A DNA stretch of 50,147 nucleotides from Nitrosopumilus sp. (GTDB taxonomy: Archaea; Thermoproteota; Nitrososphaeria; Nitrososphaerales; Nitrosopumilaceae): contig JAOUNB010000001.1 of assembly GCA_029881195.1 (NCBI GenBank), positions 1 to 50,147 on the forward strand. Direction: 5' to 3'. The translations under genes were made by a program, and so were the position numbers. This document shows, piece after piece, positions 1 to 50,147 of this stretch (positions are counted from its first letter, which is position 1; the number at the start of each line of letters is the position of its first letter). The notes beneath the pieces are model-generated. The model was not told the DNA's origin. It did no database searches and worked only from the letters and a program-made list of their open reading frames with translations.

Positions 1-127
1 GACAAGAGTTTCCACAAGATTTTGTCGATGACTCTACAGAATCGACAAGAGTTTCCACAAGATTTTGTCGATGACTCTACAGAATCGACAAGAGTTTCCA
101 CAAGATTTTGTCGATGACTCTACAGAA
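1..127. repeat. Perfect 43-bp tandem repeat, about 2.95 copies visible (may continue left of the window)
   Basis: GACAAGAGTTTCCACAAGATTTTGTCGATGACTCTACAGAATC at 1-43 and 44-86, partial at 87-127; no spacers; internal inverted repeat ATCGACAA...TTGTCGAT. Confidence 0.95.
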
Positions 128-155
128 GTTAAATTCAAAAACTTTTCAAATAATT

Positions 156-1397
156 CTACTGCAAAGTTTGAATTTTTGAAAAAACCTTGTCGTAGATACC
201 GACTGTTTTTCCTTTTTTTAAATTATTTTTTATATACCATAATGTGGATTTGTTGATTCCTAATCTTTTTCTTTCAGACTCATTCATACTCAATATCTTT
301 TCTCTTAATTTCAAATTATCTTCTCGATCAAGAGTCATTGTTGGAATGTTAGTTTCAAGTTCTTTCTTTTTATCAGAAATGAAATTAGATAATTGCTGTA
401 GATTGTCTTGAAGTATAATCTGATATGAATAATTCTTTTGATTTTTATAATTATATCTAGCATTAAAGTTTGAATTTATTTTTTCAATTAACATCTTAGC
501 AACATTTTCACCTAATCTGGTATGGTAATTTTCTGTAATAATAAAATCAGATTTCTTGATCTTCTTTTCTTCTAATAATTGAATTACAGAAACATCAATT
601 ATCCATCTAAATAATTCCTGAATATCATATACTAATGGTGTTCTACTCTGATTAACCTCATGCAGAAATCCGATGGAATAATCCAATCCTACTGAATTAA
701 TTGCCTTTCTGATTTCAGATTCCAAAATAGCATAGCCATAATTCAATAAAGCATTAATCTCATCTGAAGCATTATAGTTTCTTGAATTTGTCTTGTTCTT
801 TCTTCCCGTGAAATTAAACTCTGGATTTAGTTGATTGAATATTGCAGTAAGATTCTCCAAATAAATCCCTGCAATTCTTCCCTCGTATGTCATCAGTTGC
901 TTGATAGATTTGGAAATGTCTTGATTCTCACTGTTTTTCATGATTTTTAACAAAAACAAGTCTTCTTTTTCCACAGATTTTCTAATGTCGACTATGTCTA
1001 TGGATTCATAAAATTCAGATAATTCTTCAAGCAAATTGAGTGACTGTTTTACCTTGACCTGTACAATGTTCAAGGCAATCTCAAATCTCATTTGAGAATC
1101 AAGGTATTTTTGATATTGTTTTATTCGCAATTTGCCTGATTTTGGCTGCTCAGGCATTACATTTGCCAATATCTGACCATTCCAATTCAATAATGTCAAA
1201 TTGATGTTGTGCTTTGAGAGCCACCGCATTGCCTCAAACGTGATGTTGCCAGTATGACCGTCTATGATTATCCCATCATAGGTAATTTTATGAGGGTAAA
1301 ATTCATCTTTTTTGCCCTCTATCTTGTTGTATACAGTTAGTTTTCTTTTTTCCACATAAATTGACGTTCCAAAACCCGAAATTAACAGTGAATTCAT
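156..1397 (-). CDS. cas1: Casposase (Cas1 family integrase) with C-terminal HTH
   Basis: Cas1 motifs YEGRIA, NALLNYGYAIL, GFLH, LVYDIQE (catalytic E/H/acidic residues intact); C-terminal tail LGINKSTLW. Confidence 0.93.
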   Translation of the reverse strand: MNSLLISGFGTSIYVEKRKLTVYNKIEGKKDEFYPHKITYDGIIIDGHTGNITFEAMRWLSKHNINLTLLNWNGQILANVMPEQPKSGKLRIKQYQKYLDSQMRFEIALNIVQVKVKQSLNLLEELSEFYESIDIVDIRKSVEKEDLFLLKIMKNSENQDISKSIKQLMTYEGRIAGIYLENLTAIFNQLNPEFNFTGRKNKTNSRNYNASDEINALLNYGYAILESEIRKAINSVGLDYSIGFLHEVNQSRTPLVYDIQELFRWIIDVSVIQLLEEKKIKKSDFIITENYHTRLGENVAKMLIEKINSNFNARYNYKNQKNYSYQIILQDNLQQLSNFISDKKKELETNIPTMTLDREDNLKLREKILSMNESERKRLGINKSTLWYIKNNLKKGKTVGIYDKVFSKIQTLQ

Positions 1398-2509
1398 TAT
1401 TCATCGTCCTCTTCTTCAGTTTCTACAGATCTTCTGACAAGTTTTCTTCGTTTAGGTGTCCTGAGAGATTTTCCTTTTTCCTTTGGTTTGGAAGCATTAT
1501 TTTCTGATTTGTAAAGTACACGTCCTGGCCATTCATCATAGGCCATTGTAAATGCCTGATTGTCATGTGGGTTTTCTAGGGCTGAAACAAGCCGCATGTC
1601 TAATCCTGCAAATCTGCCATCTTTTGCAAACACCTTCTTGAATCCTCGCGCTATTGTAGTTGGCATACGAAGTGGTATAAACGCCCTCTCCTCCAAATCC
1701 TTTAACACCATTTCAAAAACAAAATCACGAAGAATGATTGGTTCTTTTGCATATTTTTTGTATTTATTATCTAAGTCAATCATGTGCAATACCAGACTTG
1801 GAGAATAATGTAATAGAGTTACTATAACTTCATCGTCATATTTGAAAAAAGTAATGTGTCTGAAATAATGTTTGTCCATCTTGAAGTGATATTGTTTAGA
1901 ATGTGATTGCACCTCTTTGTCTTTTAAAAATAATTTATAAGATTTGTTAAGAAAGTGTGCTATGGTTTTTTTATTTAAAAATGATTCAGTGTATTCGGTG
2001 TTGTACCAATACCTTGCAATGTCGATTGGTTTTTCAAAGTTTGATAATGTATCCAAATAATTCATTTCTGAACCGATAGGTAAATGGTATGGAAATTTCA
2101 ACTCTTTTGTTTTTAGTTTTTTTTGTAATCTCTTTGGAACCTTAACTTTAACCGAATCAAAATCTATAAACTTTGCATTTTGTATTTCAACTTTTCTCAA
2201 TGACAAATCATTTGTTTCCAAAAATAACACTATTTTTTTAAATGACTCTAGTGTTTTCTTCCATTTGAAATAACTTCCTATTCCACTTTTTACTCTTTTT
2301 TCTAAATAATTATCATCCACAAGCCAGCTGAGATGACCTCTTATCCCTCTTGTTTCTTTGACATTGAACACCACTTCCATGTAATCATAGATTTCTGTGG
2401 CTGATCTTTCAACATCAGATACATATCGTAAGATTGCAATTTTAACAAAATTTTTTGGAAATTTGTCACCTGGATTTCTTCTATCTGGAATGGTAATTGG
2501 TTTTTCCAC
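1397..2509 (-). CDS. Protein with N-terminal winged HTH and unknown C-terminal region
   Basis: AILRYV...SATEIYDYM...IRGHLSWLVDDNYLEK wHTH pattern; stop overlaps cas1 start (TAATG). Confidence 0.65.
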   Translation of the reverse strand: MEKPITIPDRRNPGDKFPKNFVKIAILRYVSDVERSATEIYDYMEVVFNVKETRGIRGHLSWLVDDNYLEKRVKSGIGSYFKWKKTLESFKKIVLFLETNDLSLRKVEIQNAKFIDFDSVKVKVPKRLQKKLKTKELKFPYHLPIGSEMNYLDTLSNFEKPIDIARYWYNTEYTESFLNKKTIAHFLNKSYKLFLKDKEVQSHSKQYHFKMDKHYFRHITFFKYDDEVIVTLLHYSPSLVLHMIDLDNKYKKYAKEPIILRDFVFEMVLKDLEERAFIPLRMPTTIARGFKKVFAKDGRFAGLDMRLVSALENPHDNQAFTMAYDEWPGRVLYKSENNASKPKEKGKSLRTPKRRKLVRRSVETEEEDDE

Positions 2510-2591
2510 TTTTAATTTATTGTATAGCGTGTTATTTATTGTTTAAATTTACCATGGTATATTATTATTAAATTACCAATAAATGATATAA

Positions 2592-2612
2592 ATAGGCATA
2601 ATTTATGCCTAT
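2592..2612. promoter_or_regulatory. Palindromic operator candidate in the divergent casposon promoter region
   Basis: ATAGGCATAA-T-TTATGCCTAT perfect inverted repeat between divergent operons. Confidence 0.55.
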
Positions 2613-2672
2613 AAGGTAGGTATTATTTTTAATTCATAAATCACTATGTGCTGTATTATCTATACTAATACC

Positions 2673-2855
2673 ATGGATGCAAAAAGCAAACTGAAAAAAA
2701 TCCTCAAAAAGGATTACAGTCGACTTGTGACCTTGCCCCTTTTTTGGCTAACAATAGCCGGGCTTGAAGCAGGAGACTATGTGGAAATGACCATGGGCAA
2801 AGAAAATGAGCTAGTCATTAAACCATACAAAAAAGAAGAGGAGGAAGAACAATGA
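2673..2855 (+). CDS. AbrB/MazE/SpoVT-like DNA-binding protein
   Basis: LVTLPLFWL...GLEAGDYVEM...ELVIKP swapped-hairpin pattern; ATG at 2673 preferred over 2646; ATGA overlap with next gene. Confidence 0.75.
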   Translation: MDAKSKLKKILKKDYSRLVTLPLFWLTIAGLEAGDYVEMTMGKENELVIKPYKKEEEEEQ

Positions 2856-3373
2856 AGAGAACAACTTCCTCTTCTTCTTCAAATAAAAAGAGAAGGATAA
2901 AGGATTTGGACAAGATCACTCCAAAACAAATTTCCAAATACGAAGATTCCCTTGAAGTGTTGCAATTGATGAGGAAACAGAAAATGACTCTGACAAAAGC
3001 ATCGAAGACTGTTGGCATTTCTTCAAAGACAGTCAAACGACATCTTGGTTCAGTTATTCAAAAAAAGTCAAACAGAATCATTGCAAAACAAAACGATAAC
3101 CTCCCAAGAAAAATCAGAATGTACCAAAATGGAAAAGAGATTTGGGTACAGGTTAGAGGCAATAAGAGAGCAGCAGAGATTGCAAAATATCATGGAGCAG
3201 TTGGCAGAAGACTAAATCAGGGACAAGCAGACGCAATGAAGAACTTTGAGAACAAATCTATTAAAGATTCCAAAGGAAAGATTCACAAGTTTGAGACAAA
3301 CTTGAAAAAGTTACAAGATATTGCACAAAGAAGAGAAGAGTCAGAGTTTTTCTCAATATATGGAGGCAAATAA
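2852..3373 (+). CDS. Basic HTH DNA-binding protein (casposon core)
   Basis: MTLTKASKTVGISSKTVKRHL HTH; operonic with HNH and PolB. Confidence 0.7.
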   Translation: MKRTTSSSSSNKKRRIKDLDKITPKQISKYEDSLEVLQLMRKQKMTLTKASKTVGISSKTVKRHLGSVIQKKSNRIIAKQNDNLPRKIRMYQNGKEIWVQVRGNKRAAEIAKYHGAVGRRLNQGQADAMKNFENKSIKDSKGKIHKFETNLKKLQDIAQRREESEFFSIYGGK

Positions 3374-3378
3374 GTAAA

Positions 3379-3738
3379 ATGAAAAAAACAGAATATTTTG
3401 ATGGCCTCAAACATAGAAAAGAAGAAAAAGATTGGACAGAGAAATTTTGTCTCGGGCAAGGAATCTGTTTGGCATGCGGACATGATGATCCATTTGACTT
3501 GGAGTATCATCATGTTGGTGCCCAATCAAACAGCATTGTTTTGGTATCTCTCTGTCGCAATTGCCACGGAAAATTATCAAGAAAGCAAATGAAAAGTTGG
3601 CCAGAAGGGTGGTATGATAAGGAAAAGCCTAAGAAGGCAATGACGGCATTTCTTTTGAGGGGAATGTCTGACTTGTTGATACTGGTGGGTCATAATTTGA
3701 GGTCGATTTCAGATCAGATGCTTTCAGGTGCAATATGA
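3379..3738 (+). CDS. HNH endonuclease
   Basis: CLAC...EYHH...LCRNCH zinc-binding HNH signature. Confidence 0.85.
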   Translation: MKKTEYFDGLKHRKEEKDWTEKFCLGQGICLACGHDDPFDLEYHHVGAQSNSIVLVSLCRNCHGKLSRKQMKSWPEGWYDKEKPKKAMTAFLLRGMSDLLILVGHNLRSISDQMLSGAI

Positions 3739-6496
3739 CATGACTGAGAAGGAAATCGCCGCCATCCGTGCCTATACAGTTCCAGTCTTGGAGGGCAAAA
3801 AGAGGCCTGCCCGTACTAACTTTGCAAATAATTCGTCATTTGAGAGAGTTTTGGTGTTTGATACGGAAACTAGAACTGACCTGTACCAGAACATGACATT
3901 TGGTTACTTTGCTGTTTATAATAATACCCGACTGGATGTGTCTGGAATTTTTTATGATCCTGTCATAGTAACTACAAAAGAACAAGAGATTCTAGAAAAA
4001 TATTCTGCTCAGAATAATATTGAACTTTACACTCTTGACGAGTTCAGAAAAGTGTTTCTTACCGAAGTGTTTGACTTGCAAACTCTGTGTGTCGGATTTA
4101 ATCTCCCCTTTGACATCACAAGAATTGCGTTAAGGGCAACTGAAGGCAAACTTGCAAATCAAGGTGGATTCTCAATGGTATTATCTGAGGAGAAACACTA
4201 TCCTAGATTAATCATAAATCACATATCATCTACACTGTCTTTTATAAATTGGGGAAGCACAGTTGATGCTCAGAAACAATACAAGTTAAAAAATAATGAG
4301 AATTACTTTAGAGGAAATTTTCTTGATCTTAGAATGTCAGTACATGCATTGACAGATAAAAAACATACGCTGGAATCTGCATGCAAGGCATACAAAACAG
4401 AATACCAAAAACAAAAAACAACCGAATATGGAAAGGTAACGCCAGAGCACATAGAGTACTGTATTGCAGATGTCAATGCAACATATTCTCTTTACAAAAA
4501 TGTAAAAGATGAATTTGAAACTTTCAAACTAAACATTCCAATCACAAAGGCATACACTCCTGCATCAATTGGAAAGGAGTTTCTAAAACAGATGGGAATG
4601 AAGTCATTTAAGGAAAAGAATCCAGAGTTCTCAGATGAAGTAATCGGAAACACGATGACCGGTTATTTTGGTGGAAGAACTGAATGTAAAATCAGAAAGA
4701 CTCCCACCAAGGTTGACTTGCTTGACTTTCTTAGCATGTATCCTACAGTTTGCACATTGCAAGATCTTTGGAAGTTTGTAATTGCCGAAAGTATTGATTA
4801 CAAGGATGCAACAGATGAAATTAGAAATTTTGTAGATGACTTCACTTTAGAAGACCTTCAGAACAAAGACAACTGGAAGCAATTTCAGGCCATAGTTCAG
4901 GTGATGCCAGAAGATGACGTATTACCTCTCAGGGCCCAATACGGAGACAGACACGCCTGGAATATCGGAATTTCTTCAGTAACATCCAAGATTCCTCTCT
5001 GGTACAGCCTGGCAGACATTATAGCCTCAAAACTATACACTGGAAGGACTCCAAAGATTCTCAAGGTGCTAAGATTTGTTGCAGGTCCTCCGCAAAAAGG
5101 TCTGAAGGAAATTGACATTCATGGCATCAAGATAGACCCATACTCACAGGATTTGTTCAAGGAACTTATTCAGTACAGAAAGCAGATACAGGAAAAACGT
5201 AACAGATTTGACAAAGACGATTCAGAATACAAATACCATGACAGAAAACAGCAGGTAGTCAAGATCATAACAAATGCAATCAGCTATGGGATATTTGTAG
5301 AGATTACCACACTAGACAGAAATCAAATACCTGTTGATGTGCATGGTCTTGTAAATTTCAAACAAAAGAAAGACAAGATTGAAAAGCCAGGTTTCATGTT
5401 CAATCCGATAATTGCAGTATCTATAACCTCTGCATCAAGATTGTTGCTTGCAGCAACTGAAGTGTTATTGGCAAGACACGGTGTTACACATGCATATTGT
5501 GATACAGATTCTATGGCAATTCCCCCACAATATACAAAAGAAGTACAGGACTTCTTTGCAAATTTGAACCCTTATGATTTTGATGCAGATATTTTCAAGC
5601 TTGAAAAATCAAATGTCTGGTTCTATGGAATATCTGCAAAAAGATACTGTCTGTATACAATAGATGAAAAGACAGGAGATGTAATCATTGATGAAGAAAA
5701 ATATTCCGCGCATGGATTGGGACATTTGTTAGACCCGTTATCAAACTATGATGACAAAAAACAAGTTGCTTGGCATATTCAAATCTGGAAAGACATACTT
5801 GATCTAGATTACAAAAAAATAACAATTGAGAAACTATATGAAAAATATGATAACAAGTATGCAATTCAAAAACTTGGCATATCGACACCAACGGTTCTAA
5901 ACCGAATCAAAGATTTCAATGAGGGAAAGGATTACCATTCTCAGATAAAACCATCCAACTTTTGTATTGTAGGATTTAGCAACATGGCGGATGAAGAGAC
6001 GGGGGAGCAAATCAAACCATTAGCACCATTTCAAAAATTTGTCAAGGATGCTGTGTTTGATGATTTTATTGATTACAATACCAAAAACAGTAAAAAACTG
6101 AGAGGAAAAGAATACTGGAAGTCGTTTTGGGACACGTTTGATGAGTATCTCAGACATCCTGAATCAAAATTTGATGGAGATGTCGGAGTTCTAGAGAGAA
6201 AACATGTGGTTGTAAGTGATATCAAACACATTGGAAAAGAAAGTGATGTTCTCAACGAGCCGTTTGGATTGGATGAGTTCAGCTATGAATTCTATGATGA
6301 CCCTGAAAGAGTAGATAGAGAGTTTAAAGAAAACATGGATAAAATTTTGGATTTGGAACCTAAGGATGTCATAAAATTTGGAATTAACAGAACAACCCTC
6401 TGGAATGTGAAAGAGAGAATCAAGAATCAAGAAATTGAAAAAATATCTGATAAAATCAAAATTAAATTAATTTCATTGTTAAAGTTAAGTGATTGA
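3728..6496 (+). CDS. polB: Family B DNA polymerase (casposon type) with 3'-5' exonuclease and C-terminal HTH
   Basis: Exo motifs DTET, NLPFD, YCIAD; polymerase motifs DFLSMYP, KIITNAISYG, YCDTDS, KRY; start may be ATG 3740. Confidence 0.95.
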   Translation: MQYDMTEKEIAAIRAYTVPVLEGKKRPARTNFANNSSFERVLVFDTETRTDLYQNMTFGYFAVYNNTRLDVSGIFYDPVIVTTKEQEILEKYSAQNNIELYTLDEFRKVFLTEVFDLQTLCVGFNLPFDITRIALRATEGKLANQGGFSMVLSEEKHYPRLIINHISSTLSFINWGSTVDAQKQYKLKNNENYFRGNFLDLRMSVHALTDKKHTLESACKAYKTEYQKQKTTEYGKVTPEHIEYCIADVNATYSLYKNVKDEFETFKLNIPITKAYTPASIGKEFLKQMGMKSFKEKNPEFSDEVIGNTMTGYFGGRTECKIRKTPTKVDLLDFLSMYPTVCTLQDLWKFVIAESIDYKDATDEIRNFVDDFTLEDLQNKDNWKQFQAIVQVMPEDDVLPLRAQYGDRHAWNIGISSVTSKIPLWYSLADIIASKLYTGRTPKILKVLRFVAGPPQKGLKEIDIHGIKIDPYSQDLFKELIQYRKQIQEKRNRFDKDDSEYKYHDRKQQVVKIITNAISYGIFVEITTLDRNQIPVDVHGLVNFKQKKDKIEKPGFMFNPIIAVSITSASRLLLAATEVLLARHGVTHAYCDTDSMAIPPQYTKEVQDFFANLNPYDFDADIFKLEKSNVWFYGISAKRYCLYTIDEKTGDVIIDEEKYSAHGLGHLLDPLSNYDDKKQVAWHIQIWKDILDLDYKKITIEKLYEKYDNKYAIQKLGISTPTVLNRIKDFNEGKDYHSQIKPSNFCIVGFSNMADEETGEQIKPLAPFQKFVKDAVFDDFIDYNTKNSKKLRGKEYWKSFWDTFDEYLRHPESKFDGDVGVLERKHVVVSDIKHIGKESDVLNEPFGLDEFSYEFYDDPERVDREFKENMDKILDLEPKDVIKFGINRTTLWNVKERIKNQEIEKISDKIKIKLISLLKLSD

Positions 6497-6633
6497 TGTT
6501 ATGCTCTCGAAGAGTATTGTCTAATTAGTTTTGATTCCTTCACATTAGGTTCGAATCGGATGGGATTCACCTATCAACTTGGGTATAATTTTGGGCGCAT
6601 CTATTGAATTGATCTAATTTTATGAAATTACAT

Positions 6634-8904
6634 TCATCTGGATCTTAATAAAATGTCTTGTTGTTTTTTGTACTTGTAATATTTCCATATTACGGGAAGT
6701 GTAATTAATGGAATTATCCACACGGATGTCTCAGTAATTGTTTTTTCCACAAGTTCTAGGTTATTCAAGATGTCTGGCTCAATTTTTAGTGTGGTCCATG
6801 GATTATTAAACGAAACAGGTTTTGATGAATCATCTGGAATTGGGTTTACAATTGCAGTAAATTCGGAAGGATTCTGGTTTGACTCTTCCTCCTCCAATGA
6901 TTGAGAATTCTTTTGTTTTGTAATTTCATTTGACTGTTTAATTTTTTCAACAGGCAATATGGGATTGATAATTAAACTAGGGAAATCAAATACTGAGATA
7001 TGATCATTCCATACTTCAGATACATAAAGTAAATCATCTTCAAAGATCAAAAATGCAGGATATTTTACTTGTTCATTTAAAATAGTCCCTAATGGATTGC
7101 CATTGATGTCAAATACAAAGACACGATCATTATTAACACCTGCAACATAAAGCAAATTCTCATAAAACGACAGATGAACTACCGAACCCTCTAACAATCC
7201 TTCTCCGATGGTTCTCACAAAATTACCCTCCGTATCAAACACCGAGATTCTACTGTCTGAATCCATGGAAAGAGATCCATTTTTTGGAATAGATTCCATC
7301 ACATAGAGTAAATCATTGTGAATCTTTACAAAATAAGGAAATGAACCTATCTGGCCTTCTCCGATGGTTCTCACAAAATTACCCTCCGTATCAAACACCG
7401 AGACTTTGTGCTTTCCGATACTTGCAAGATATACCATCTCATCGTAAATTATTAAATGAGAATCTACTCCTACGTGTCCTTCTCCGATGGTTCTCACGAA
7501 GCTCCCATCAGGATTGAATACTGATATGTTGTACTTGTCGTTATTGTCACGACCTGACACATAAAGTAAATTATCATGAAAAACCATATGGTCAGCATCA
7601 GATATACGTCCATTCCCAATCTCGTTCACAAGTAATCCGTTTTCATTAATAACAGATATCTTGCCGTTTCCATCACGCATAGATTCCATCACATACAGAT
7701 CATCATTGTGAAAAGTAAAATGAAATGGTGAAGTTCTAATTGCTTCCCAAATATTTTTTACAAATTTACCCTCAACATCAAACACTGATATTTTTGAGTC
7801 AATACTATATTGATGTCCTGCGACATAGAGCAAGTCCTTATGAAAAGTAAAAATAGTAACATCGTCAAGATGGCCTTCTCCGATGGTTCTCACAAAATTA
7901 CCTTGCTCATCAAGTACGGTGATTGTAGATTTGTATTGTTCTGCTACGTAGAGCATGTCATTGTTAAAAACAAAACTACTGTATACTCCGAGATGTCCCT
8001 CTCCAATGGTTCTCACAAAATTACCTTGCTCATCAAATACTGTGATTATACTGTCTGAATCCATGGAAAGCCATCCGTCTTCTTTAATTGTTTCAATTAT
8101 GTATAGATGATCATTATGAAACATCATTGAACCTACAGTTGATATTAGTCCCTCTCCAATGGTTCTCACAAGGTTACCTTGCTCATCAAATACCCATATG
8201 TTTTGATTATTTTCAACATAGAGTAAATCATTGTGAAAAATAAAAGAATAAGATGGATTAGATAAATGTCCCTCTCCAATGGTTCTCACAAAATTACCTT
8301 GCTCATCAAGTACGGTGATTGTAGATTTGTATTGTTCTGCTACGTAGAGTAAATCATTGTGAATCTTTACAAAATAAGGAAATGAGTCTATCTGGCCTTC
8401 TCCGATGGTTCTCACAAAATCTCCATCATGATTAAATACAAGAATATGATCATTCCATAATTCAATTACATAGAGCAAATCATTGTGAAAAATAAAATAA
8501 GATGAAAGATTATATCCCTCTCCAATGGTTCTCACAAGGTTACCTTGTTCATCAAATACCAATATGTTTTGATTATTCTCAACATAGAGCATGTCATTAT
8601 GAAAAGTAAAAATATCAGCATTGTTAAGATATCCTTCTCCAATGGTTCTCACAAGGTTACCTTGCTCATCGAATACTGCAATTTTTGGAAAACTCTTTCC
8701 AGACTCTAGGATGTAGAGCAAATCATTGTTAAAAACGACCTGCCTAGGATTATAGATATCGTAGTCAATAGAATGTGGATGTTTTAGATCTTTTTCCTCC
8801 TTATCATCTTGATTATTTCTTATCTCAATATCTTCAAAACCTAAAACATCTTGTGAACCAAAAAAAAGAATTATTACAAAAACGAAAAATATAATTTGAT
8901 TCAT
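6634..8904 (-). CDS. Membrane-anchored NHL-like beta-propeller surface protein (14 repeats)
   Basis: N-terminal signal peptide; about 40-aa repeats FHNDLLYV...VFDEQGNFVRTIGEG; C-terminal hydrophobic segment plus basic tail. Confidence 0.85.
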   Translation of the reverse strand: MNQIIFFVFVIILFFGSQDVLGFEDIEIRNNQDDKEEKDLKHPHSIDYDIYNPRQVVFNNDLLYILESGKSFPKIAVFDEQGNLVRTIGEGYLNNADIFTFHNDMLYVENNQNILVFDEQGNLVRTIGEGYNLSSYFIFHNDLLYVIELWNDHILVFNHDGDFVRTIGEGQIDSFPYFVKIHNDLLYVAEQYKSTITVLDEQGNFVRTIGEGHLSNPSYSFIFHNDLLYVENNQNIWVFDEQGNLVRTIGEGLISTVGSMMFHNDHLYIIETIKEDGWLSMDSDSIITVFDEQGNFVRTIGEGHLGVYSSFVFNNDMLYVAEQYKSTITVLDEQGNFVRTIGEGHLDDVTIFTFHKDLLYVAGHQYSIDSKISVFDVEGKFVKNIWEAIRTSPFHFTFHNDDLYVMESMRDGNGKISVINENGLLVNEIGNGRISDADHMVFHDNLLYVSGRDNNDKYNISVFNPDGSFVRTIGEGHVGVDSHLIIYDEMVYLASIGKHKVSVFDTEGNFVRTIGEGQIGSFPYFVKIHNDLLYVMESIPKNGSLSMDSDSRISVFDTEGNFVRTIGEGLLEGSVVHLSFYENLLYVAGVNNDRVFVFDINGNPLGTILNEQVKYPAFLIFEDDLLYVSEVWNDHISVFDFPSLIINPILPVEKIKQSNEITKQKNSQSLEEEESNQNPSEFTAIVNPIPDDSSKPVSFNNPWTTLKIEPDILNNLELVEKTITETSVWIIPLITLPVIWKYYKYKKQQDILLRSR

Positions 8905-8943
8905 ATATGTAACATGTAAAAATACTATTTAAGATTTAACGAA

Positions 8944-9360
8944 TCATTTAGATTTTGTAATAAGATCCGGCACAATACTTTTTTTCTTTTGTTTAGACTT
9001 TCTTGGTAATGAAAAGCCATTTTTCTTAAGAACTTCCAATACGTCTGGATCCGTGGTGGCTTTCATGACATGTTCACAATCTGATCTGTTGCATTCTTTA
9101 CAATGAATACTTTGACCGTTTTCTCTAATCACCAAATCCAAATGTGTGTTGGATTGTTTATTTCTGAGAACTATGTGATAGCCCTGTTTTTGTATTTCAT
9201 CTAGTTTGTACCTTACAATGCTATTGACAAATTGTGTCACATTAGTAAATCCACGCTCCTTTGCGTTGTCTGTTCTCACATATTCTGCTATTTCTTCGAT
9301 TAATGTTTGTGGCATTCGGACATTTCCCCACTGTGTCATTGTATTCATATATAGTAGCAC
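8944..9360 (-). CDS. Ribbon-helix-helix regulator with C-terminal zinc-binding motif
   Basis: WGNVRMPQTLIEEIAEYV...VTQFVNSIVRYKL RHH pattern; CKECNRSDCEH; true start probably a downstream ATG. Confidence 0.7.
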   Translation of the reverse strand: MLLYMNTMTQWGNVRMPQTLIEEIAEYVRTDNAKERGFTNVTQFVNSIVRYKLDEIQKQGYHIVLRNKQSNTHLDLVIRENGQSIHCKECNRSDCEHVMKATTDPDVLEVLKKNGFSLPRKSKQKKKSIVPDLITKSK

Positions 9361-9444
9361 ATGTGTAACAGATAAATCTTTAGATTGTATTTATGTAACA
9401 TAAATGTAGCAATATTTATCTATCACATATTACATATATGTAAC

Positions 9445-10728
9445 ATGTTTGGTTTTATATCAAAAAATAAAAAATCAAAACATCCAAAAAAAAATGATTC
9501 ATTTTTTGAGATGGAAACAACAAAACAAGTATCAAACAAAAACTTGTACAGTATAGCATCAGTCTATAAAGATTCAAAAGCATTACATCATCAAGAAAAA
9601 ATCAAGAAAATACGACAAGATAAACCAATATCGCCTACTTGCATTCAGGTAGATTTGGAGGCATTTTGCAATGATAATTGTAGTTTTTGCACCACCCGAA
9701 AAGAAAATGGTTACAATAATGAGATGCTAAAACTATTACAAATTAATGGTAAAAAAGAGAGAGAAAATCTTGATGAACATAGGCCCATTGGTATTCGCAG
9801 TAAAATATCACAACTGGATTCTACAATGGCATATTCTTTACCTGAAATGATGGTAAAAGCCCACATTCCAACAATTGAGTTGACTGGTGGCGGCGAACCC
9901 ACATTATGGCCTGCATTTGATACTCTTATACAAAATTTAGCAAAAAAAAATATTGAAATTGGTATTATTACAAATGGGTCAAACATATCAAAATTTAGGG
10001 CAAAACTGGTGGCAAGAAACTGCACTTGGATTAGGTTTTCTATGGATGCGTCAAACCAAGATTTACATAAAAAAATACACAGAACTCCAAACTATGATTT
10101 TGACAAAAGAATCAATTCAATAAAAAATATAATTAAATCTAGAAATAAAAGAATTGTAACAGGAATATCATTTGTGATTACCCCTCTAAACGTATTGGAT
10201 ATTGAAGAGTCTTGTAAATTTTACAAGAGAATTGGGGTAGACTATATTCGATTCACGTGGATTTATGACAAGACAGGCAATGGGGGGTTTTCAAATGATG
10301 AAATTAATTATATGAAAAAATTGCTTTCAAAATGCAAGGGAAAGTATGACGGTGAAAGTTTTGAAGTAATATATGATAATTACCGAGTTGAAATGTATTC
10401 TCGTCCAAACAATGATTTTGTAAAATGCCACATGCAGAAATTTGTGTGGAGTATAGGAGCTAATGGCATGGTATACCCATGCTGCATTCAAAAATGCAAT
10501 TCAAGTTTTGAGATGGGAAACATACAAGAAAAAACACTCCAACAAATCGTAGAGGATCAATTTACAATTCAAAAAATGAATGATTTGGATCCTTTAAATT
10601 GTAATCCATGTTGGTTACGAGAGAAAAATAAAATGATTGATAGAGTTGTCAGTGCAGATAATAACACGGACACGTCACTTGTATCAAATTATGACATCAG
10701 GAAACCACTTCATGTGAACTTTGTATAA
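9445..10728 (+). CDS. Radical SAM protein with SPASM/twitch-like domain
   Basis: CNDNCSFC, GGGEP, C-terminal C...G.VYPCC...CNPC; ATG at 9445 chosen over TTG 9385. Confidence 0.88.
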   Translation: MFGFISKNKKSKHPKKNDSFFEMETTKQVSNKNLYSIASVYKDSKALHHQEKIKKIRQDKPISPTCIQVDLEAFCNDNCSFCTTRKENGYNNEMLKLLQINGKKERENLDEHRPIGIRSKISQLDSTMAYSLPEMMVKAHIPTIELTGGGEPTLWPAFDTLIQNLAKKNIEIGIITNGSNISKFRAKLVARNCTWIRFSMDASNQDLHKKIHRTPNYDFDKRINSIKNIIKSRNKRIVTGISFVITPLNVLDIEESCKFYKRIGVDYIRFTWIYDKTGNGGFSNDEINYMKKLLSKCKGKYDGESFEVIYDNYRVEMYSRPNNDFVKCHMQKFVWSIGANGMVYPCCIQKCNSSFEMGNIQEKTLQQIVEDQFTIQKMNDLDPLNCNPCWLREKNKMIDRVVSADNNTDTSLVSNYDIRKPLHVNFV

Positions 10729-10729
10729 A

Positions 10730-11533
10730 ATGTTTGTTGTCAGAAAATACCATGGGGTAATTCTTGTTTTCATTTTTAGTGTATTTTTTGGTACGGTAAA
10801 TGCTAATGCAGAAAATCCTGCAACAGATAATGGTTTAGAATTGTGGGATTTTGATATCAAGGAACTTGAAATTTCTTACAATGAAAATTGGTTTTATGGA
10901 GATACTGCAACAATAAAACTTTTGATCATCAACGAATCTAACAGAGTTGCATCATCATATATTGACATCAATTTATTCTCAGATAATGGACGAGTAGTTG
11001 CAAGCAATTCTGAACTTGACATCTATTTTCTTAAGGACATGTCACCAGGGGAGACCATTACTAGACAGATAACCATATCTGATTTTGACTTATCTCAGTT
11101 TAGTGCTCTAAATGTCAACATAACTTCACCTTCACAAGCCCACATTTTTGATTCTAAACTTGTTCATCTGGATGAATTCAGACCTGAAAAAGTAAACCAT
11201 CCTTTTTTTGATATTGGGATTATTATTGGAATAACTTCTCTCATTATGACTATAATTGGAGTGATGGTGAGAAATTCTAATTTAGAATCTTTCCTTCCGG
11301 TGATTTTTGTTATTCCTGTATTTTTTATTGCGGGTCATATTTTTGGCATACCCCAATTGGTGTCATCTTTATTTTTTGAGAGTTTAGGACTCTCATTTTA
11401 CTGGTTAGCTCAAGAGATGGCTTTTTTTGGGATAATTCTAGGTATTGGATTTGCATTGTGGTTACACATCCAATTAGTTAGAAAGTTAGAAAGAAAATTA
11501 ACACTTGGTAGAGGTGTAAAAATATCACTCTGA
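10730..11533 (+). CDS. Membrane protein with signal peptide, extracellular beta-rich domain and about 3 C-terminal TM helices
   Basis: Hydrophobic N-terminus ending ANA-E; three hydrophobic C-terminal stretches; ATG 2 nt after the radical SAM stop. Confidence 0.65.
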   Translation: MFVVRKYHGVILVFIFSVFFGTVNANAENPATDNGLELWDFDIKELEISYNENWFYGDTATIKLLIINESNRVASSYIDINLFSDNGRVVASNSELDIYFLKDMSPGETITRQITISDFDLSQFSALNVNITSPSQAHIFDSKLVHLDEFRPEKVNHPFFDIGIIIGITSLIMTIIGVMVRNSNLESFLPVIFVIPVFFIAGHIFGIPQLVSSLFFESLGLSFYWLAQEMAFFGIILGIGFALWLHIQLVRKLERKLTLGRGVKISL

Positions 11534-11617
11534 GGAAATATAATTTGTGGAATGAGAAAAACATTATTTTATCTCGAAAACAAAAAACAACAAAGAATTG
11601 TATTTTAAAAAAATTGG

Positions 11618-12652
11618 TTGAGGAATATAGAAAAAATTCACAAGCTGACTATGAAGCAATTACAAATATTACAATACAGAGGTATCAACTTGGATAAACG
11701 TAGTAAAAGAATGAATGGATTTATCGTACTGATATTTTTTCTAGTATCTCTTTTGATTGATGTGATCCTTTCAATTATTAATGAAGGCAAAATAACTATT
11801 CTTTTTCTTTTATTGTTTGTTGTAGTAGCTGGTGGCACATATTTGTGGAGATTGATTCTACATGTAATATATAAAATCAAATCTGAAAAGAAATCCGTAT
11901 CTTATGAGATATGTGTTAAAGGTGTAGACTTACTGAGCAGACATAACTATTCTGGGGCCATATCTGAATTTGATAAAGCGATTGCAAAAGATCCAAACTG
12001 TTACGAAGCCTTTGCCGATAAAGGAGTTGCGTTATCTAAACTAAACAGGCATGAAGAAGCTATATCTGAATTTGATAAAGCGATTGCAATTAAGCCTGAT
12101 CATGTAGAATCTATCTATAACAAAGGTTTTGTGCTATCTAAACTAAAAAAATACAAGGAATCTATACCTGAATTTGATAAAGCGATTGCAATTAAGCCTA
12201 AACACTATTACGCTGTCATTAACAAAGGAGTTGCGTTATCTAAACTAAACAGGCATGAAGAAGCTATATCTGAATTTGATAAAGCGATTGCAATTAAGCC
12301 TAAGAATAAGGATGCTATTTTTAACAAAGGGCTTGCCTTGTACTACGCCAAGAAATATGAAGATGCAATAAGAGTTTTTGACTTAACTATGAAGATTAAT
12401 CCAAATTTTTCTGGTTCATTTTATAGAAAAGGAACTGCACTATCTAAACTAAACAGGCATGAAGAAGCTGTATCTGAATTTGATAAAGCGATTGCAATAA
12501 CTTATGACTTCCCTGAGGCTTGGTATGATCGTGGCTTATCTTTGAACAGATTGAAACAACATGACAAAGCAAAACATAGTTTTGGACAAGCATTAAGATT
12601 ACGACCCGATAATTCTGATTACAAAAAAGCCGTTGATGACTTTGAAAAATAA
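11618..12652 (+). CDS. Membrane-anchored tetratricopeptide repeat protein
   Basis: Two TM helices then about seven 34-aa repeats KGVALSKLNRHEEAISEFDKAIAIKP; start uncertain. Confidence 0.88.
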   Translation: MRNIEKIHKLTMKQLQILQYRGINLDKRSKRMNGFIVLIFFLVSLLIDVILSIINEGKITILFLLLFVVVAGGTYLWRLILHVIYKIKSEKKSVSYEICVKGVDLLSRHNYSGAISEFDKAIAKDPNCYEAFADKGVALSKLNRHEEAISEFDKAIAIKPDHVESIYNKGFVLSKLKKYKESIPEFDKAIAIKPKHYYAVINKGVALSKLNRHEEAISEFDKAIAIKPKNKDAIFNKGLALYYAKKYEDAIRVFDLTMKINPNFSGSFYRKGTALSKLNRHEEAVSEFDKAIAITYDFPEAWYDRGLSLNRLKQHDKAKHSFGQALRLRPDNSDYKKAVDDFEK

Positions 12653-12951
12653 CTAATCTTGAACACACAATTAAGAACTTCATAATCTTGTATAGGATTA
12701 TGAAAAAACAGTAAAATATCATGTTTAGTCAAAACTTTTCCCAGTATTGAGTATCGTAACTTTCAGATAGTATTTTGTCTCAATTTTGGGTTCAAGTCGT
12801 TAAAGGTTTGAATCCATATTGAGATTAACTTGAGATCAAATGATTATTTTAGATAAAAATTTCTTTTAAATTATTTCTTAGGTGTCATTATCAAGATCTT
12901 GTTCAGGTGCTCTTTCGGGCACGTTAATTTTCGCCGGCCTGTCCTAACCCC

Positions 12952-12984
12952 GTACATGTTGTGCTCCCAGTCAAATTTGAACCT
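12952..12984 (-). other. Putative casposon target site: tRNA 3'-end-like sequence, predicted TSD 12952-12966
   Basis: Minus strand AGGTTCAAAT TTGAC TGGGAGC A CAACATGTAC|GGGG: T-loop motif, acceptor-like 3' strand, then element start. Confidence 0.6.
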
Positions 12985-13067
12985 TCAAAAAATATTACCT
13001 TATATCATTTTCTAGAATCACTTTAGACACAGGTACAATTTTACTCATAAAGAGGGACGTACTCATT

Positions 13068-14081
13068 TTACATATTATCTGTAATTTGTTTCGTAAATTC
13101 AGAAGTAGACATATTTCCACCAATATCTTTAGTTTTAACACCTAATTTCACTAAATTGAAAATTGTTGATTCTAATTTTTGCCCAACCTCAATGCATTTT
13201 GAATCACTGTGTTTATTTCCCAACCAATCCAACATCATTTTAATGGATAGTAAAAATGATGAAGGATTTGCAATATTTTTTCCCGCAATGTCAAATGCAG
13301 CTCCATGAACAGGTTCAAACAATGCAAAATCATCACCAATATTTGCAGCTGGTGCCATTCCCAATCCCCCAACAACCTGAGATGACTCATCAGATAGAAT
13401 ATCTCCAAATAAATTAGTGGTAACTATGACATCGAATTTTTCAGGTTGGCGAATCAAATTCATAGCACATGCATCTACATACATTTCTTCAAATGTAATG
13501 TTAGGATAATCTTTTGATATTTCAGTGCATGATTTTGCAAATAACCCGTCAGTGATTCGCATAACATTTGATTTATGAACACATGTTACCTTTTTCACAG
13601 CATCTCGTTGTGTGGCAATTTCAAATGCATATTTTGCAATACGTTTTGATGCATTTTCTGAAATTATTCTCAATGCAACAGCAGAATTTCCTAAACTGAA
13701 TTCCTTCCCGGTATAAAGATCTTCAGTATTTTCTCGAACAATCACCATATCAACATCATCACGTAATGCAGGCATGTGTGGGTATGATTTTGCAGGTCTG
13801 ATATTTGCATAAAGATCAAGCATTCGTCTTAACACTACAATCACATCAGCTGCACTCTCACCTACAGGTGCTTTCATGCACGCGTCAGATTGTTTGATTT
13901 TATTGATTGTCTCATAGGGTAGCGCATTGCCAGTTTCTGCAAGGGCCTTATCTCCAGCAGATAATTTTGTGATTTCAAATTTTAAGTCAAATTTATCATT
14001 AATTGTGTTTAATACTGAAATTGCTGATTCGGCTAATTCAGGTCCAATCCCATCACCAGTAATCAACGAGATTTTATACAT
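13068..14081 (-). CDS. leuB: 3-isopropylmalate dehydrogenase (isocitrate/isopropylmalate DH family)
   Basis: GDGIGPE, RENTED, NLFGDILSD, EPVHG motifs; downstream of leuA. Confidence 0.88.
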   Translation of the reverse strand: MYKISLITGDGIGPELAESAISVLNTINDKFDLKFEITKLSAGDKALAETGNALPYETINKIKQSDACMKAPVGESAADVIVVLRRMLDLYANIRPAKSYPHMPALRDDVDMVIVRENTEDLYTGKEFSLGNSAVALRIISENASKRIAKYAFEIATQRDAVKKVTCVHKSNVMRITDGLFAKSCTEISKDYPNITFEEMYVDACAMNLIRQPEKFDVIVTTNLFGDILSDESSQVVGGLGMAPAANIGDDFALFEPVHGAAFDIAGKNIANPSSFLLSIKMMLDWLGNKHSDSKCIEVGQKLESTIFNLVKLGVKTKDIGGNMSTSEFTKQITDNM

Positions 14082-14113
14082 AATATTTCGTTAAAAGAAG
14101 GGAATTTTAGGAT

Positions 14114-15628
14114 TTAGTTGACTTGTTTTTCTTGAATCATCTTTTTGAGCATGATTCTATTGATGGCATCAATTACGGCTTTAACTGAAGTAGTTACAAT
14201 ATCTTCACCAACTGATTTTGCAGATACCTTATTTCCTAGTGCATCTTCAACCTTTACTGTAACTTCACACAATGCAGAAGAACCACCAGATATAGAAGCT
14301 AAGCCGTAATCTTTGATTCTAATTTCTGAAATCTTCCCAGTAATCTTTTGAATTGCATTAAATGCAGCATCTACTGGACCTACACCATAATCAGTCCCAA
14401 TATGATCTTGTCCATCAATGTTTAGTTTTACAAATGCATAAGGCATTGTTCCAATACCTGTTGATACTGAAAATCCAGTTAATTGAACAATTCTCTTGAG
14501 TTCTTTTTCTCCTAGAACATCACTGGCAATAGAGAGTAGCTCTACATCAGTGATTTGTTTTCCTTGATCACCTAACACTTTAACTTTGTCTAAGATTTGT
14601 TTTGACTGCTCTTCAGTAGGTTTAACTCCATATTCAACAAGCATTGCATTCATTCCATGAACTCCAGCATGTTTTCCAACTTGGAGCCATCTTTTTCTTC
14701 CAACTAATTCAGGACTGATAGGTTCGTACGTGAGAGGATTACTCAAGACCCCATGTGTATGAATGCCAGATTCATGACCAAATGCATTAGCACCAACAAT
14801 TGCTTTGTTTGGTTGAACCATAATACCAACAGTCTTTGAGATAAATCTGGACGTATCATAAATTAATTCAGATTTGATATTAGTTTCGTATTTTTGATCA
14901 TATGGCAAACATTTCAATGCCATGGAAAGTTCTTCTAACGATGCATTTCCTGCACGTTCACCAATACCATTTATTGTAACATGCGCACATGATGCCCCTG
15001 CATGAATTCCAGATAATGAGTTTGCAACTGCTAATCCAAAATCATTATGACAATGAACACTTACTGGAAGTTTTGTAGCATCCACTGTATCTCTAGTTAT
15101 TTCTGCCATGTATTCAGGAGTACAGTATCCCACAGTATCAGGAATGTTAACTCGGTCAGCACCTGCTTTTGCCACTTCACCAAATACTTTTTTCAAGAAT
15201 TCCCTGTCAGTTCTCGTAGCATCTTCAGCTGAGAATTCGACTTGCAATCCATGAGATTTTCCATATTCAACTGCTTCAATTGCTTTTTCAAGTGCTTGAT
15301 CTCTAGTCATTTGGAGTTTGTACTCTAAGTGAATGTCAGATGTTGCAATGAATGTATGAATATAATTTAATCCAGCGTCAATTGCAGCATCAATGTCTTT
15401 CTTGATTGTCCTAGTTAATCCTGCAATCTCGCAAGATAATCCTTCATCTGTAATCATCTTAACTGCTTTAAATTCACCTTCTGAAATTACTGGAAAACCA
15501 GCTTCAATTGCATCAACGCCTAATTCATCAAGTTTTTTTGCGATTATTAATTTTTGATCCGGAGACAAAGATACTCCGATGGTCTGCTCTCCATCCCTTA
15601 ATGTTGTATCAAATATTCTAACGTTCAT
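14114..15628 (-). CDS. leuA: 2-isopropylmalate synthase (LeuA/CimA family)
   Basis: DTTLRDGEQ, HCHNDFG, GERAGN, HESGIH; C-terminal regulatory domain. Confidence 0.88.
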   Translation of the reverse strand: MNVRIFDTTLRDGEQTIGVSLSPDQKLIIAKKLDELGVDAIEAGFPVISEGEFKAVKMITDEGLSCEIAGLTRTIKKDIDAAIDAGLNYIHTFIATSDIHLEYKLQMTRDQALEKAIEAVEYGKSHGLQVEFSAEDATRTDREFLKKVFGEVAKAGADRVNIPDTVGYCTPEYMAEITRDTVDATKLPVSVHCHNDFGLAVANSLSGIHAGASCAHVTINGIGERAGNASLEELSMALKCLPYDQKYETNIKSELIYDTSRFISKTVGIMVQPNKAIVGANAFGHESGIHTHGVLSNPLTYEPISPELVGRKRWLQVGKHAGVHGMNAMLVEYGVKPTEEQSKQILDKVKVLGDQGKQITDVELLSIASDVLGEKELKRIVQLTGFSVSTGIGTMPYAFVKLNIDGQDHIGTDYGVGPVDAAFNAIQKITGKISEIRIKDYGLASISGGSSALCEVTVKVEDALGNKVSAKSVGEDIVTTSVKAVIDAINRIMLKKMIQEKQVN

Positions 15629-16107
15629 GCCCCACCCCTTTGTAAAGCAGCAACTCCAGTTCGTGCCATGTCAATGATTCCAAATGGTTTTGCTAATTCC
15701 TCAAAGGCATGAATTTGATCGGGAGTGGCAGTCAGTTCAACCATAATTGAATCCTTCTTTACATCATGAACTTTACCCCCATACGCATTTGCTAATTTGT
15801 TAATCTCCATGCTATCACTAGCATTGCTAAGTTTTATCTTAAAAAGACAAAGTTCTCTATATACTGTCTTGTGCTCATCCAATTGTTCAACTTTTACTGT
15901 ATCAATCATTTTATCTAGTTGTTTTACGATTTGTTCTACTTGTTTTTCGTCACCATATGTGGTTATAGTCATCTTAGAATAATCTGGATTATCAGTCACG
16001 CCAACGGAAATACTATCAATATTGAAATTTCTAGATCGGAAAAGATGAGTTACCTTAAACAAGATTCCAGGTTTGTTTTGAACTAAAATAGAAAGAATTG
16101 CCCACAT
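15625..16107 (-). CDS. ilvN: Acetolactate synthase small subunit
   Basis: ACT domain NKPGIL...NIDSISVG; ARTG C-terminus. Confidence 0.92.
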   Translation of the reverse strand: MWAILSILVQNKPGILFKVTHLFRSRNFNIDSISVGVTDNPDYSKMTITTYGDEKQVEQIVKQLDKMIDTVKVEQLDEHKTVYRELCLFKIKLSNASDSMEINKLANAYGGKVHDVKKDSIMVELTATPDQIHAFEELAKPFGIIDMARTGVAALQRGGA

Positions 16108-16116
16108 GATACACCA

Positions 16117-17829
16117 CTATGATGGTAAAATCATTTCCGAAAGTGAAGTTCCAGGAGCTACAAATGGCAATACGTCTTCTTCAGGATCAATTGGAATGTC
16201 AATGACTGTTGCAACATCACTACTCAAAGCAGTTTTGATTGCCTTGTCAAGTTCATCTATAGATTGTGCTCGTATTCCCTGCGCACCATAAGATTCTGCT
16301 AATTTAACATAATCAGGACAATGACCTTGATCAACTCCATTCATTCTTCTGTTATAGAAAGTTCTCTGCCATTGAGCAACCATTCCCAGGGAAGAGTTGT
16401 TTAAGAGAAACACAATCACAGGAATATCTTCTAACACAGCAGTTGCAAGAGAATTTTCGGTCATACTAAAACTACCGTCACCTGCAATGTCAACTACAGG
16501 AACATTAGGTTTTGCCACTTTTGCGCCAATAGCTGCAGGAAATCCCCAACCCATGGTACCAAGACCAGTAGAACTAAAAAAAGTTCCAGGTTGAATTACA
16601 TCATAGAATAATGATGCCCACATTTGGTGTTGCCCTACTTCGGTTGTAACAATAGACTCTGAAGGTAACAATTCACGGAGTTTACGTAAAATTTTAGCAG
16701 CACCCATTTCACCAGGATAAAGTTTCAAGTTTTCTTTCCAGTATGATTTAGTCTCTTTAACATGTTTAATCCAAGGAGTTTCTTCCGTTTTTTTGATAGC
16801 TCGCTGTAAAAGTAATTTCACCATGATTCTAAGAGAAGATCTAACATCTCCAACGACGGCGATTTGTGCAGTTTGGTTCTTTCCAATTTCTGCAGGGTCT
16901 ACATCCATATGAATAATTTTTAATCTCTTTTCAAATTCTTCAAATGTACCCACAGATCTATCTGAAAATCTGGTCCCTATTGCCAGCACACAGTCAGCTT
17001 CGGCCATCATTTTGTTTGCCTCTGCATGGCCATGCATTCCAATTGGACCTAATGATAAAGGATGATTTTCAGGAAATGCACCTTTACCTTTGAAAGTGGT
17101 TACCACAGGAAGCATCAAGGCTTCTGCAATTGCCTGTAATTCAGCAAAAGCTGATGAAATAATAGTTCCACCACCAGCTAGGATAATTGGTTTTTCTGAA
17201 TGAAGCAACATATCAATTGCTTTTTCGACATTTGTAATATCAGGATCAGCCCAAGGGTGATACCCTTGAATTTTGAATTCATCAGGAAATATCATCTCTG
17301 CTTCATTTATTTGAACATCTTTTGGAATGTCAATTAATACAGGTCCAGGTCTTCCAGTTTCTGCAATGAAAAACCCTTTTTTCACAGATTCTGGAATTTC
17401 AGCAGCTGTTCTCGGTTGGAATGCATATTTTACAACAGGGTTTGCCATTCCAATAATATCACTTTCTTGAAATGCATCTCGGCCAATCATTGCTACAGGG
17501 ACTTGTCCCGTTACTGCAATCATTGGCGCAGAATCTGCCTGTGCTGTTGCAATTCCAGTTAAAATGTTTGTAGCGCCAGGTCCAGATGTTGCAAAACAAA
17601 CTCCAGGTTTTCTGCTAACTCTACCAAATCCATCAGCCATATGAGCTGCTGATTGCTCATGTCTTACCAAGATATGTCTAATATCGCATCTAGCAAATTC
17701 ATCATACATTGGAAGGTTTGCACCTCCAGGTAATCCAAATACTTGTTTTACGCCTTCTTTTTCCATAGCCATCATCAAGGCTTTTGCACCAGTCATGCTT
17801 TCCATTTTATTCATTAAATCACTCTCCAT
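16117..17829 (-). CDS. ilvB: Acetolactate synthase large subunit
   Basis: FGLPGGA, RHEQ, TSGPGATN, GDGSF TPP-binding motif. Confidence 0.95.
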   Translation of the reverse strand: MESDLMNKMESMTGAKALMMAMEKEGVKQVFGLPGGANLPMYDEFARCDIRHILVRHEQSAAHMADGFGRVSRKPGVCFATSGPGATNILTGIATAQADSAPMIAVTGQVPVAMIGRDAFQESDIIGMANPVVKYAFQPRTAAEIPESVKKGFFIAETGRPGPVLIDIPKDVQINEAEMIFPDEFKIQGYHPWADPDITNVEKAIDMLLHSEKPIILAGGGTIISSAFAELQAIAEALMLPVVTTFKGKGAFPENHPLSLGPIGMHGHAEANKMMAEADCVLAIGTRFSDRSVGTFEEFEKRLKIIHMDVDPAEIGKNQTAQIAVVGDVRSSLRIMVKLLLQRAIKKTEETPWIKHVKETKSYWKENLKLYPGEMGAAKILRKLRELLPSESIVTTEVGQHQMWASLFYDVIQPGTFFSSTGLGTMGWGFPAAIGAKVAKPNVPVVDIAGDGSFSMTENSLATAVLEDIPVIVFLLNNSSLGMVAQWQRTFYNRRMNGVDQGHCPDYVKLAESYGAQGIRAQSIDELDKAIKTALSSDVATVIDIPIDPEEDVLPFVAPGTSLSEMILPS

Positions 17830-18036
17830 AATTTTAACCTAGTAAATTTTATTCAGTTTATAGTAGAACGACAAAAAATAAATTTTTTTCAAATGTTACT
17901 GTTAATTTTCTACTCATAGAAATCATAAAAATATTCAATTGATAATTAATAAAGATTTTCTGAAAAATCATCATTTTTCATGTATGGCCACACATAAGAC
18001 TTAAACTGATATTTTCCACATTCAATATGAGTTATT

Positions 18037-18438
18037 TTGACAGATAATGAAGAAATTATCAAAATTATTGAAACATTATTTCAGGCAGGAGTATCAAAGG
18101 ACCTTACAGTATTAAGAAGCATTCATCTTGATGATCCAAAGTTTTCTAGTTTCAGCGATTTGCCACCTTATGATTTGAAAAATTATCAAAACACCATTGA
18201 ATTGGAGGAATTAAAATTTGTAAGCATTTCAGATTACAGTTATGAGATAAAAAATCCAAAAATTAGCATTTTTGGAGATGCTGCAATAGTGGCAATGGAA
18301 TTGATTCAGAAAGGAATGTTAGTAGACACTAAAGCATACACAGGAGAATACATGATCATAACTGGACGGGCCACATTTGTGTTAGTAAAACAGCCAACAT
18401 GGAAAATCGCGCATATCCATCTATCAAAAATTGGATGA
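18037..18438 (+). CDS. NTF2/SnoaL-like fold protein
   Basis: Size and GRATFVLVK...WKIAHIHLS terminus. Confidence 0.7.
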   Translation: MTDNEEIIKIIETLFQAGVSKDLTVLRSIHLDDPKFSSFSDLPPYDLKNYQNTIELEELKFVSISDYSYEIKNPKISIFGDAAIVAMELIQKGMLVDTKAYTGEYMIITGRATFVLVKQPTWKIAHIHLSKIG

Positions 18439-18442
18439 GGTG

Positions 18443-19354
18443 TTAGTTTTTAGAAGCGTTTGGGTTTTTAGGTTTCTTTTGATTTGGGTTGAATGATTTC
18501 TTTGGGGAGTTGGGTTTCTTTTGATTTGGGTTGAATGATTTCTTTGGGGAGTTGGGTTTCTTTTTAGGTTCCTCGCTTACTAATTTTTTATAGAGTTTGA
18601 ATGCTTGATCAACATTCTGATTTGCATGGACAATTGCTCTAACAGCTCTAATCATAGAGACTGGATGTTCTGATTGCCAGATGTTTCTTCCCATGTCAAC
18701 ACCAACTGCACCGCCCTTGATTGCGTTGTATGTTAATTGCAATGCATCGCGCTCGGGGATTTTTTTTCCACCTGCAACAATAATTGGTACAGGACATGAT
18801 TGAACGACTTTTTCAAAATTATCACAATAGTAAGTTTTTACAATATGCGCACCTTGTTCAGCAGCTATTCTACATGCCAAAGAAAGATATCTAGCATCTT
18901 TACCTAGTTCTTTTCCAACTGCAGTTACTGCTAAAACTGGAAGTCCATATTTTTCAGCTTTGCCAACTAATTTTCCAAGATTAACAATAGTTTGATATTC
19001 ATATTTTGAACCAACAAATATGGACATTGCAAGGGCACTAGCATTTAATCTGATTGCGTCTTCAATGGATACTGTGATATCTTCCTGTGAAAGATCCTCA
19101 CCAATAATGCTTGAGCCTCCAGAGACTCGCAACACCATAGGAGTATCAGTCGTTGTTGAAACACATGCCCTTTGGATTCCTCTTGTAACCATTAAAGAGT
19201 CACAGTATTTCAAGAGTGGTGCAATTACTTTTTTTGGATCCTCTAGTTTTTCAGTAGGACCAAGAAAGTACCCATGATCTACAGCCAACATTAATGCCCG
19301 GTTATTTTGCGGTTTTATAATACTAGAAATTCTATTTTTTAATCCCCAATCCAA
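18443..19354 (-). CDS. DhnA/LsrF-family class I aldolase/thiolase
   Basis: LAVDHG, GAHIVKTYY, IVAGGKK, DMGRNIWQ. Confidence 0.85.
   Translation of the reverse strand: MDWGLKNRISSIIKPQNNRALMLAVDHGYFLGPTEKLEDPKKVIAPLLKYCDSLMVTRGIQRACVSTTTDTPMVLRVSGGSSIIGEDLSQEDITVSIEDAIRLNASALAMSIFVGSKYEYQTIVNLGKLVGKAEKYGLPVLAVTAVGKELGKDARYLSLACRIAAEQGAHIVKTYYCDNFEKVVQSCPVPIIVAGGKKIPERDALQLTYNAIKGGAVGVDMGRNIWQSEHPVSMIRAVRAIVHANQNVDQAFKLYKKLVSEEPKKKPNSPKKSFNPNQKKPNSPKKSFNPNQKKPKNPNASKN
18471..18564. repeat. 42-bp tandem repeat (2.2 copies) encoding KKPNSPKKSFNPNQ
   Basis: Two exact copies at 18471-18512 and 18513-18554. Confidence 0.9.
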
Positions 19355-19400
19355 ATCTCTTCGAATTTGGAATAATTGAAATACCTTTCTTAAGCCTTTC

Positions 19401-20429
19401 TCATTTTGTAATAATTATCTTCATTGCATTCTCACCTGTACGTGCATGATCAAATGCCTTTTGAGAATCATCAATAGAATAAGTATGAGTGATTAGTTGT
19501 TTAACATCAATTTTTGAGGATTCTATAAGATCAAGGGCTTCTTTTGTATCTTTATCAGAAGCAGCATAACTAGTTACAAGAGATATTTCTTTAGAGTATA
19601 TTTTATTCATATCCAAATTTAGTTGGGCACCTTTTGATGGGACTCCAAACATCATAACAGAGCCTCCTTTCCGGGTTATATCTATTGCATCCTCCAATGC
19701 TTTAAGACTGCTAGTAGCTACAATTGCTACATCAACGCCTCTTCCCTGAGTACCATCTATAATTTTTTGTTTTCTGTTTTCATCCATAGAATTAATTGAA
19801 TTAGTTATGTCAAATTTTTTTGCAAAGTCCAATCTAAATTCATTAACATCAAAACAAAAAATCTTTGAGAATTTTTTTACATGTGCTAGCATTACATGCA
19901 TCATACCAGTTGGACCAACTCCAAAAATTGCAGCGGAGTCACCTTCACGATATGGAAATTTTGTCCATGCCCTAATGCAACATGCTAAAGGTTCAATCAT
20001 TGCAGCTTCTTCAAAACTTATTGAATCAGATATTTTCAAAATACCACCATGAGACACATTCCATGCCGGAACAACATATTCTTCAGAAAGTCCACATGGC
20101 GACAAATTTGTTTCATAGTATTTTGAACACATGGTTTCATTTCCATGATTGCACAAATGACAATCATAACAAGGAACATGATGATGAGTAAAAACACGAT
20201 CACCTATCCTAAATCCAGTAACCTCAGAACCAATATCCAATATTATTCCAGCGGGTTCATGTCCTAAACGCATTGATGGTTGACCATATTGGCCAAAAAC
20301 TTTTTCTAAATCGGATCCACATATCCCACAAGCATTCATCTGAACTAAAACATCACCGTCTCCTATTGATGGTTTATCAGTTTCATCAACAGAAATAATG
20401 GAAGGCTCTTTAACAAATGAAGTTTTCAT
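19401..20429 (-). CDS. Zinc-dependent alcohol/sugar dehydrogenase (MDR family)
   Basis: CGICGSD, GHEPAG, CxxCxxCx7C, GVGPTG. Confidence 0.92.
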   Translation of the reverse strand: MKTSFVKEPSIISVDETDKPSIGDGDVLVQMNACGICGSDLEKVFGQYGQPSMRLGHEPAGIILDIGSEVTGFRIGDRVFTHHHVPCYDCHLCNHGNETMCSKYYETNLSPCGLSEEYVVPAWNVSHGGILKISDSISFEEAAMIEPLACCIRAWTKFPYREGDSAAIFGVGPTGMMHVMLAHVKKFSKIFCFDVNEFRLDFAKKFDITNSINSMDENRKQKIIDGTQGRGVDVAIVATSSLKALEDAIDITRKGGSVMMFGVPSKGAQLNLDMNKIYSKEISLVTSYAASDKDTKEALDLIESSKIDVKQLITHTYSIDDSQKAFDHARTGENAMKIIITK

Positions 20430-20469
20430 GGTAAACCATTAAAGAATTGAATATAAGTAGATTAAACAA

Positions 20470-20763
20470 TCATACGCCAAGAATCTTTTTCAGCATAACT
20501 CTATAATCAACATCTGTTTTTTCACTTCCGGTTGCAGGCAATGCAAAAACTAAAGTGGATTTTTCAGATCTCAATGCTGTCAATTCATCATTAATTGGTT
20601 CAGTTATATCGTCACTTACCAAAACCAGCCCAACATCAGAATCGTCAGTTAGTCTTTTAATTTCATCCAAAGCCTTTTGAGGAGTTTCAGAAATAATTCC
20701 CGGAACACCGGCTAATTGAAAACTAGTAACAAACGATTTGCTTCCAACAGTGAAGATTTTCAC
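20470..20763 (-). CDS. atpF: A/V-type ATP synthase subunit F
   Basis: KIFTVGSKSFVTSFQLAGV...DVGLVLV...KKILGV. Confidence 0.85.
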   Translation of the reverse strand: MKIFTVGSKSFVTSFQLAGVPGIISETPQKALDEIKRLTDDSDVGLVLVSDDITEPINDELTALRSEKSTLVFALPATGSEKTDVDYRVMLKKILGV

Positions 20764-20852
20764 AGTTAAAATTTTTGTCCATTGTAATTTAACCCTTTTT
20801 GGTAGTTTATAGATCAGGAAAGATTGATTTAGTTTAAAAAATCACTTGATTC

Positions 20853-21152
20853 ATGGCAGAAATTGATGTCCAAAAAGACGTGTACTTGTTCCTACATGGA
20901 CGAATGGATCTTAAAGAAAAAGCAATGAATACGCTCACAACAAAGGGATTCTCAAGTGACAAAGTCATCATGGCGTTACCAAACAAAGTTGGAAATGTTG
21001 GAGATTATATGGCAATGTTATGGATGCCTCCAAATCCGGATCATGTAAAAATTCAGCAGATCACCAAAGTTGAAGATGTAGAACCAGAAGGGATGATAGG
21101 GCTTTGGAAAGGTGTTTCAAAAGACGATATTGATACTATTCAATTAGAGTAA
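20853..21152 (+). CDS. Hypothetical protein
   Basis: Clean 99-aa ORF with host-like composition. Confidence 0.7.
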   Translation: MAEIDVQKDVYLFLHGRMDLKEKAMNTLTTKGFSSDKVIMALPNKVGNVGDYMAMLWMPPNPDHVKIQQITKVEDVEPEGMIGLWKGVSKDDIDTIQLE

Positions 21153-21404
21153 TCAGCTAAATCCAGCACCAAAATCAGTACCTTTTTCTAAAATATCACC
21201 CGAATCAGAATTTTTTAATTTTCTGTAAAGTAGTGTTTCATAAACTAATTTCATCGATGAATCATCATCAAGACCATAATCTTCTTTGATTAGATTTCTA
21301 TATTTTTCTAATTTTGCTTCATCTTGTTCATCAGTAGATATTCCATCATGTACCATTAAATTTGCAATTTTCTCAATTTCAGAATTTTGTTGTTCTTCAT
21401 CCAT
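21153..21404 (-). CDS. Hypothetical acidic protein
   Basis: 83-aa ORF converging exactly on the previous gene. Confidence 0.7.
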   Translation of the reverse strand: MDEEQQNSEIEKIANLMVHDGISTDEQDEAKLEKYRNLIKEDYGLDDDSSMKLVYETLLYRKLKNSDSGDILEKGTDFGAGFS

Positions 21405-21452
21405 GATTTTTAATGTAATTTCTACTAATTAACACATTCGAATAACAGATAA

Positions 21453-21755
21453 TTACAAATCAGAAATCAATCCTGAAAGAAAATCAGCGAATTCATCATC
21501 AGAAAAGATGATTTTTTCAACCTTGTTTTCTTTTTGAGCTAAACTTGCAGAGTCAAGGTGATAACAAGAAATTTTTCCATTTAACTGGCCAAAATAAAAT
21601 CCAGGGCAAGAACAGTAACTTATAGTAGGATCAATCCAGTATTCTTCACCTTTTCCTACTACAGTCCAAATTTTTCTTTGACTAGGTTCAAAGATATGTA
21701 GCTTAACACGTTTTTCAGAAACCAGAACTTCAACTCTATCAGAGTCTTTGTGCAT
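21453..21755 (-). CDS. SWIM zinc-finger protein
   Basis: YCSCPGF...CYH. Confidence 0.8.
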   Translation of the reverse strand: MHKDSDRVEVLVSEKRVKLHIFEPSQRKIWTVVGKGEEYWIDPTISYCSCPGFYFGQLNGKISCYHLDSASLAQKENKVEKIIFSDDEFADFLSGLISDL

Positions 21756-21771
21756 AAGGGTTTAATCAGAT

Positions 21772-22536
21772 ATGTACAGTATAACTTTGATGTTGCAAAC
21801 TAGAATCATTCCATCAAAACCAGCATTAATTTTAGAAGGTAGAAAAAAGAATCTCATAATAACAGATATTCATCTGGGATTTGAGAGTGATTTGAAATCA
21901 AACGAGATTTTTATTGGAAAAAACTCATCAATCAATGAAACAATTCAGGAATTATCCGAAATTATCGATTCAGAGAAACCAGATTCAGTGATTCTGTTAG
22001 GAGACATAAAATCAAGCATCAAAAACATAACAAAAAATGAATGGGATGAAGTTCCATTGTTTTTTAAAGAAATTAGGAAAAAATGTGATGTGGTGTTAAT
22101 TCCAGGTAATCACGATGCAAATATCCAGAAATTAGTCCCAGAAAATATTTCCATGATTAGTTCTACAGGAATGGTTGAAGAAAATGTTCTGCTAACACAT
22201 GGGCATACAATGCCGTCAGAAAACTTTTCTCATATTAATAAAATCATAATGGGGCACATACATCCAAGGTTTCTTCAAGAAGATTCAATTATGAGTGGAC
22301 AGAGAGTATGGGTTTCACTAACAACAGAAAAACAAAAAATATTCCCATCAAAGTCGGGAGAATTGGAGATAATTATTGTCCCATCATTTAACAGATATTT
22401 GTATACGACACACAAAAAATATTATAAAAAATCAATTTCACCTATTATAGAGAGATTAGAAATTTTGTCTGCAAAAATTGTATCATTGGATGGAATAATT
22501 CTAGGAGATAAATCAATCATTAAACAAGTACTGTGA
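21772..22536 (+). CDS. Metallophosphoesterase (calcineurin-like)
   Basis: DIHLG, LLGD, GNHD, THGH, GHIHP. Confidence 0.9.
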   Translation: MYSITLMLQTRIIPSKPALILEGRKKNLIITDIHLGFESDLKSNEIFIGKNSSINETIQELSEIIDSEKPDSVILLGDIKSSIKNITKNEWDEVPLFFKEIRKKCDVVLIPGNHDANIQKLVPENISMISSTGMVEENVLLTHGHTMPSENFSHINKIIMGHIHPRFLQEDSIMSGQRVWVSLTTEKQKIFPSKSGELEIIIVPSFNRYLYTTHKKYYKKSISPIIERLEILSAKIVSLDGIILGDKSIIKQVL

Positions 22537-22547
22537 TTTTAAGAAGG

Positions 22548-25500
22548 TTAATCATATGTATCATAAGGCTCAATTGGTTCTTTAGTGGTTTTATTATTTT
22601 TAAGCCACTCTAAAGTTTTTACAAAAGAATCTGCTAATTCAATAGTTGTAAGTACAGGAATTCCAAGTTCTAAAGACTTTCTTCGAATTTGATATTCATC
22701 GTCTAGCATTCCAACATATTTTTCCAATGTAGATGTACTTGGGATATTAATAATAAAATCAATCTTTCGTTCATAAAGAAGATCAGCAATGTTTGGTTTT
22801 CTTTTAGGCTCAGAAATTTTGTGCACAATTTCAATTTGGCCGACTTTTTCCTCAAAGAATTCAGCAGTATGTTCTGTTGCCAATATTTTGAATCCCAAAT
22901 GTTTGAGTTTTGCAATAGATGGAACAAGTTTTTCTTTATTTTGAGCACCGCCAACAGTGATTAGTGCAGTCCCTTTGTCTGGCAAGTTATAGCCGACAGA
23001 GGTCAATCCTTTAGATAGTGCATCATAGAAGCTATTTCCAAAGCATGCAGCTTCTCCAGTTGATTGCATTTCAACACCAAGAGCAATGTCAGCACCATCC
23101 AGTTGCATAAATGAAAATTGCGGGACTTTAATTCCATAATTGTGAATCTTTTGCCATTTATTTTCAGGAATTTTAGGCAGTGGTTTGTCCATTATTGCCT
23201 TTGCCGCAAGTGAGATAAGATTTGTTTTGACTAATTTTGACACAAATGGCATAGAACGTGAGGCTCTGATATTTAGTTCAATTACATAAACATGATCGTC
23301 ATGAACCAAAAATTGGAGATTAAATGGGCCTTTAACATTAAATGTTAAAGCAATCTTTTTTGTGTATTCATTAATTGTTTCAATGATTTTGTTGCTTAAT
23401 CTCCAAGGAGGAATACACATCATAGCATCCCCAGAATGAACACCCGCACTATCAATATGCTCAACAATTGCGCCAATAACAACTTCTTTTCCATTACTAA
23501 CTCCATCAACATCCACTTCAAGGGAATTCAACATGAATTTTGAAATTACAACTGGATGATCAGGGGAAACATCAGTAGCCTCTTTGACATATGTTTTTAA
23601 TTCGTCTGGAGACCAAACAACTTTCATTGCTGCACCAGAAAGAACGTAAGAGGGCCTAACAATAACAGGAAACTCAACTTCCTGTGCAAAGTTTTTTGCC
23701 TCAGTAAGATTGGAGAACGCTTGCCAACGTGGTTGTTGGATGTGAAGTTTGTCAAGCTCTGCACTAAACTTGGAACGGTTTTCGGCTCTATCCACATCAT
23801 GTGCGCTGGTTCCTAAAACATTCACACCGTGTTGTGCAAGACCAGGAGCAAGATTATTTGCGGTTTGCCCTCCAACACATGTGATTATTCCCCTTGGATG
23901 TTCAAATTCAGTAATGTCTAAAATTCTTTCTTGTGTCAATTCTTCAAAATACAATCTAGTACAAATATCATAGTCAGTAGATACTGTTTCAGGATTACAA
24001 TTAACAACAGAGATGCTTTTCTCACCATTTTCCTGCAAACCCCAGACCATGTTGACAGTTCCCCAATCAAATTCAACACTACTTCCAATTCTATAGGGGC
24101 CTGCTCCTAGCACAACAACTCCTTTTTCATCAGAGGGTATCTCAACATCATGAGAATTACCACCATAAGTGAGATAAAGATAGTTGGTTACCGCAGGCCA
24201 TTCAGCTGCCAACGTATCAATCTGTTTTACAGATGGCAATACGCCCAGTTTCTTACGTAGATTACGGATATCATCAGGGATGGATCCTTTAGCACGGGCA
24301 ATTTGCCTATCTGAAAATCCCATTTTTTTGGCTTTCCATAGAAGAGCCATGTCAAGTTCAGAGGTTTTTAGTTTTGATTCGACATCTACAATATTTTTTA
24401 TTTTTTCAATAAACCACGGATCAATTGTTGAAAGTTTGTAAATTCGCTCAACAGAGATTCCCATTTTTAGTGCAATGGCCACATTATACATAATATGATC
24501 ATCGTGATGAGAGAGAGCATATTCGATTTCTTCTTCAGTGTATGTTTTTCCATTTGCACGATTTAGAACAAGCCCATCATTTCCAATGTCTAACATGCGA
24601 ATTGCTTTTTGAAATGATTCCTCAAATGTACGTCCTATGGCCATAACTTCGCCAACGGATTTCATAGTTGGGCCAAGTCTTCTATTAACAAGTTCAAATT
24701 TTTCAAAATCCCATCGTGGATGTTTGCATACAATATAATCAAGAGAAGGTTCAAAACAAGCAGTAGTATTTTTTGTGATTCTGTTTACTAGTTCAGATAA
24801 ATTGTAACCCAATCCAATTTTTGCAGACATGTATGCAAGGGGATATCCAGTTGCTTTACTTGCAAGAGCTGAAGAACGAGATAATCTTGGATTAATTTCG
24901 ATTGCAACATATCTATCAGATTTTGGTTCAAGTGCATATTGGATATTACATTCTCCAACAATTCCAACATGTTTGGTTGCACGTAATGCGGCAGAACGTA
25001 ACATATGATACTCATGATTATCAATTGTTTGTGAAGGTGCAACAACAATATTATCACCAGTGTGGGCTTTCATCGATAGAACGTTTTCCATGTTACAAAC
25101 AATTACATTATTTCCATCGTAATCTTGCATTACCTCATACTCAATTTGTTTCCAATGTCCAATATATTCTTCAATTAGAACTTGGCCAACTATGCTCGCC
25201 TTGAAACCTCTTTCGACAATTTCATGAAGCTCAATTTCATTATATGCGACTCCTCCACCACGTCCACCCAAGGTATAGGCGACTCGAACTATTACAGGAT
25301 ACACTAATTCTTCTGCTGCCTTTTTTGCATCATCAAAATTTGTAACAGTTTTACTTTTTAGAACAGGAACTCTGCATTCACTCATGGAATCCTTGAAGAG
25401 CTGACGATCTTCAGTTTTTTGAATTCCTTTAATTTGGGTTCCAAGTACTTTGACATTATATTTTTGGAGAACACCAGATTCCTCTAGGCTAACCCCGCAG

Positions 25501-25811
25501 TTAAGAGCGGTTTGACCACCATAGGCCAGCATAATTCCATCTGGTCTTTCTTTTTCGATAATAGATTCCACATACTCTTGGTTTACAGGAAGAAGATACA
25601 CTTGATCTGCGAATCGTGTATCAGTCTGAATTGTCGCAATGTTGGGATTGATTAAAACACTACTTAATCCATCTTCCCGTATGGCTTTGAGGCATTGGCT
25701 TCCGGAGTAGTCAAATTGACGGTCGTTTTAGCGACTCTCGCCGGCTTCTCCGATTTTTATTGCCCCACTTCCAAGTACAAGGATTTTCTTTAACGACTCA
25801 TTCTTTGGCAG
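22548..25811 (-). CDS. carB: Carbamoyl-phosphate synthase large subunit; two exons 25811-25737 and 25715-22548 (1080 aa if spliced), CTG start
   Basis: Manual translation upstream of the called ORF gives (L/M)PKNESLKKILVLGSGAIKIGEAGE | FDYSGSQCLKAIREDG...INPNIATIQTD, in frame with the 1017-aa ORF; two ATP-grasp halves and an MGS domain. Confidence 0.93.
25716..25736 (-). other. Putative 21-nt bulge-helix-bulge-type mRNA intron in carB
   Basis: GGCG AG^A GTCG CTAAAA CGAC CGTC AA^T: 4-bp central helix, two 3-nt bulges, intron hairpin; contains in-frame TAA; removal restores GEFD. Confidence 0.82.
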
Positions 25812-26955
25812 ACGTTCCTTCCTCCATAAGGTGTTGTAGCTCTTCAAAGACGAACTTACAGTCATAAGGACCAGGTGCAGCTTCTGGATGAAATTGTACT
25901 GCAATACACTTCTGTTTTTTATGTTTTATTCCTTCGACTGTTTTGTCATCTGCATTTGTAAACCATAAATTAAATTCAGAATTTTCAAGAGATTCAGGAG
26001 TTATTCCATATCCATGATTCTGACTAGTGACATAAACTTGATTATTTTCTAAATTGACACAAGGTTTGTTTTGTCCACGATGTCCATACTTTAGTTTGTA
26101 AGTATCAGTATTTCCGGCAATGCCAATAATTTGTGCACCTAAACAAATTCCCAGTGTAGGAACATTATTTTCAATTAATTTTTTGGCAGTATTAATGGTG
26201 TCAGGGCATTTTTGCGGGTCACCTGGACCGCTACTTAAGACAACACCTTTTGGATGATAAGACATTATTTTTTCATATGTGGTATCCCATGGAAGACGGA
26301 TTACTTTGTATCCAATCTCACGAATATTTCGAATAATTGCATTTTTTGCACCAGTATCAATAACTACAACAGATTGGTTTTCATGACCATAGACTTTTTC
26401 TTGTTTTGTGGACACATCATTCATGAATTGTTCAGAATCATAATGAGGTGCAGATTTGAGCTGTTTTTTAATTTCTTCAACATTAATTTCAGAATCAGAT
26501 ACGACTAGTGCTGCCATCATGACTCCACCTGTTCTAATCTTTTTTGTTAATTCACGAGTATCAATGCCGGAGATTCCAGGAATTTTTTCATTATATAGCC
26601 ATTCATCAAGAGTCATAGTTAGGTTCCAATGACTCGAAGTCAAAGATAGTTCATGAACAACTAATCCTCGAATTTGAATCTTGTCAGATTCAAAGAATTT
26701 TGGGATTCCATCATCATCTTTAATAGACGAGTCTGGGACACCATAATTTCCAACTAATGGATATGTGAGGGTAAGAATTTGACCGCTGTAGGAAGGATCG
26801 GTAAGGGCTTCAGTATAACCTACCATTCCAGTATTAAATACAATTTCTCCAAAAGCAGTAGTAGAATAACCGAAACCTTCGCCATCAAGAACAGTTCCAT
26901 CATCAAAAATCAGCTTTCCAAACTTTTTTGCGTGGTTTGATTTCTTTGTAGTAAT
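25798..26955 (-). CDS. carA: Carbamoyl-phosphate synthase small subunit; probable non-canonical (ATT) start
   Basis: PTLGICLG and FHPE glutaminase motifs; conserved KLIFDDGTVLDGEGFG...GEIVFNTG lies upstream of the called start at 26826 with no in-frame ATG/GTG/TTG before a TAA. Confidence 0.9.
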   Translation of the reverse strand: MTTKKSNHAKKFGKLIFDDGTVLDGEGFGYSTTAFGEIVFNTGMVGYTEALTDPSYSGQILTLTYPLVGNYGVPDSSIKDDDGIPKFFESDKIQIRGLVVHELSLTSSHWNLTMTLDEWLYNEKIPGISGIDTRELTKKIRTGGVMMAALVVSDSEINVEEIKKQLKSAPHYDSEQFMNDVSTKQEKVYGHENQSVVVIDTGAKNAIIRNIREIGYKVIRLPWDTTYEKIMSYHPKGVVLSSGPGDPQKCPDTINTAKKLIENNVPTLGICLGAQIIGIAGNTDTYKLKYGHRGQNKPCVNLENNQVYVTSQNHGYGITPESLENSEFNLWFTNADDKTVEGIKHKKQKCIAVQFHPEAAPGPYDCKFVFEELQHLMEEGTSAKE

Positions 26956-27082
26956 TGTGACCCTCGATTAGTCCGCTAGAAAGTGAATTTAAGTTTTATG
27001 TGAAAACTAAAATCAAAAAATGATCGCAAAAGAGAACTATTTAGAACAAATTGTACAATGTCTAAGATCGGATATTTGAATT

Positions 27083-28276
27083 CTAAAGTGCTTGGAACTC
27101 TTCACTCCACTTATGATAAGCACGGATCATTTCTAGTGAAACACTAGGTTTTCTTCTTGCCATAATATCTTTAAAATCAGATGTGGTAAGCTCTCTGGGC
27201 TGTACTGGTTCCTCACCTTCAATTGGTTCATGATAATCAGGAGCATTGAAAATTTCATGAACGGTTTTTATCTGAGCAGCTTGGCAGACATCTTTAATAT
27301 CGCTTGCACTATAACCGTCAAACAGTTTAGCCAATTCAGAATTATTTACTCGATAATTTTTACTTAGAGGTGCAGTGTATTGCTCAAATAGGTTTTCTCT
27401 TGCTTCTTGGGTTGGAAGAGAAACATAGATTCTCTTTTGAAATCTTCTAAGAAAAGGCCAATCAAGACTCCAAGGTTTGTTGGTTGCTCCAATCACATAA
27501 AGCATTAAATCTTTACCTTTGCCGTTCACACCATCCATTTCAGTTAAAAATTGATTTTTAGTTCTAACTTCTCCACCTACTTCACTATTTCTAGAACCTA
27601 ACAATGAATCTACTTCATCTACAAATAAAATAACAGGTTTACCTTCTTTTTCAGCATATTGTCTTGCCATGGCAAATAATTTTGAAACATTCTTTTCTGC
27701 TTCACCTAACCATTTACTCATCATTGAAGATGCATCAACATTGATAAAGTAACCATCCATCTCATTTGCCGTTGCTGCTGCAAGCATTGTTTTCCCAGTA
27801 CCGGGTGGTCCGTAAAGCAACATACCCTTTGGCCAACCTAAAGGAAACAAATCAGGCCTCTTAGTTGGATAAACAATAGATTCGCGTAAAGCACTTTTTG
27901 CATCTTCTAATCCAATTACTTGATCCCATGTAACATTGGGTTTTTCTTTCATTAAAAGATCTTCAAAGTCATTTTCATTCTCTTGTCTCTCTACAGATTT
28001 CTTTTGTTCTTCTGCAGATGCCTTTGGGTCTACTGCAGGCTCTACACCATGAGCCTGTTGCAAGGCATTAATTCTATTATGATAAGAGTTACATCTATCT
28101 TTGTAAATTTGATTTAGTTTACTTGTCGGGTATAATTGTAGTAGTTTTACCAAAGAATCAATGGCATGTTGATAGTGAGTAATTGCCATTCCCCGTGCAC
28201 CTTGTGAATCAAATTTGATAGCTTCTGAAGCATATTTGCTTGCAGTGTTTTCTAATTCTTGGGGGGCTAAACTCAT
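27083..28276 (-). CDS. cdvC: Vps4-like AAA ATPase CdvC
   Basis: N-terminal MIT-like helices, GPPGTGKT, SKWLGEAEK, FVDEVD, RRFQKRIY. Confidence 0.9.
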   Translation of the reverse strand: MSLAPQELENTASKYASEAIKFDSQGARGMAITHYQHAIDSLVKLLQLYPTSKLNQIYKDRCNSYHNRINALQQAHGVEPAVDPKASAEEQKKSVERQENENDFEDLLMKEKPNVTWDQVIGLEDAKSALRESIVYPTKRPDLFPLGWPKGMLLYGPPGTGKTMLAAATANEMDGYFINVDASSMMSKWLGEAEKNVSKLFAMARQYAEKEGKPVILFVDEVDSLLGSRNSEVGGEVRTKNQFLTEMDGVNGKGKDLMLYVIGATNKPWSLDWPFLRRFQKRIYVSLPTQEARENLFEQYTAPLSKNYRVNNSELAKLFDGYSASDIKDVCQAAQIKTVHEIFNAPDYHEPIEGEEPVQPRELTTSDFKDIMARRKPSVSLEMIRAYHKWSEEFQAL

Positions 28277-28285
28277 CTTAATTAC

Positions 28286-28777
28286 CTACGCAGTGTGTCT
28301 TTGAGAATTTTGTTGGTATTCTACGGTGTTAATATCTGTAACAAAATTAGTTAAATTAATTGCACTTGTCTCATCTTCGTTGTAGTCAGGACCGTTCAGA
28401 TAATTCTTCTTAAAATCAGACTTGCCAGAGATATTTGTATGCATATCTTTTACTTTGTTAATAGAGTCTTCTGCTGAAATGATTAATTCGGAAATTTCAT
28501 CATCAAGATCTGCAAGCGAGGTAGAAGTTTCATATACAATTGAGGTGAAATACTTTAGAATTGAACTCATCTCTTTTTTGTCGACGTATTTACACATCAT
28601 AAAATCAGCGAGTTTAACAATTTTATCCAAATCATGCAGTTCTTCCAGACTCAGTTTTTCAATTTTTGTATCATCTGACGATTTTACTGTGGATAGTTTT
28701 TTATCAATTTTTAATGATATGCCTTTAATTCTTTGAATATCTTTTGTAAAATCTCGTTTAGACGGTAGTGTTATCAA
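28286..28777 (-). CDS. Hypothetical helical protein in the cdv cluster
   Basis: 163-aa ORF; start overlaps upstream stop; 9 nt before cdvC. Confidence 0.7.
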   Translation of the reverse strand: MITLPSKRDFTKDIQRIKGISLKIDKKLSTVKSSDDTKIEKLSLEELHDLDKIVKLADFMMCKYVDKKEMSSILKYFTSIVYETSTSLADLDDEISELIISAEDSINKVKDMHTNISGKSDFKKNYLNGPDYNEDETSAINLTNFVTDINTVEYQQNSQRHTA

Positions 28778-29331
28778 GTATTACATAATTTAAAAAAATC
28801 AACATTAGGATACTGCTTACTTAATTTAGAGTCCACCATCAATTTTACTTCATCAAGAAACATTGATGATTCATGATTTGATATACTAAAATCAAATCTT
28901 GCTTTTGTGAGAGACGCCGAATCTAAAACAATACTCCCTAAATGAACAGATAATTCAGACAATCTTTGACTGTATTTAGGGACAACGCTAAACAATTGAG
29001 CACTTATAGTTCTAATCATAGAGATAGATGAAGGAAGTTCCTCAGGAATGCTGTGGATATCAGAAATAGCAGAAATTCTTTTTTTAATTTCTAAGAGCAC
29101 GTCTAGACAAAAAGTCAAAATTCGTTCTAATTCCATTGCATTCAGATGATTTTTGTCAGTTTCATCAAAAAATAAAACAAAATTGCAGTTAGATTTTTTC
29201 AGATCATTTAGCGTTTCTGATAAAAAATCCATAATTTCAGACAGTAAGTTTGCAGAGTAAGACAATCTGGGAACAATGGTCACTGAATGAAATATGTTTT
29301 CATATTCTGTTTCACCTAAATTTATCATCAC
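28774..29331 (-). CDS. Divergent ESCRT-III/CdvB paralog
   Basis: Snf7-like helical pattern (LLEIKKRISAISDI...ISMIRTISAQL...LDEVKLMVDSKLSKQYP) in an operon with cdvC. Confidence 0.6.
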   Translation of the reverse strand: MMINLGETEYENIFHSVTIVPRLSYSANLLSEIMDFLSETLNDLKKSNCNFVLFFDETDKNHLNAMELERILTFCLDVLLEIKKRISAISDIHSIPEELPSSISMIRTISAQLFSVVPKYSQRLSELSVHLGSIVLDSASLTKARFDFSISNHESSMFLDEVKLMVDSKLSKQYPNVDFFKLCNT

Positions 29332-29490
29332 ACTAATATTTTCATCTAGATTTTGTATTTGAGGGCGATGTCACAATATTTTTAGTAACCACAGTTACAG
29401 ATATCTGCAGTTACAATTTCGATTTTTTTTAAGCATTTGTATAAAGGAATTTAGCTCTCAATTTTACCTAATAACAAATGAATTGAAATT

Positions 29491-30651
29491 ATGGTAAATG
29501 AGCATGTATTAACAGTAAGCTTAGAAGAATTCGGATTAAGCAAATATGAAGCACAGGCATATGTTACCCTGATTGCAAAGGGGTCAATTTCAGCAAGTGA
29601 ATTGGCTTATTATTCAGAGATCCCCAGAACAAAAATTTACCCAACATTGCTAAAATTAGAAAGTAAGAAGCTAGTCATTATTTCAAAGAGCAAACCAATT
29701 ATGTGTTCTGCAATTGCACCAGAAGACGCATTTGATGGAATTATTCACGAGCAAATAAACAAGGTAAATGCAATGAATTCACTGGTATCTAACTTAAAAA
29801 AAGCCAGTGAGGAAAGTCGAAAAACTAGAGGTTCAGAAGAGAAAAGATATTTTCACATCAGTACGAATAATGTTTTACCACAACTCCAAACAATGATCGA
29901 GGGATCTAAATCGACAATTAAAATTATGACAGATCAGTGGGGTTTTGGATTATTAGCTGAATGTAAAGAGCAATTAGTTTCAGTTGCATGTAGGAATCTA
30001 GACATCAAAATTATTGTTCCTCCAACTCAAATTTGTTCTGAATCATATAGAAAGATTCCTGACGGAATAGAAATCAGAGCATCAGAAATAACTCAAAATT
30101 GTTTTATGTTTGATGAGACAGAATTACTTTTAGTAAATAATGATAATGGCAAAGGAGCAATTTTTTCATCTACCGATATTCTTGCTTCAAATCAGGAAAA
30201 AATATTTACAAATATTTGGAAAAACTCCGTAAAAACTAAAGCACTAGCAGATATGTCAAAAACTGAAGCCCAAGATATTTACAAAATAATTAAAACAGTT
30301 GAGGAGATGGGTTTAACATACATATTAAATTCCACAATGGAGTCAAAAAATTCTGAATCAGATATGCTCAAACTATTAGAAAAAAATGGCATATCATTCA
30401 AAACAAAATCATTAGATGATATAATTGAGATGATGGATGCAGTAATGCAAATCACATGTTCAGGACATGTAGACTTTGAAGCAAATACAAAAAACATCAC
30501 AGTAGAATCAAAATTGAACAGTGGACATTCATTACCATGGGTATCAATTTTAGACAGATGTCTTCAAAAACAAGGATATAAAACAAGAACGATATATCAA
30601 AACAATTCCAACAAAGGTGAAAAAATCCACATAAAAATAAGCAAAAAATAA
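29491..30651 (+). CDS. TrmB-family transcriptional regulator
   Basis: FGLSKYEAQAYVTL...SEIPRTKIYPTLLKLESK. Confidence 0.9.
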   Translation: MVNEHVLTVSLEEFGLSKYEAQAYVTLIAKGSISASELAYYSEIPRTKIYPTLLKLESKKLVIISKSKPIMCSAIAPEDAFDGIIHEQINKVNAMNSLVSNLKKASEESRKTRGSEEKRYFHISTNNVLPQLQTMIEGSKSTIKIMTDQWGFGLLAECKEQLVSVACRNLDIKIIVPPTQICSESYRKIPDGIEIRASEITQNCFMFDETELLLVNNDNGKGAIFSSTDILASNQEKIFTNIWKNSVKTKALADMSKTEAQDIYKIIKTVEEMGLTYILNSTMESKNSESDMLKLLEKNGISFKTKSLDDIIEMMDAVMQITCSGHVDFEANTKNITVESKLNSGHSLPWVSILDRCLQKQGYKTRTIYQNNSNKGEKIHIKISKK

Positions 30652-30919
30652 TTTTCCAATCGTATGTACATAGATAAATCAGAAAACTAAGTGGCCACGA
30701 CTATTCTGTCAGTTTCATACATCACAGTTCCAAAAAAGTTATTTTCAAACAAATGATTTTTAATCTATTAAGAACTTCATACCATTTAATTGGATCAAAC
30801 GTACTTGTAGCAAACAATTCATGATTAACAATAAAGAATCAATTAGTCAAACTGTAAAAAATATCAAAAATTCAAAATACAGATAAAAATAAATTCAAAC
30901 AATATGGTGTAAATGCGTA

Positions 30920-31375
30920 ATGATTGAAGAAAAATTAAAGTTATTAGAAATAAAACTCCCAAATCCACCTACACCAGCAGGATCATATGTACCAGTAATT
31001 AGAACAGGAAATTTGTTATTCATTTCAGGACAAATTCCAATGGAGGATGGTAAAGTAATCTATACAGGAAAAGTTTCAGATGACAATTTGGAAATAGCAC
31101 AAAAATCAGCAAGAATGTGTGCAATTAACATAATAGCGCAAATAAAAAGAGAGTTAAGGAATTTAGATAAAGTATCAAGAGTAGTCAGATTATCAGGTTT
31201 TGTAAATTCCGTTCCAGAATTTTCTCAACAGCCCAAAGTAATCAACCCAGCATCAGATTTATTTTTTGAGATATTTGGTGAAAAAGGAAAACATTCAAGG
31301 ATTGCAGTAGGAGTAGCCAGTTTGCCATTAAATTCAATGACTGAAATTGATGCAATAGTTGAATTTTCAGATTAG
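30920..31375 (+). CDS. RidA/YjgF family protein
   Basis: GSYVP, LFISGQIP, GKHSRIAVGVASLP. Confidence 0.92.
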   Translation: MIEEKLKLLEIKLPNPPTPAGSYVPVIRTGNLLFISGQIPMEDGKVIYTGKVSDDNLEIAQKSARMCAINIIAQIKRELRNLDKVSRVVRLSGFVNSVPEFSQQPKVINPASDLFFEIFGEKGKHSRIAVGVASLPLNSMTEIDAIVEFSD

Positions 31376-31420
31376 ACAATTTGGAAATTTTCTTAAATAG
31401 ATTTTTGAGCAAAGACGCTC

Positions 31421-31618
31421 ATGGCTCAGATATGCAAAGGATTGTGTGAGAGATTAAAATCAACTTCGTTTACAAATAATCTACGCTACAAAATTGGTCA
31501 GAGATGGTGTTCATTATGCGCATTGTTTTTTTTCACGGAAGACAACACATGTCCATGTTGCAAGACAAAACTTCGATCAAAGCCAAGGAATAAAAAATAT
31601 GAAATGCCAAGAATGTAA
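31421..31618 (+). CDS. Small zinc-ribbon-like protein
   Basis: CKGLC...WCSLC...CPCC...LRSKPR. Confidence 0.7.
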   Translation: MAQICKGLCERLKSTSFTNNLRYKIGQRWCSLCALFFFTEDNTCPCCKTKLRSKPRNKKYEMPRM

Positions 31619-31766
31619 TCATGAAAAAGAGAAATGTCAGTGCTTGTGTTGTTGCTCAATTTCACAAATAGGATGTGTTTATTGTATTCTTCCAGTTTTG
31701 GGGTATAGAGAAATTAAAAAAATCTTAAGAAAATGGAAAAACTCAGATAGTGGAATTCAAAGATAA
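31599..31766 (+). CDS. Small cysteine-rich protein (55 aa)
   Basis: ATG at 31599: MKCQECNHEKEKCQCLCCCSISQIGCVYC...; overlaps the upstream stop. Confidence 0.45.
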   Translation: MKCQECNHEKEKCQCLCCCSISQIGCVYCILPVLGYREIKKILRKWKNSDSGIQR

Positions 31767-31823
31767 GAATATTGCTATTCATTTTAAGAAACGATTCATA
31801 TATGCTAAAAAGTTAGTAAAAAA

Positions 31824-32642
31824 GTGCTAAAGATTTCATTGCTTATATTATTTACAGCATCAATTGCATCAACTTTAGCTTTTGCAGAGCCAACTATAGA
31901 AATACAGACATCAGATACTCAGATCAAAGCACTTGAATCGATTTGGATTACAGGTAAGATTACTGATGTCTCACAGTACAAACCAGTAAAATTAAGAATT
32001 ATCGGACCGGATGGTGCACTAGTTTTTGCACCACAAGTTGCAATTAGCGATAATGGGGAATTCAAAAAATTACTAAACCCCCCAATTCCAAGCTTTAATG
32101 TAGGAAAACATATTGTAACTGCAAGTCATGATGACACAAAAGTTGTTGCTAAAACTGAATTTACAGTAATCTATCAAGAGATTCCAAGAAATCCAACTGC
32201 TCAGTCAATTGAATCAGGACTAATCGTAGAGAGAGAATTAAAAATAAAAAGCGGCATATCCATGGCAGCTGAGTCACAAAACGGCTCAGATGTTATTAAA
32301 ATCAAAGGAAGTACAAGTTATAGCGGTACGGATATTACATTAATTGTTAAATCACCAACAGGCAACTTGATTACGATTGATCAAGTCACACCAGGAATGA
32401 ATGGGGATTTTGATGTAGAAATCAAGATAGGCGGAGCAATGTGGAAGGAAGATGGCATGTATACTGTCACTGCAAACCAAGGGACATCATCAGAGTACAA
32501 GAAATCAATTAAAGTTGAAATCAATGAAGGAGTAGTGGTACCAGAATTCGGTGTTGTAGCATCATTGGTTTTAGCAATATCAATTATTTTAATAATAATT
32601 ACTTCTGCAAAATCAAAACTTACCATACCATCTAGATATTAA
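31824..32642 (+). CDS. PEFG-CTERM surface protein
   Basis: Signal peptide; C-terminal VVPEFG plus TM helix plus basic tail. Confidence 0.9.
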   Translation: MLKISLLILFTASIASTLAFAEPTIEIQTSDTQIKALESIWITGKITDVSQYKPVKLRIIGPDGALVFAPQVAISDNGEFKKLLNPPIPSFNVGKHIVTASHDDTKVVAKTEFTVIYQEIPRNPTAQSIESGLIVERELKIKSGISMAAESQNGSDVIKIKGSTSYSGTDITLIVKSPTGNLITIDQVTPGMNGDFDVEIKIGGAMWKEDGMYTVTANQGTSSEYKKSIKVEINEGVVVPEFGVVASLVLAISIILIIITSAKSKLTIPSRY

Positions 32643-32665
32643 TTCTAGAAGTTATCAAAACAGTC

Positions 32666-33034
32666 ATGTTTAGTTTAGATGAGATAAAATCAAAAAAATA
32701 CATCTCACTTGAAACATATAGAAAAAATCATCAACCAGTTCAAACTCCAGTATGGTTTGTAGTCAAAGATGATCTAGTGTATATAGTCACAAGAAGTAAT
32801 ACAGGTAAAGTCAAACGTCTTCAAAATAATCTCAAAGTAAAATTTGCATTATGCAGTGTTAAAGGAAAAATCACGGGAGAATGGATATCAGGCACTGCAA
32901 AAATTTTAACAGGCAATGAAACCAAGGATGCAGTAAGAATGAGAGATGAAAAATATGGATTTATGGCAAAGATTGCAAAATTCTTGAGTAAAAGCAAGGG
33001 AGAGTTTTTTGCATTCTCAATTAAGATAGACTAA
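32666..33034 (+). CDS. PPOX-class (probably F420-dependent) oxidoreductase
   Basis: YISLETYRK...TPVWF...GKVKRL. Confidence 0.85.
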   Translation: MFSLDEIKSKKYISLETYRKNHQPVQTPVWFVVKDDLVYIVTRSNTGKVKRLQNNLKVKFALCSVKGKITGEWISGTAKILTGNETKDAVRMRDEKYGFMAKIAKFLSKSKGEFFAFSIKID

Positions 33035-33509
33035 GGAATTTTTGTAACTTTACTTCTCTTTTTAGTTTGTAAGATGTCAATCCTGCAAATCCAAAAATTA
33101 TTGCCAATCCCACATAAGATAAAACTTGACTATGTTCAATCAGCACTGCTGAAATTCCAGTTCCTACGATGCTTGGCAGTAAAGATAATGCATACAACCA
33201 CCAACCACAACAACCTAAAGGGATCAAAGAAAAAAAGGAGAAAAAGGAAGTAGCAGCTGTACTTCCAGTATTTCCACCAAAAGTTTTTTTCTTCATATTT
33301 AGATTGCAGCCTAGAAGTTTACTTTTTTCTGAGAGAAAAACTTGCAATCCAATTCCAATCCCCATTCCAATAATTACGATAGAATTTAGTTGAAATGCAG
33401 CATTGATCGCATCTAATGGTTTCAATGCAGGAGTGGTAATCACAACGACCATAAGATATACCGCAATGGTGATGATTCCAACAAGGACTGCTTTTCCCAG
33501 TGGTTTCAT
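33021..33509 (-). CDS. Membrane protein with intramembrane CC motif
   Basis: About four hydrophobic segments; PLGCCGWW; coupled to the upstream DUF3179 gene. Confidence 0.65.
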   Translation of the reverse strand: MKPLGKAVLVGIITIAVYLMVVVITTPALKPLDAINAAFQLNSIVIIGMGIGIGLQVFLSEKSKLLGCNLNMKKKTFGGNTGSTAATSFFSFFSLIPLGCCGWWLYALSLLPSIVGTGISAVLIEHSQVLSYVGLAIIFGFAGLTSYKLKREVKLQKFLSLS

Positions 33510-34621
33510 TCCACATCACCATAAATTAGAGTTTCAGGATGGAATGCAATCCACTCAAACCAAAATCCAGGTTTAATTGGCATTCGCTTTAGATGTTCTC
33601 CTTCAAGTTCCCCAGATATTGACAATCCATCATAGTTCCACTCAGAGTTTGTGCTAACATCTAAAATTTTTCCATCTTCATACACAAAGTCTAAGACTTT
33701 ATTGTTGATTGTTCTCTCAAATGCACGAGAATTTTCAGAAAATAAGGATATCAACAGTACAGGGGTCTCTCCGACATAGTCATTAATCAGAATCTTTGAT
33801 TCAATATCATTTTGTTTGTAAGCTTTTGAAAACTCATTTTCAGTAAATCCAATGATAATTTCTTTTGGATGTATTCTATCATCGCTGTTTTCTACGGGAA
33901 ACATTATTCTAGGTTCTGTGTAATAATTTCCATAAGGATCAGTAGCATACGAGCGAAGGAATCCAGTATCGGTTGTTAAAATTTTAGTATCAGGATGAAG
34001 TTTCTTCCAATCGCCCCACGTAATTACATCAAATGGAATCAAATTCAATTGAGAACCAGTTAGTTCTCCTTTTACTGCAATTCCAAGTGCTTGACTCCAA
34101 TAGGATTCGGTTAACCTATCATACATCAACAAGTTACTATTGTAGAGTTTTCCTGATGTTCCAAAAGTGACTTCTTGTCCATCAATTATTCTCTCAAACA
34201 CTTGATTGGTATAACACAAAGGGCAATAAGTTACTGATACTGGCACACCTCCTACTGAATCATTAACAATTTCATGCCAGACCAAAATAAAAAGTGGATA
34301 AGCTTTTGCTTCACCATTAATTTCCAGTCCAATTACAGTATCAGAATCAGACATGAATTGAGAACCATCCACATCTGAAAATATTGGATTGTCAATTGAT
34401 GGAATTCCATCCTTTGGTGGACCACCGCTCTTGATCCTGTCAAGTGGAATCAGATGTTTTACACCATCAGTCTCCATCATTGTAGGTTCTAAAGATAATA
34501 AATCAGATTCTTCAAAATTATTGAGAGAGGCTTTCGAGTTAGATTCACCCATATATAAAATCGACAATATACCAAGTGTCACAGATAGTATTACGATGGG
34601 CAAAATTATTTTAAAATTCAA
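33506..34621 (-). CDS. DUF3179-like secreted protein
   Basis: GGPPKDGIPSID, WHEIVND, TYCPLC, SGKLYNSNLLMYD. Confidence 0.85.
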   Translation of the reverse strand: MNFKIILPIVILSVTLGILSILYMGESNSKASLNNFEESDLLSLEPTMMETDGVKHLIPLDRIKSGGPPKDGIPSIDNPIFSDVDGSQFMSDSDTVIGLEINGEAKAYPLFILVWHEIVNDSVGGVPVSVTYCPLCYTNQVFERIIDGQEVTFGTSGKLYNSNLLMYDRLTESYWSQALGIAVKGELTGSQLNLIPFDVITWGDWKKLHPDTKILTTDTGFLRSYATDPYGNYYTEPRIMFPVENSDDRIHPKEIIIGFTENEFSKAYKQNDIESKILINDYVGETPVLLISLFSENSRAFERTINNKVLDFVYEDGKILDVSTNSEWNYDGLSISGELEGEHLKRMPIKPGFWFEWIAFHPETLIYGDVE

Positions 34622-34724
34622 TTTTGAACAATATTTGTTTTCAAAATATTAAACAATTATTCCAATTTGATCTAAATGTATTTTTTATTTTTCATATTTT
34701 TAAAAAAATTCAAGATTAAAGTGA

Positions 34725-35849
34725 CTATTTTATTTTTTTATTCAATTCTGTGATGAATTTTTTTATTTTGGGTTTTGGAATTACGGCTCCACATGCTTTG
34801 TCATGGCCTCCGCCAGAACCGCCTAAGCTTGTTGCCAGAATATTAACAATTTTTCCCAAATGCACTTTACAATCTTTGGAACCACGAACAGACACGGCAT
34901 AAATTCCATGATCAATACGTTCTTTGTATGCAACACCAACATCTTTTCCAGATAATCCCATTACAAAATTGACAGCACCACTAGCACCAGCATCAAGGAT
35001 TTCCATATAACCAAGATTTTTCATGGTCTTCATTCCTTGTTTAACTTTAGCAATCATTTGAGATAATTTTTCAACCTGAATTTGTGCAAATTCAAACGTA
35101 TTAGGAATTGCATGTGGGAATTTAGATTCTGCCAACTCCTCAACCAAATACAATAAATAATCAGGTTCTTTTTGATGTCCTACAATATTGTAGGTAAGAA
35201 CGGTTGCACTAATCAATGCAAATTGTCTGTCATAGATTTGTAGTAACTTTGAACCAATTGGTCTGGTTTCCATATAGTCAGTAATTGCAGCACATGCTGC
35301 AACAAATGATGCATGATCATTGAGTTTTGATTTGAATGCAGTATAAGTTAGAACTGCGGTACATTCATTGATGTCGTGGATTACCTTTACTTTAATTTTG
35401 TTTAGTGCCTTTATAACATCAGGATCAATATCATGATGATCAATATAAGTAACTGAGACTTTGTTTTTTCTCAGAGTGGTCATTATATCAATAAATTCAT
35501 CTTGGGTTTTTTTGCTTAGGCCTAAATCACAGATAAATAATGATTTTAATTTTTCATCTAAAACTACTTGATTTAATGCTTCCATTTGACCAGGATAGTC
35601 AACTAGAATTGCATCTCCTCCAAAAGCTTGTCTAATCAATGCAGCAGAACTAATTCCATCACAATCTTCTTTGTGAGAAATGCAAATTATTTTTGTTCGT
35701 TGGGCTTTGACTGTTTTTTTTGTTAGTGTTTTAGGTTTTTTGGTTGCAGGTTTTTTGGTTGCAGGTTTTTTGGTTGCAGGTTTTTTGGTTGCAGGTTTTT
35801 TGGTTGCAGGTTTTTTGGTTGCAGGTTTTTTGGTTGAAGATACTGCCAA
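34725..35849 (-). CDS. DHH/DHHA1 family phosphoesterase with Lys-rich N-terminal repeat
   Basis: DCDG, DLG, DHH, GGGH motifs. Confidence 0.88.
   Translation of the reverse strand: MAVSSTKKPATKKPATKKPATKKPATKKPATKKPATKKPKTLTKKTVKAQRTKIICISHKEDCDGISSAALIRQAFGGDAILVDYPGQMEALNQVVLDEKLKSLFICDLGLSKKTQDEFIDIMTTLRKNKVSVTYIDHHDIDPDVIKALNKIKVKVIHDINECTAVLTYTAFKSKLNDHASFVAACAAITDYMETRPIGSKLLQIYDRQFALISATVLTYNIVGHQKEPDYLLYLVEELAESKFPHAIPNTFEFAQIQVEKLSQMIAKVKQGMKTMKNLGYMEILDAGASGAVNFVMGLSGKDVGVAYKERIDHGIYAVSVRGSKDCKVHLGKIVNILATSLGGSGGGHDKACGAVIPKPKIKKFITELNKKIK
35733..35836. repeat. 15-bp tandem repeat (6.9 copies) encoding TKKPA
   Basis: AGGTTTTTTGGTTGC repeated exactly. Confidence 0.95.
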
Positions 35850-35895
35850 TATGAGTTGAAAAGATACTAACCCTCATTTAAATTAAGAATGAAAT

Positions 35896-36111
35896 TTAAG
35901 ATTGCCAAAAAGATTTTTTCATATTTTGATGGATTAGAGAACTAGAGTCTAAATACACATCATAGAATGATAATCCTTCCAGTTGAGTTTGATAGTCTAT
36001 TTCTTGAATTTTTTCAAGTTCATGAGTTGATGCATTTAGTATCAATTCATCTAATTTTTCAAGGCGTTTACGCTCCATCGGGTTCATTGATTTTTGATTA
36101 AAAATTATCAT
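35896..36111 (-). CDS. Hypothetical protein
   Basis: 71-aa ORF; start may be an internal ATG. Confidence 0.55.
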   Translation of the reverse strand: MIIFNQKSMNPMERKRLEKLDELILNASTHELEKIQEIDYQTQLEGLSFYDVYLDSSSLIHQNMKKSFWQS

Positions 36112-36629
36112 TTATGACCAAAAGTTGGCATATTAGACTAATTGGTATGCGAAATGTTAGTAATTGTAGGCGTGATGGCCTTGCTCGCATATAACACCAG
36201 ATAAACAAACCACTCAAGGATCCCGTTAAATCACCAAGTCATATACTTAAGTTCTTGCGGGATATTAAAATCAAAGATCAGGACTATCTGGACTTTCAAA
36301 AGGTAGATGAGACTCTGGATTAAGGGTTGATGAGAAGATCTCAGATAATCCAAATACTATATCATAATAGAGAGAAACTGTAAGAAATTCTCAAGGCAAC
36401 TCAAGATAGTGCTTGAATCATGACATTCGAGTCATCTATCACTATCTGTTTCGGAGAAACCTCACAGTATCGCATGATATCCTTGACAAACGGCTTGGAA
36501 TCCTGTTGTGAAAGTGAAATTACATCACCATGATGTATGCTTCAGCATTTCAGAAGGCGTTGCAGATCAAGATTTAAAGTTAAATCAATAAAAATAAGGA
36601 GGTAAGGTTCTGAGATTAAACTGATTTTA

Positions 36630-36956
36630 TCACAATTCATCCAATTTCTCAATGCGTGGAAAGTAAACAGAGTTGGCAACCATTTGACGTATATCTTTAG
36701 CATTATTTTGTAAAGTGTGAGATTCGTTTTGTTTTATTAGGAGATTACCATTGAGGAATTCGGTAAGCAGTATATCTTTGATATCTGCCTCAATCACACC
36801 GACAATTCCTTCAAGATAAGTTTCTATATTATTTGTAAAATAGGACATGTCCTTATGCATATTAATCTCATTACAGGCTTGCTGTATACATCTAGCATTT
36901 TCCAGTAATTTCATTAATTTTTCTATTTTTTCAGAAGAGTTGTTTTCTTTCTTCAT
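36630..36956 (-). CDS. Hypothetical protein
   Basis: 108-aa ORF with ATG and AT-rich upstream region. Confidence 0.55.
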   Translation of the reverse strand: MKKENNSSEKIEKLMKLLENARCIQQACNEINMHKDMSYFTNNIETYLEGIVGVIEADIKDILLTEFLNGNLLIKQNESHTLQNNAKDIRQMVANSVYFPRIEKLDEL

Positions 36957-37029
36957 TTAATTTTATGATTGATTTTAGAATTAATTAGTTTATCAGAGAG
37001 TGATCTACTTCAAACAGATCATTCCATTA

Positions 37030-37554
37030 ATTGGCATGATCGGATTACTAGTAGGAATAGTTGCTTAGTGGGAAATTGACCTTGTAGTGTTAGCTACTGC
37101 CAGTGGAGGGCTTGCAATAGGTATCGGGTTTGCTCTGAAAGAGACAATGCAGAATTACTTTGCATATCTATCTATTAAAAAGGATAAAATTTTTGTTGAA
37201 GGCGACAGAATACAACTAGAAAACGGATATGTAGTAATAGTAGGACAAATTACTCCCAGAGTAACATATGTCTGATATTCCTTAAATGAATCAATTGCGA
37301 TAATCCCTATACGGCAATTGATTGCTGCGACGATTGTAAATTATTCAAAAGATATCAAATTCATTCCTACAAAAGTTGAGGTCGGGGTATCATATCTCAA
37401 TGATCCTGAAAAAGTTGCGTCTGTGTTGATCAAGGTCGGGACCAGAGCTATGAAAGAGATCAATGATGCAAGAGGCAATCATCTAATTGTTCAAGAGAAA
37501 TGCCCTTATCGAGAACAAAAACCTAGTTGTGGTTGTGATAAAAATATCCTCTAA
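37030..37554 (+). pseudogene. Mechanosensitive channel MscS pseudogene
   Basis: GGLAIGIGFALKETMQNYFA...EGDRI...IP...VNYSK...VGVSY in one frame, broken by in-frame TAG (about 37066) and TGA (37273); both ends truncated. Confidence 0.8.
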
Positions 37555-37656
37555 GTACAAAATACTAACTACTGAGTCGGCATATTAGACAAATTACTAA
37601 ATACAATATACGTGATTTTAAAGAAAATATAATAGAAGTTTTTAGATAGTCTTAGT

Positions 37657-38820
37657 ATGGAAACTAAAAACATTGGTTTGCGAGGGATCGAGGTTGCAGA
37701 CACCAGAATATCTAATATTGATGGAGAAAAGGGGAAGCTAATTTATCGAGGATTTGATATTTTAGATCTTACAAAATACTCTACGTTTGAAGAAACAGCG
37801 TATTTACTACTTTACGATGATTTGCCAACAAAAAGCCAACTAGATGAATTTAATGCAAAATTGATCGAGGCCAGATTCATTCCAAAACAAATGCAAAAAA
37901 ATATGGGAAACTGGAGAAAAGATGCAGATCCTATGGATATGCTTCAAGCATTCGTATCTGCGCTTGCAGGATATTATGATGAAGAATTTTCAAACAAAGA
38001 GGCCAGTTATGATAAAGCGATTAATCTCATTGCAAAAGTTCCAACCATCATTGCAAGTTGGCATAGAATTAGAAATGGATTAGAAATAGTAGATCCTGAT
38101 TCATCACTAAGTCATGCTGCAAATTTTTTATACATGATGACTGGAGAAAAACCAGATCCTGAAGTTGAGAAAATATTTGATGTGTGTTTAATTCTTCATG
38201 CTGATCATACTTTTAATGCATCGACATTTACTGCCAGGCAAGTTGCATCAACCAGAGCTCATATGTATTCAGCAGCGAGTGCTGCAATTGGAGCATTGAG
38301 TGGGGAATTACACGGAGGAGCCAATACAGAAGTTATGAAGATGTTGCTAGAAATTGACGAAGTGGAAAAAGTTGATGCATGGATAAAAGAAAAAATGAAA
38401 AATAATGAAAGAATAATGGGAATGGGGCATGCAGTTTATAAGACATATGATCCAAGAGCCCAAGTTCTAAAAGAATTATCTAGAAAATTAGCAGAAAAAA
38501 CTAAAGACCCATGGTTTGATATTACAGAAAAAGTTGAAACTGTAACAATTTCTGAGATGAAGTCACAGAAAGGACGAGACATTTATCCCAATGTAGATTT
38601 GTACAGTGCGTCAATTTACTACATGTTAAAAATTCCAATGGATCTTAATACACCAATATTTGCAATTTCAAGAGTTGCAGGATGGTCTGCACATATCATT
38701 GAAGAGAAATTTGCAGAAGCTGCACCAAAGCCAGCATTATACAGACCAAAGGCAGTCTATGTTGGGAAATATTGTGGCCCTCAAGGTTGTGAATACAAGA
38801 CACTTGATTTGAGAAAATAA
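37657..38820 (+). CDS. gltA: Citrate synthase
   Basis: LHADH, GELHGGA, GMGHAVYK, PNVD. Confidence 0.95.
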   Translation: METKNIGLRGIEVADTRISNIDGEKGKLIYRGFDILDLTKYSTFEETAYLLLYDDLPTKSQLDEFNAKLIEARFIPKQMQKNMGNWRKDADPMDMLQAFVSALAGYYDEEFSNKEASYDKAINLIAKVPTIIASWHRIRNGLEIVDPDSSLSHAANFLYMMTGEKPDPEVEKIFDVCLILHADHTFNASTFTARQVASTRAHMYSAASAAIGALSGELHGGANTEVMKMLLEIDEVEKVDAWIKEKMKNNERIMGMGHAVYKTYDPRAQVLKELSRKLAEKTKDPWFDITEKVETVTISEMKSQKGRDIYPNVDLYSASIYYMLKIPMDLNTPIFAISRVAGWSAHIIEEKFAEAAPKPALYRPKAVYVGKYCGPQGCEYKTLDLRK

Positions 38821-38823
38821 ATT

Positions 38824-39084
38824 TTAATTTCTTGTACTAAGCCATTTTTTTGCTTTAGAGTTCACATCATGTTTATACAAGACTTCGAAAACCATATCAT
38901 AAAATGTAATTCCCTTTTTTTGAGCTTGATCATCGAGCCATTTTATTCCGTCAGCCAATTCAGGATCATATTCAGAGAATTCAACTAATTCGTCAACCAT
39001 CTTTGAGAAGAATGTGTGTGATTCAAGCATGAGTCCACCTTTAAATCTATGATCATAAGTGGGGGATTCAAAATATATTAACAA
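38824..39084 (-). CDS. Small hypothetical protein
   Basis: ORF; true start probably internal MLESHTFF. Confidence 0.65.
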   Translation of the reverse strand: MLIYFESPTYDHRFKGGLMLESHTFFSKMVDELVEFSEYDPELADGIKWLDDQAQKKGITFYDMVFEVLYKHDVNSKAKKWLSTRN

Positions 39085-39106
39085 AAGACCACCTTTTGGT
39101 TGACAA

Positions 39107-39490
39107 TTGGACCATGTATTTTATTTTAATGGAGATGCAAACAAAATTTCATGGTGTATTCAAACAAATAATTCAAAAATTAGACAAAATAGAACCCATG
39201 CAGAAATATACAAAAACAAAGTAACAAACATTCAATCAAAATACGTTGCTCTTCATGTAGGATTGTTTTGGGGAATTGGTGTTTTTATTATAAAGAATGA
39301 AGACAATGTGAAAATAATGTTTGATGAAAAAGAAATGTATGATCATTTTACAACAGATAGAAAAATCAAAGATGGATTCATGTTAGAAAAAATGAGATTT
39401 ATCAAACAATTGATAAAACAAAGAGAATTAAAAATTAAATTTCAAGAGATCAATCCAGATGAAAATTTAAGTCTGAAAAACACATTATAG
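39107..39490 (+). CDS. RNase H-like fold hypothetical protein
   Basis: TNIQSKYVALHVGL resembles the RNase HI TNNxAEYxAL helix, with catalytic residues apparently altered. Confidence 0.5.
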   Translation: MDHVFYFNGDANKISWCIQTNNSKIRQNRTHAEIYKNKVTNIQSKYVALHVGLFWGIGVFIIKNEDNVKIMFDEKEMYDHFTTDRKIKDGFMLEKMRFIKQLIKQRELKIKFQEINPDENLSLKNTL

Positions 39491-39732
39491 TAAGAAAATA
39501 AATTCAGAGAGAACCAATGGGCAAGTCATTCAATACTAATGAATAGTTAATTCTAACAAAACCGATCACCCAAAAATAAGATGAAATGCAATAGATCTTT
39601 AAAAAAATCATAATACCAATCATAAGTAAAAAGAAAAACAGATGTAGAGAAAAATCAAAAAATGAAAAAAGGCATTTTTTTAGACAAAAAACAATTAGAT
39701 TTATTTAGCTTATATCGATTTGGAGAATAATT

Positions 39733-40305
39733 ATGGCAAGTATAGATACAGCCGCAATTGGATTTTCTATCGCAATTGTAGCTATCGGTGTAGGATTTGC
39801 ATTCTACATGAGTGGAGTTCAAGATGCTGGTCCAGTTTCAACTTCCCCAACTATGGCAGCTGAAAAAGCTATGGCAGCTGAAAAAGCTATGGCAGCTGAA
39901 AAAGCTATGGCAGCTGAAAAAGCTATGGCAGCTGAAAAAGCTATGGCAGCTGAAAAAGCTATGGCAGCTGAAAAAGCTATGGCAGCTGAAAAGAAGGTAG
40001 GGCCAACAACACACACAGTGGATATTCCAGTAGGTACGTCAGTACCAGGATGTGAAGAATCTAATGAATGTTATTTACCAGCAGACATTACAATTAATGC
40101 TGGAGATACAGTGAATTGGATTAACATAGACACAGCAGCACACACAGTAACTGGTGGAAGTCCAGCAGATGGTCCATCAGGTGTATTCGATAGTAGTCTA
40201 GTCATGGCAAGTGCAGAATATGCATTTACGTTTAATGATGCAGGCAACTATGATTATTTCTGTATGGTTCATCCTTGGATGGTCGGTAGTGTTACAGTGA
40301 ACTAA
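39733..40305 (+). CDS. Membrane-anchored blue (type 1) copper protein
   Basis: N-terminal TM; AHTVT and YFCMVHPWM copper ligands. Confidence 0.92.
   Translation: MASIDTAAIGFSIAIVAIGVGFAFYMSGVQDAGPVSTSPTMAAEKAMAAEKAMAAEKAMAAEKAMAAEKAMAAEKAMAAEKAMAAEKKVGPTTHTVDIPVGTSVPGCEESNECYLPADITINAGDTVNWINIDTAAHTVTGGSPADGPSGVFDSSLVMASAEYAFTFNDAGNYDYFCMVHPWMVGSVTVN
39851..39992. repeat. 18-bp tandem repeat (7.9 copies) encoding MAAEKA
   Basis: CTATGGCAGCTGAAAAAG repeated exactly. Confidence 0.95.
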
Positions 40306-40325
40306 CCAAAAAAACTCCTTTTTTC

Positions 40326-41912
40326 TTATTTTATTTGATTTTTCCGTATTGTTCGATTATATGCCACACCAAATCTATGAGTTTCATCTCTAGCATATTG
40401 TAAAATTTTCAGAGATGGTTTCTCTTTAGAAATTACAACAGGATATTTGTTTTTTGGAACATAAACTTCTTCATTTTCTTTTGCTAAAGAAATACAGGGT
40501 AGTTTCAATCCCAATGACTCTAAGGAATTAATTGCAGCGTTGAGTTGACCTTTTCCACCATCAATAACTATCAAATCAGGTAACTGAGAATGTTCTTCTA
40601 GCAATCGATAATATCTTCGTTTGATAATTTCTCCAATCATTGCAAAATCATCTCTTCCAGAAACAGTTTTAATTTTGAATTTTCTGTATCCAGATTTGTT
40701 TGGTTTTCCATTTACAAACCTAGACATTGAGCCTACGGCAAAATCTACTCCATGATTAGAAATATCAAAGCATTCTATAATATTAGGAATTGTAGGTAAA
40801 TTGAGAATTTCTTTTAATTCAACTAGTCCAGGATCATCTCCTTTCAAATGAATTAATTGAATATTTTTTAAAATTAGGTTTATGATCTCTTGTCTTTTCC
40901 CCTTAGTTGGAGTAGAAATTTGCACATCAAATCCTGCTTGTTCTGAAAGTAAAGATTCCAATAACTCTTTATTTTTAGGAATCTCACTGACTAGAATGAA
41001 TTTAGGAATTTGGTGAGTAGAGTAATATTGAAAAAGGAAATTTGAAAAAGAATTATCAGCCACTAGATCAAAAAAGAACTTATCACTATCTCGAATCACG
41101 CCATTAATCATTCTAAAATTCATCACAATTGCAGATTGTTCTTGAATGCCAATTCCAAAGTATTCCTCATCAGATTTGTCAACATACTCCATTTTTTGCT
41201 TAGTTTGAAGACTATCAATTCGAATTAGAGTATCGCGAATATCTTTTGCTCGCTCAAATTGTTGGAGTTCTGCCGCTTGATGCATCTCTTCTTCAAGTTT
41301 TTTTGTGAAAATTTTCGTTTGGTTTTTACCCTTTAGAACATCTTCTAATGAGGAAACATATTTTGCATATCGTTCTTGCGCATCTTTGAATTCACAAGGT
41401 CCTTCACAATTTCCCAAGTGATATTCAAGACATACTTTTTTTGGTAAAGTTTTACAGATTCTAATTTGAAATGCTTTTCGCAAAATTCCAATAGTGAGCA
41501 ACTTTGAGCTGCCCTGAGTAAAGGGACCAAAAGTTTTTCCTTTACCCAAAAATTTTCCATCTCTAGTTCTTCTTGCAACTAGTAAGCGAGGATATTTTTC
41601 ATCAGAAATTCTAAGGTAGGTGTATCTTTGTTGATCTTTTAATTCAATATTGAATCTTGGACGGTATTTTTTAATCATATTTGACTCTAAGAGAAAAGCC
41701 TCACTTTCATTATCAGTTAAAACAAATTCAATGTCTGAAATTTTTTCTACTAGTTTTTGTGTCTTGTAGTTTTGATTTTGTGTAAAATATGATTTAACTC
41801 TGTTTTTCAAATTTTTTGCTTTACCAATATAGATTATTTTTTTATCAGAATCTTTCATCAGATAAATTCCAGGATTAGTGGGAATGTTAATTGTGGAAAT
41901 ATCAAAAGTCAT
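40326..41912 (-). CDS. uvrC: Excinuclease ABC subunit C
   Basis: GIY-YIG (PGIY...YIGKA), ECFDISN, IDGGKGQ, RDETHRF. Confidence 0.95.
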   Translation of the reverse strand: MTFDISTINIPTNPGIYLMKDSDKKIIYIGKAKNLKNRVKSYFTQNQNYKTQKLVEKISDIEFVLTDNESEAFLLESNMIKKYRPRFNIELKDQQRYTYLRISDEKYPRLLVARRTRDGKFLGKGKTFGPFTQGSSKLLTIGILRKAFQIRICKTLPKKVCLEYHLGNCEGPCEFKDAQERYAKYVSSLEDVLKGKNQTKIFTKKLEEEMHQAAELQQFERAKDIRDTLIRIDSLQTKQKMEYVDKSDEEYFGIGIQEQSAIVMNFRMINGVIRDSDKFFFDLVADNSFSNFLFQYYSTHQIPKFILVSEIPKNKELLESLLSEQAGFDVQISTPTKGKRQEIINLILKNIQLIHLKGDDPGLVELKEILNLPTIPNIIECFDISNHGVDFAVGSMSRFVNGKPNKSGYRKFKIKTVSGRDDFAMIGEIIKRRYYRLLEEHSQLPDLIVIDGGKGQLNAAINSLESLGLKLPCISLAKENEEVYVPKNKYPVVISKEKPSLKILQYARDETHRFGVAYNRTIRKNQIK

Positions 41913-44728
41913 TTTTTTAATAATCTCTTCAAAAACTTTCCAGTATAACTTCCGGGCGCTTTTGATACATCCAGAGGTGTACCTGTAGCTACAATTTTAC
42001 CACCTTCATCTCCTCCTTCAGGCCCAAGATCAATTATCCAGTCTGAATTTTTGATTACATCCATATTATGCTCAATTACTACAACAGTATTTCCCAAGTT
42101 TACCAATCTGTTAAGAACATCAAGTAATTTTTGAACATCTGCAAAATGCAATCCCGTGGTTGGTTCATCTAAAATATAAAGAGTTTTTCCAGTACCACGT
42201 TTAGATAATTCAGATGCAAGTTTAACTCTTTGAGCTTCGCCACCAGAAAGAGTGGTTGATGACTGTCCTAGCTTGATATAGCCCAATCCAACATCATACA
42301 CTGTTTGCAATTTTCGTTTAATTGAAGGAACATTTTCAAAGAAATTTAATGCTTCATAAACAGTCATATCTAAAATATCTGAAATATTTTTACCCTTGAA
42401 TAACACAGATAACGTTTCACTGTTGTATCGTTTTCCTTTACATTCATCGCATTTTACATAAACATCAGATAAAAATTGCATTTCAATTTGTTTGACACCA
42501 TCCCCATCACATGCAAAACATCTACCATCTGCAACATTAAATGAAAATTGTCCAGGTGCATAGCCACGTTCTTTTGACAATGCTGTATTTGCATATAGTT
42601 CTCTAATTGGAGTAAATGCGCCGATATATGTTGCAGGATTTGAACGTGGTGTTCTTCCAATCGGAGATTGATCAATTGCAATAACTTTATCGATATTTTC
42701 TAAACCAGTGATCTCTTTGTGATTACCTGGTCTGACATTTGTTTTATAAAAATGACTTTCCAAAGATTTAAGCAAGACATCATTAATTAAAGTAGATTTT
42801 CCAGAACCTGAAACCCCAGTTATAGATACAAAAAGGCCCAATGGAATCTCAACATCGATATCTTTAAGATTGTTTTCCGATGCTTTTTTTATAATTAATG
42901 AGCCAGATCTGTTGCGAATTTTGTTTTGTAAGGATATCAAAGAGCTATCCTTTAGATATGCACCTGTAACAGAATCACTTCCGTTAAGAATTTTATTCAC
43001 GGTTCCTTCAAAAATTACGTTTCCCCCATGAACACCAGCACCAGGACCTAAATCCAATATCCAGTCTGAATTTCGTATAACTTCTTCGTCATGCTCTACA
43101 ACTATAACAGAATTTCCAAGATTTCGTAGCTTGTGTAGCGTTTTAATGAGTCTAGCATTGTCACGTTGATGCAATCCAATTGTCGGTTCATCAAGAACAT
43201 ACAAGACGCCAGTCAGGTTAGAACCAATTTGGGTAGCCAATCGAATTCTTTGAGATTCACCTCCAGATAGAGTGGAGCTTAACCTGTTTAATGATAAATA
43301 ATTTAATCCTACGTTCATTAAAAATTCTAGACGTTCTTTGATTTCTTTTAGAACATCTTTGGCAATGTATTGTTCATTTTCAGTTAATTTTAGAGTAGAG
43401 AAGAAATCATAACAATGATCAATAGACATGTTGCAAACATCCATAATTCCTTGCTCATTGATTTTTACTGCAAGGGATTCAGGTTTTAATTTTTTACCGT
43501 TACATGTAGTACATGGAGTATCACGCATAAATTGTTTTAACCATTCTCGTTTTGATTCAGAATCAGTTTCCATGAATACTCTTTGAAGATTCACAAGAAC
43601 ACCTTCAAACGCATCAGTATACTGCCAAGATGAGTCCCCAGATTTTGAACGATATTTAAAATCAATTAAATCAGATGTCCCATGTAAAATAATATCAAAA
43701 TGTTTTGGTTTAATTTTTTCCAAAGGCGTCATCAAATCAAAACCAAATTTCATTCCAACAGCTCTTAGTGCTTGCCTTCTAAATGATGAAAATCTTCCAC
43801 TCCATGGGACAATTGCTCCATCTAAAATGGATTTTGACTTGTCGGGAATTACTAAATCAGCATCAAATTCCATCTTTACTCCCAAGCCATTACAAGTTTT
43901 ACACATGCCAAATGGTGAATTAAAGGAGAATGAACGTGGTTCTAATTCACCAACTGTTAATCCACAATAGGGACATGCATTATTTTGGGAGAAGATTTTT
44001 TCAGCATTATCAGTTGCAATCATTACGTCCCCCTTTGATGCTTTTATTGCGGTCTGAATTGCCTCAAAGATTCTAGATCTCTCAGATTTTTCAGTAGTAA
44101 TTCTATCAACTATAATCTCAATATTGTGCCATTTTTGACGATCAAGTGGTGGAATCTCACCATCCAGGCTCAAAATCTCCCCATTTAGGCGTATTCTAGA
44201 ATAGCCGTCCTTTTTGATTTGCTCAAATAGTTTCTCATATGTTCCTTTTTTCCTTTGTATGATAGGGGCCAAAATCAGGATCTTTTTTCCTGAGAAATCT
44301 TTCAGTACAGAATCACATATTCTTTCAACTGATTGTGATGATACCTTTCTGCCACAATTAGTACAATACGGAATTCCAATTCGTGCATAAAGTAATCTCA
44401 TATAATCATAAATTTCAGTTGTTGTACCTACAGTAGAGCGAGGGTTTTTACTAGTAGTTTTTTGTTGAATGGAAATTGCCGGAGAAAGTCCCTCAATAGA
44501 ATCAACATCAGGCTTGTCCATCATTTCTAGGAATTGTCGTGCATATGCAGAAAGAGATTCAACATATCGTCTTTGTCCCTCTGCATAAATTGTGTCAAAA
44601 GCCAATGTGGATTTTCCAGATCCTGATAATCCACTAATTACAACAAGTTTATTTTTTGGAATATCAACATCTAAATTCTTTAGATTGTGATGTCGAGCTC
44701 CACGAATTTTTAATTTATTTTTTGTCAT
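41909..44728 (-). CDS. uvrA: Excinuclease ABC subunit A
   Basis: Two Walker A ([16 protein letters not shown]), LSGGE motifs, zinc fingers. Confidence 0.97.
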
Positions 44729-46670
44729 CTTTGAATTGAATCTCCTTTTCTAGTCTTTTTATTCTATCTCTGCATTCGATTGCACGCTCAAAGTCCAAGT
44801 CTTCAGAATATTTCTTCATTTGAGATTCCAAATCAATAATATCATTATTTAGATCATGTGTGGATTTTAATTTAGATTCATCTAATGTAGTTTCTTGTTC
44901 TGGCACTGATTTTCGGATAGTTTTAGGTGTGATATTATGTTCAATGTTGTATTGAATTTGTTTTTCTCTTCTACGTTTTGTTTCATTCATTGCATTTATC
45001 ATAGACTGGGTATTGTTATCAGCATACATTATCACAGTCCCATTCTCATTTCTTGCTGCACGGCCACATGTCTGAATTAAACTGGTAAAATTTCTCAAGA
45101 ATCCTTCTTTATCTGCATCCAAAATTGCTACTAGTGATACCTCAGGAATATCTAATCCTTCTCGAAGCAGATTGATTCCAACAAGAACATCAAATTCTCC
45201 AAGTCGTAATTGCCGAATCAATTCAGTTCTTTGCAATCCTTCAATTTCAGAATGCATATATCTTACACGGACTTGTTTTTTGGAAAGATATTCTGCCAAA
45301 TCCTCTGCCATTCTTTTAGTAAGTGTAGTTACCAAAACACGCTCAGATTGGGCTATCCTTTTGTTGATTTCATTGATTAAATCATCCATTTGTTCTTGGG
45401 TGGGTCTAATTTCTACTATTGGATCCAGCAGACCAGTAGGCCTTACAAGCTGCTCGGCAATTTTTGAGGAGATTTTTTTCTCGTAATCAGAAGGAGTTGC
45501 AGATACAAATATTGTATTTTTTATATATACTTCAAATTCCTCAAATTTTAATGGCCTGTTATCATATGCACTTGGTAGTCTAAATCCATAAGTTACCAGT
45601 TCTTTTTTTCTTGAACGATCACCTTTGTACATCCCATGAAGTTGAGGTAAGGTTACATGAGATTCATCAATTACCAAAAGATAGTCATCTCCAAAAAAAT
45701 CCATCAAGCAAAATGCTTTTTCTCCAGCTGATCTTCCATCAAAATGGCGAGAATAATTTTCAATTCCAGAACAATACCCCAATTCCTCAATCATTTCCAA
45801 ATCATATTTTGTTCGCATTTCAAGCCTTTGTTTTTCTAGTTCATTTAATTCAGGCAGTCGTTTTTGTAATTCTTTTTTAATTGAATTGACAGCTTTTTCG
45901 CGAACATCTTTAGCGATAAGATAGTGCTTTGCAGGAAAAATCTTCATCTGAGAAACTTTCTTTTTTTCTTTTAAAGAAACATGATCAAGTAATGTGATTT
46001 TTTCTATTTCATCGCCAAATAGAGAAATTCTTACTAGATCCTCAGAATATGCAGGAGTGACATCAATGGTGTCACCTTTCACTCTAAAGTTTCCTGGTGC
46101 AACTTCAGTATCATTTCTCTCATATCTTGCATCAATGAATTTTCTAATTATCTCGGTTCGTTTAATTTCATCCCCAGCCTTTATCGTAATTGCCAAGTCC
46201 TCCCAGTCCTTTGGGTTTCCCAGAGAGTAAATGCATGAAACAGTAGAGACAATTATAGTAGGCTCTCCCGATAAAAGCATTGCAGTTGCCTCTAGTCTTA
46301 ATTTTTCAATTTTTTCATTAATTTGAGTGTCTTTTTCAATATAGGTATCAGTTTGAGGAAGATAGCTTTCTGGCTGGTAATAATCATAATATGAAACAAA
46401 ATAACCCACATTGTTTTTTGGAAAGAATTGCTTTAGTTCTGAGTAAAGTTGAGCAGCCAAAGTTTTGTTGTGAGAAATTACAAGTGTGTTCTTTCCGGTT
46501 CTTGCAATTACATTTGCAATAGAGAAAGTCTTTCCACTTCCTGTAACTCCAAGTAATGTTTGGACTGACTTTTTCTTTACCCCTTCAACTAGAGCATCAA
46601 TTGCTTGAGGCTGATCCCCTGTAGGAAAATAGTCAGATACCAATTCAAATCCAGATGTTTGCTCCAACAT
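44715..46670 (-). CDS. uvrB: Excinuclease ABC subunit B
   Basis: GVTGSGKT, YYDYYQPESY, DESH, GRAARN; ATG at 46670 preferred. Confidence 0.97.
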   Translation of the reverse strand: MLEQTSGFELVSDYFPTGDQPQAIDALVEGVKKKSVQTLLGVTGSGKTFSIANVIARTGKNTLVISHNKTLAAQLYSELKQFFPKNNVGYFVSYYDYYQPESYLPQTDTYIEKDTQINEKIEKLRLEATAMLLSGEPTIIVSTVSCIYSLGNPKDWEDLAITIKAGDEIKRTEIIRKFIDARYERNDTEVAPGNFRVKGDTIDVTPAYSEDLVRISLFGDEIEKITLLDHVSLKEKKKVSQMKIFPAKHYLIAKDVREKAVNSIKKELQKRLPELNELEKQRLEMRTKYDLEMIEELGYCSGIENYSRHFDGRSAGEKAFCLMDFFGDDYLLVIDESHVTLPQLHGMYKGDRSRKKELVTYGFRLPSAYDNRPLKFEEFEVYIKNTIFVSATPSDYEKKISSKIAEQLVRPTGLLDPIVEIRPTQEQMDDLINEINKRIAQSERVLVTTLTKRMAEDLAEYLSKKQVRVRYMHSEIEGLQRTELIRQLRLGEFDVLVGINLLREGLDIPEVSLVAILDADKEGFLRNFTSLIQTCGRAARNENGTVIMYADNNTQSMINAMNETKRRREKQIQYNIEHNITPKTIRKSVPEQETTLDESKLKSTHDLNNDIIDLESQMKKYSEDLDFERAIECRDRIKRLEKEIQFKDDKK

Positions 46671-47018
46671 CCACAATCCTCGAAAACTGAACTTATAGCT
46701 AACGTTTCTTAATTGAAAACCAAAGGTGAACAAAAAAATAATGCATGATCACAATCATACAAAGTTAAAAAATAATTTTTAAAATCAGTTTAATTGTTAT
46801 GTGTGAAAACACCATATTTAGTATTTTTTCTAGAAAAATTCAAAAATTTCTTGGTATGACCTTGATGGTCAAATAATTAACGAGCCTAAATATTCAGAGA
46901 ACAATTTATAAAAAAGATAGATTTCAGTCTGAGATGCATCTAGAAACATGTTGGGAAACATACACTTGAAAGGATTTAACGATAAACCAATTTTGTAGAT
47001 AATGTTTTCATACAGATT

Positions 47019-47048
47019 AGGTTCAAATTTGACTGGGAGCACAACATG
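47019..47048 (+). repeat. Second, inverted copy of the tRNA-3'-like casposon flank
   Basis: AGGTTCAAATTTGACTGGGAGCACAACATG is the exact reverse complement of 12955-12984. Confidence 0.9.
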
Positions 47049-47186
47049 CATGGGATTATAGTTAGTGGCTATAATTTAGCATCCATGTGGAACTCAATTG
47101 TTGAATTTTTTTAGATCCGAAATGTTGTCTCAATTATACAGTACTAAGATACACTTTTGACGATAAATTTGGGTGTAAGTAGATGA

Positions 47187-47696
47187 TTATTTCAAAACGT
47201 TGTAATGCAAATCAACTAATTGTTCATATTTTACAGTTTTAACAAGTTCAAGTTTTGTCTCATTTTCTATGTTTTTGAAGAGAGGTATTCCTTTGCCTAA
47301 AAGAATCGGAATCACAGATATGATTATCTCATCTACAGCCCCTTGATTAAGAAAAGATGCAATAATTTGTGTTCCTCCAACCAACCAAATGTTTTCTCCT
47401 GCTCCAGGAAAACCATCTTTTACAAATTTTTCAACATCAGACACAAATTCAGTATTTTCATCTTTATTTTGAGTAGAACTTCTAGTAAAAACAAATGATT
47501 TTTTATCTTTGTATGGATATTCTCCAAAAGTTAGTACTTGGTCATATGTGGTTTTACCCATAATCACGGTATCTATTGAGTTGTAAAATGCATCATATCC
47601 AGATTCAGCAGTTTCTGGCAGCCAATCAATTCCACCATTTTCTCTCGCTATGTATCCATCCAAGCTTGATGCGATGTACAATAGAACTTTTGTCAC
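47187..47696 (-). CDS. Dihydrofolate reductase/RibD C-terminal family protein
   Basis: IASSLDGYIA, IMGKTTY, IWLVGG, PILLGKGIPLF. Confidence 0.9.
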   Translation of the reverse strand: MTKVLLYIASSLDGYIARENGGIDWLPETAESGYDAFYNSIDTVIMGKTTYDQVLTFGEYPYKDKKSFVFTRSSTQNKDENTEFVSDVEKFVKDGFPGAGENIWLVGGTQIIASFLNQGAVDEIIISVIPILLGKGIPLFKNIENETKLELVKTVKYEQLVDLHYNVLK

Positions 47697-47765
47697 AAGA
47701 GTTGTAATTATTTCAGAGTTATAATGTTAGATTCAACTCAAGATTTTACATTTTCATGGATTGGT

Positions 47766-48212
47766 TCAAGGATTACTCAAAGTATTAATTGTTGCTTGTT
47801 GTCTATGCGCAAAGATTTTTTCAAGTTTATCTAAGGCATACCATTCAAACATTTTTCCAATAAACCCATACTGTAGTTCAAATTCAATCTCATCTGTTAC
47901 CTTGGTCTGATTTTCGTTTATCTTATGAAAAACATGAGTGTGCTTCCAGCGTTTGAACAGCGCATTGCTCATTTCATCGACATATGTATATGGCTTGCAG
48001 GCAGTAATCTTGGTTTTCCAGGTCATTCTGGTAAGTAACTTGCTTGAAAAATGGGCAGTTTGTCCCAGTGTTATTTTATCACTGCTTGATTCAATTATCT
48101 TCAAATCCAATCTTTTAGGAGTGATTACTTCTAAATGGTGTAAATCAGTATAGAAACTCCATACCTTGTCAATTGGTACATCTACAACAAAAGAGTGGCG
48201 AAAGGTTTTCAA
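47766..48212 (-). CDS. SRPBCC family protein
   Basis: PIDKVWSF...ITP...WKHTHVF...TKVTDEI. Confidence 0.85.
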   Translation of the reverse strand: MKTFRHSFVVDVPIDKVWSFYTDLHHLEVITPKRLDLKIIESSSDKITLGQTAHFSSKLLTRMTWKTKITACKPYTYVDEMSNALFKRWKHTHVFHKINENQTKVTDEIEFELQYGFIGKMFEWYALDKLEKIFAHRQQATINTLSNP

Positions 48213-48356
48213 TGTATTGAAATATGATGTTTGTAATATATCTCCATAAGACAGCGTCTTAAGATAAGATCTAATTTGGCCTTTGCGAGATTTTACACTA
48301 TTTTTAATTCAAATGAATATTGAGTTAATTATTGATTTTACAATAGACAGAAATTC

Positions 48357-49313
48357 CTAACGCCAGTCATCAATGACGTAGATATTAGCAACATTATATG
48401 CATCATTATTTGGTTGGTGCAACGACACACCTAGAAAATCAATGGAAAAGTTTTGGTCTAGCATAGATTGGTATGCATTATATCGACCAATACTGGTTCC
48501 TGCTACCAAAGTGGAAAGTCTTTTTGAAACGGCAAACTCTTGGCATGCATTCAAAAGATTCCTGAAATTGCTTTGTGAGTATGAATTAGTTTTGACTGCA
48601 CCAAACTTTACGTAACACTTGTCATCTCCAGCCTCGGTGTTGATTCCACAATGGCACATTGCAAATCCTACAATCTCTTTACTTTCATCAATGAGGATGA
48701 CAGTATCTCCAAGGTCCATCTTATCTACTGCCTTTATTTCTAATTGCAAGTCAAGATTAGGATAAACTGTATTTGTGACTTGTTTGCATTCATCAAGATA
48801 CTTGTCCTGACTTACCTTGGACTCTGAGTATCTTGTCCAAGTGTATTTAGAATTTGAAGGAATGGATTTGGGTTCTATCTTCTTTGACATTACTGGAATC
48901 AAAAATCTTGGATGATACCCAAACTTTCTGTACAAGTTGATATGTTTTGGACTATTTGCAAATGTCATGGCTCCAGAATGAGTCACACACCATTTCTCAA
49001 AACATCTTACTACAGATTCCATTAGCTTACTGCCTACACCCTTATCCCAATAATCGGGATGGATAGTAAGGGGACCAAATATGCCAACACTTCCCCAATG
49101 AAGCCCAAAATTAGAACCTATAATTTTGTCATTCAGTTCTGCTACAAATGATGCAGAAGGATCTGCATGATAACGCGGATAAGCATACCTTGAATTTGCA
49201 CGATAATTTTCAGGGTCTTCAATGCCTCTGAATGTACCAAAGGCTAATCGAATTATTTTGTCTGCTTCTTGTATGTCCTCTTCTGTCATATGACGAATCA
49301 TAACATCATCCAT
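48357..49313 (-). CDS. GNAT family N-acetyltransferase
   Basis: IRHMTEEDI, HPDYWDKGVGSKLM, LYRKFGY. Confidence 0.88.
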   Translation of the reverse strand: MDDVMIRHMTEEDIQEADKIIRLAFGTFRGIEDPENYRANSRYAYPRYHADPSASFVAELNDKIIGSNFGLHWGSVGIFGPLTIHPDYWDKGVGSKLMESVVRCFEKWCVTHSGAMTFANSPKHINLYRKFGYHPRFLIPVMSKKIEPKSIPSNSKYTWTRYSESKVSQDKYLDECKQVTNTVYPNLDLQLEIKAVDKMDLGDTVILIDESKEIVGFAMCHCGINTEAGDDKCYVKFGAVKTNSYSQSNFRNLLNACQEFAVSKRLSTLVAGTSIGRYNAYQSMLDQNFSIDFLGVSLHQPNNDAYNVANIYVIDDWR

Positions 49314-49453
49314 TTACTATCAATAATTCAAATGGGCTGGAATATCTATTCATTGTGTATAATACTATTATTTACAATTCTTGAGACAATACACGAAAAA
49401 ATTTGAATTTAGAGTTTTTTAGTTGAGGCTATGATTGTGCACTAATCTAAGAA

Positions 49454-49645
49454 TTAATTTATTCTAATACCATTTGCCTCTAGCCATTTTACTGCTTGTT
49501 CATATTCAGGCATTTGTTTTCCTATCAGATTCCAAAAACGTGGGGAATGTTCTTTGATTTTAAAATGACATAACTCATGAAGAATGACATACTTGATAAC
49601 CATCCTAGGTGCTTTCATCAGATTATGATTAAGATTGATTATAGT
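49454..49645 (-). pseudogene. Remnant of a YgjP/DUF45 metallohydrolase
   Basis: Manual translation INLNHNLMKAPRMVIKYVILHELCHFKIKEHSPRFW...; upstream frame interrupted by stops. Confidence 0.7.
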
Positions 49646-49858
49646 GTAAATTCAATTCTATTTTTTATGATTTTCAATCATACAAATATTCAATCTTGTC
49701 ATATTCATCCTTCTGATATGAGTTGTTCTGATCGTAATCCTTTTTATAAGATTTACAAAAATATCTACAAAACTATGAAACTTTCGAAAAGTTTGCTGAA
49801 TTGATAGTTATTACTCCGAATTGATAAAAAAATAAAGTATTGAGAAAACAATATCAAA

Positions 49859-50147
49859 TTACCAAATGGGTTCATCAATCATTCTTAAGCCATTGGGGGT
49901 TTCTTCAAAACCCATAATTTTCAGAGTTTGTTTAGATGTTGGAGAGTTTTTTTTCAAGATATTTTTTGCAAGTTCCATTCTATCTTCAGGCTTCAAGTGT
50001 TGTCCAATTTTGTATTTACCATGAATAGTTTGAGGAACAACCTTGATTATGCTAACAGCATCTAACACTCGCATATTTGATTCAATTGGATCATATTGTC
50101 CTTCAGGCTGGTATTTTTTCATCAATCCATTAAGTGCAAGTGTTTTT
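49859..50147 (-). CDS. FMN-binding split-barrel (pyridoxamine 5'-phosphate oxidase-like) protein, 5' end outside window
   Basis: LNGLMKKYQPEG...IHGKYKIGQ; frame open to the window edge. Confidence 0.65.
   Translation of the reverse strand, partial: KTLALNGLMKKYQPEGQYDPIESNMRVLDAVSIIKVVPQTIHGKYKIGQHLKPEDRMELAKNILKKNSPTSKQTLKIMGFEETPNGLRMIDEPIW

Follow-up and report, generated by a model that had tools for sequence, protein, structure and literature searches.

Gene content and boundaries of the element

The window analysed here (50,147 nt of Nitrosopumilus sp., GCA_029881195.1, JAOUNB010000001.1, positions 1 to 50,147 of the forward strand; genome G000) opens inside a mobile element whose left end is unassembled. 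Base 1 is the contig end, not the left end of the element; it falls within a perfect tandem repeat (1..127; three 43-bp copies, truncated by the contig end) that lies inside the element, downstream of cas1. No left end or second inverted repeat was found elsewhere in G000. The 43-bp unit recurs identically seven times behind an 81%-identical cas1 in L232, which rules out an assembly artefact, and different tandem repeats occupy the same place in L200 and L237. A CRISPR array is excluded by the lack of spacers, and folding of the repeat was not above that of shuffled controls. We regard it as a candidate cis-acting repeat.

An intact solo Cas1 with a HTH tail, a 922-aa PolB, HNH and HTH genes and about 6 kb of cargo had been listed in the preliminary description, and all of them are open frames where it had placed them. 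The Cas1 casposase (156..1397, minus strand, 413 aa; PF01867, E 9.5e-60) retains E172, H246 and D258/E261. Among PDB entries it is matched best by 6OPM, the casposase of M. mazei (E 2.4e-71 over residues 2-405; the next Cas1 at 1e-26), and its C-terminal HTH aligns with the tail of that enzyme. It is indeed solo, as neither cas2 nor an array is present among the ORFs and repeats of the window. The neighbouring 370-aa protein (1397..2509, minus strand) had no match in Pfam, NCBIfam, PADLOC or PHROG; an Atlas structure match to ArsR-like models (TM<0.3) weakly suggests an N-terminal winged helix, and a 44% homolog occupies the equivalent place in G120. On the plus strand follow an AbrB/MazE-like small regulator (2646..2855; PF04014, E 5e-5, below cut-off), a conserved casposon HTH protein (2852..3373) with weak HTH matches, whose homologs adjoin HNH and PolB in relatives, and an HNH endonuclease (3379..3738) matching PHROG HNH families (E 1e-4) and no Pfam family, with a conserved CxxC..HH..C..CH pattern. 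The family B DNA polymerase (3728..6496, plus strand, 922 aa) is of the family 2 casposon type; its exonuclease and polymerase motifs are intact and its C-terminal HTH resembles that of Cas1 (33% identity over 57 aa, E 9e-10). The cargo block (6634..12652) encodes a beta-propeller repeat protein (6634..8904, minus strand; family search), a 138-aa protein with no match in Pfam/family or PHROG searches (8944..9360, minus), a radical SAM/SPASM protein (9385..10728, plus; family search), a predicted membrane protein without family match (10721..11533, plus) and a TPR protein (11618..12652, plus; family search).

Assignment to family 2 is supported by the Cas1 and PolB comparisons, the HTH tails and the HNH gene. 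PolB is 43% identical over 98% to the casposon-host polymerase of Methanosarcina sp. 2.H.A.1B.4, and Foldseek recovers a family B fold without separating protein-primed from RNA-primed types. A quick tree with family 1 and CRISPR Cas1 sets the window Cas1 apart from both. From the family 2 gene set, HNH and one HTH gene are present, and the 370-aa frame is a weak candidate for the second, HEAT-bearing HTH. The element does not have the compact HTH-less Cas1, protein-primed PolB and aEF-2 target of family 1. A CRISPR-Cas adaptation module is ruled out, as neither cas2 nor a repeat-spacer array lies beside cas1, and so is a tyrosine-integrase element, as no integrase gene lies beside an att repeat. 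The expectation that family 2 would be the less typical type for this host was not borne out as a frequency: at a threshold of E<=1e-40, family 2 Cas1 was found in 21 and family 1 Cas1 in 22 of 151 congeners.

The coordinates of the preliminary description stop at 12951, which is a genuine right boundary: a terminal inverted repeat (12874..12951, minus strand) starts there with GGGG, its core of ~55 bp being conserved and ~78 bp common to L200. Just beyond lies the target, a 31-bp landing pad that consists of a 14-bp target duplication unit (12952..12965, minus) and a 17-bp leader (12966..12982, minus). The leader is a T-loop and acceptor-stem-like copy of a tRNA-Glu 3' end, in which the T-stem has become a partial palindrome and the tRNA body is missing. 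Terminal repeat and 14-mer are present at the right end, the left end with its second 14-mer lying beyond the assembly; in relatives both are found at the two ends of complete units, which demonstrate the duplication. The pad lies ~85 bp past the stop of a host leuB-type gene (13068..14081, minus strand), whose usual neighbour is located on contig C126 of G000; the first 480 bp of that contig contain no element end. A second pad with the element end that follows it (47021..47092, plus strand) lies upstream of uvrB, with leader at 47021-47037, 14-mer at 47038-47051 and a different element end from 47052; the cargo behind it runs off the contig. The tRNA 3' end is the typical, not universal, target of family 2 casposons. 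The tRNA targeting proposed earlier fails for this copy, as no tRNA or Rfam RNA was detected at the junction or in the window.

Landing pads and stacked units among congeners

Pads occur at 11 sites with unrelated flanks in G000, where leader scores above 17 bits were reached 11 times, against once in each of three shuffles. They were present in 21 of 151 congeners (reversed-pattern control 0/151), and an element end follows directly after 65 of 69 pads. By their upstream sequence, 59 pads sort into 38 unrelated groups, and the same host loci bear pads in different species. Pad-bearing genomes are not a clade (p-AU 0.0004; 4/20 rows). Close Cas1 was found in 13 of 20 pad-bearing genomes vs 7 of 130 other relatives, and tail-to-head junctions in 14/20 vs 3/130. 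A bias of pads toward convergent gene gaps was not evident, nor were convincing diagnostic HTH residues found for pad-targeting Cas1. None of 19 relatives showed an empty pad downstream of leuB, where 330 nt were inspected by eye. The genuine tRNA-Glu(CTC) gene of G000 is empty, and tRNA-Glu genes are occupied by elements in other congeners. The two kinds of targeting do not exclude each other, since G082, G115 and G146 show both pads and occupied tRNA genes.

Behind the pads, cargo units are stacked in tandem; stacks comprise as many as five complete units and can exceed 80 kb, and one genome may have 16 padded loci. Inserts span 0.6-25 kb, each with its own inverted ends, and complete units in relatives are flanked by the 14-bp duplication. 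Twenty-three units were called automatically and two were dropped as an unrelated repeat in G014; the full Cas1 and PolB core was missing from 14 of the 21 complete units, which is not a genome-wide rate, since the regions were picked around cas1, polB or pad matches. Three element end types are distinguished, among them the GGGGATATAG type. In one end type a pad lies 42 bp in from the terminus: the G143 unit at 2333097-2342065 is bounded by matched 14-mers and contains such an internal pad, the end type is seen again in L200, and the internal pad at 1770234 of G143 has itself already been used as a target. Clean distal host junctions are rare in the arrays. Some 14-mers are inverted in G032 and G087, indicating that unit order was partly shaped by recombination.

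Mechanism and origin of the pads

We consider it probable that 1..12951 together with its pad represents a family 2 casposon whose genes are unbroken and whose right end sits in a 31-bp, tRNA-Glu-like but tRNA-less landing pad, and that its Cas1 likely inserts this and other TIR-flanked cargo units on the leader side of such pads, with a 14-bp duplication at every insertion. The demonstrated part of this explanation comprises the gene set and its family, the build of the pads and their occurrence at many unrelated loci, the 14-bp duplications around complete units, the tandem stacks and the many units without Cas1 or PolB. By analogy with A. boonei biochemistry, recognition by Cas1 would depend on a TCAAAT motif (-15 to -9) and on the bases at the start of the duplicated segment; Cas1 would then join the CCCC-3' element ends into the pad, and PolB would copy the element. 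Units without enzymes might be mobilised in trans; the newest unit would adjoin the leader, while distal units decay.

The least certain part concerns the source of the pads. They may be copies of one ancestral tRNA-Glu junction that the elements themselves have brought to new loci, a view we find plausible but hold with somewhat more doubt than confidence. Self-delivery is suggested because one end type carries an internal pad. Copying is also favoured by the distal nine bases of the duplicated unit, which hold 7.4 bits in pads vs 3.75 at 10 true tRNA-Glu sites (size-matched pad subsamples: mean 7.1, minimum 4.6 bits). On the other hand, a pad-carrying outer end lies upstream of only 5 of 58 pads and not at the leuB pad, and at an ABC-permease locus, padded in 2/20 relatives, the 11-13 bp between stop codon and pad leave no room for such an end. 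Within-genome pads are not more alike than between-genome pads (p 0.4-0.8), which speaks against a recent copying burst. The sharp upstream pad boundary coincides with the recognition footprint, so that selection alone could generate this edge.

Alternatively, pads might never have been copied: a highly specific casposase would slowly have gathered rare chance matches to an extended recognition sequence, which island recombination spread from species to species, with the 14-mer possibly overwritten by the element's copy. Pad geometry equals the minimal A. boonei target in vitro (PMC5137440, PMC6614799), pad length included (PMC5137440); pad divergence is star-like with no within-genome similarity, identical host loci carry pads in different species, and a study on M. 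mazei suggests carry-over of an element's own target site (PMC10359463). We nevertheless regard this origin as unlikely, given that the pads hold ~25 bits in the leader and 16 bits in the 14-mer (partly circular scores, the matrix having been trained on pattern-found sites), far beyond a 1.6-Mb genome, that 130 of 151 genomes lack a match even with one mismatch allowed, and that an identical 22-mer is present in 11 of 68 pads, while chance-born sites should be marginal. It appears still more doubtful that pads are right-hand attachment scars of tRNA-Glu-targeting tyrosine-integrase elements, later colonised by casposons. Such elements and casposons do use common tRNA targets in M. mazei (PMC4779613), in relative L024 an insert lies between two copies of the leuB 3' end, and the sequence upstream of pads is enriched in T-loop-like motifs (13 observed vs 1.5 expected). 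However, PF00589 matches are not beside pads in G168 or G143 and are absent from the complete G032, the short gap between a core gene's stop and some pads argues against a scar, and viral contigs contained neither a pad nor a close Cas1, for which reason a viral vehicle was also rejected. Finally, co-option of a host protein-binding site would fit the palindrome, matched at four or more of seven positions in 51 of 69 pads vs one or two positions at three tRNA sites; as pads are found only in genomes with casposon traces, are almost always occupied and are tied to no single gene class in hosts that do not form a clade, we consider this very improbable.

As for the window copy, it had been described as possibly active or recent. 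This is favoured by its intact catalytic motifs and by a junction that is polymorphic in contigs, the contig evidence for mobility being indirect; no excised or circular form was seen. In sediment contigs, depth at the leuB pad is 26-28 on the host side vs 7.5-9 within the element, and the pad junction is also joined to other element ends, which suggests that only some members of the sediment population have the leuB pad filled by this element; these depths, taken from assembled contigs only, give one view of the junction and not a share of cells. It is somewhat unlikely that the copy is instead a stable passenger, no longer mobile, with depth gap and alternative junctions stemming from older differences between co-occurring strains or species. 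Contig depths do sum other organisms and decay is common, with Cas1 relics on four other contigs and, in G143, at least 16 pads but no cas1 other than a broken remnant. Against this stand the unbroken catalytic motifs, a 98%-identical Cas1 in a protein collection and a host-side unitig that runs unbranched from the pad into leuB (run X1).

Relation to known systems

By itself, a family 2 casposon in Nitrosopumilus is a modest extension of a 2019 report, which already describes the first thaumarchaeal member, NitNCS1-C1 of Nitrosotalea okcheonensis (PMC6563490). As described there, it has the same core genes and host group, and differs in being a single element in tRNA-Pro with a fragmented PolB. 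AciBoo-C1 of A. boonei and the Methanosarcina casposons (Met2HA1B4-C1/C2, MetMaz-C1) share with the window element a Cas1 and PolB with C-terminal HTH, HNH and HTH genes, GGGG-ended inverted repeats, the 14-bp duplication and T-loop leader geometry, as well as tandem pairs, some intergenic targets and solo ends (PMC4046053, PMC4779613, PMC5137440). Long stacks, many enzyme-less units and some pad-carrying ends set the present system apart. Published intergenic casposon targets have ~4 bp in common, whereas here a 31-bp tRNA-derived pad recurs at as many as 16 loci of a single genome; the literature searched, mostly open-access main texts, yielded no account of dispersed tRNA-less pads.

CRISPR arrays serve as a working analogy, sharing leader-anchored repeated insertion and a duplicated unit between inserts, and by that analogy the casposon and its enzyme-less relatives would likely stack cargo in series, as an array stacks spacers. 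The present system differs in having no cas2, no spacers and inserts of 0.6-25 kb with inverted ends of their own. In integrons, another such analogy, an integrase acting in trans accumulates gene cassettes; here neither a tyrosine integrase nor attC is present. Tn7 islands are alike in stacking at one site.

A casposon-to-CRISPR scenario requires a leader-plus-repeat target independent of a housekeeping gene, with repeated polarised insertion of non-integrase DNA, and the pads and stacks offer a natural, testable case of this step. Only tentatively can it be proposed that a Nitrosopumilaceae casposon lineage freed its target from the tRNA gene and possesses leader-plus-repeat pads, self-seeded across the chromosome, and polarised, Cas1-fed gene-cassette arrays. 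It would be a living intermediate between casposon and CRISPR array, and a large share of the flexible genome of these archaea, extra TBP and TFB genes among it, would be its work. In marine ammonia oxidisers, the pads and stacks point to a hitherto unrecognised source of genomic islands, and they offer a one-protein integrase whose 31-bp target is portable and whose cargo reaches about 25 kb. The family 1 casposon NitAR1-C1 comes from the same genus, has a solo Cas1 and a reported tandem insertion, and differs by its shorter Cas1 without HTH, protein-primed-type PolB, aEF-2 target and separate clade.

Family and structure of the casposon

The element occupying 1..12951 of the window is a real family 2 casposon, and the variant it represents, a new one, combines portable landing pads with stacks of cargo. 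All genes listed in the preliminary description proved to be open frames: cas1 (156-1397, minus strand) is followed by a 370-aa unknown, an AbrB-like gene, an HTH gene, HNH and a 922-aa PolB, and then by five cargo genes (beta-propeller, 138-aa unknown, radical SAM/SPASM, membrane protein and TPR). The placement in family 2 made there was also borne out. Residues 2-405 of Cas1 matched the M. mazei casposase 6OPM (E 2.4e-71, against 1e-26 for the next Cas1), and E172, H246 and D258/E261 are retained. Across 98% of its length, PolB shares 43% identity with a polymerase from Methanosarcina sp. 2.H.A.1B.4, a strain with casposons described as family 2 (PMC4779613). The exonuclease and polymerase motifs of PolB vary little or not at all across an alignment of 82 sequences, and its structure model (pLDDT 90.6) adopts a family B fold, though Foldseek gave phi29 and cellular enzymes similar ranks. 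The tails of both proteins are homologous HTH domains, reported as a mark of family 2 (PMC4046053). A quick tree was built from 41 Cas1 proteins, none of them a published reference, and long branches meet at its family split; the clade holding the window's Cas1 (28 rows, support 99) was separate from family 1 Cas1, recognised by aEF-2 and PF03175 neighbours.

The suggestion that this type is less typical for the host was not supported in terms of frequency: family 2 Cas1 is present in 21/151 congeners versus 22/151 for family 1, PolB like the window's was detected in 18/151, and a family 2 element from Thaumarchaeota is already in print (PMC6563490). With the window as reference, Cas1 identity of ~80% was found to elements whose PolB is only ~31% identical, and Cas1 identity of 57% to elements with PolB 57-58% identical. 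These identities indicate that modules have been exchanged between elements.

The window represents the entire contig C31 of an assembly of 143 contigs, and its base 1 lies within a 43-bp tandem repeat, so the left end of the element was not assembled. In a relative (L232), a 43-bp unit identical to the window's is repeated seven times after cas1. In L200, which is the closest relative, tandem repeats also come after cas1, with a type I restriction-modification system beyond them; judged from this layout, more cargo probably lies to the left of base 1. Across the whole host assembly, the right terminal repeat was found only this once. Short tandem repeats with varying units adjoin the core module downstream of polB in L206, L208, L211, L213 and L228, and downstream of cas1 in L200, L232 and L237; these are candidate origins or protein-binding arrays. 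Relics of cas1 of the same family are located on host contigs C64, C50, C118 and C34. Three host genes in the window also contain perfect in-frame tandem repeats (18471-18564, 35733-35836 and 39851-39992; units of 42, 15 and 18 bp).

The landing pad and its dispersal

The right end of the element, at 12951, abuts a 31-bp pad (12952-12982) near leuB (13068..14081, minus strand). On the minus strand, the junction consists of a 17-bp leader (12982-12966), the 14-mer target duplication unit (12965-12952) and a GGGG terminal repeat. The leader and first 14-mer bases are a copy of tRNA-Glu(CTC) in its T-loop and acceptor stem, the T-stem being shifted towards a palindrome. This arrangement matches the minimal target of A. 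boonei, reported as a T-loop segment of 18 bp followed by the duplicated segment, TCAAATC lying 8 bp upstream (PMC5137440; PMC6614799). The proposed tRNA targeting does not apply to the window's copy: no tRNA was found at the right junction, and tRNA-Glu(CTC) of this genome is empty. In other congeners, tRNA-Glu was followed by an element end at 9/10 inspected loci, and tRNA-targeting Cas1 proteins cluster together in the quick tree (support 81). Given the likeness of the pad to tRNA-Glu and the occupied tRNA-Glu of congeners, a tRNA-Glu junction is the likely ancestor of the pad.

The host genome contains 11 pads, plus one more truncated at a contig end, and at least 16 are present in congener G143. 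The pattern was detected in 21/151 congeners (reversed control, 0), and the hosts bearing it do not form a clade. An element end follows 65 of the 69 collected pads (68 once one duplicate was removed). The upstream flanks of 59 pads sorted into 38 groups unrelated to each other, next to core genes (named by reading translations) such as leuB, uvrB, purP, purC and pdxS. When the proposed check for an empty site after leuB was made, the pad was absent in 19/19 relatives; at the ABC-permease gap it was present in 2/20. Tail-to-head junctions occurred in 14/20 pad-bearing relatives versus 3/130 others, and close Cas1 in 13/20 versus 7/130, although these relatives are kin and the counts not independent.

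A second pad in the window, at 47021, begins a stretch (47021-50147) with an element end upstream of uvrB; its cargo comprises RibD-like, SRPBCC and GNAT genes and a paralog, 74% identical, of the usual host gene there, the true ortholog of which is on contig C2. Insertions concentrate at the 3' end of leuB, as seen downstream of the gene in L024 and other loci, and in one relative the leuB gene end is directly repeated around a small insert. On C1 of G143, another dispersed repeat, similar to the 3' end of tRNA-Gly, lies ~50 bp upstream of five pads (at 514553, 558433, 1753023, 2238646 and 2333066).

Possible pad transfer and probable recent mobility

New pads may be copied from existing ones. 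Consistent with this, pad information content exceeds chance (a partly circular measure), one exact 22-mer is common to 11/68 pads, and distal 14-mer bases are conserved, though the A. boonei enzyme ignores them. The elements themselves might deliver pads to new loci: in one type of end, a pad sits 42 bp inward of the terminus (G143, G168 and L200), the 14-mers of one unit with such an end match, and one of the internal pads has been used. Against this, 53 of 58 pads, including the leuB pad of the window, lack a pad-carrying outer end, two pads lie only 11-13 bp from a stop codon, and pads within a genome are no more alike than pads of different genomes. Pads as integrase scars were not supported, and no viral carrier of pads was found.

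The window's element is present in several sediment sequencing runs, and three of these are possible sources of it. In runs X1 and X2, a unitig across the pad and leuB had a depth of 26-28 versus 7.5-9 for the element (contig depths, which do not give the proportion of cells), and ends of another repeat type join the leuB pad junction. Both observations are compatible with insertion on the leader side in some of the population, although co-occurring strains could produce them too. Of the earlier wording, 'active or recent', we retain that the element was probably recently mobile.

Cargo stacks and enzyme-less units

In 1.38 Mb of chosen regions, with two unrelated repeats dropped, 21 complete units of 0.6-25 kb were bounded by element ends and matching 14-mers. 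Seven contained full Cas1 and PolB, four Cas1 only, two PolB fragments and eight neither. Congener G032 harbours five complete units consecutively over 83 kb, with one 14-mer between all of them. Integrons provide an analogy for such stacks. Among the cargo of two G006 units are TBP, TFB and thermosome genes, and casposon ends may spread paralogs of basal transcription factors. G143 possesses ends almost identical to the window's, with cas1 only as a remnant and no PolB match.

In Methanosarcina, tandem pairs, intergenic targets, solo ends and possible target carry-over have been reported (PMC4779613; PMC10359463), and tandem arrays were predicted from leader geometry (PMC5137440). We found neither a multi-locus tRNA-less pad nor natural enzyme-less cargo stacks described in the literature covered, and further elements may be listed in supplements.

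The enzyme-less units at G006:C4:168644-201704 (L151 and L152) contain two TBP, at least four TFB, a thermosome subunit and a cyclase. At G032:C1:1415200-1497960 and G087:C1:1710544-1754906, the first 14-mer is opposite in direction to those further in, which is the pattern that an inversion between terminal repeats would leave. An unrelated repeat with inverted ends starting GGGG occurs at G014:C1:712644, 733792, 1565124 and 1582296, and one of its copies adjoins a broken casposon polB.
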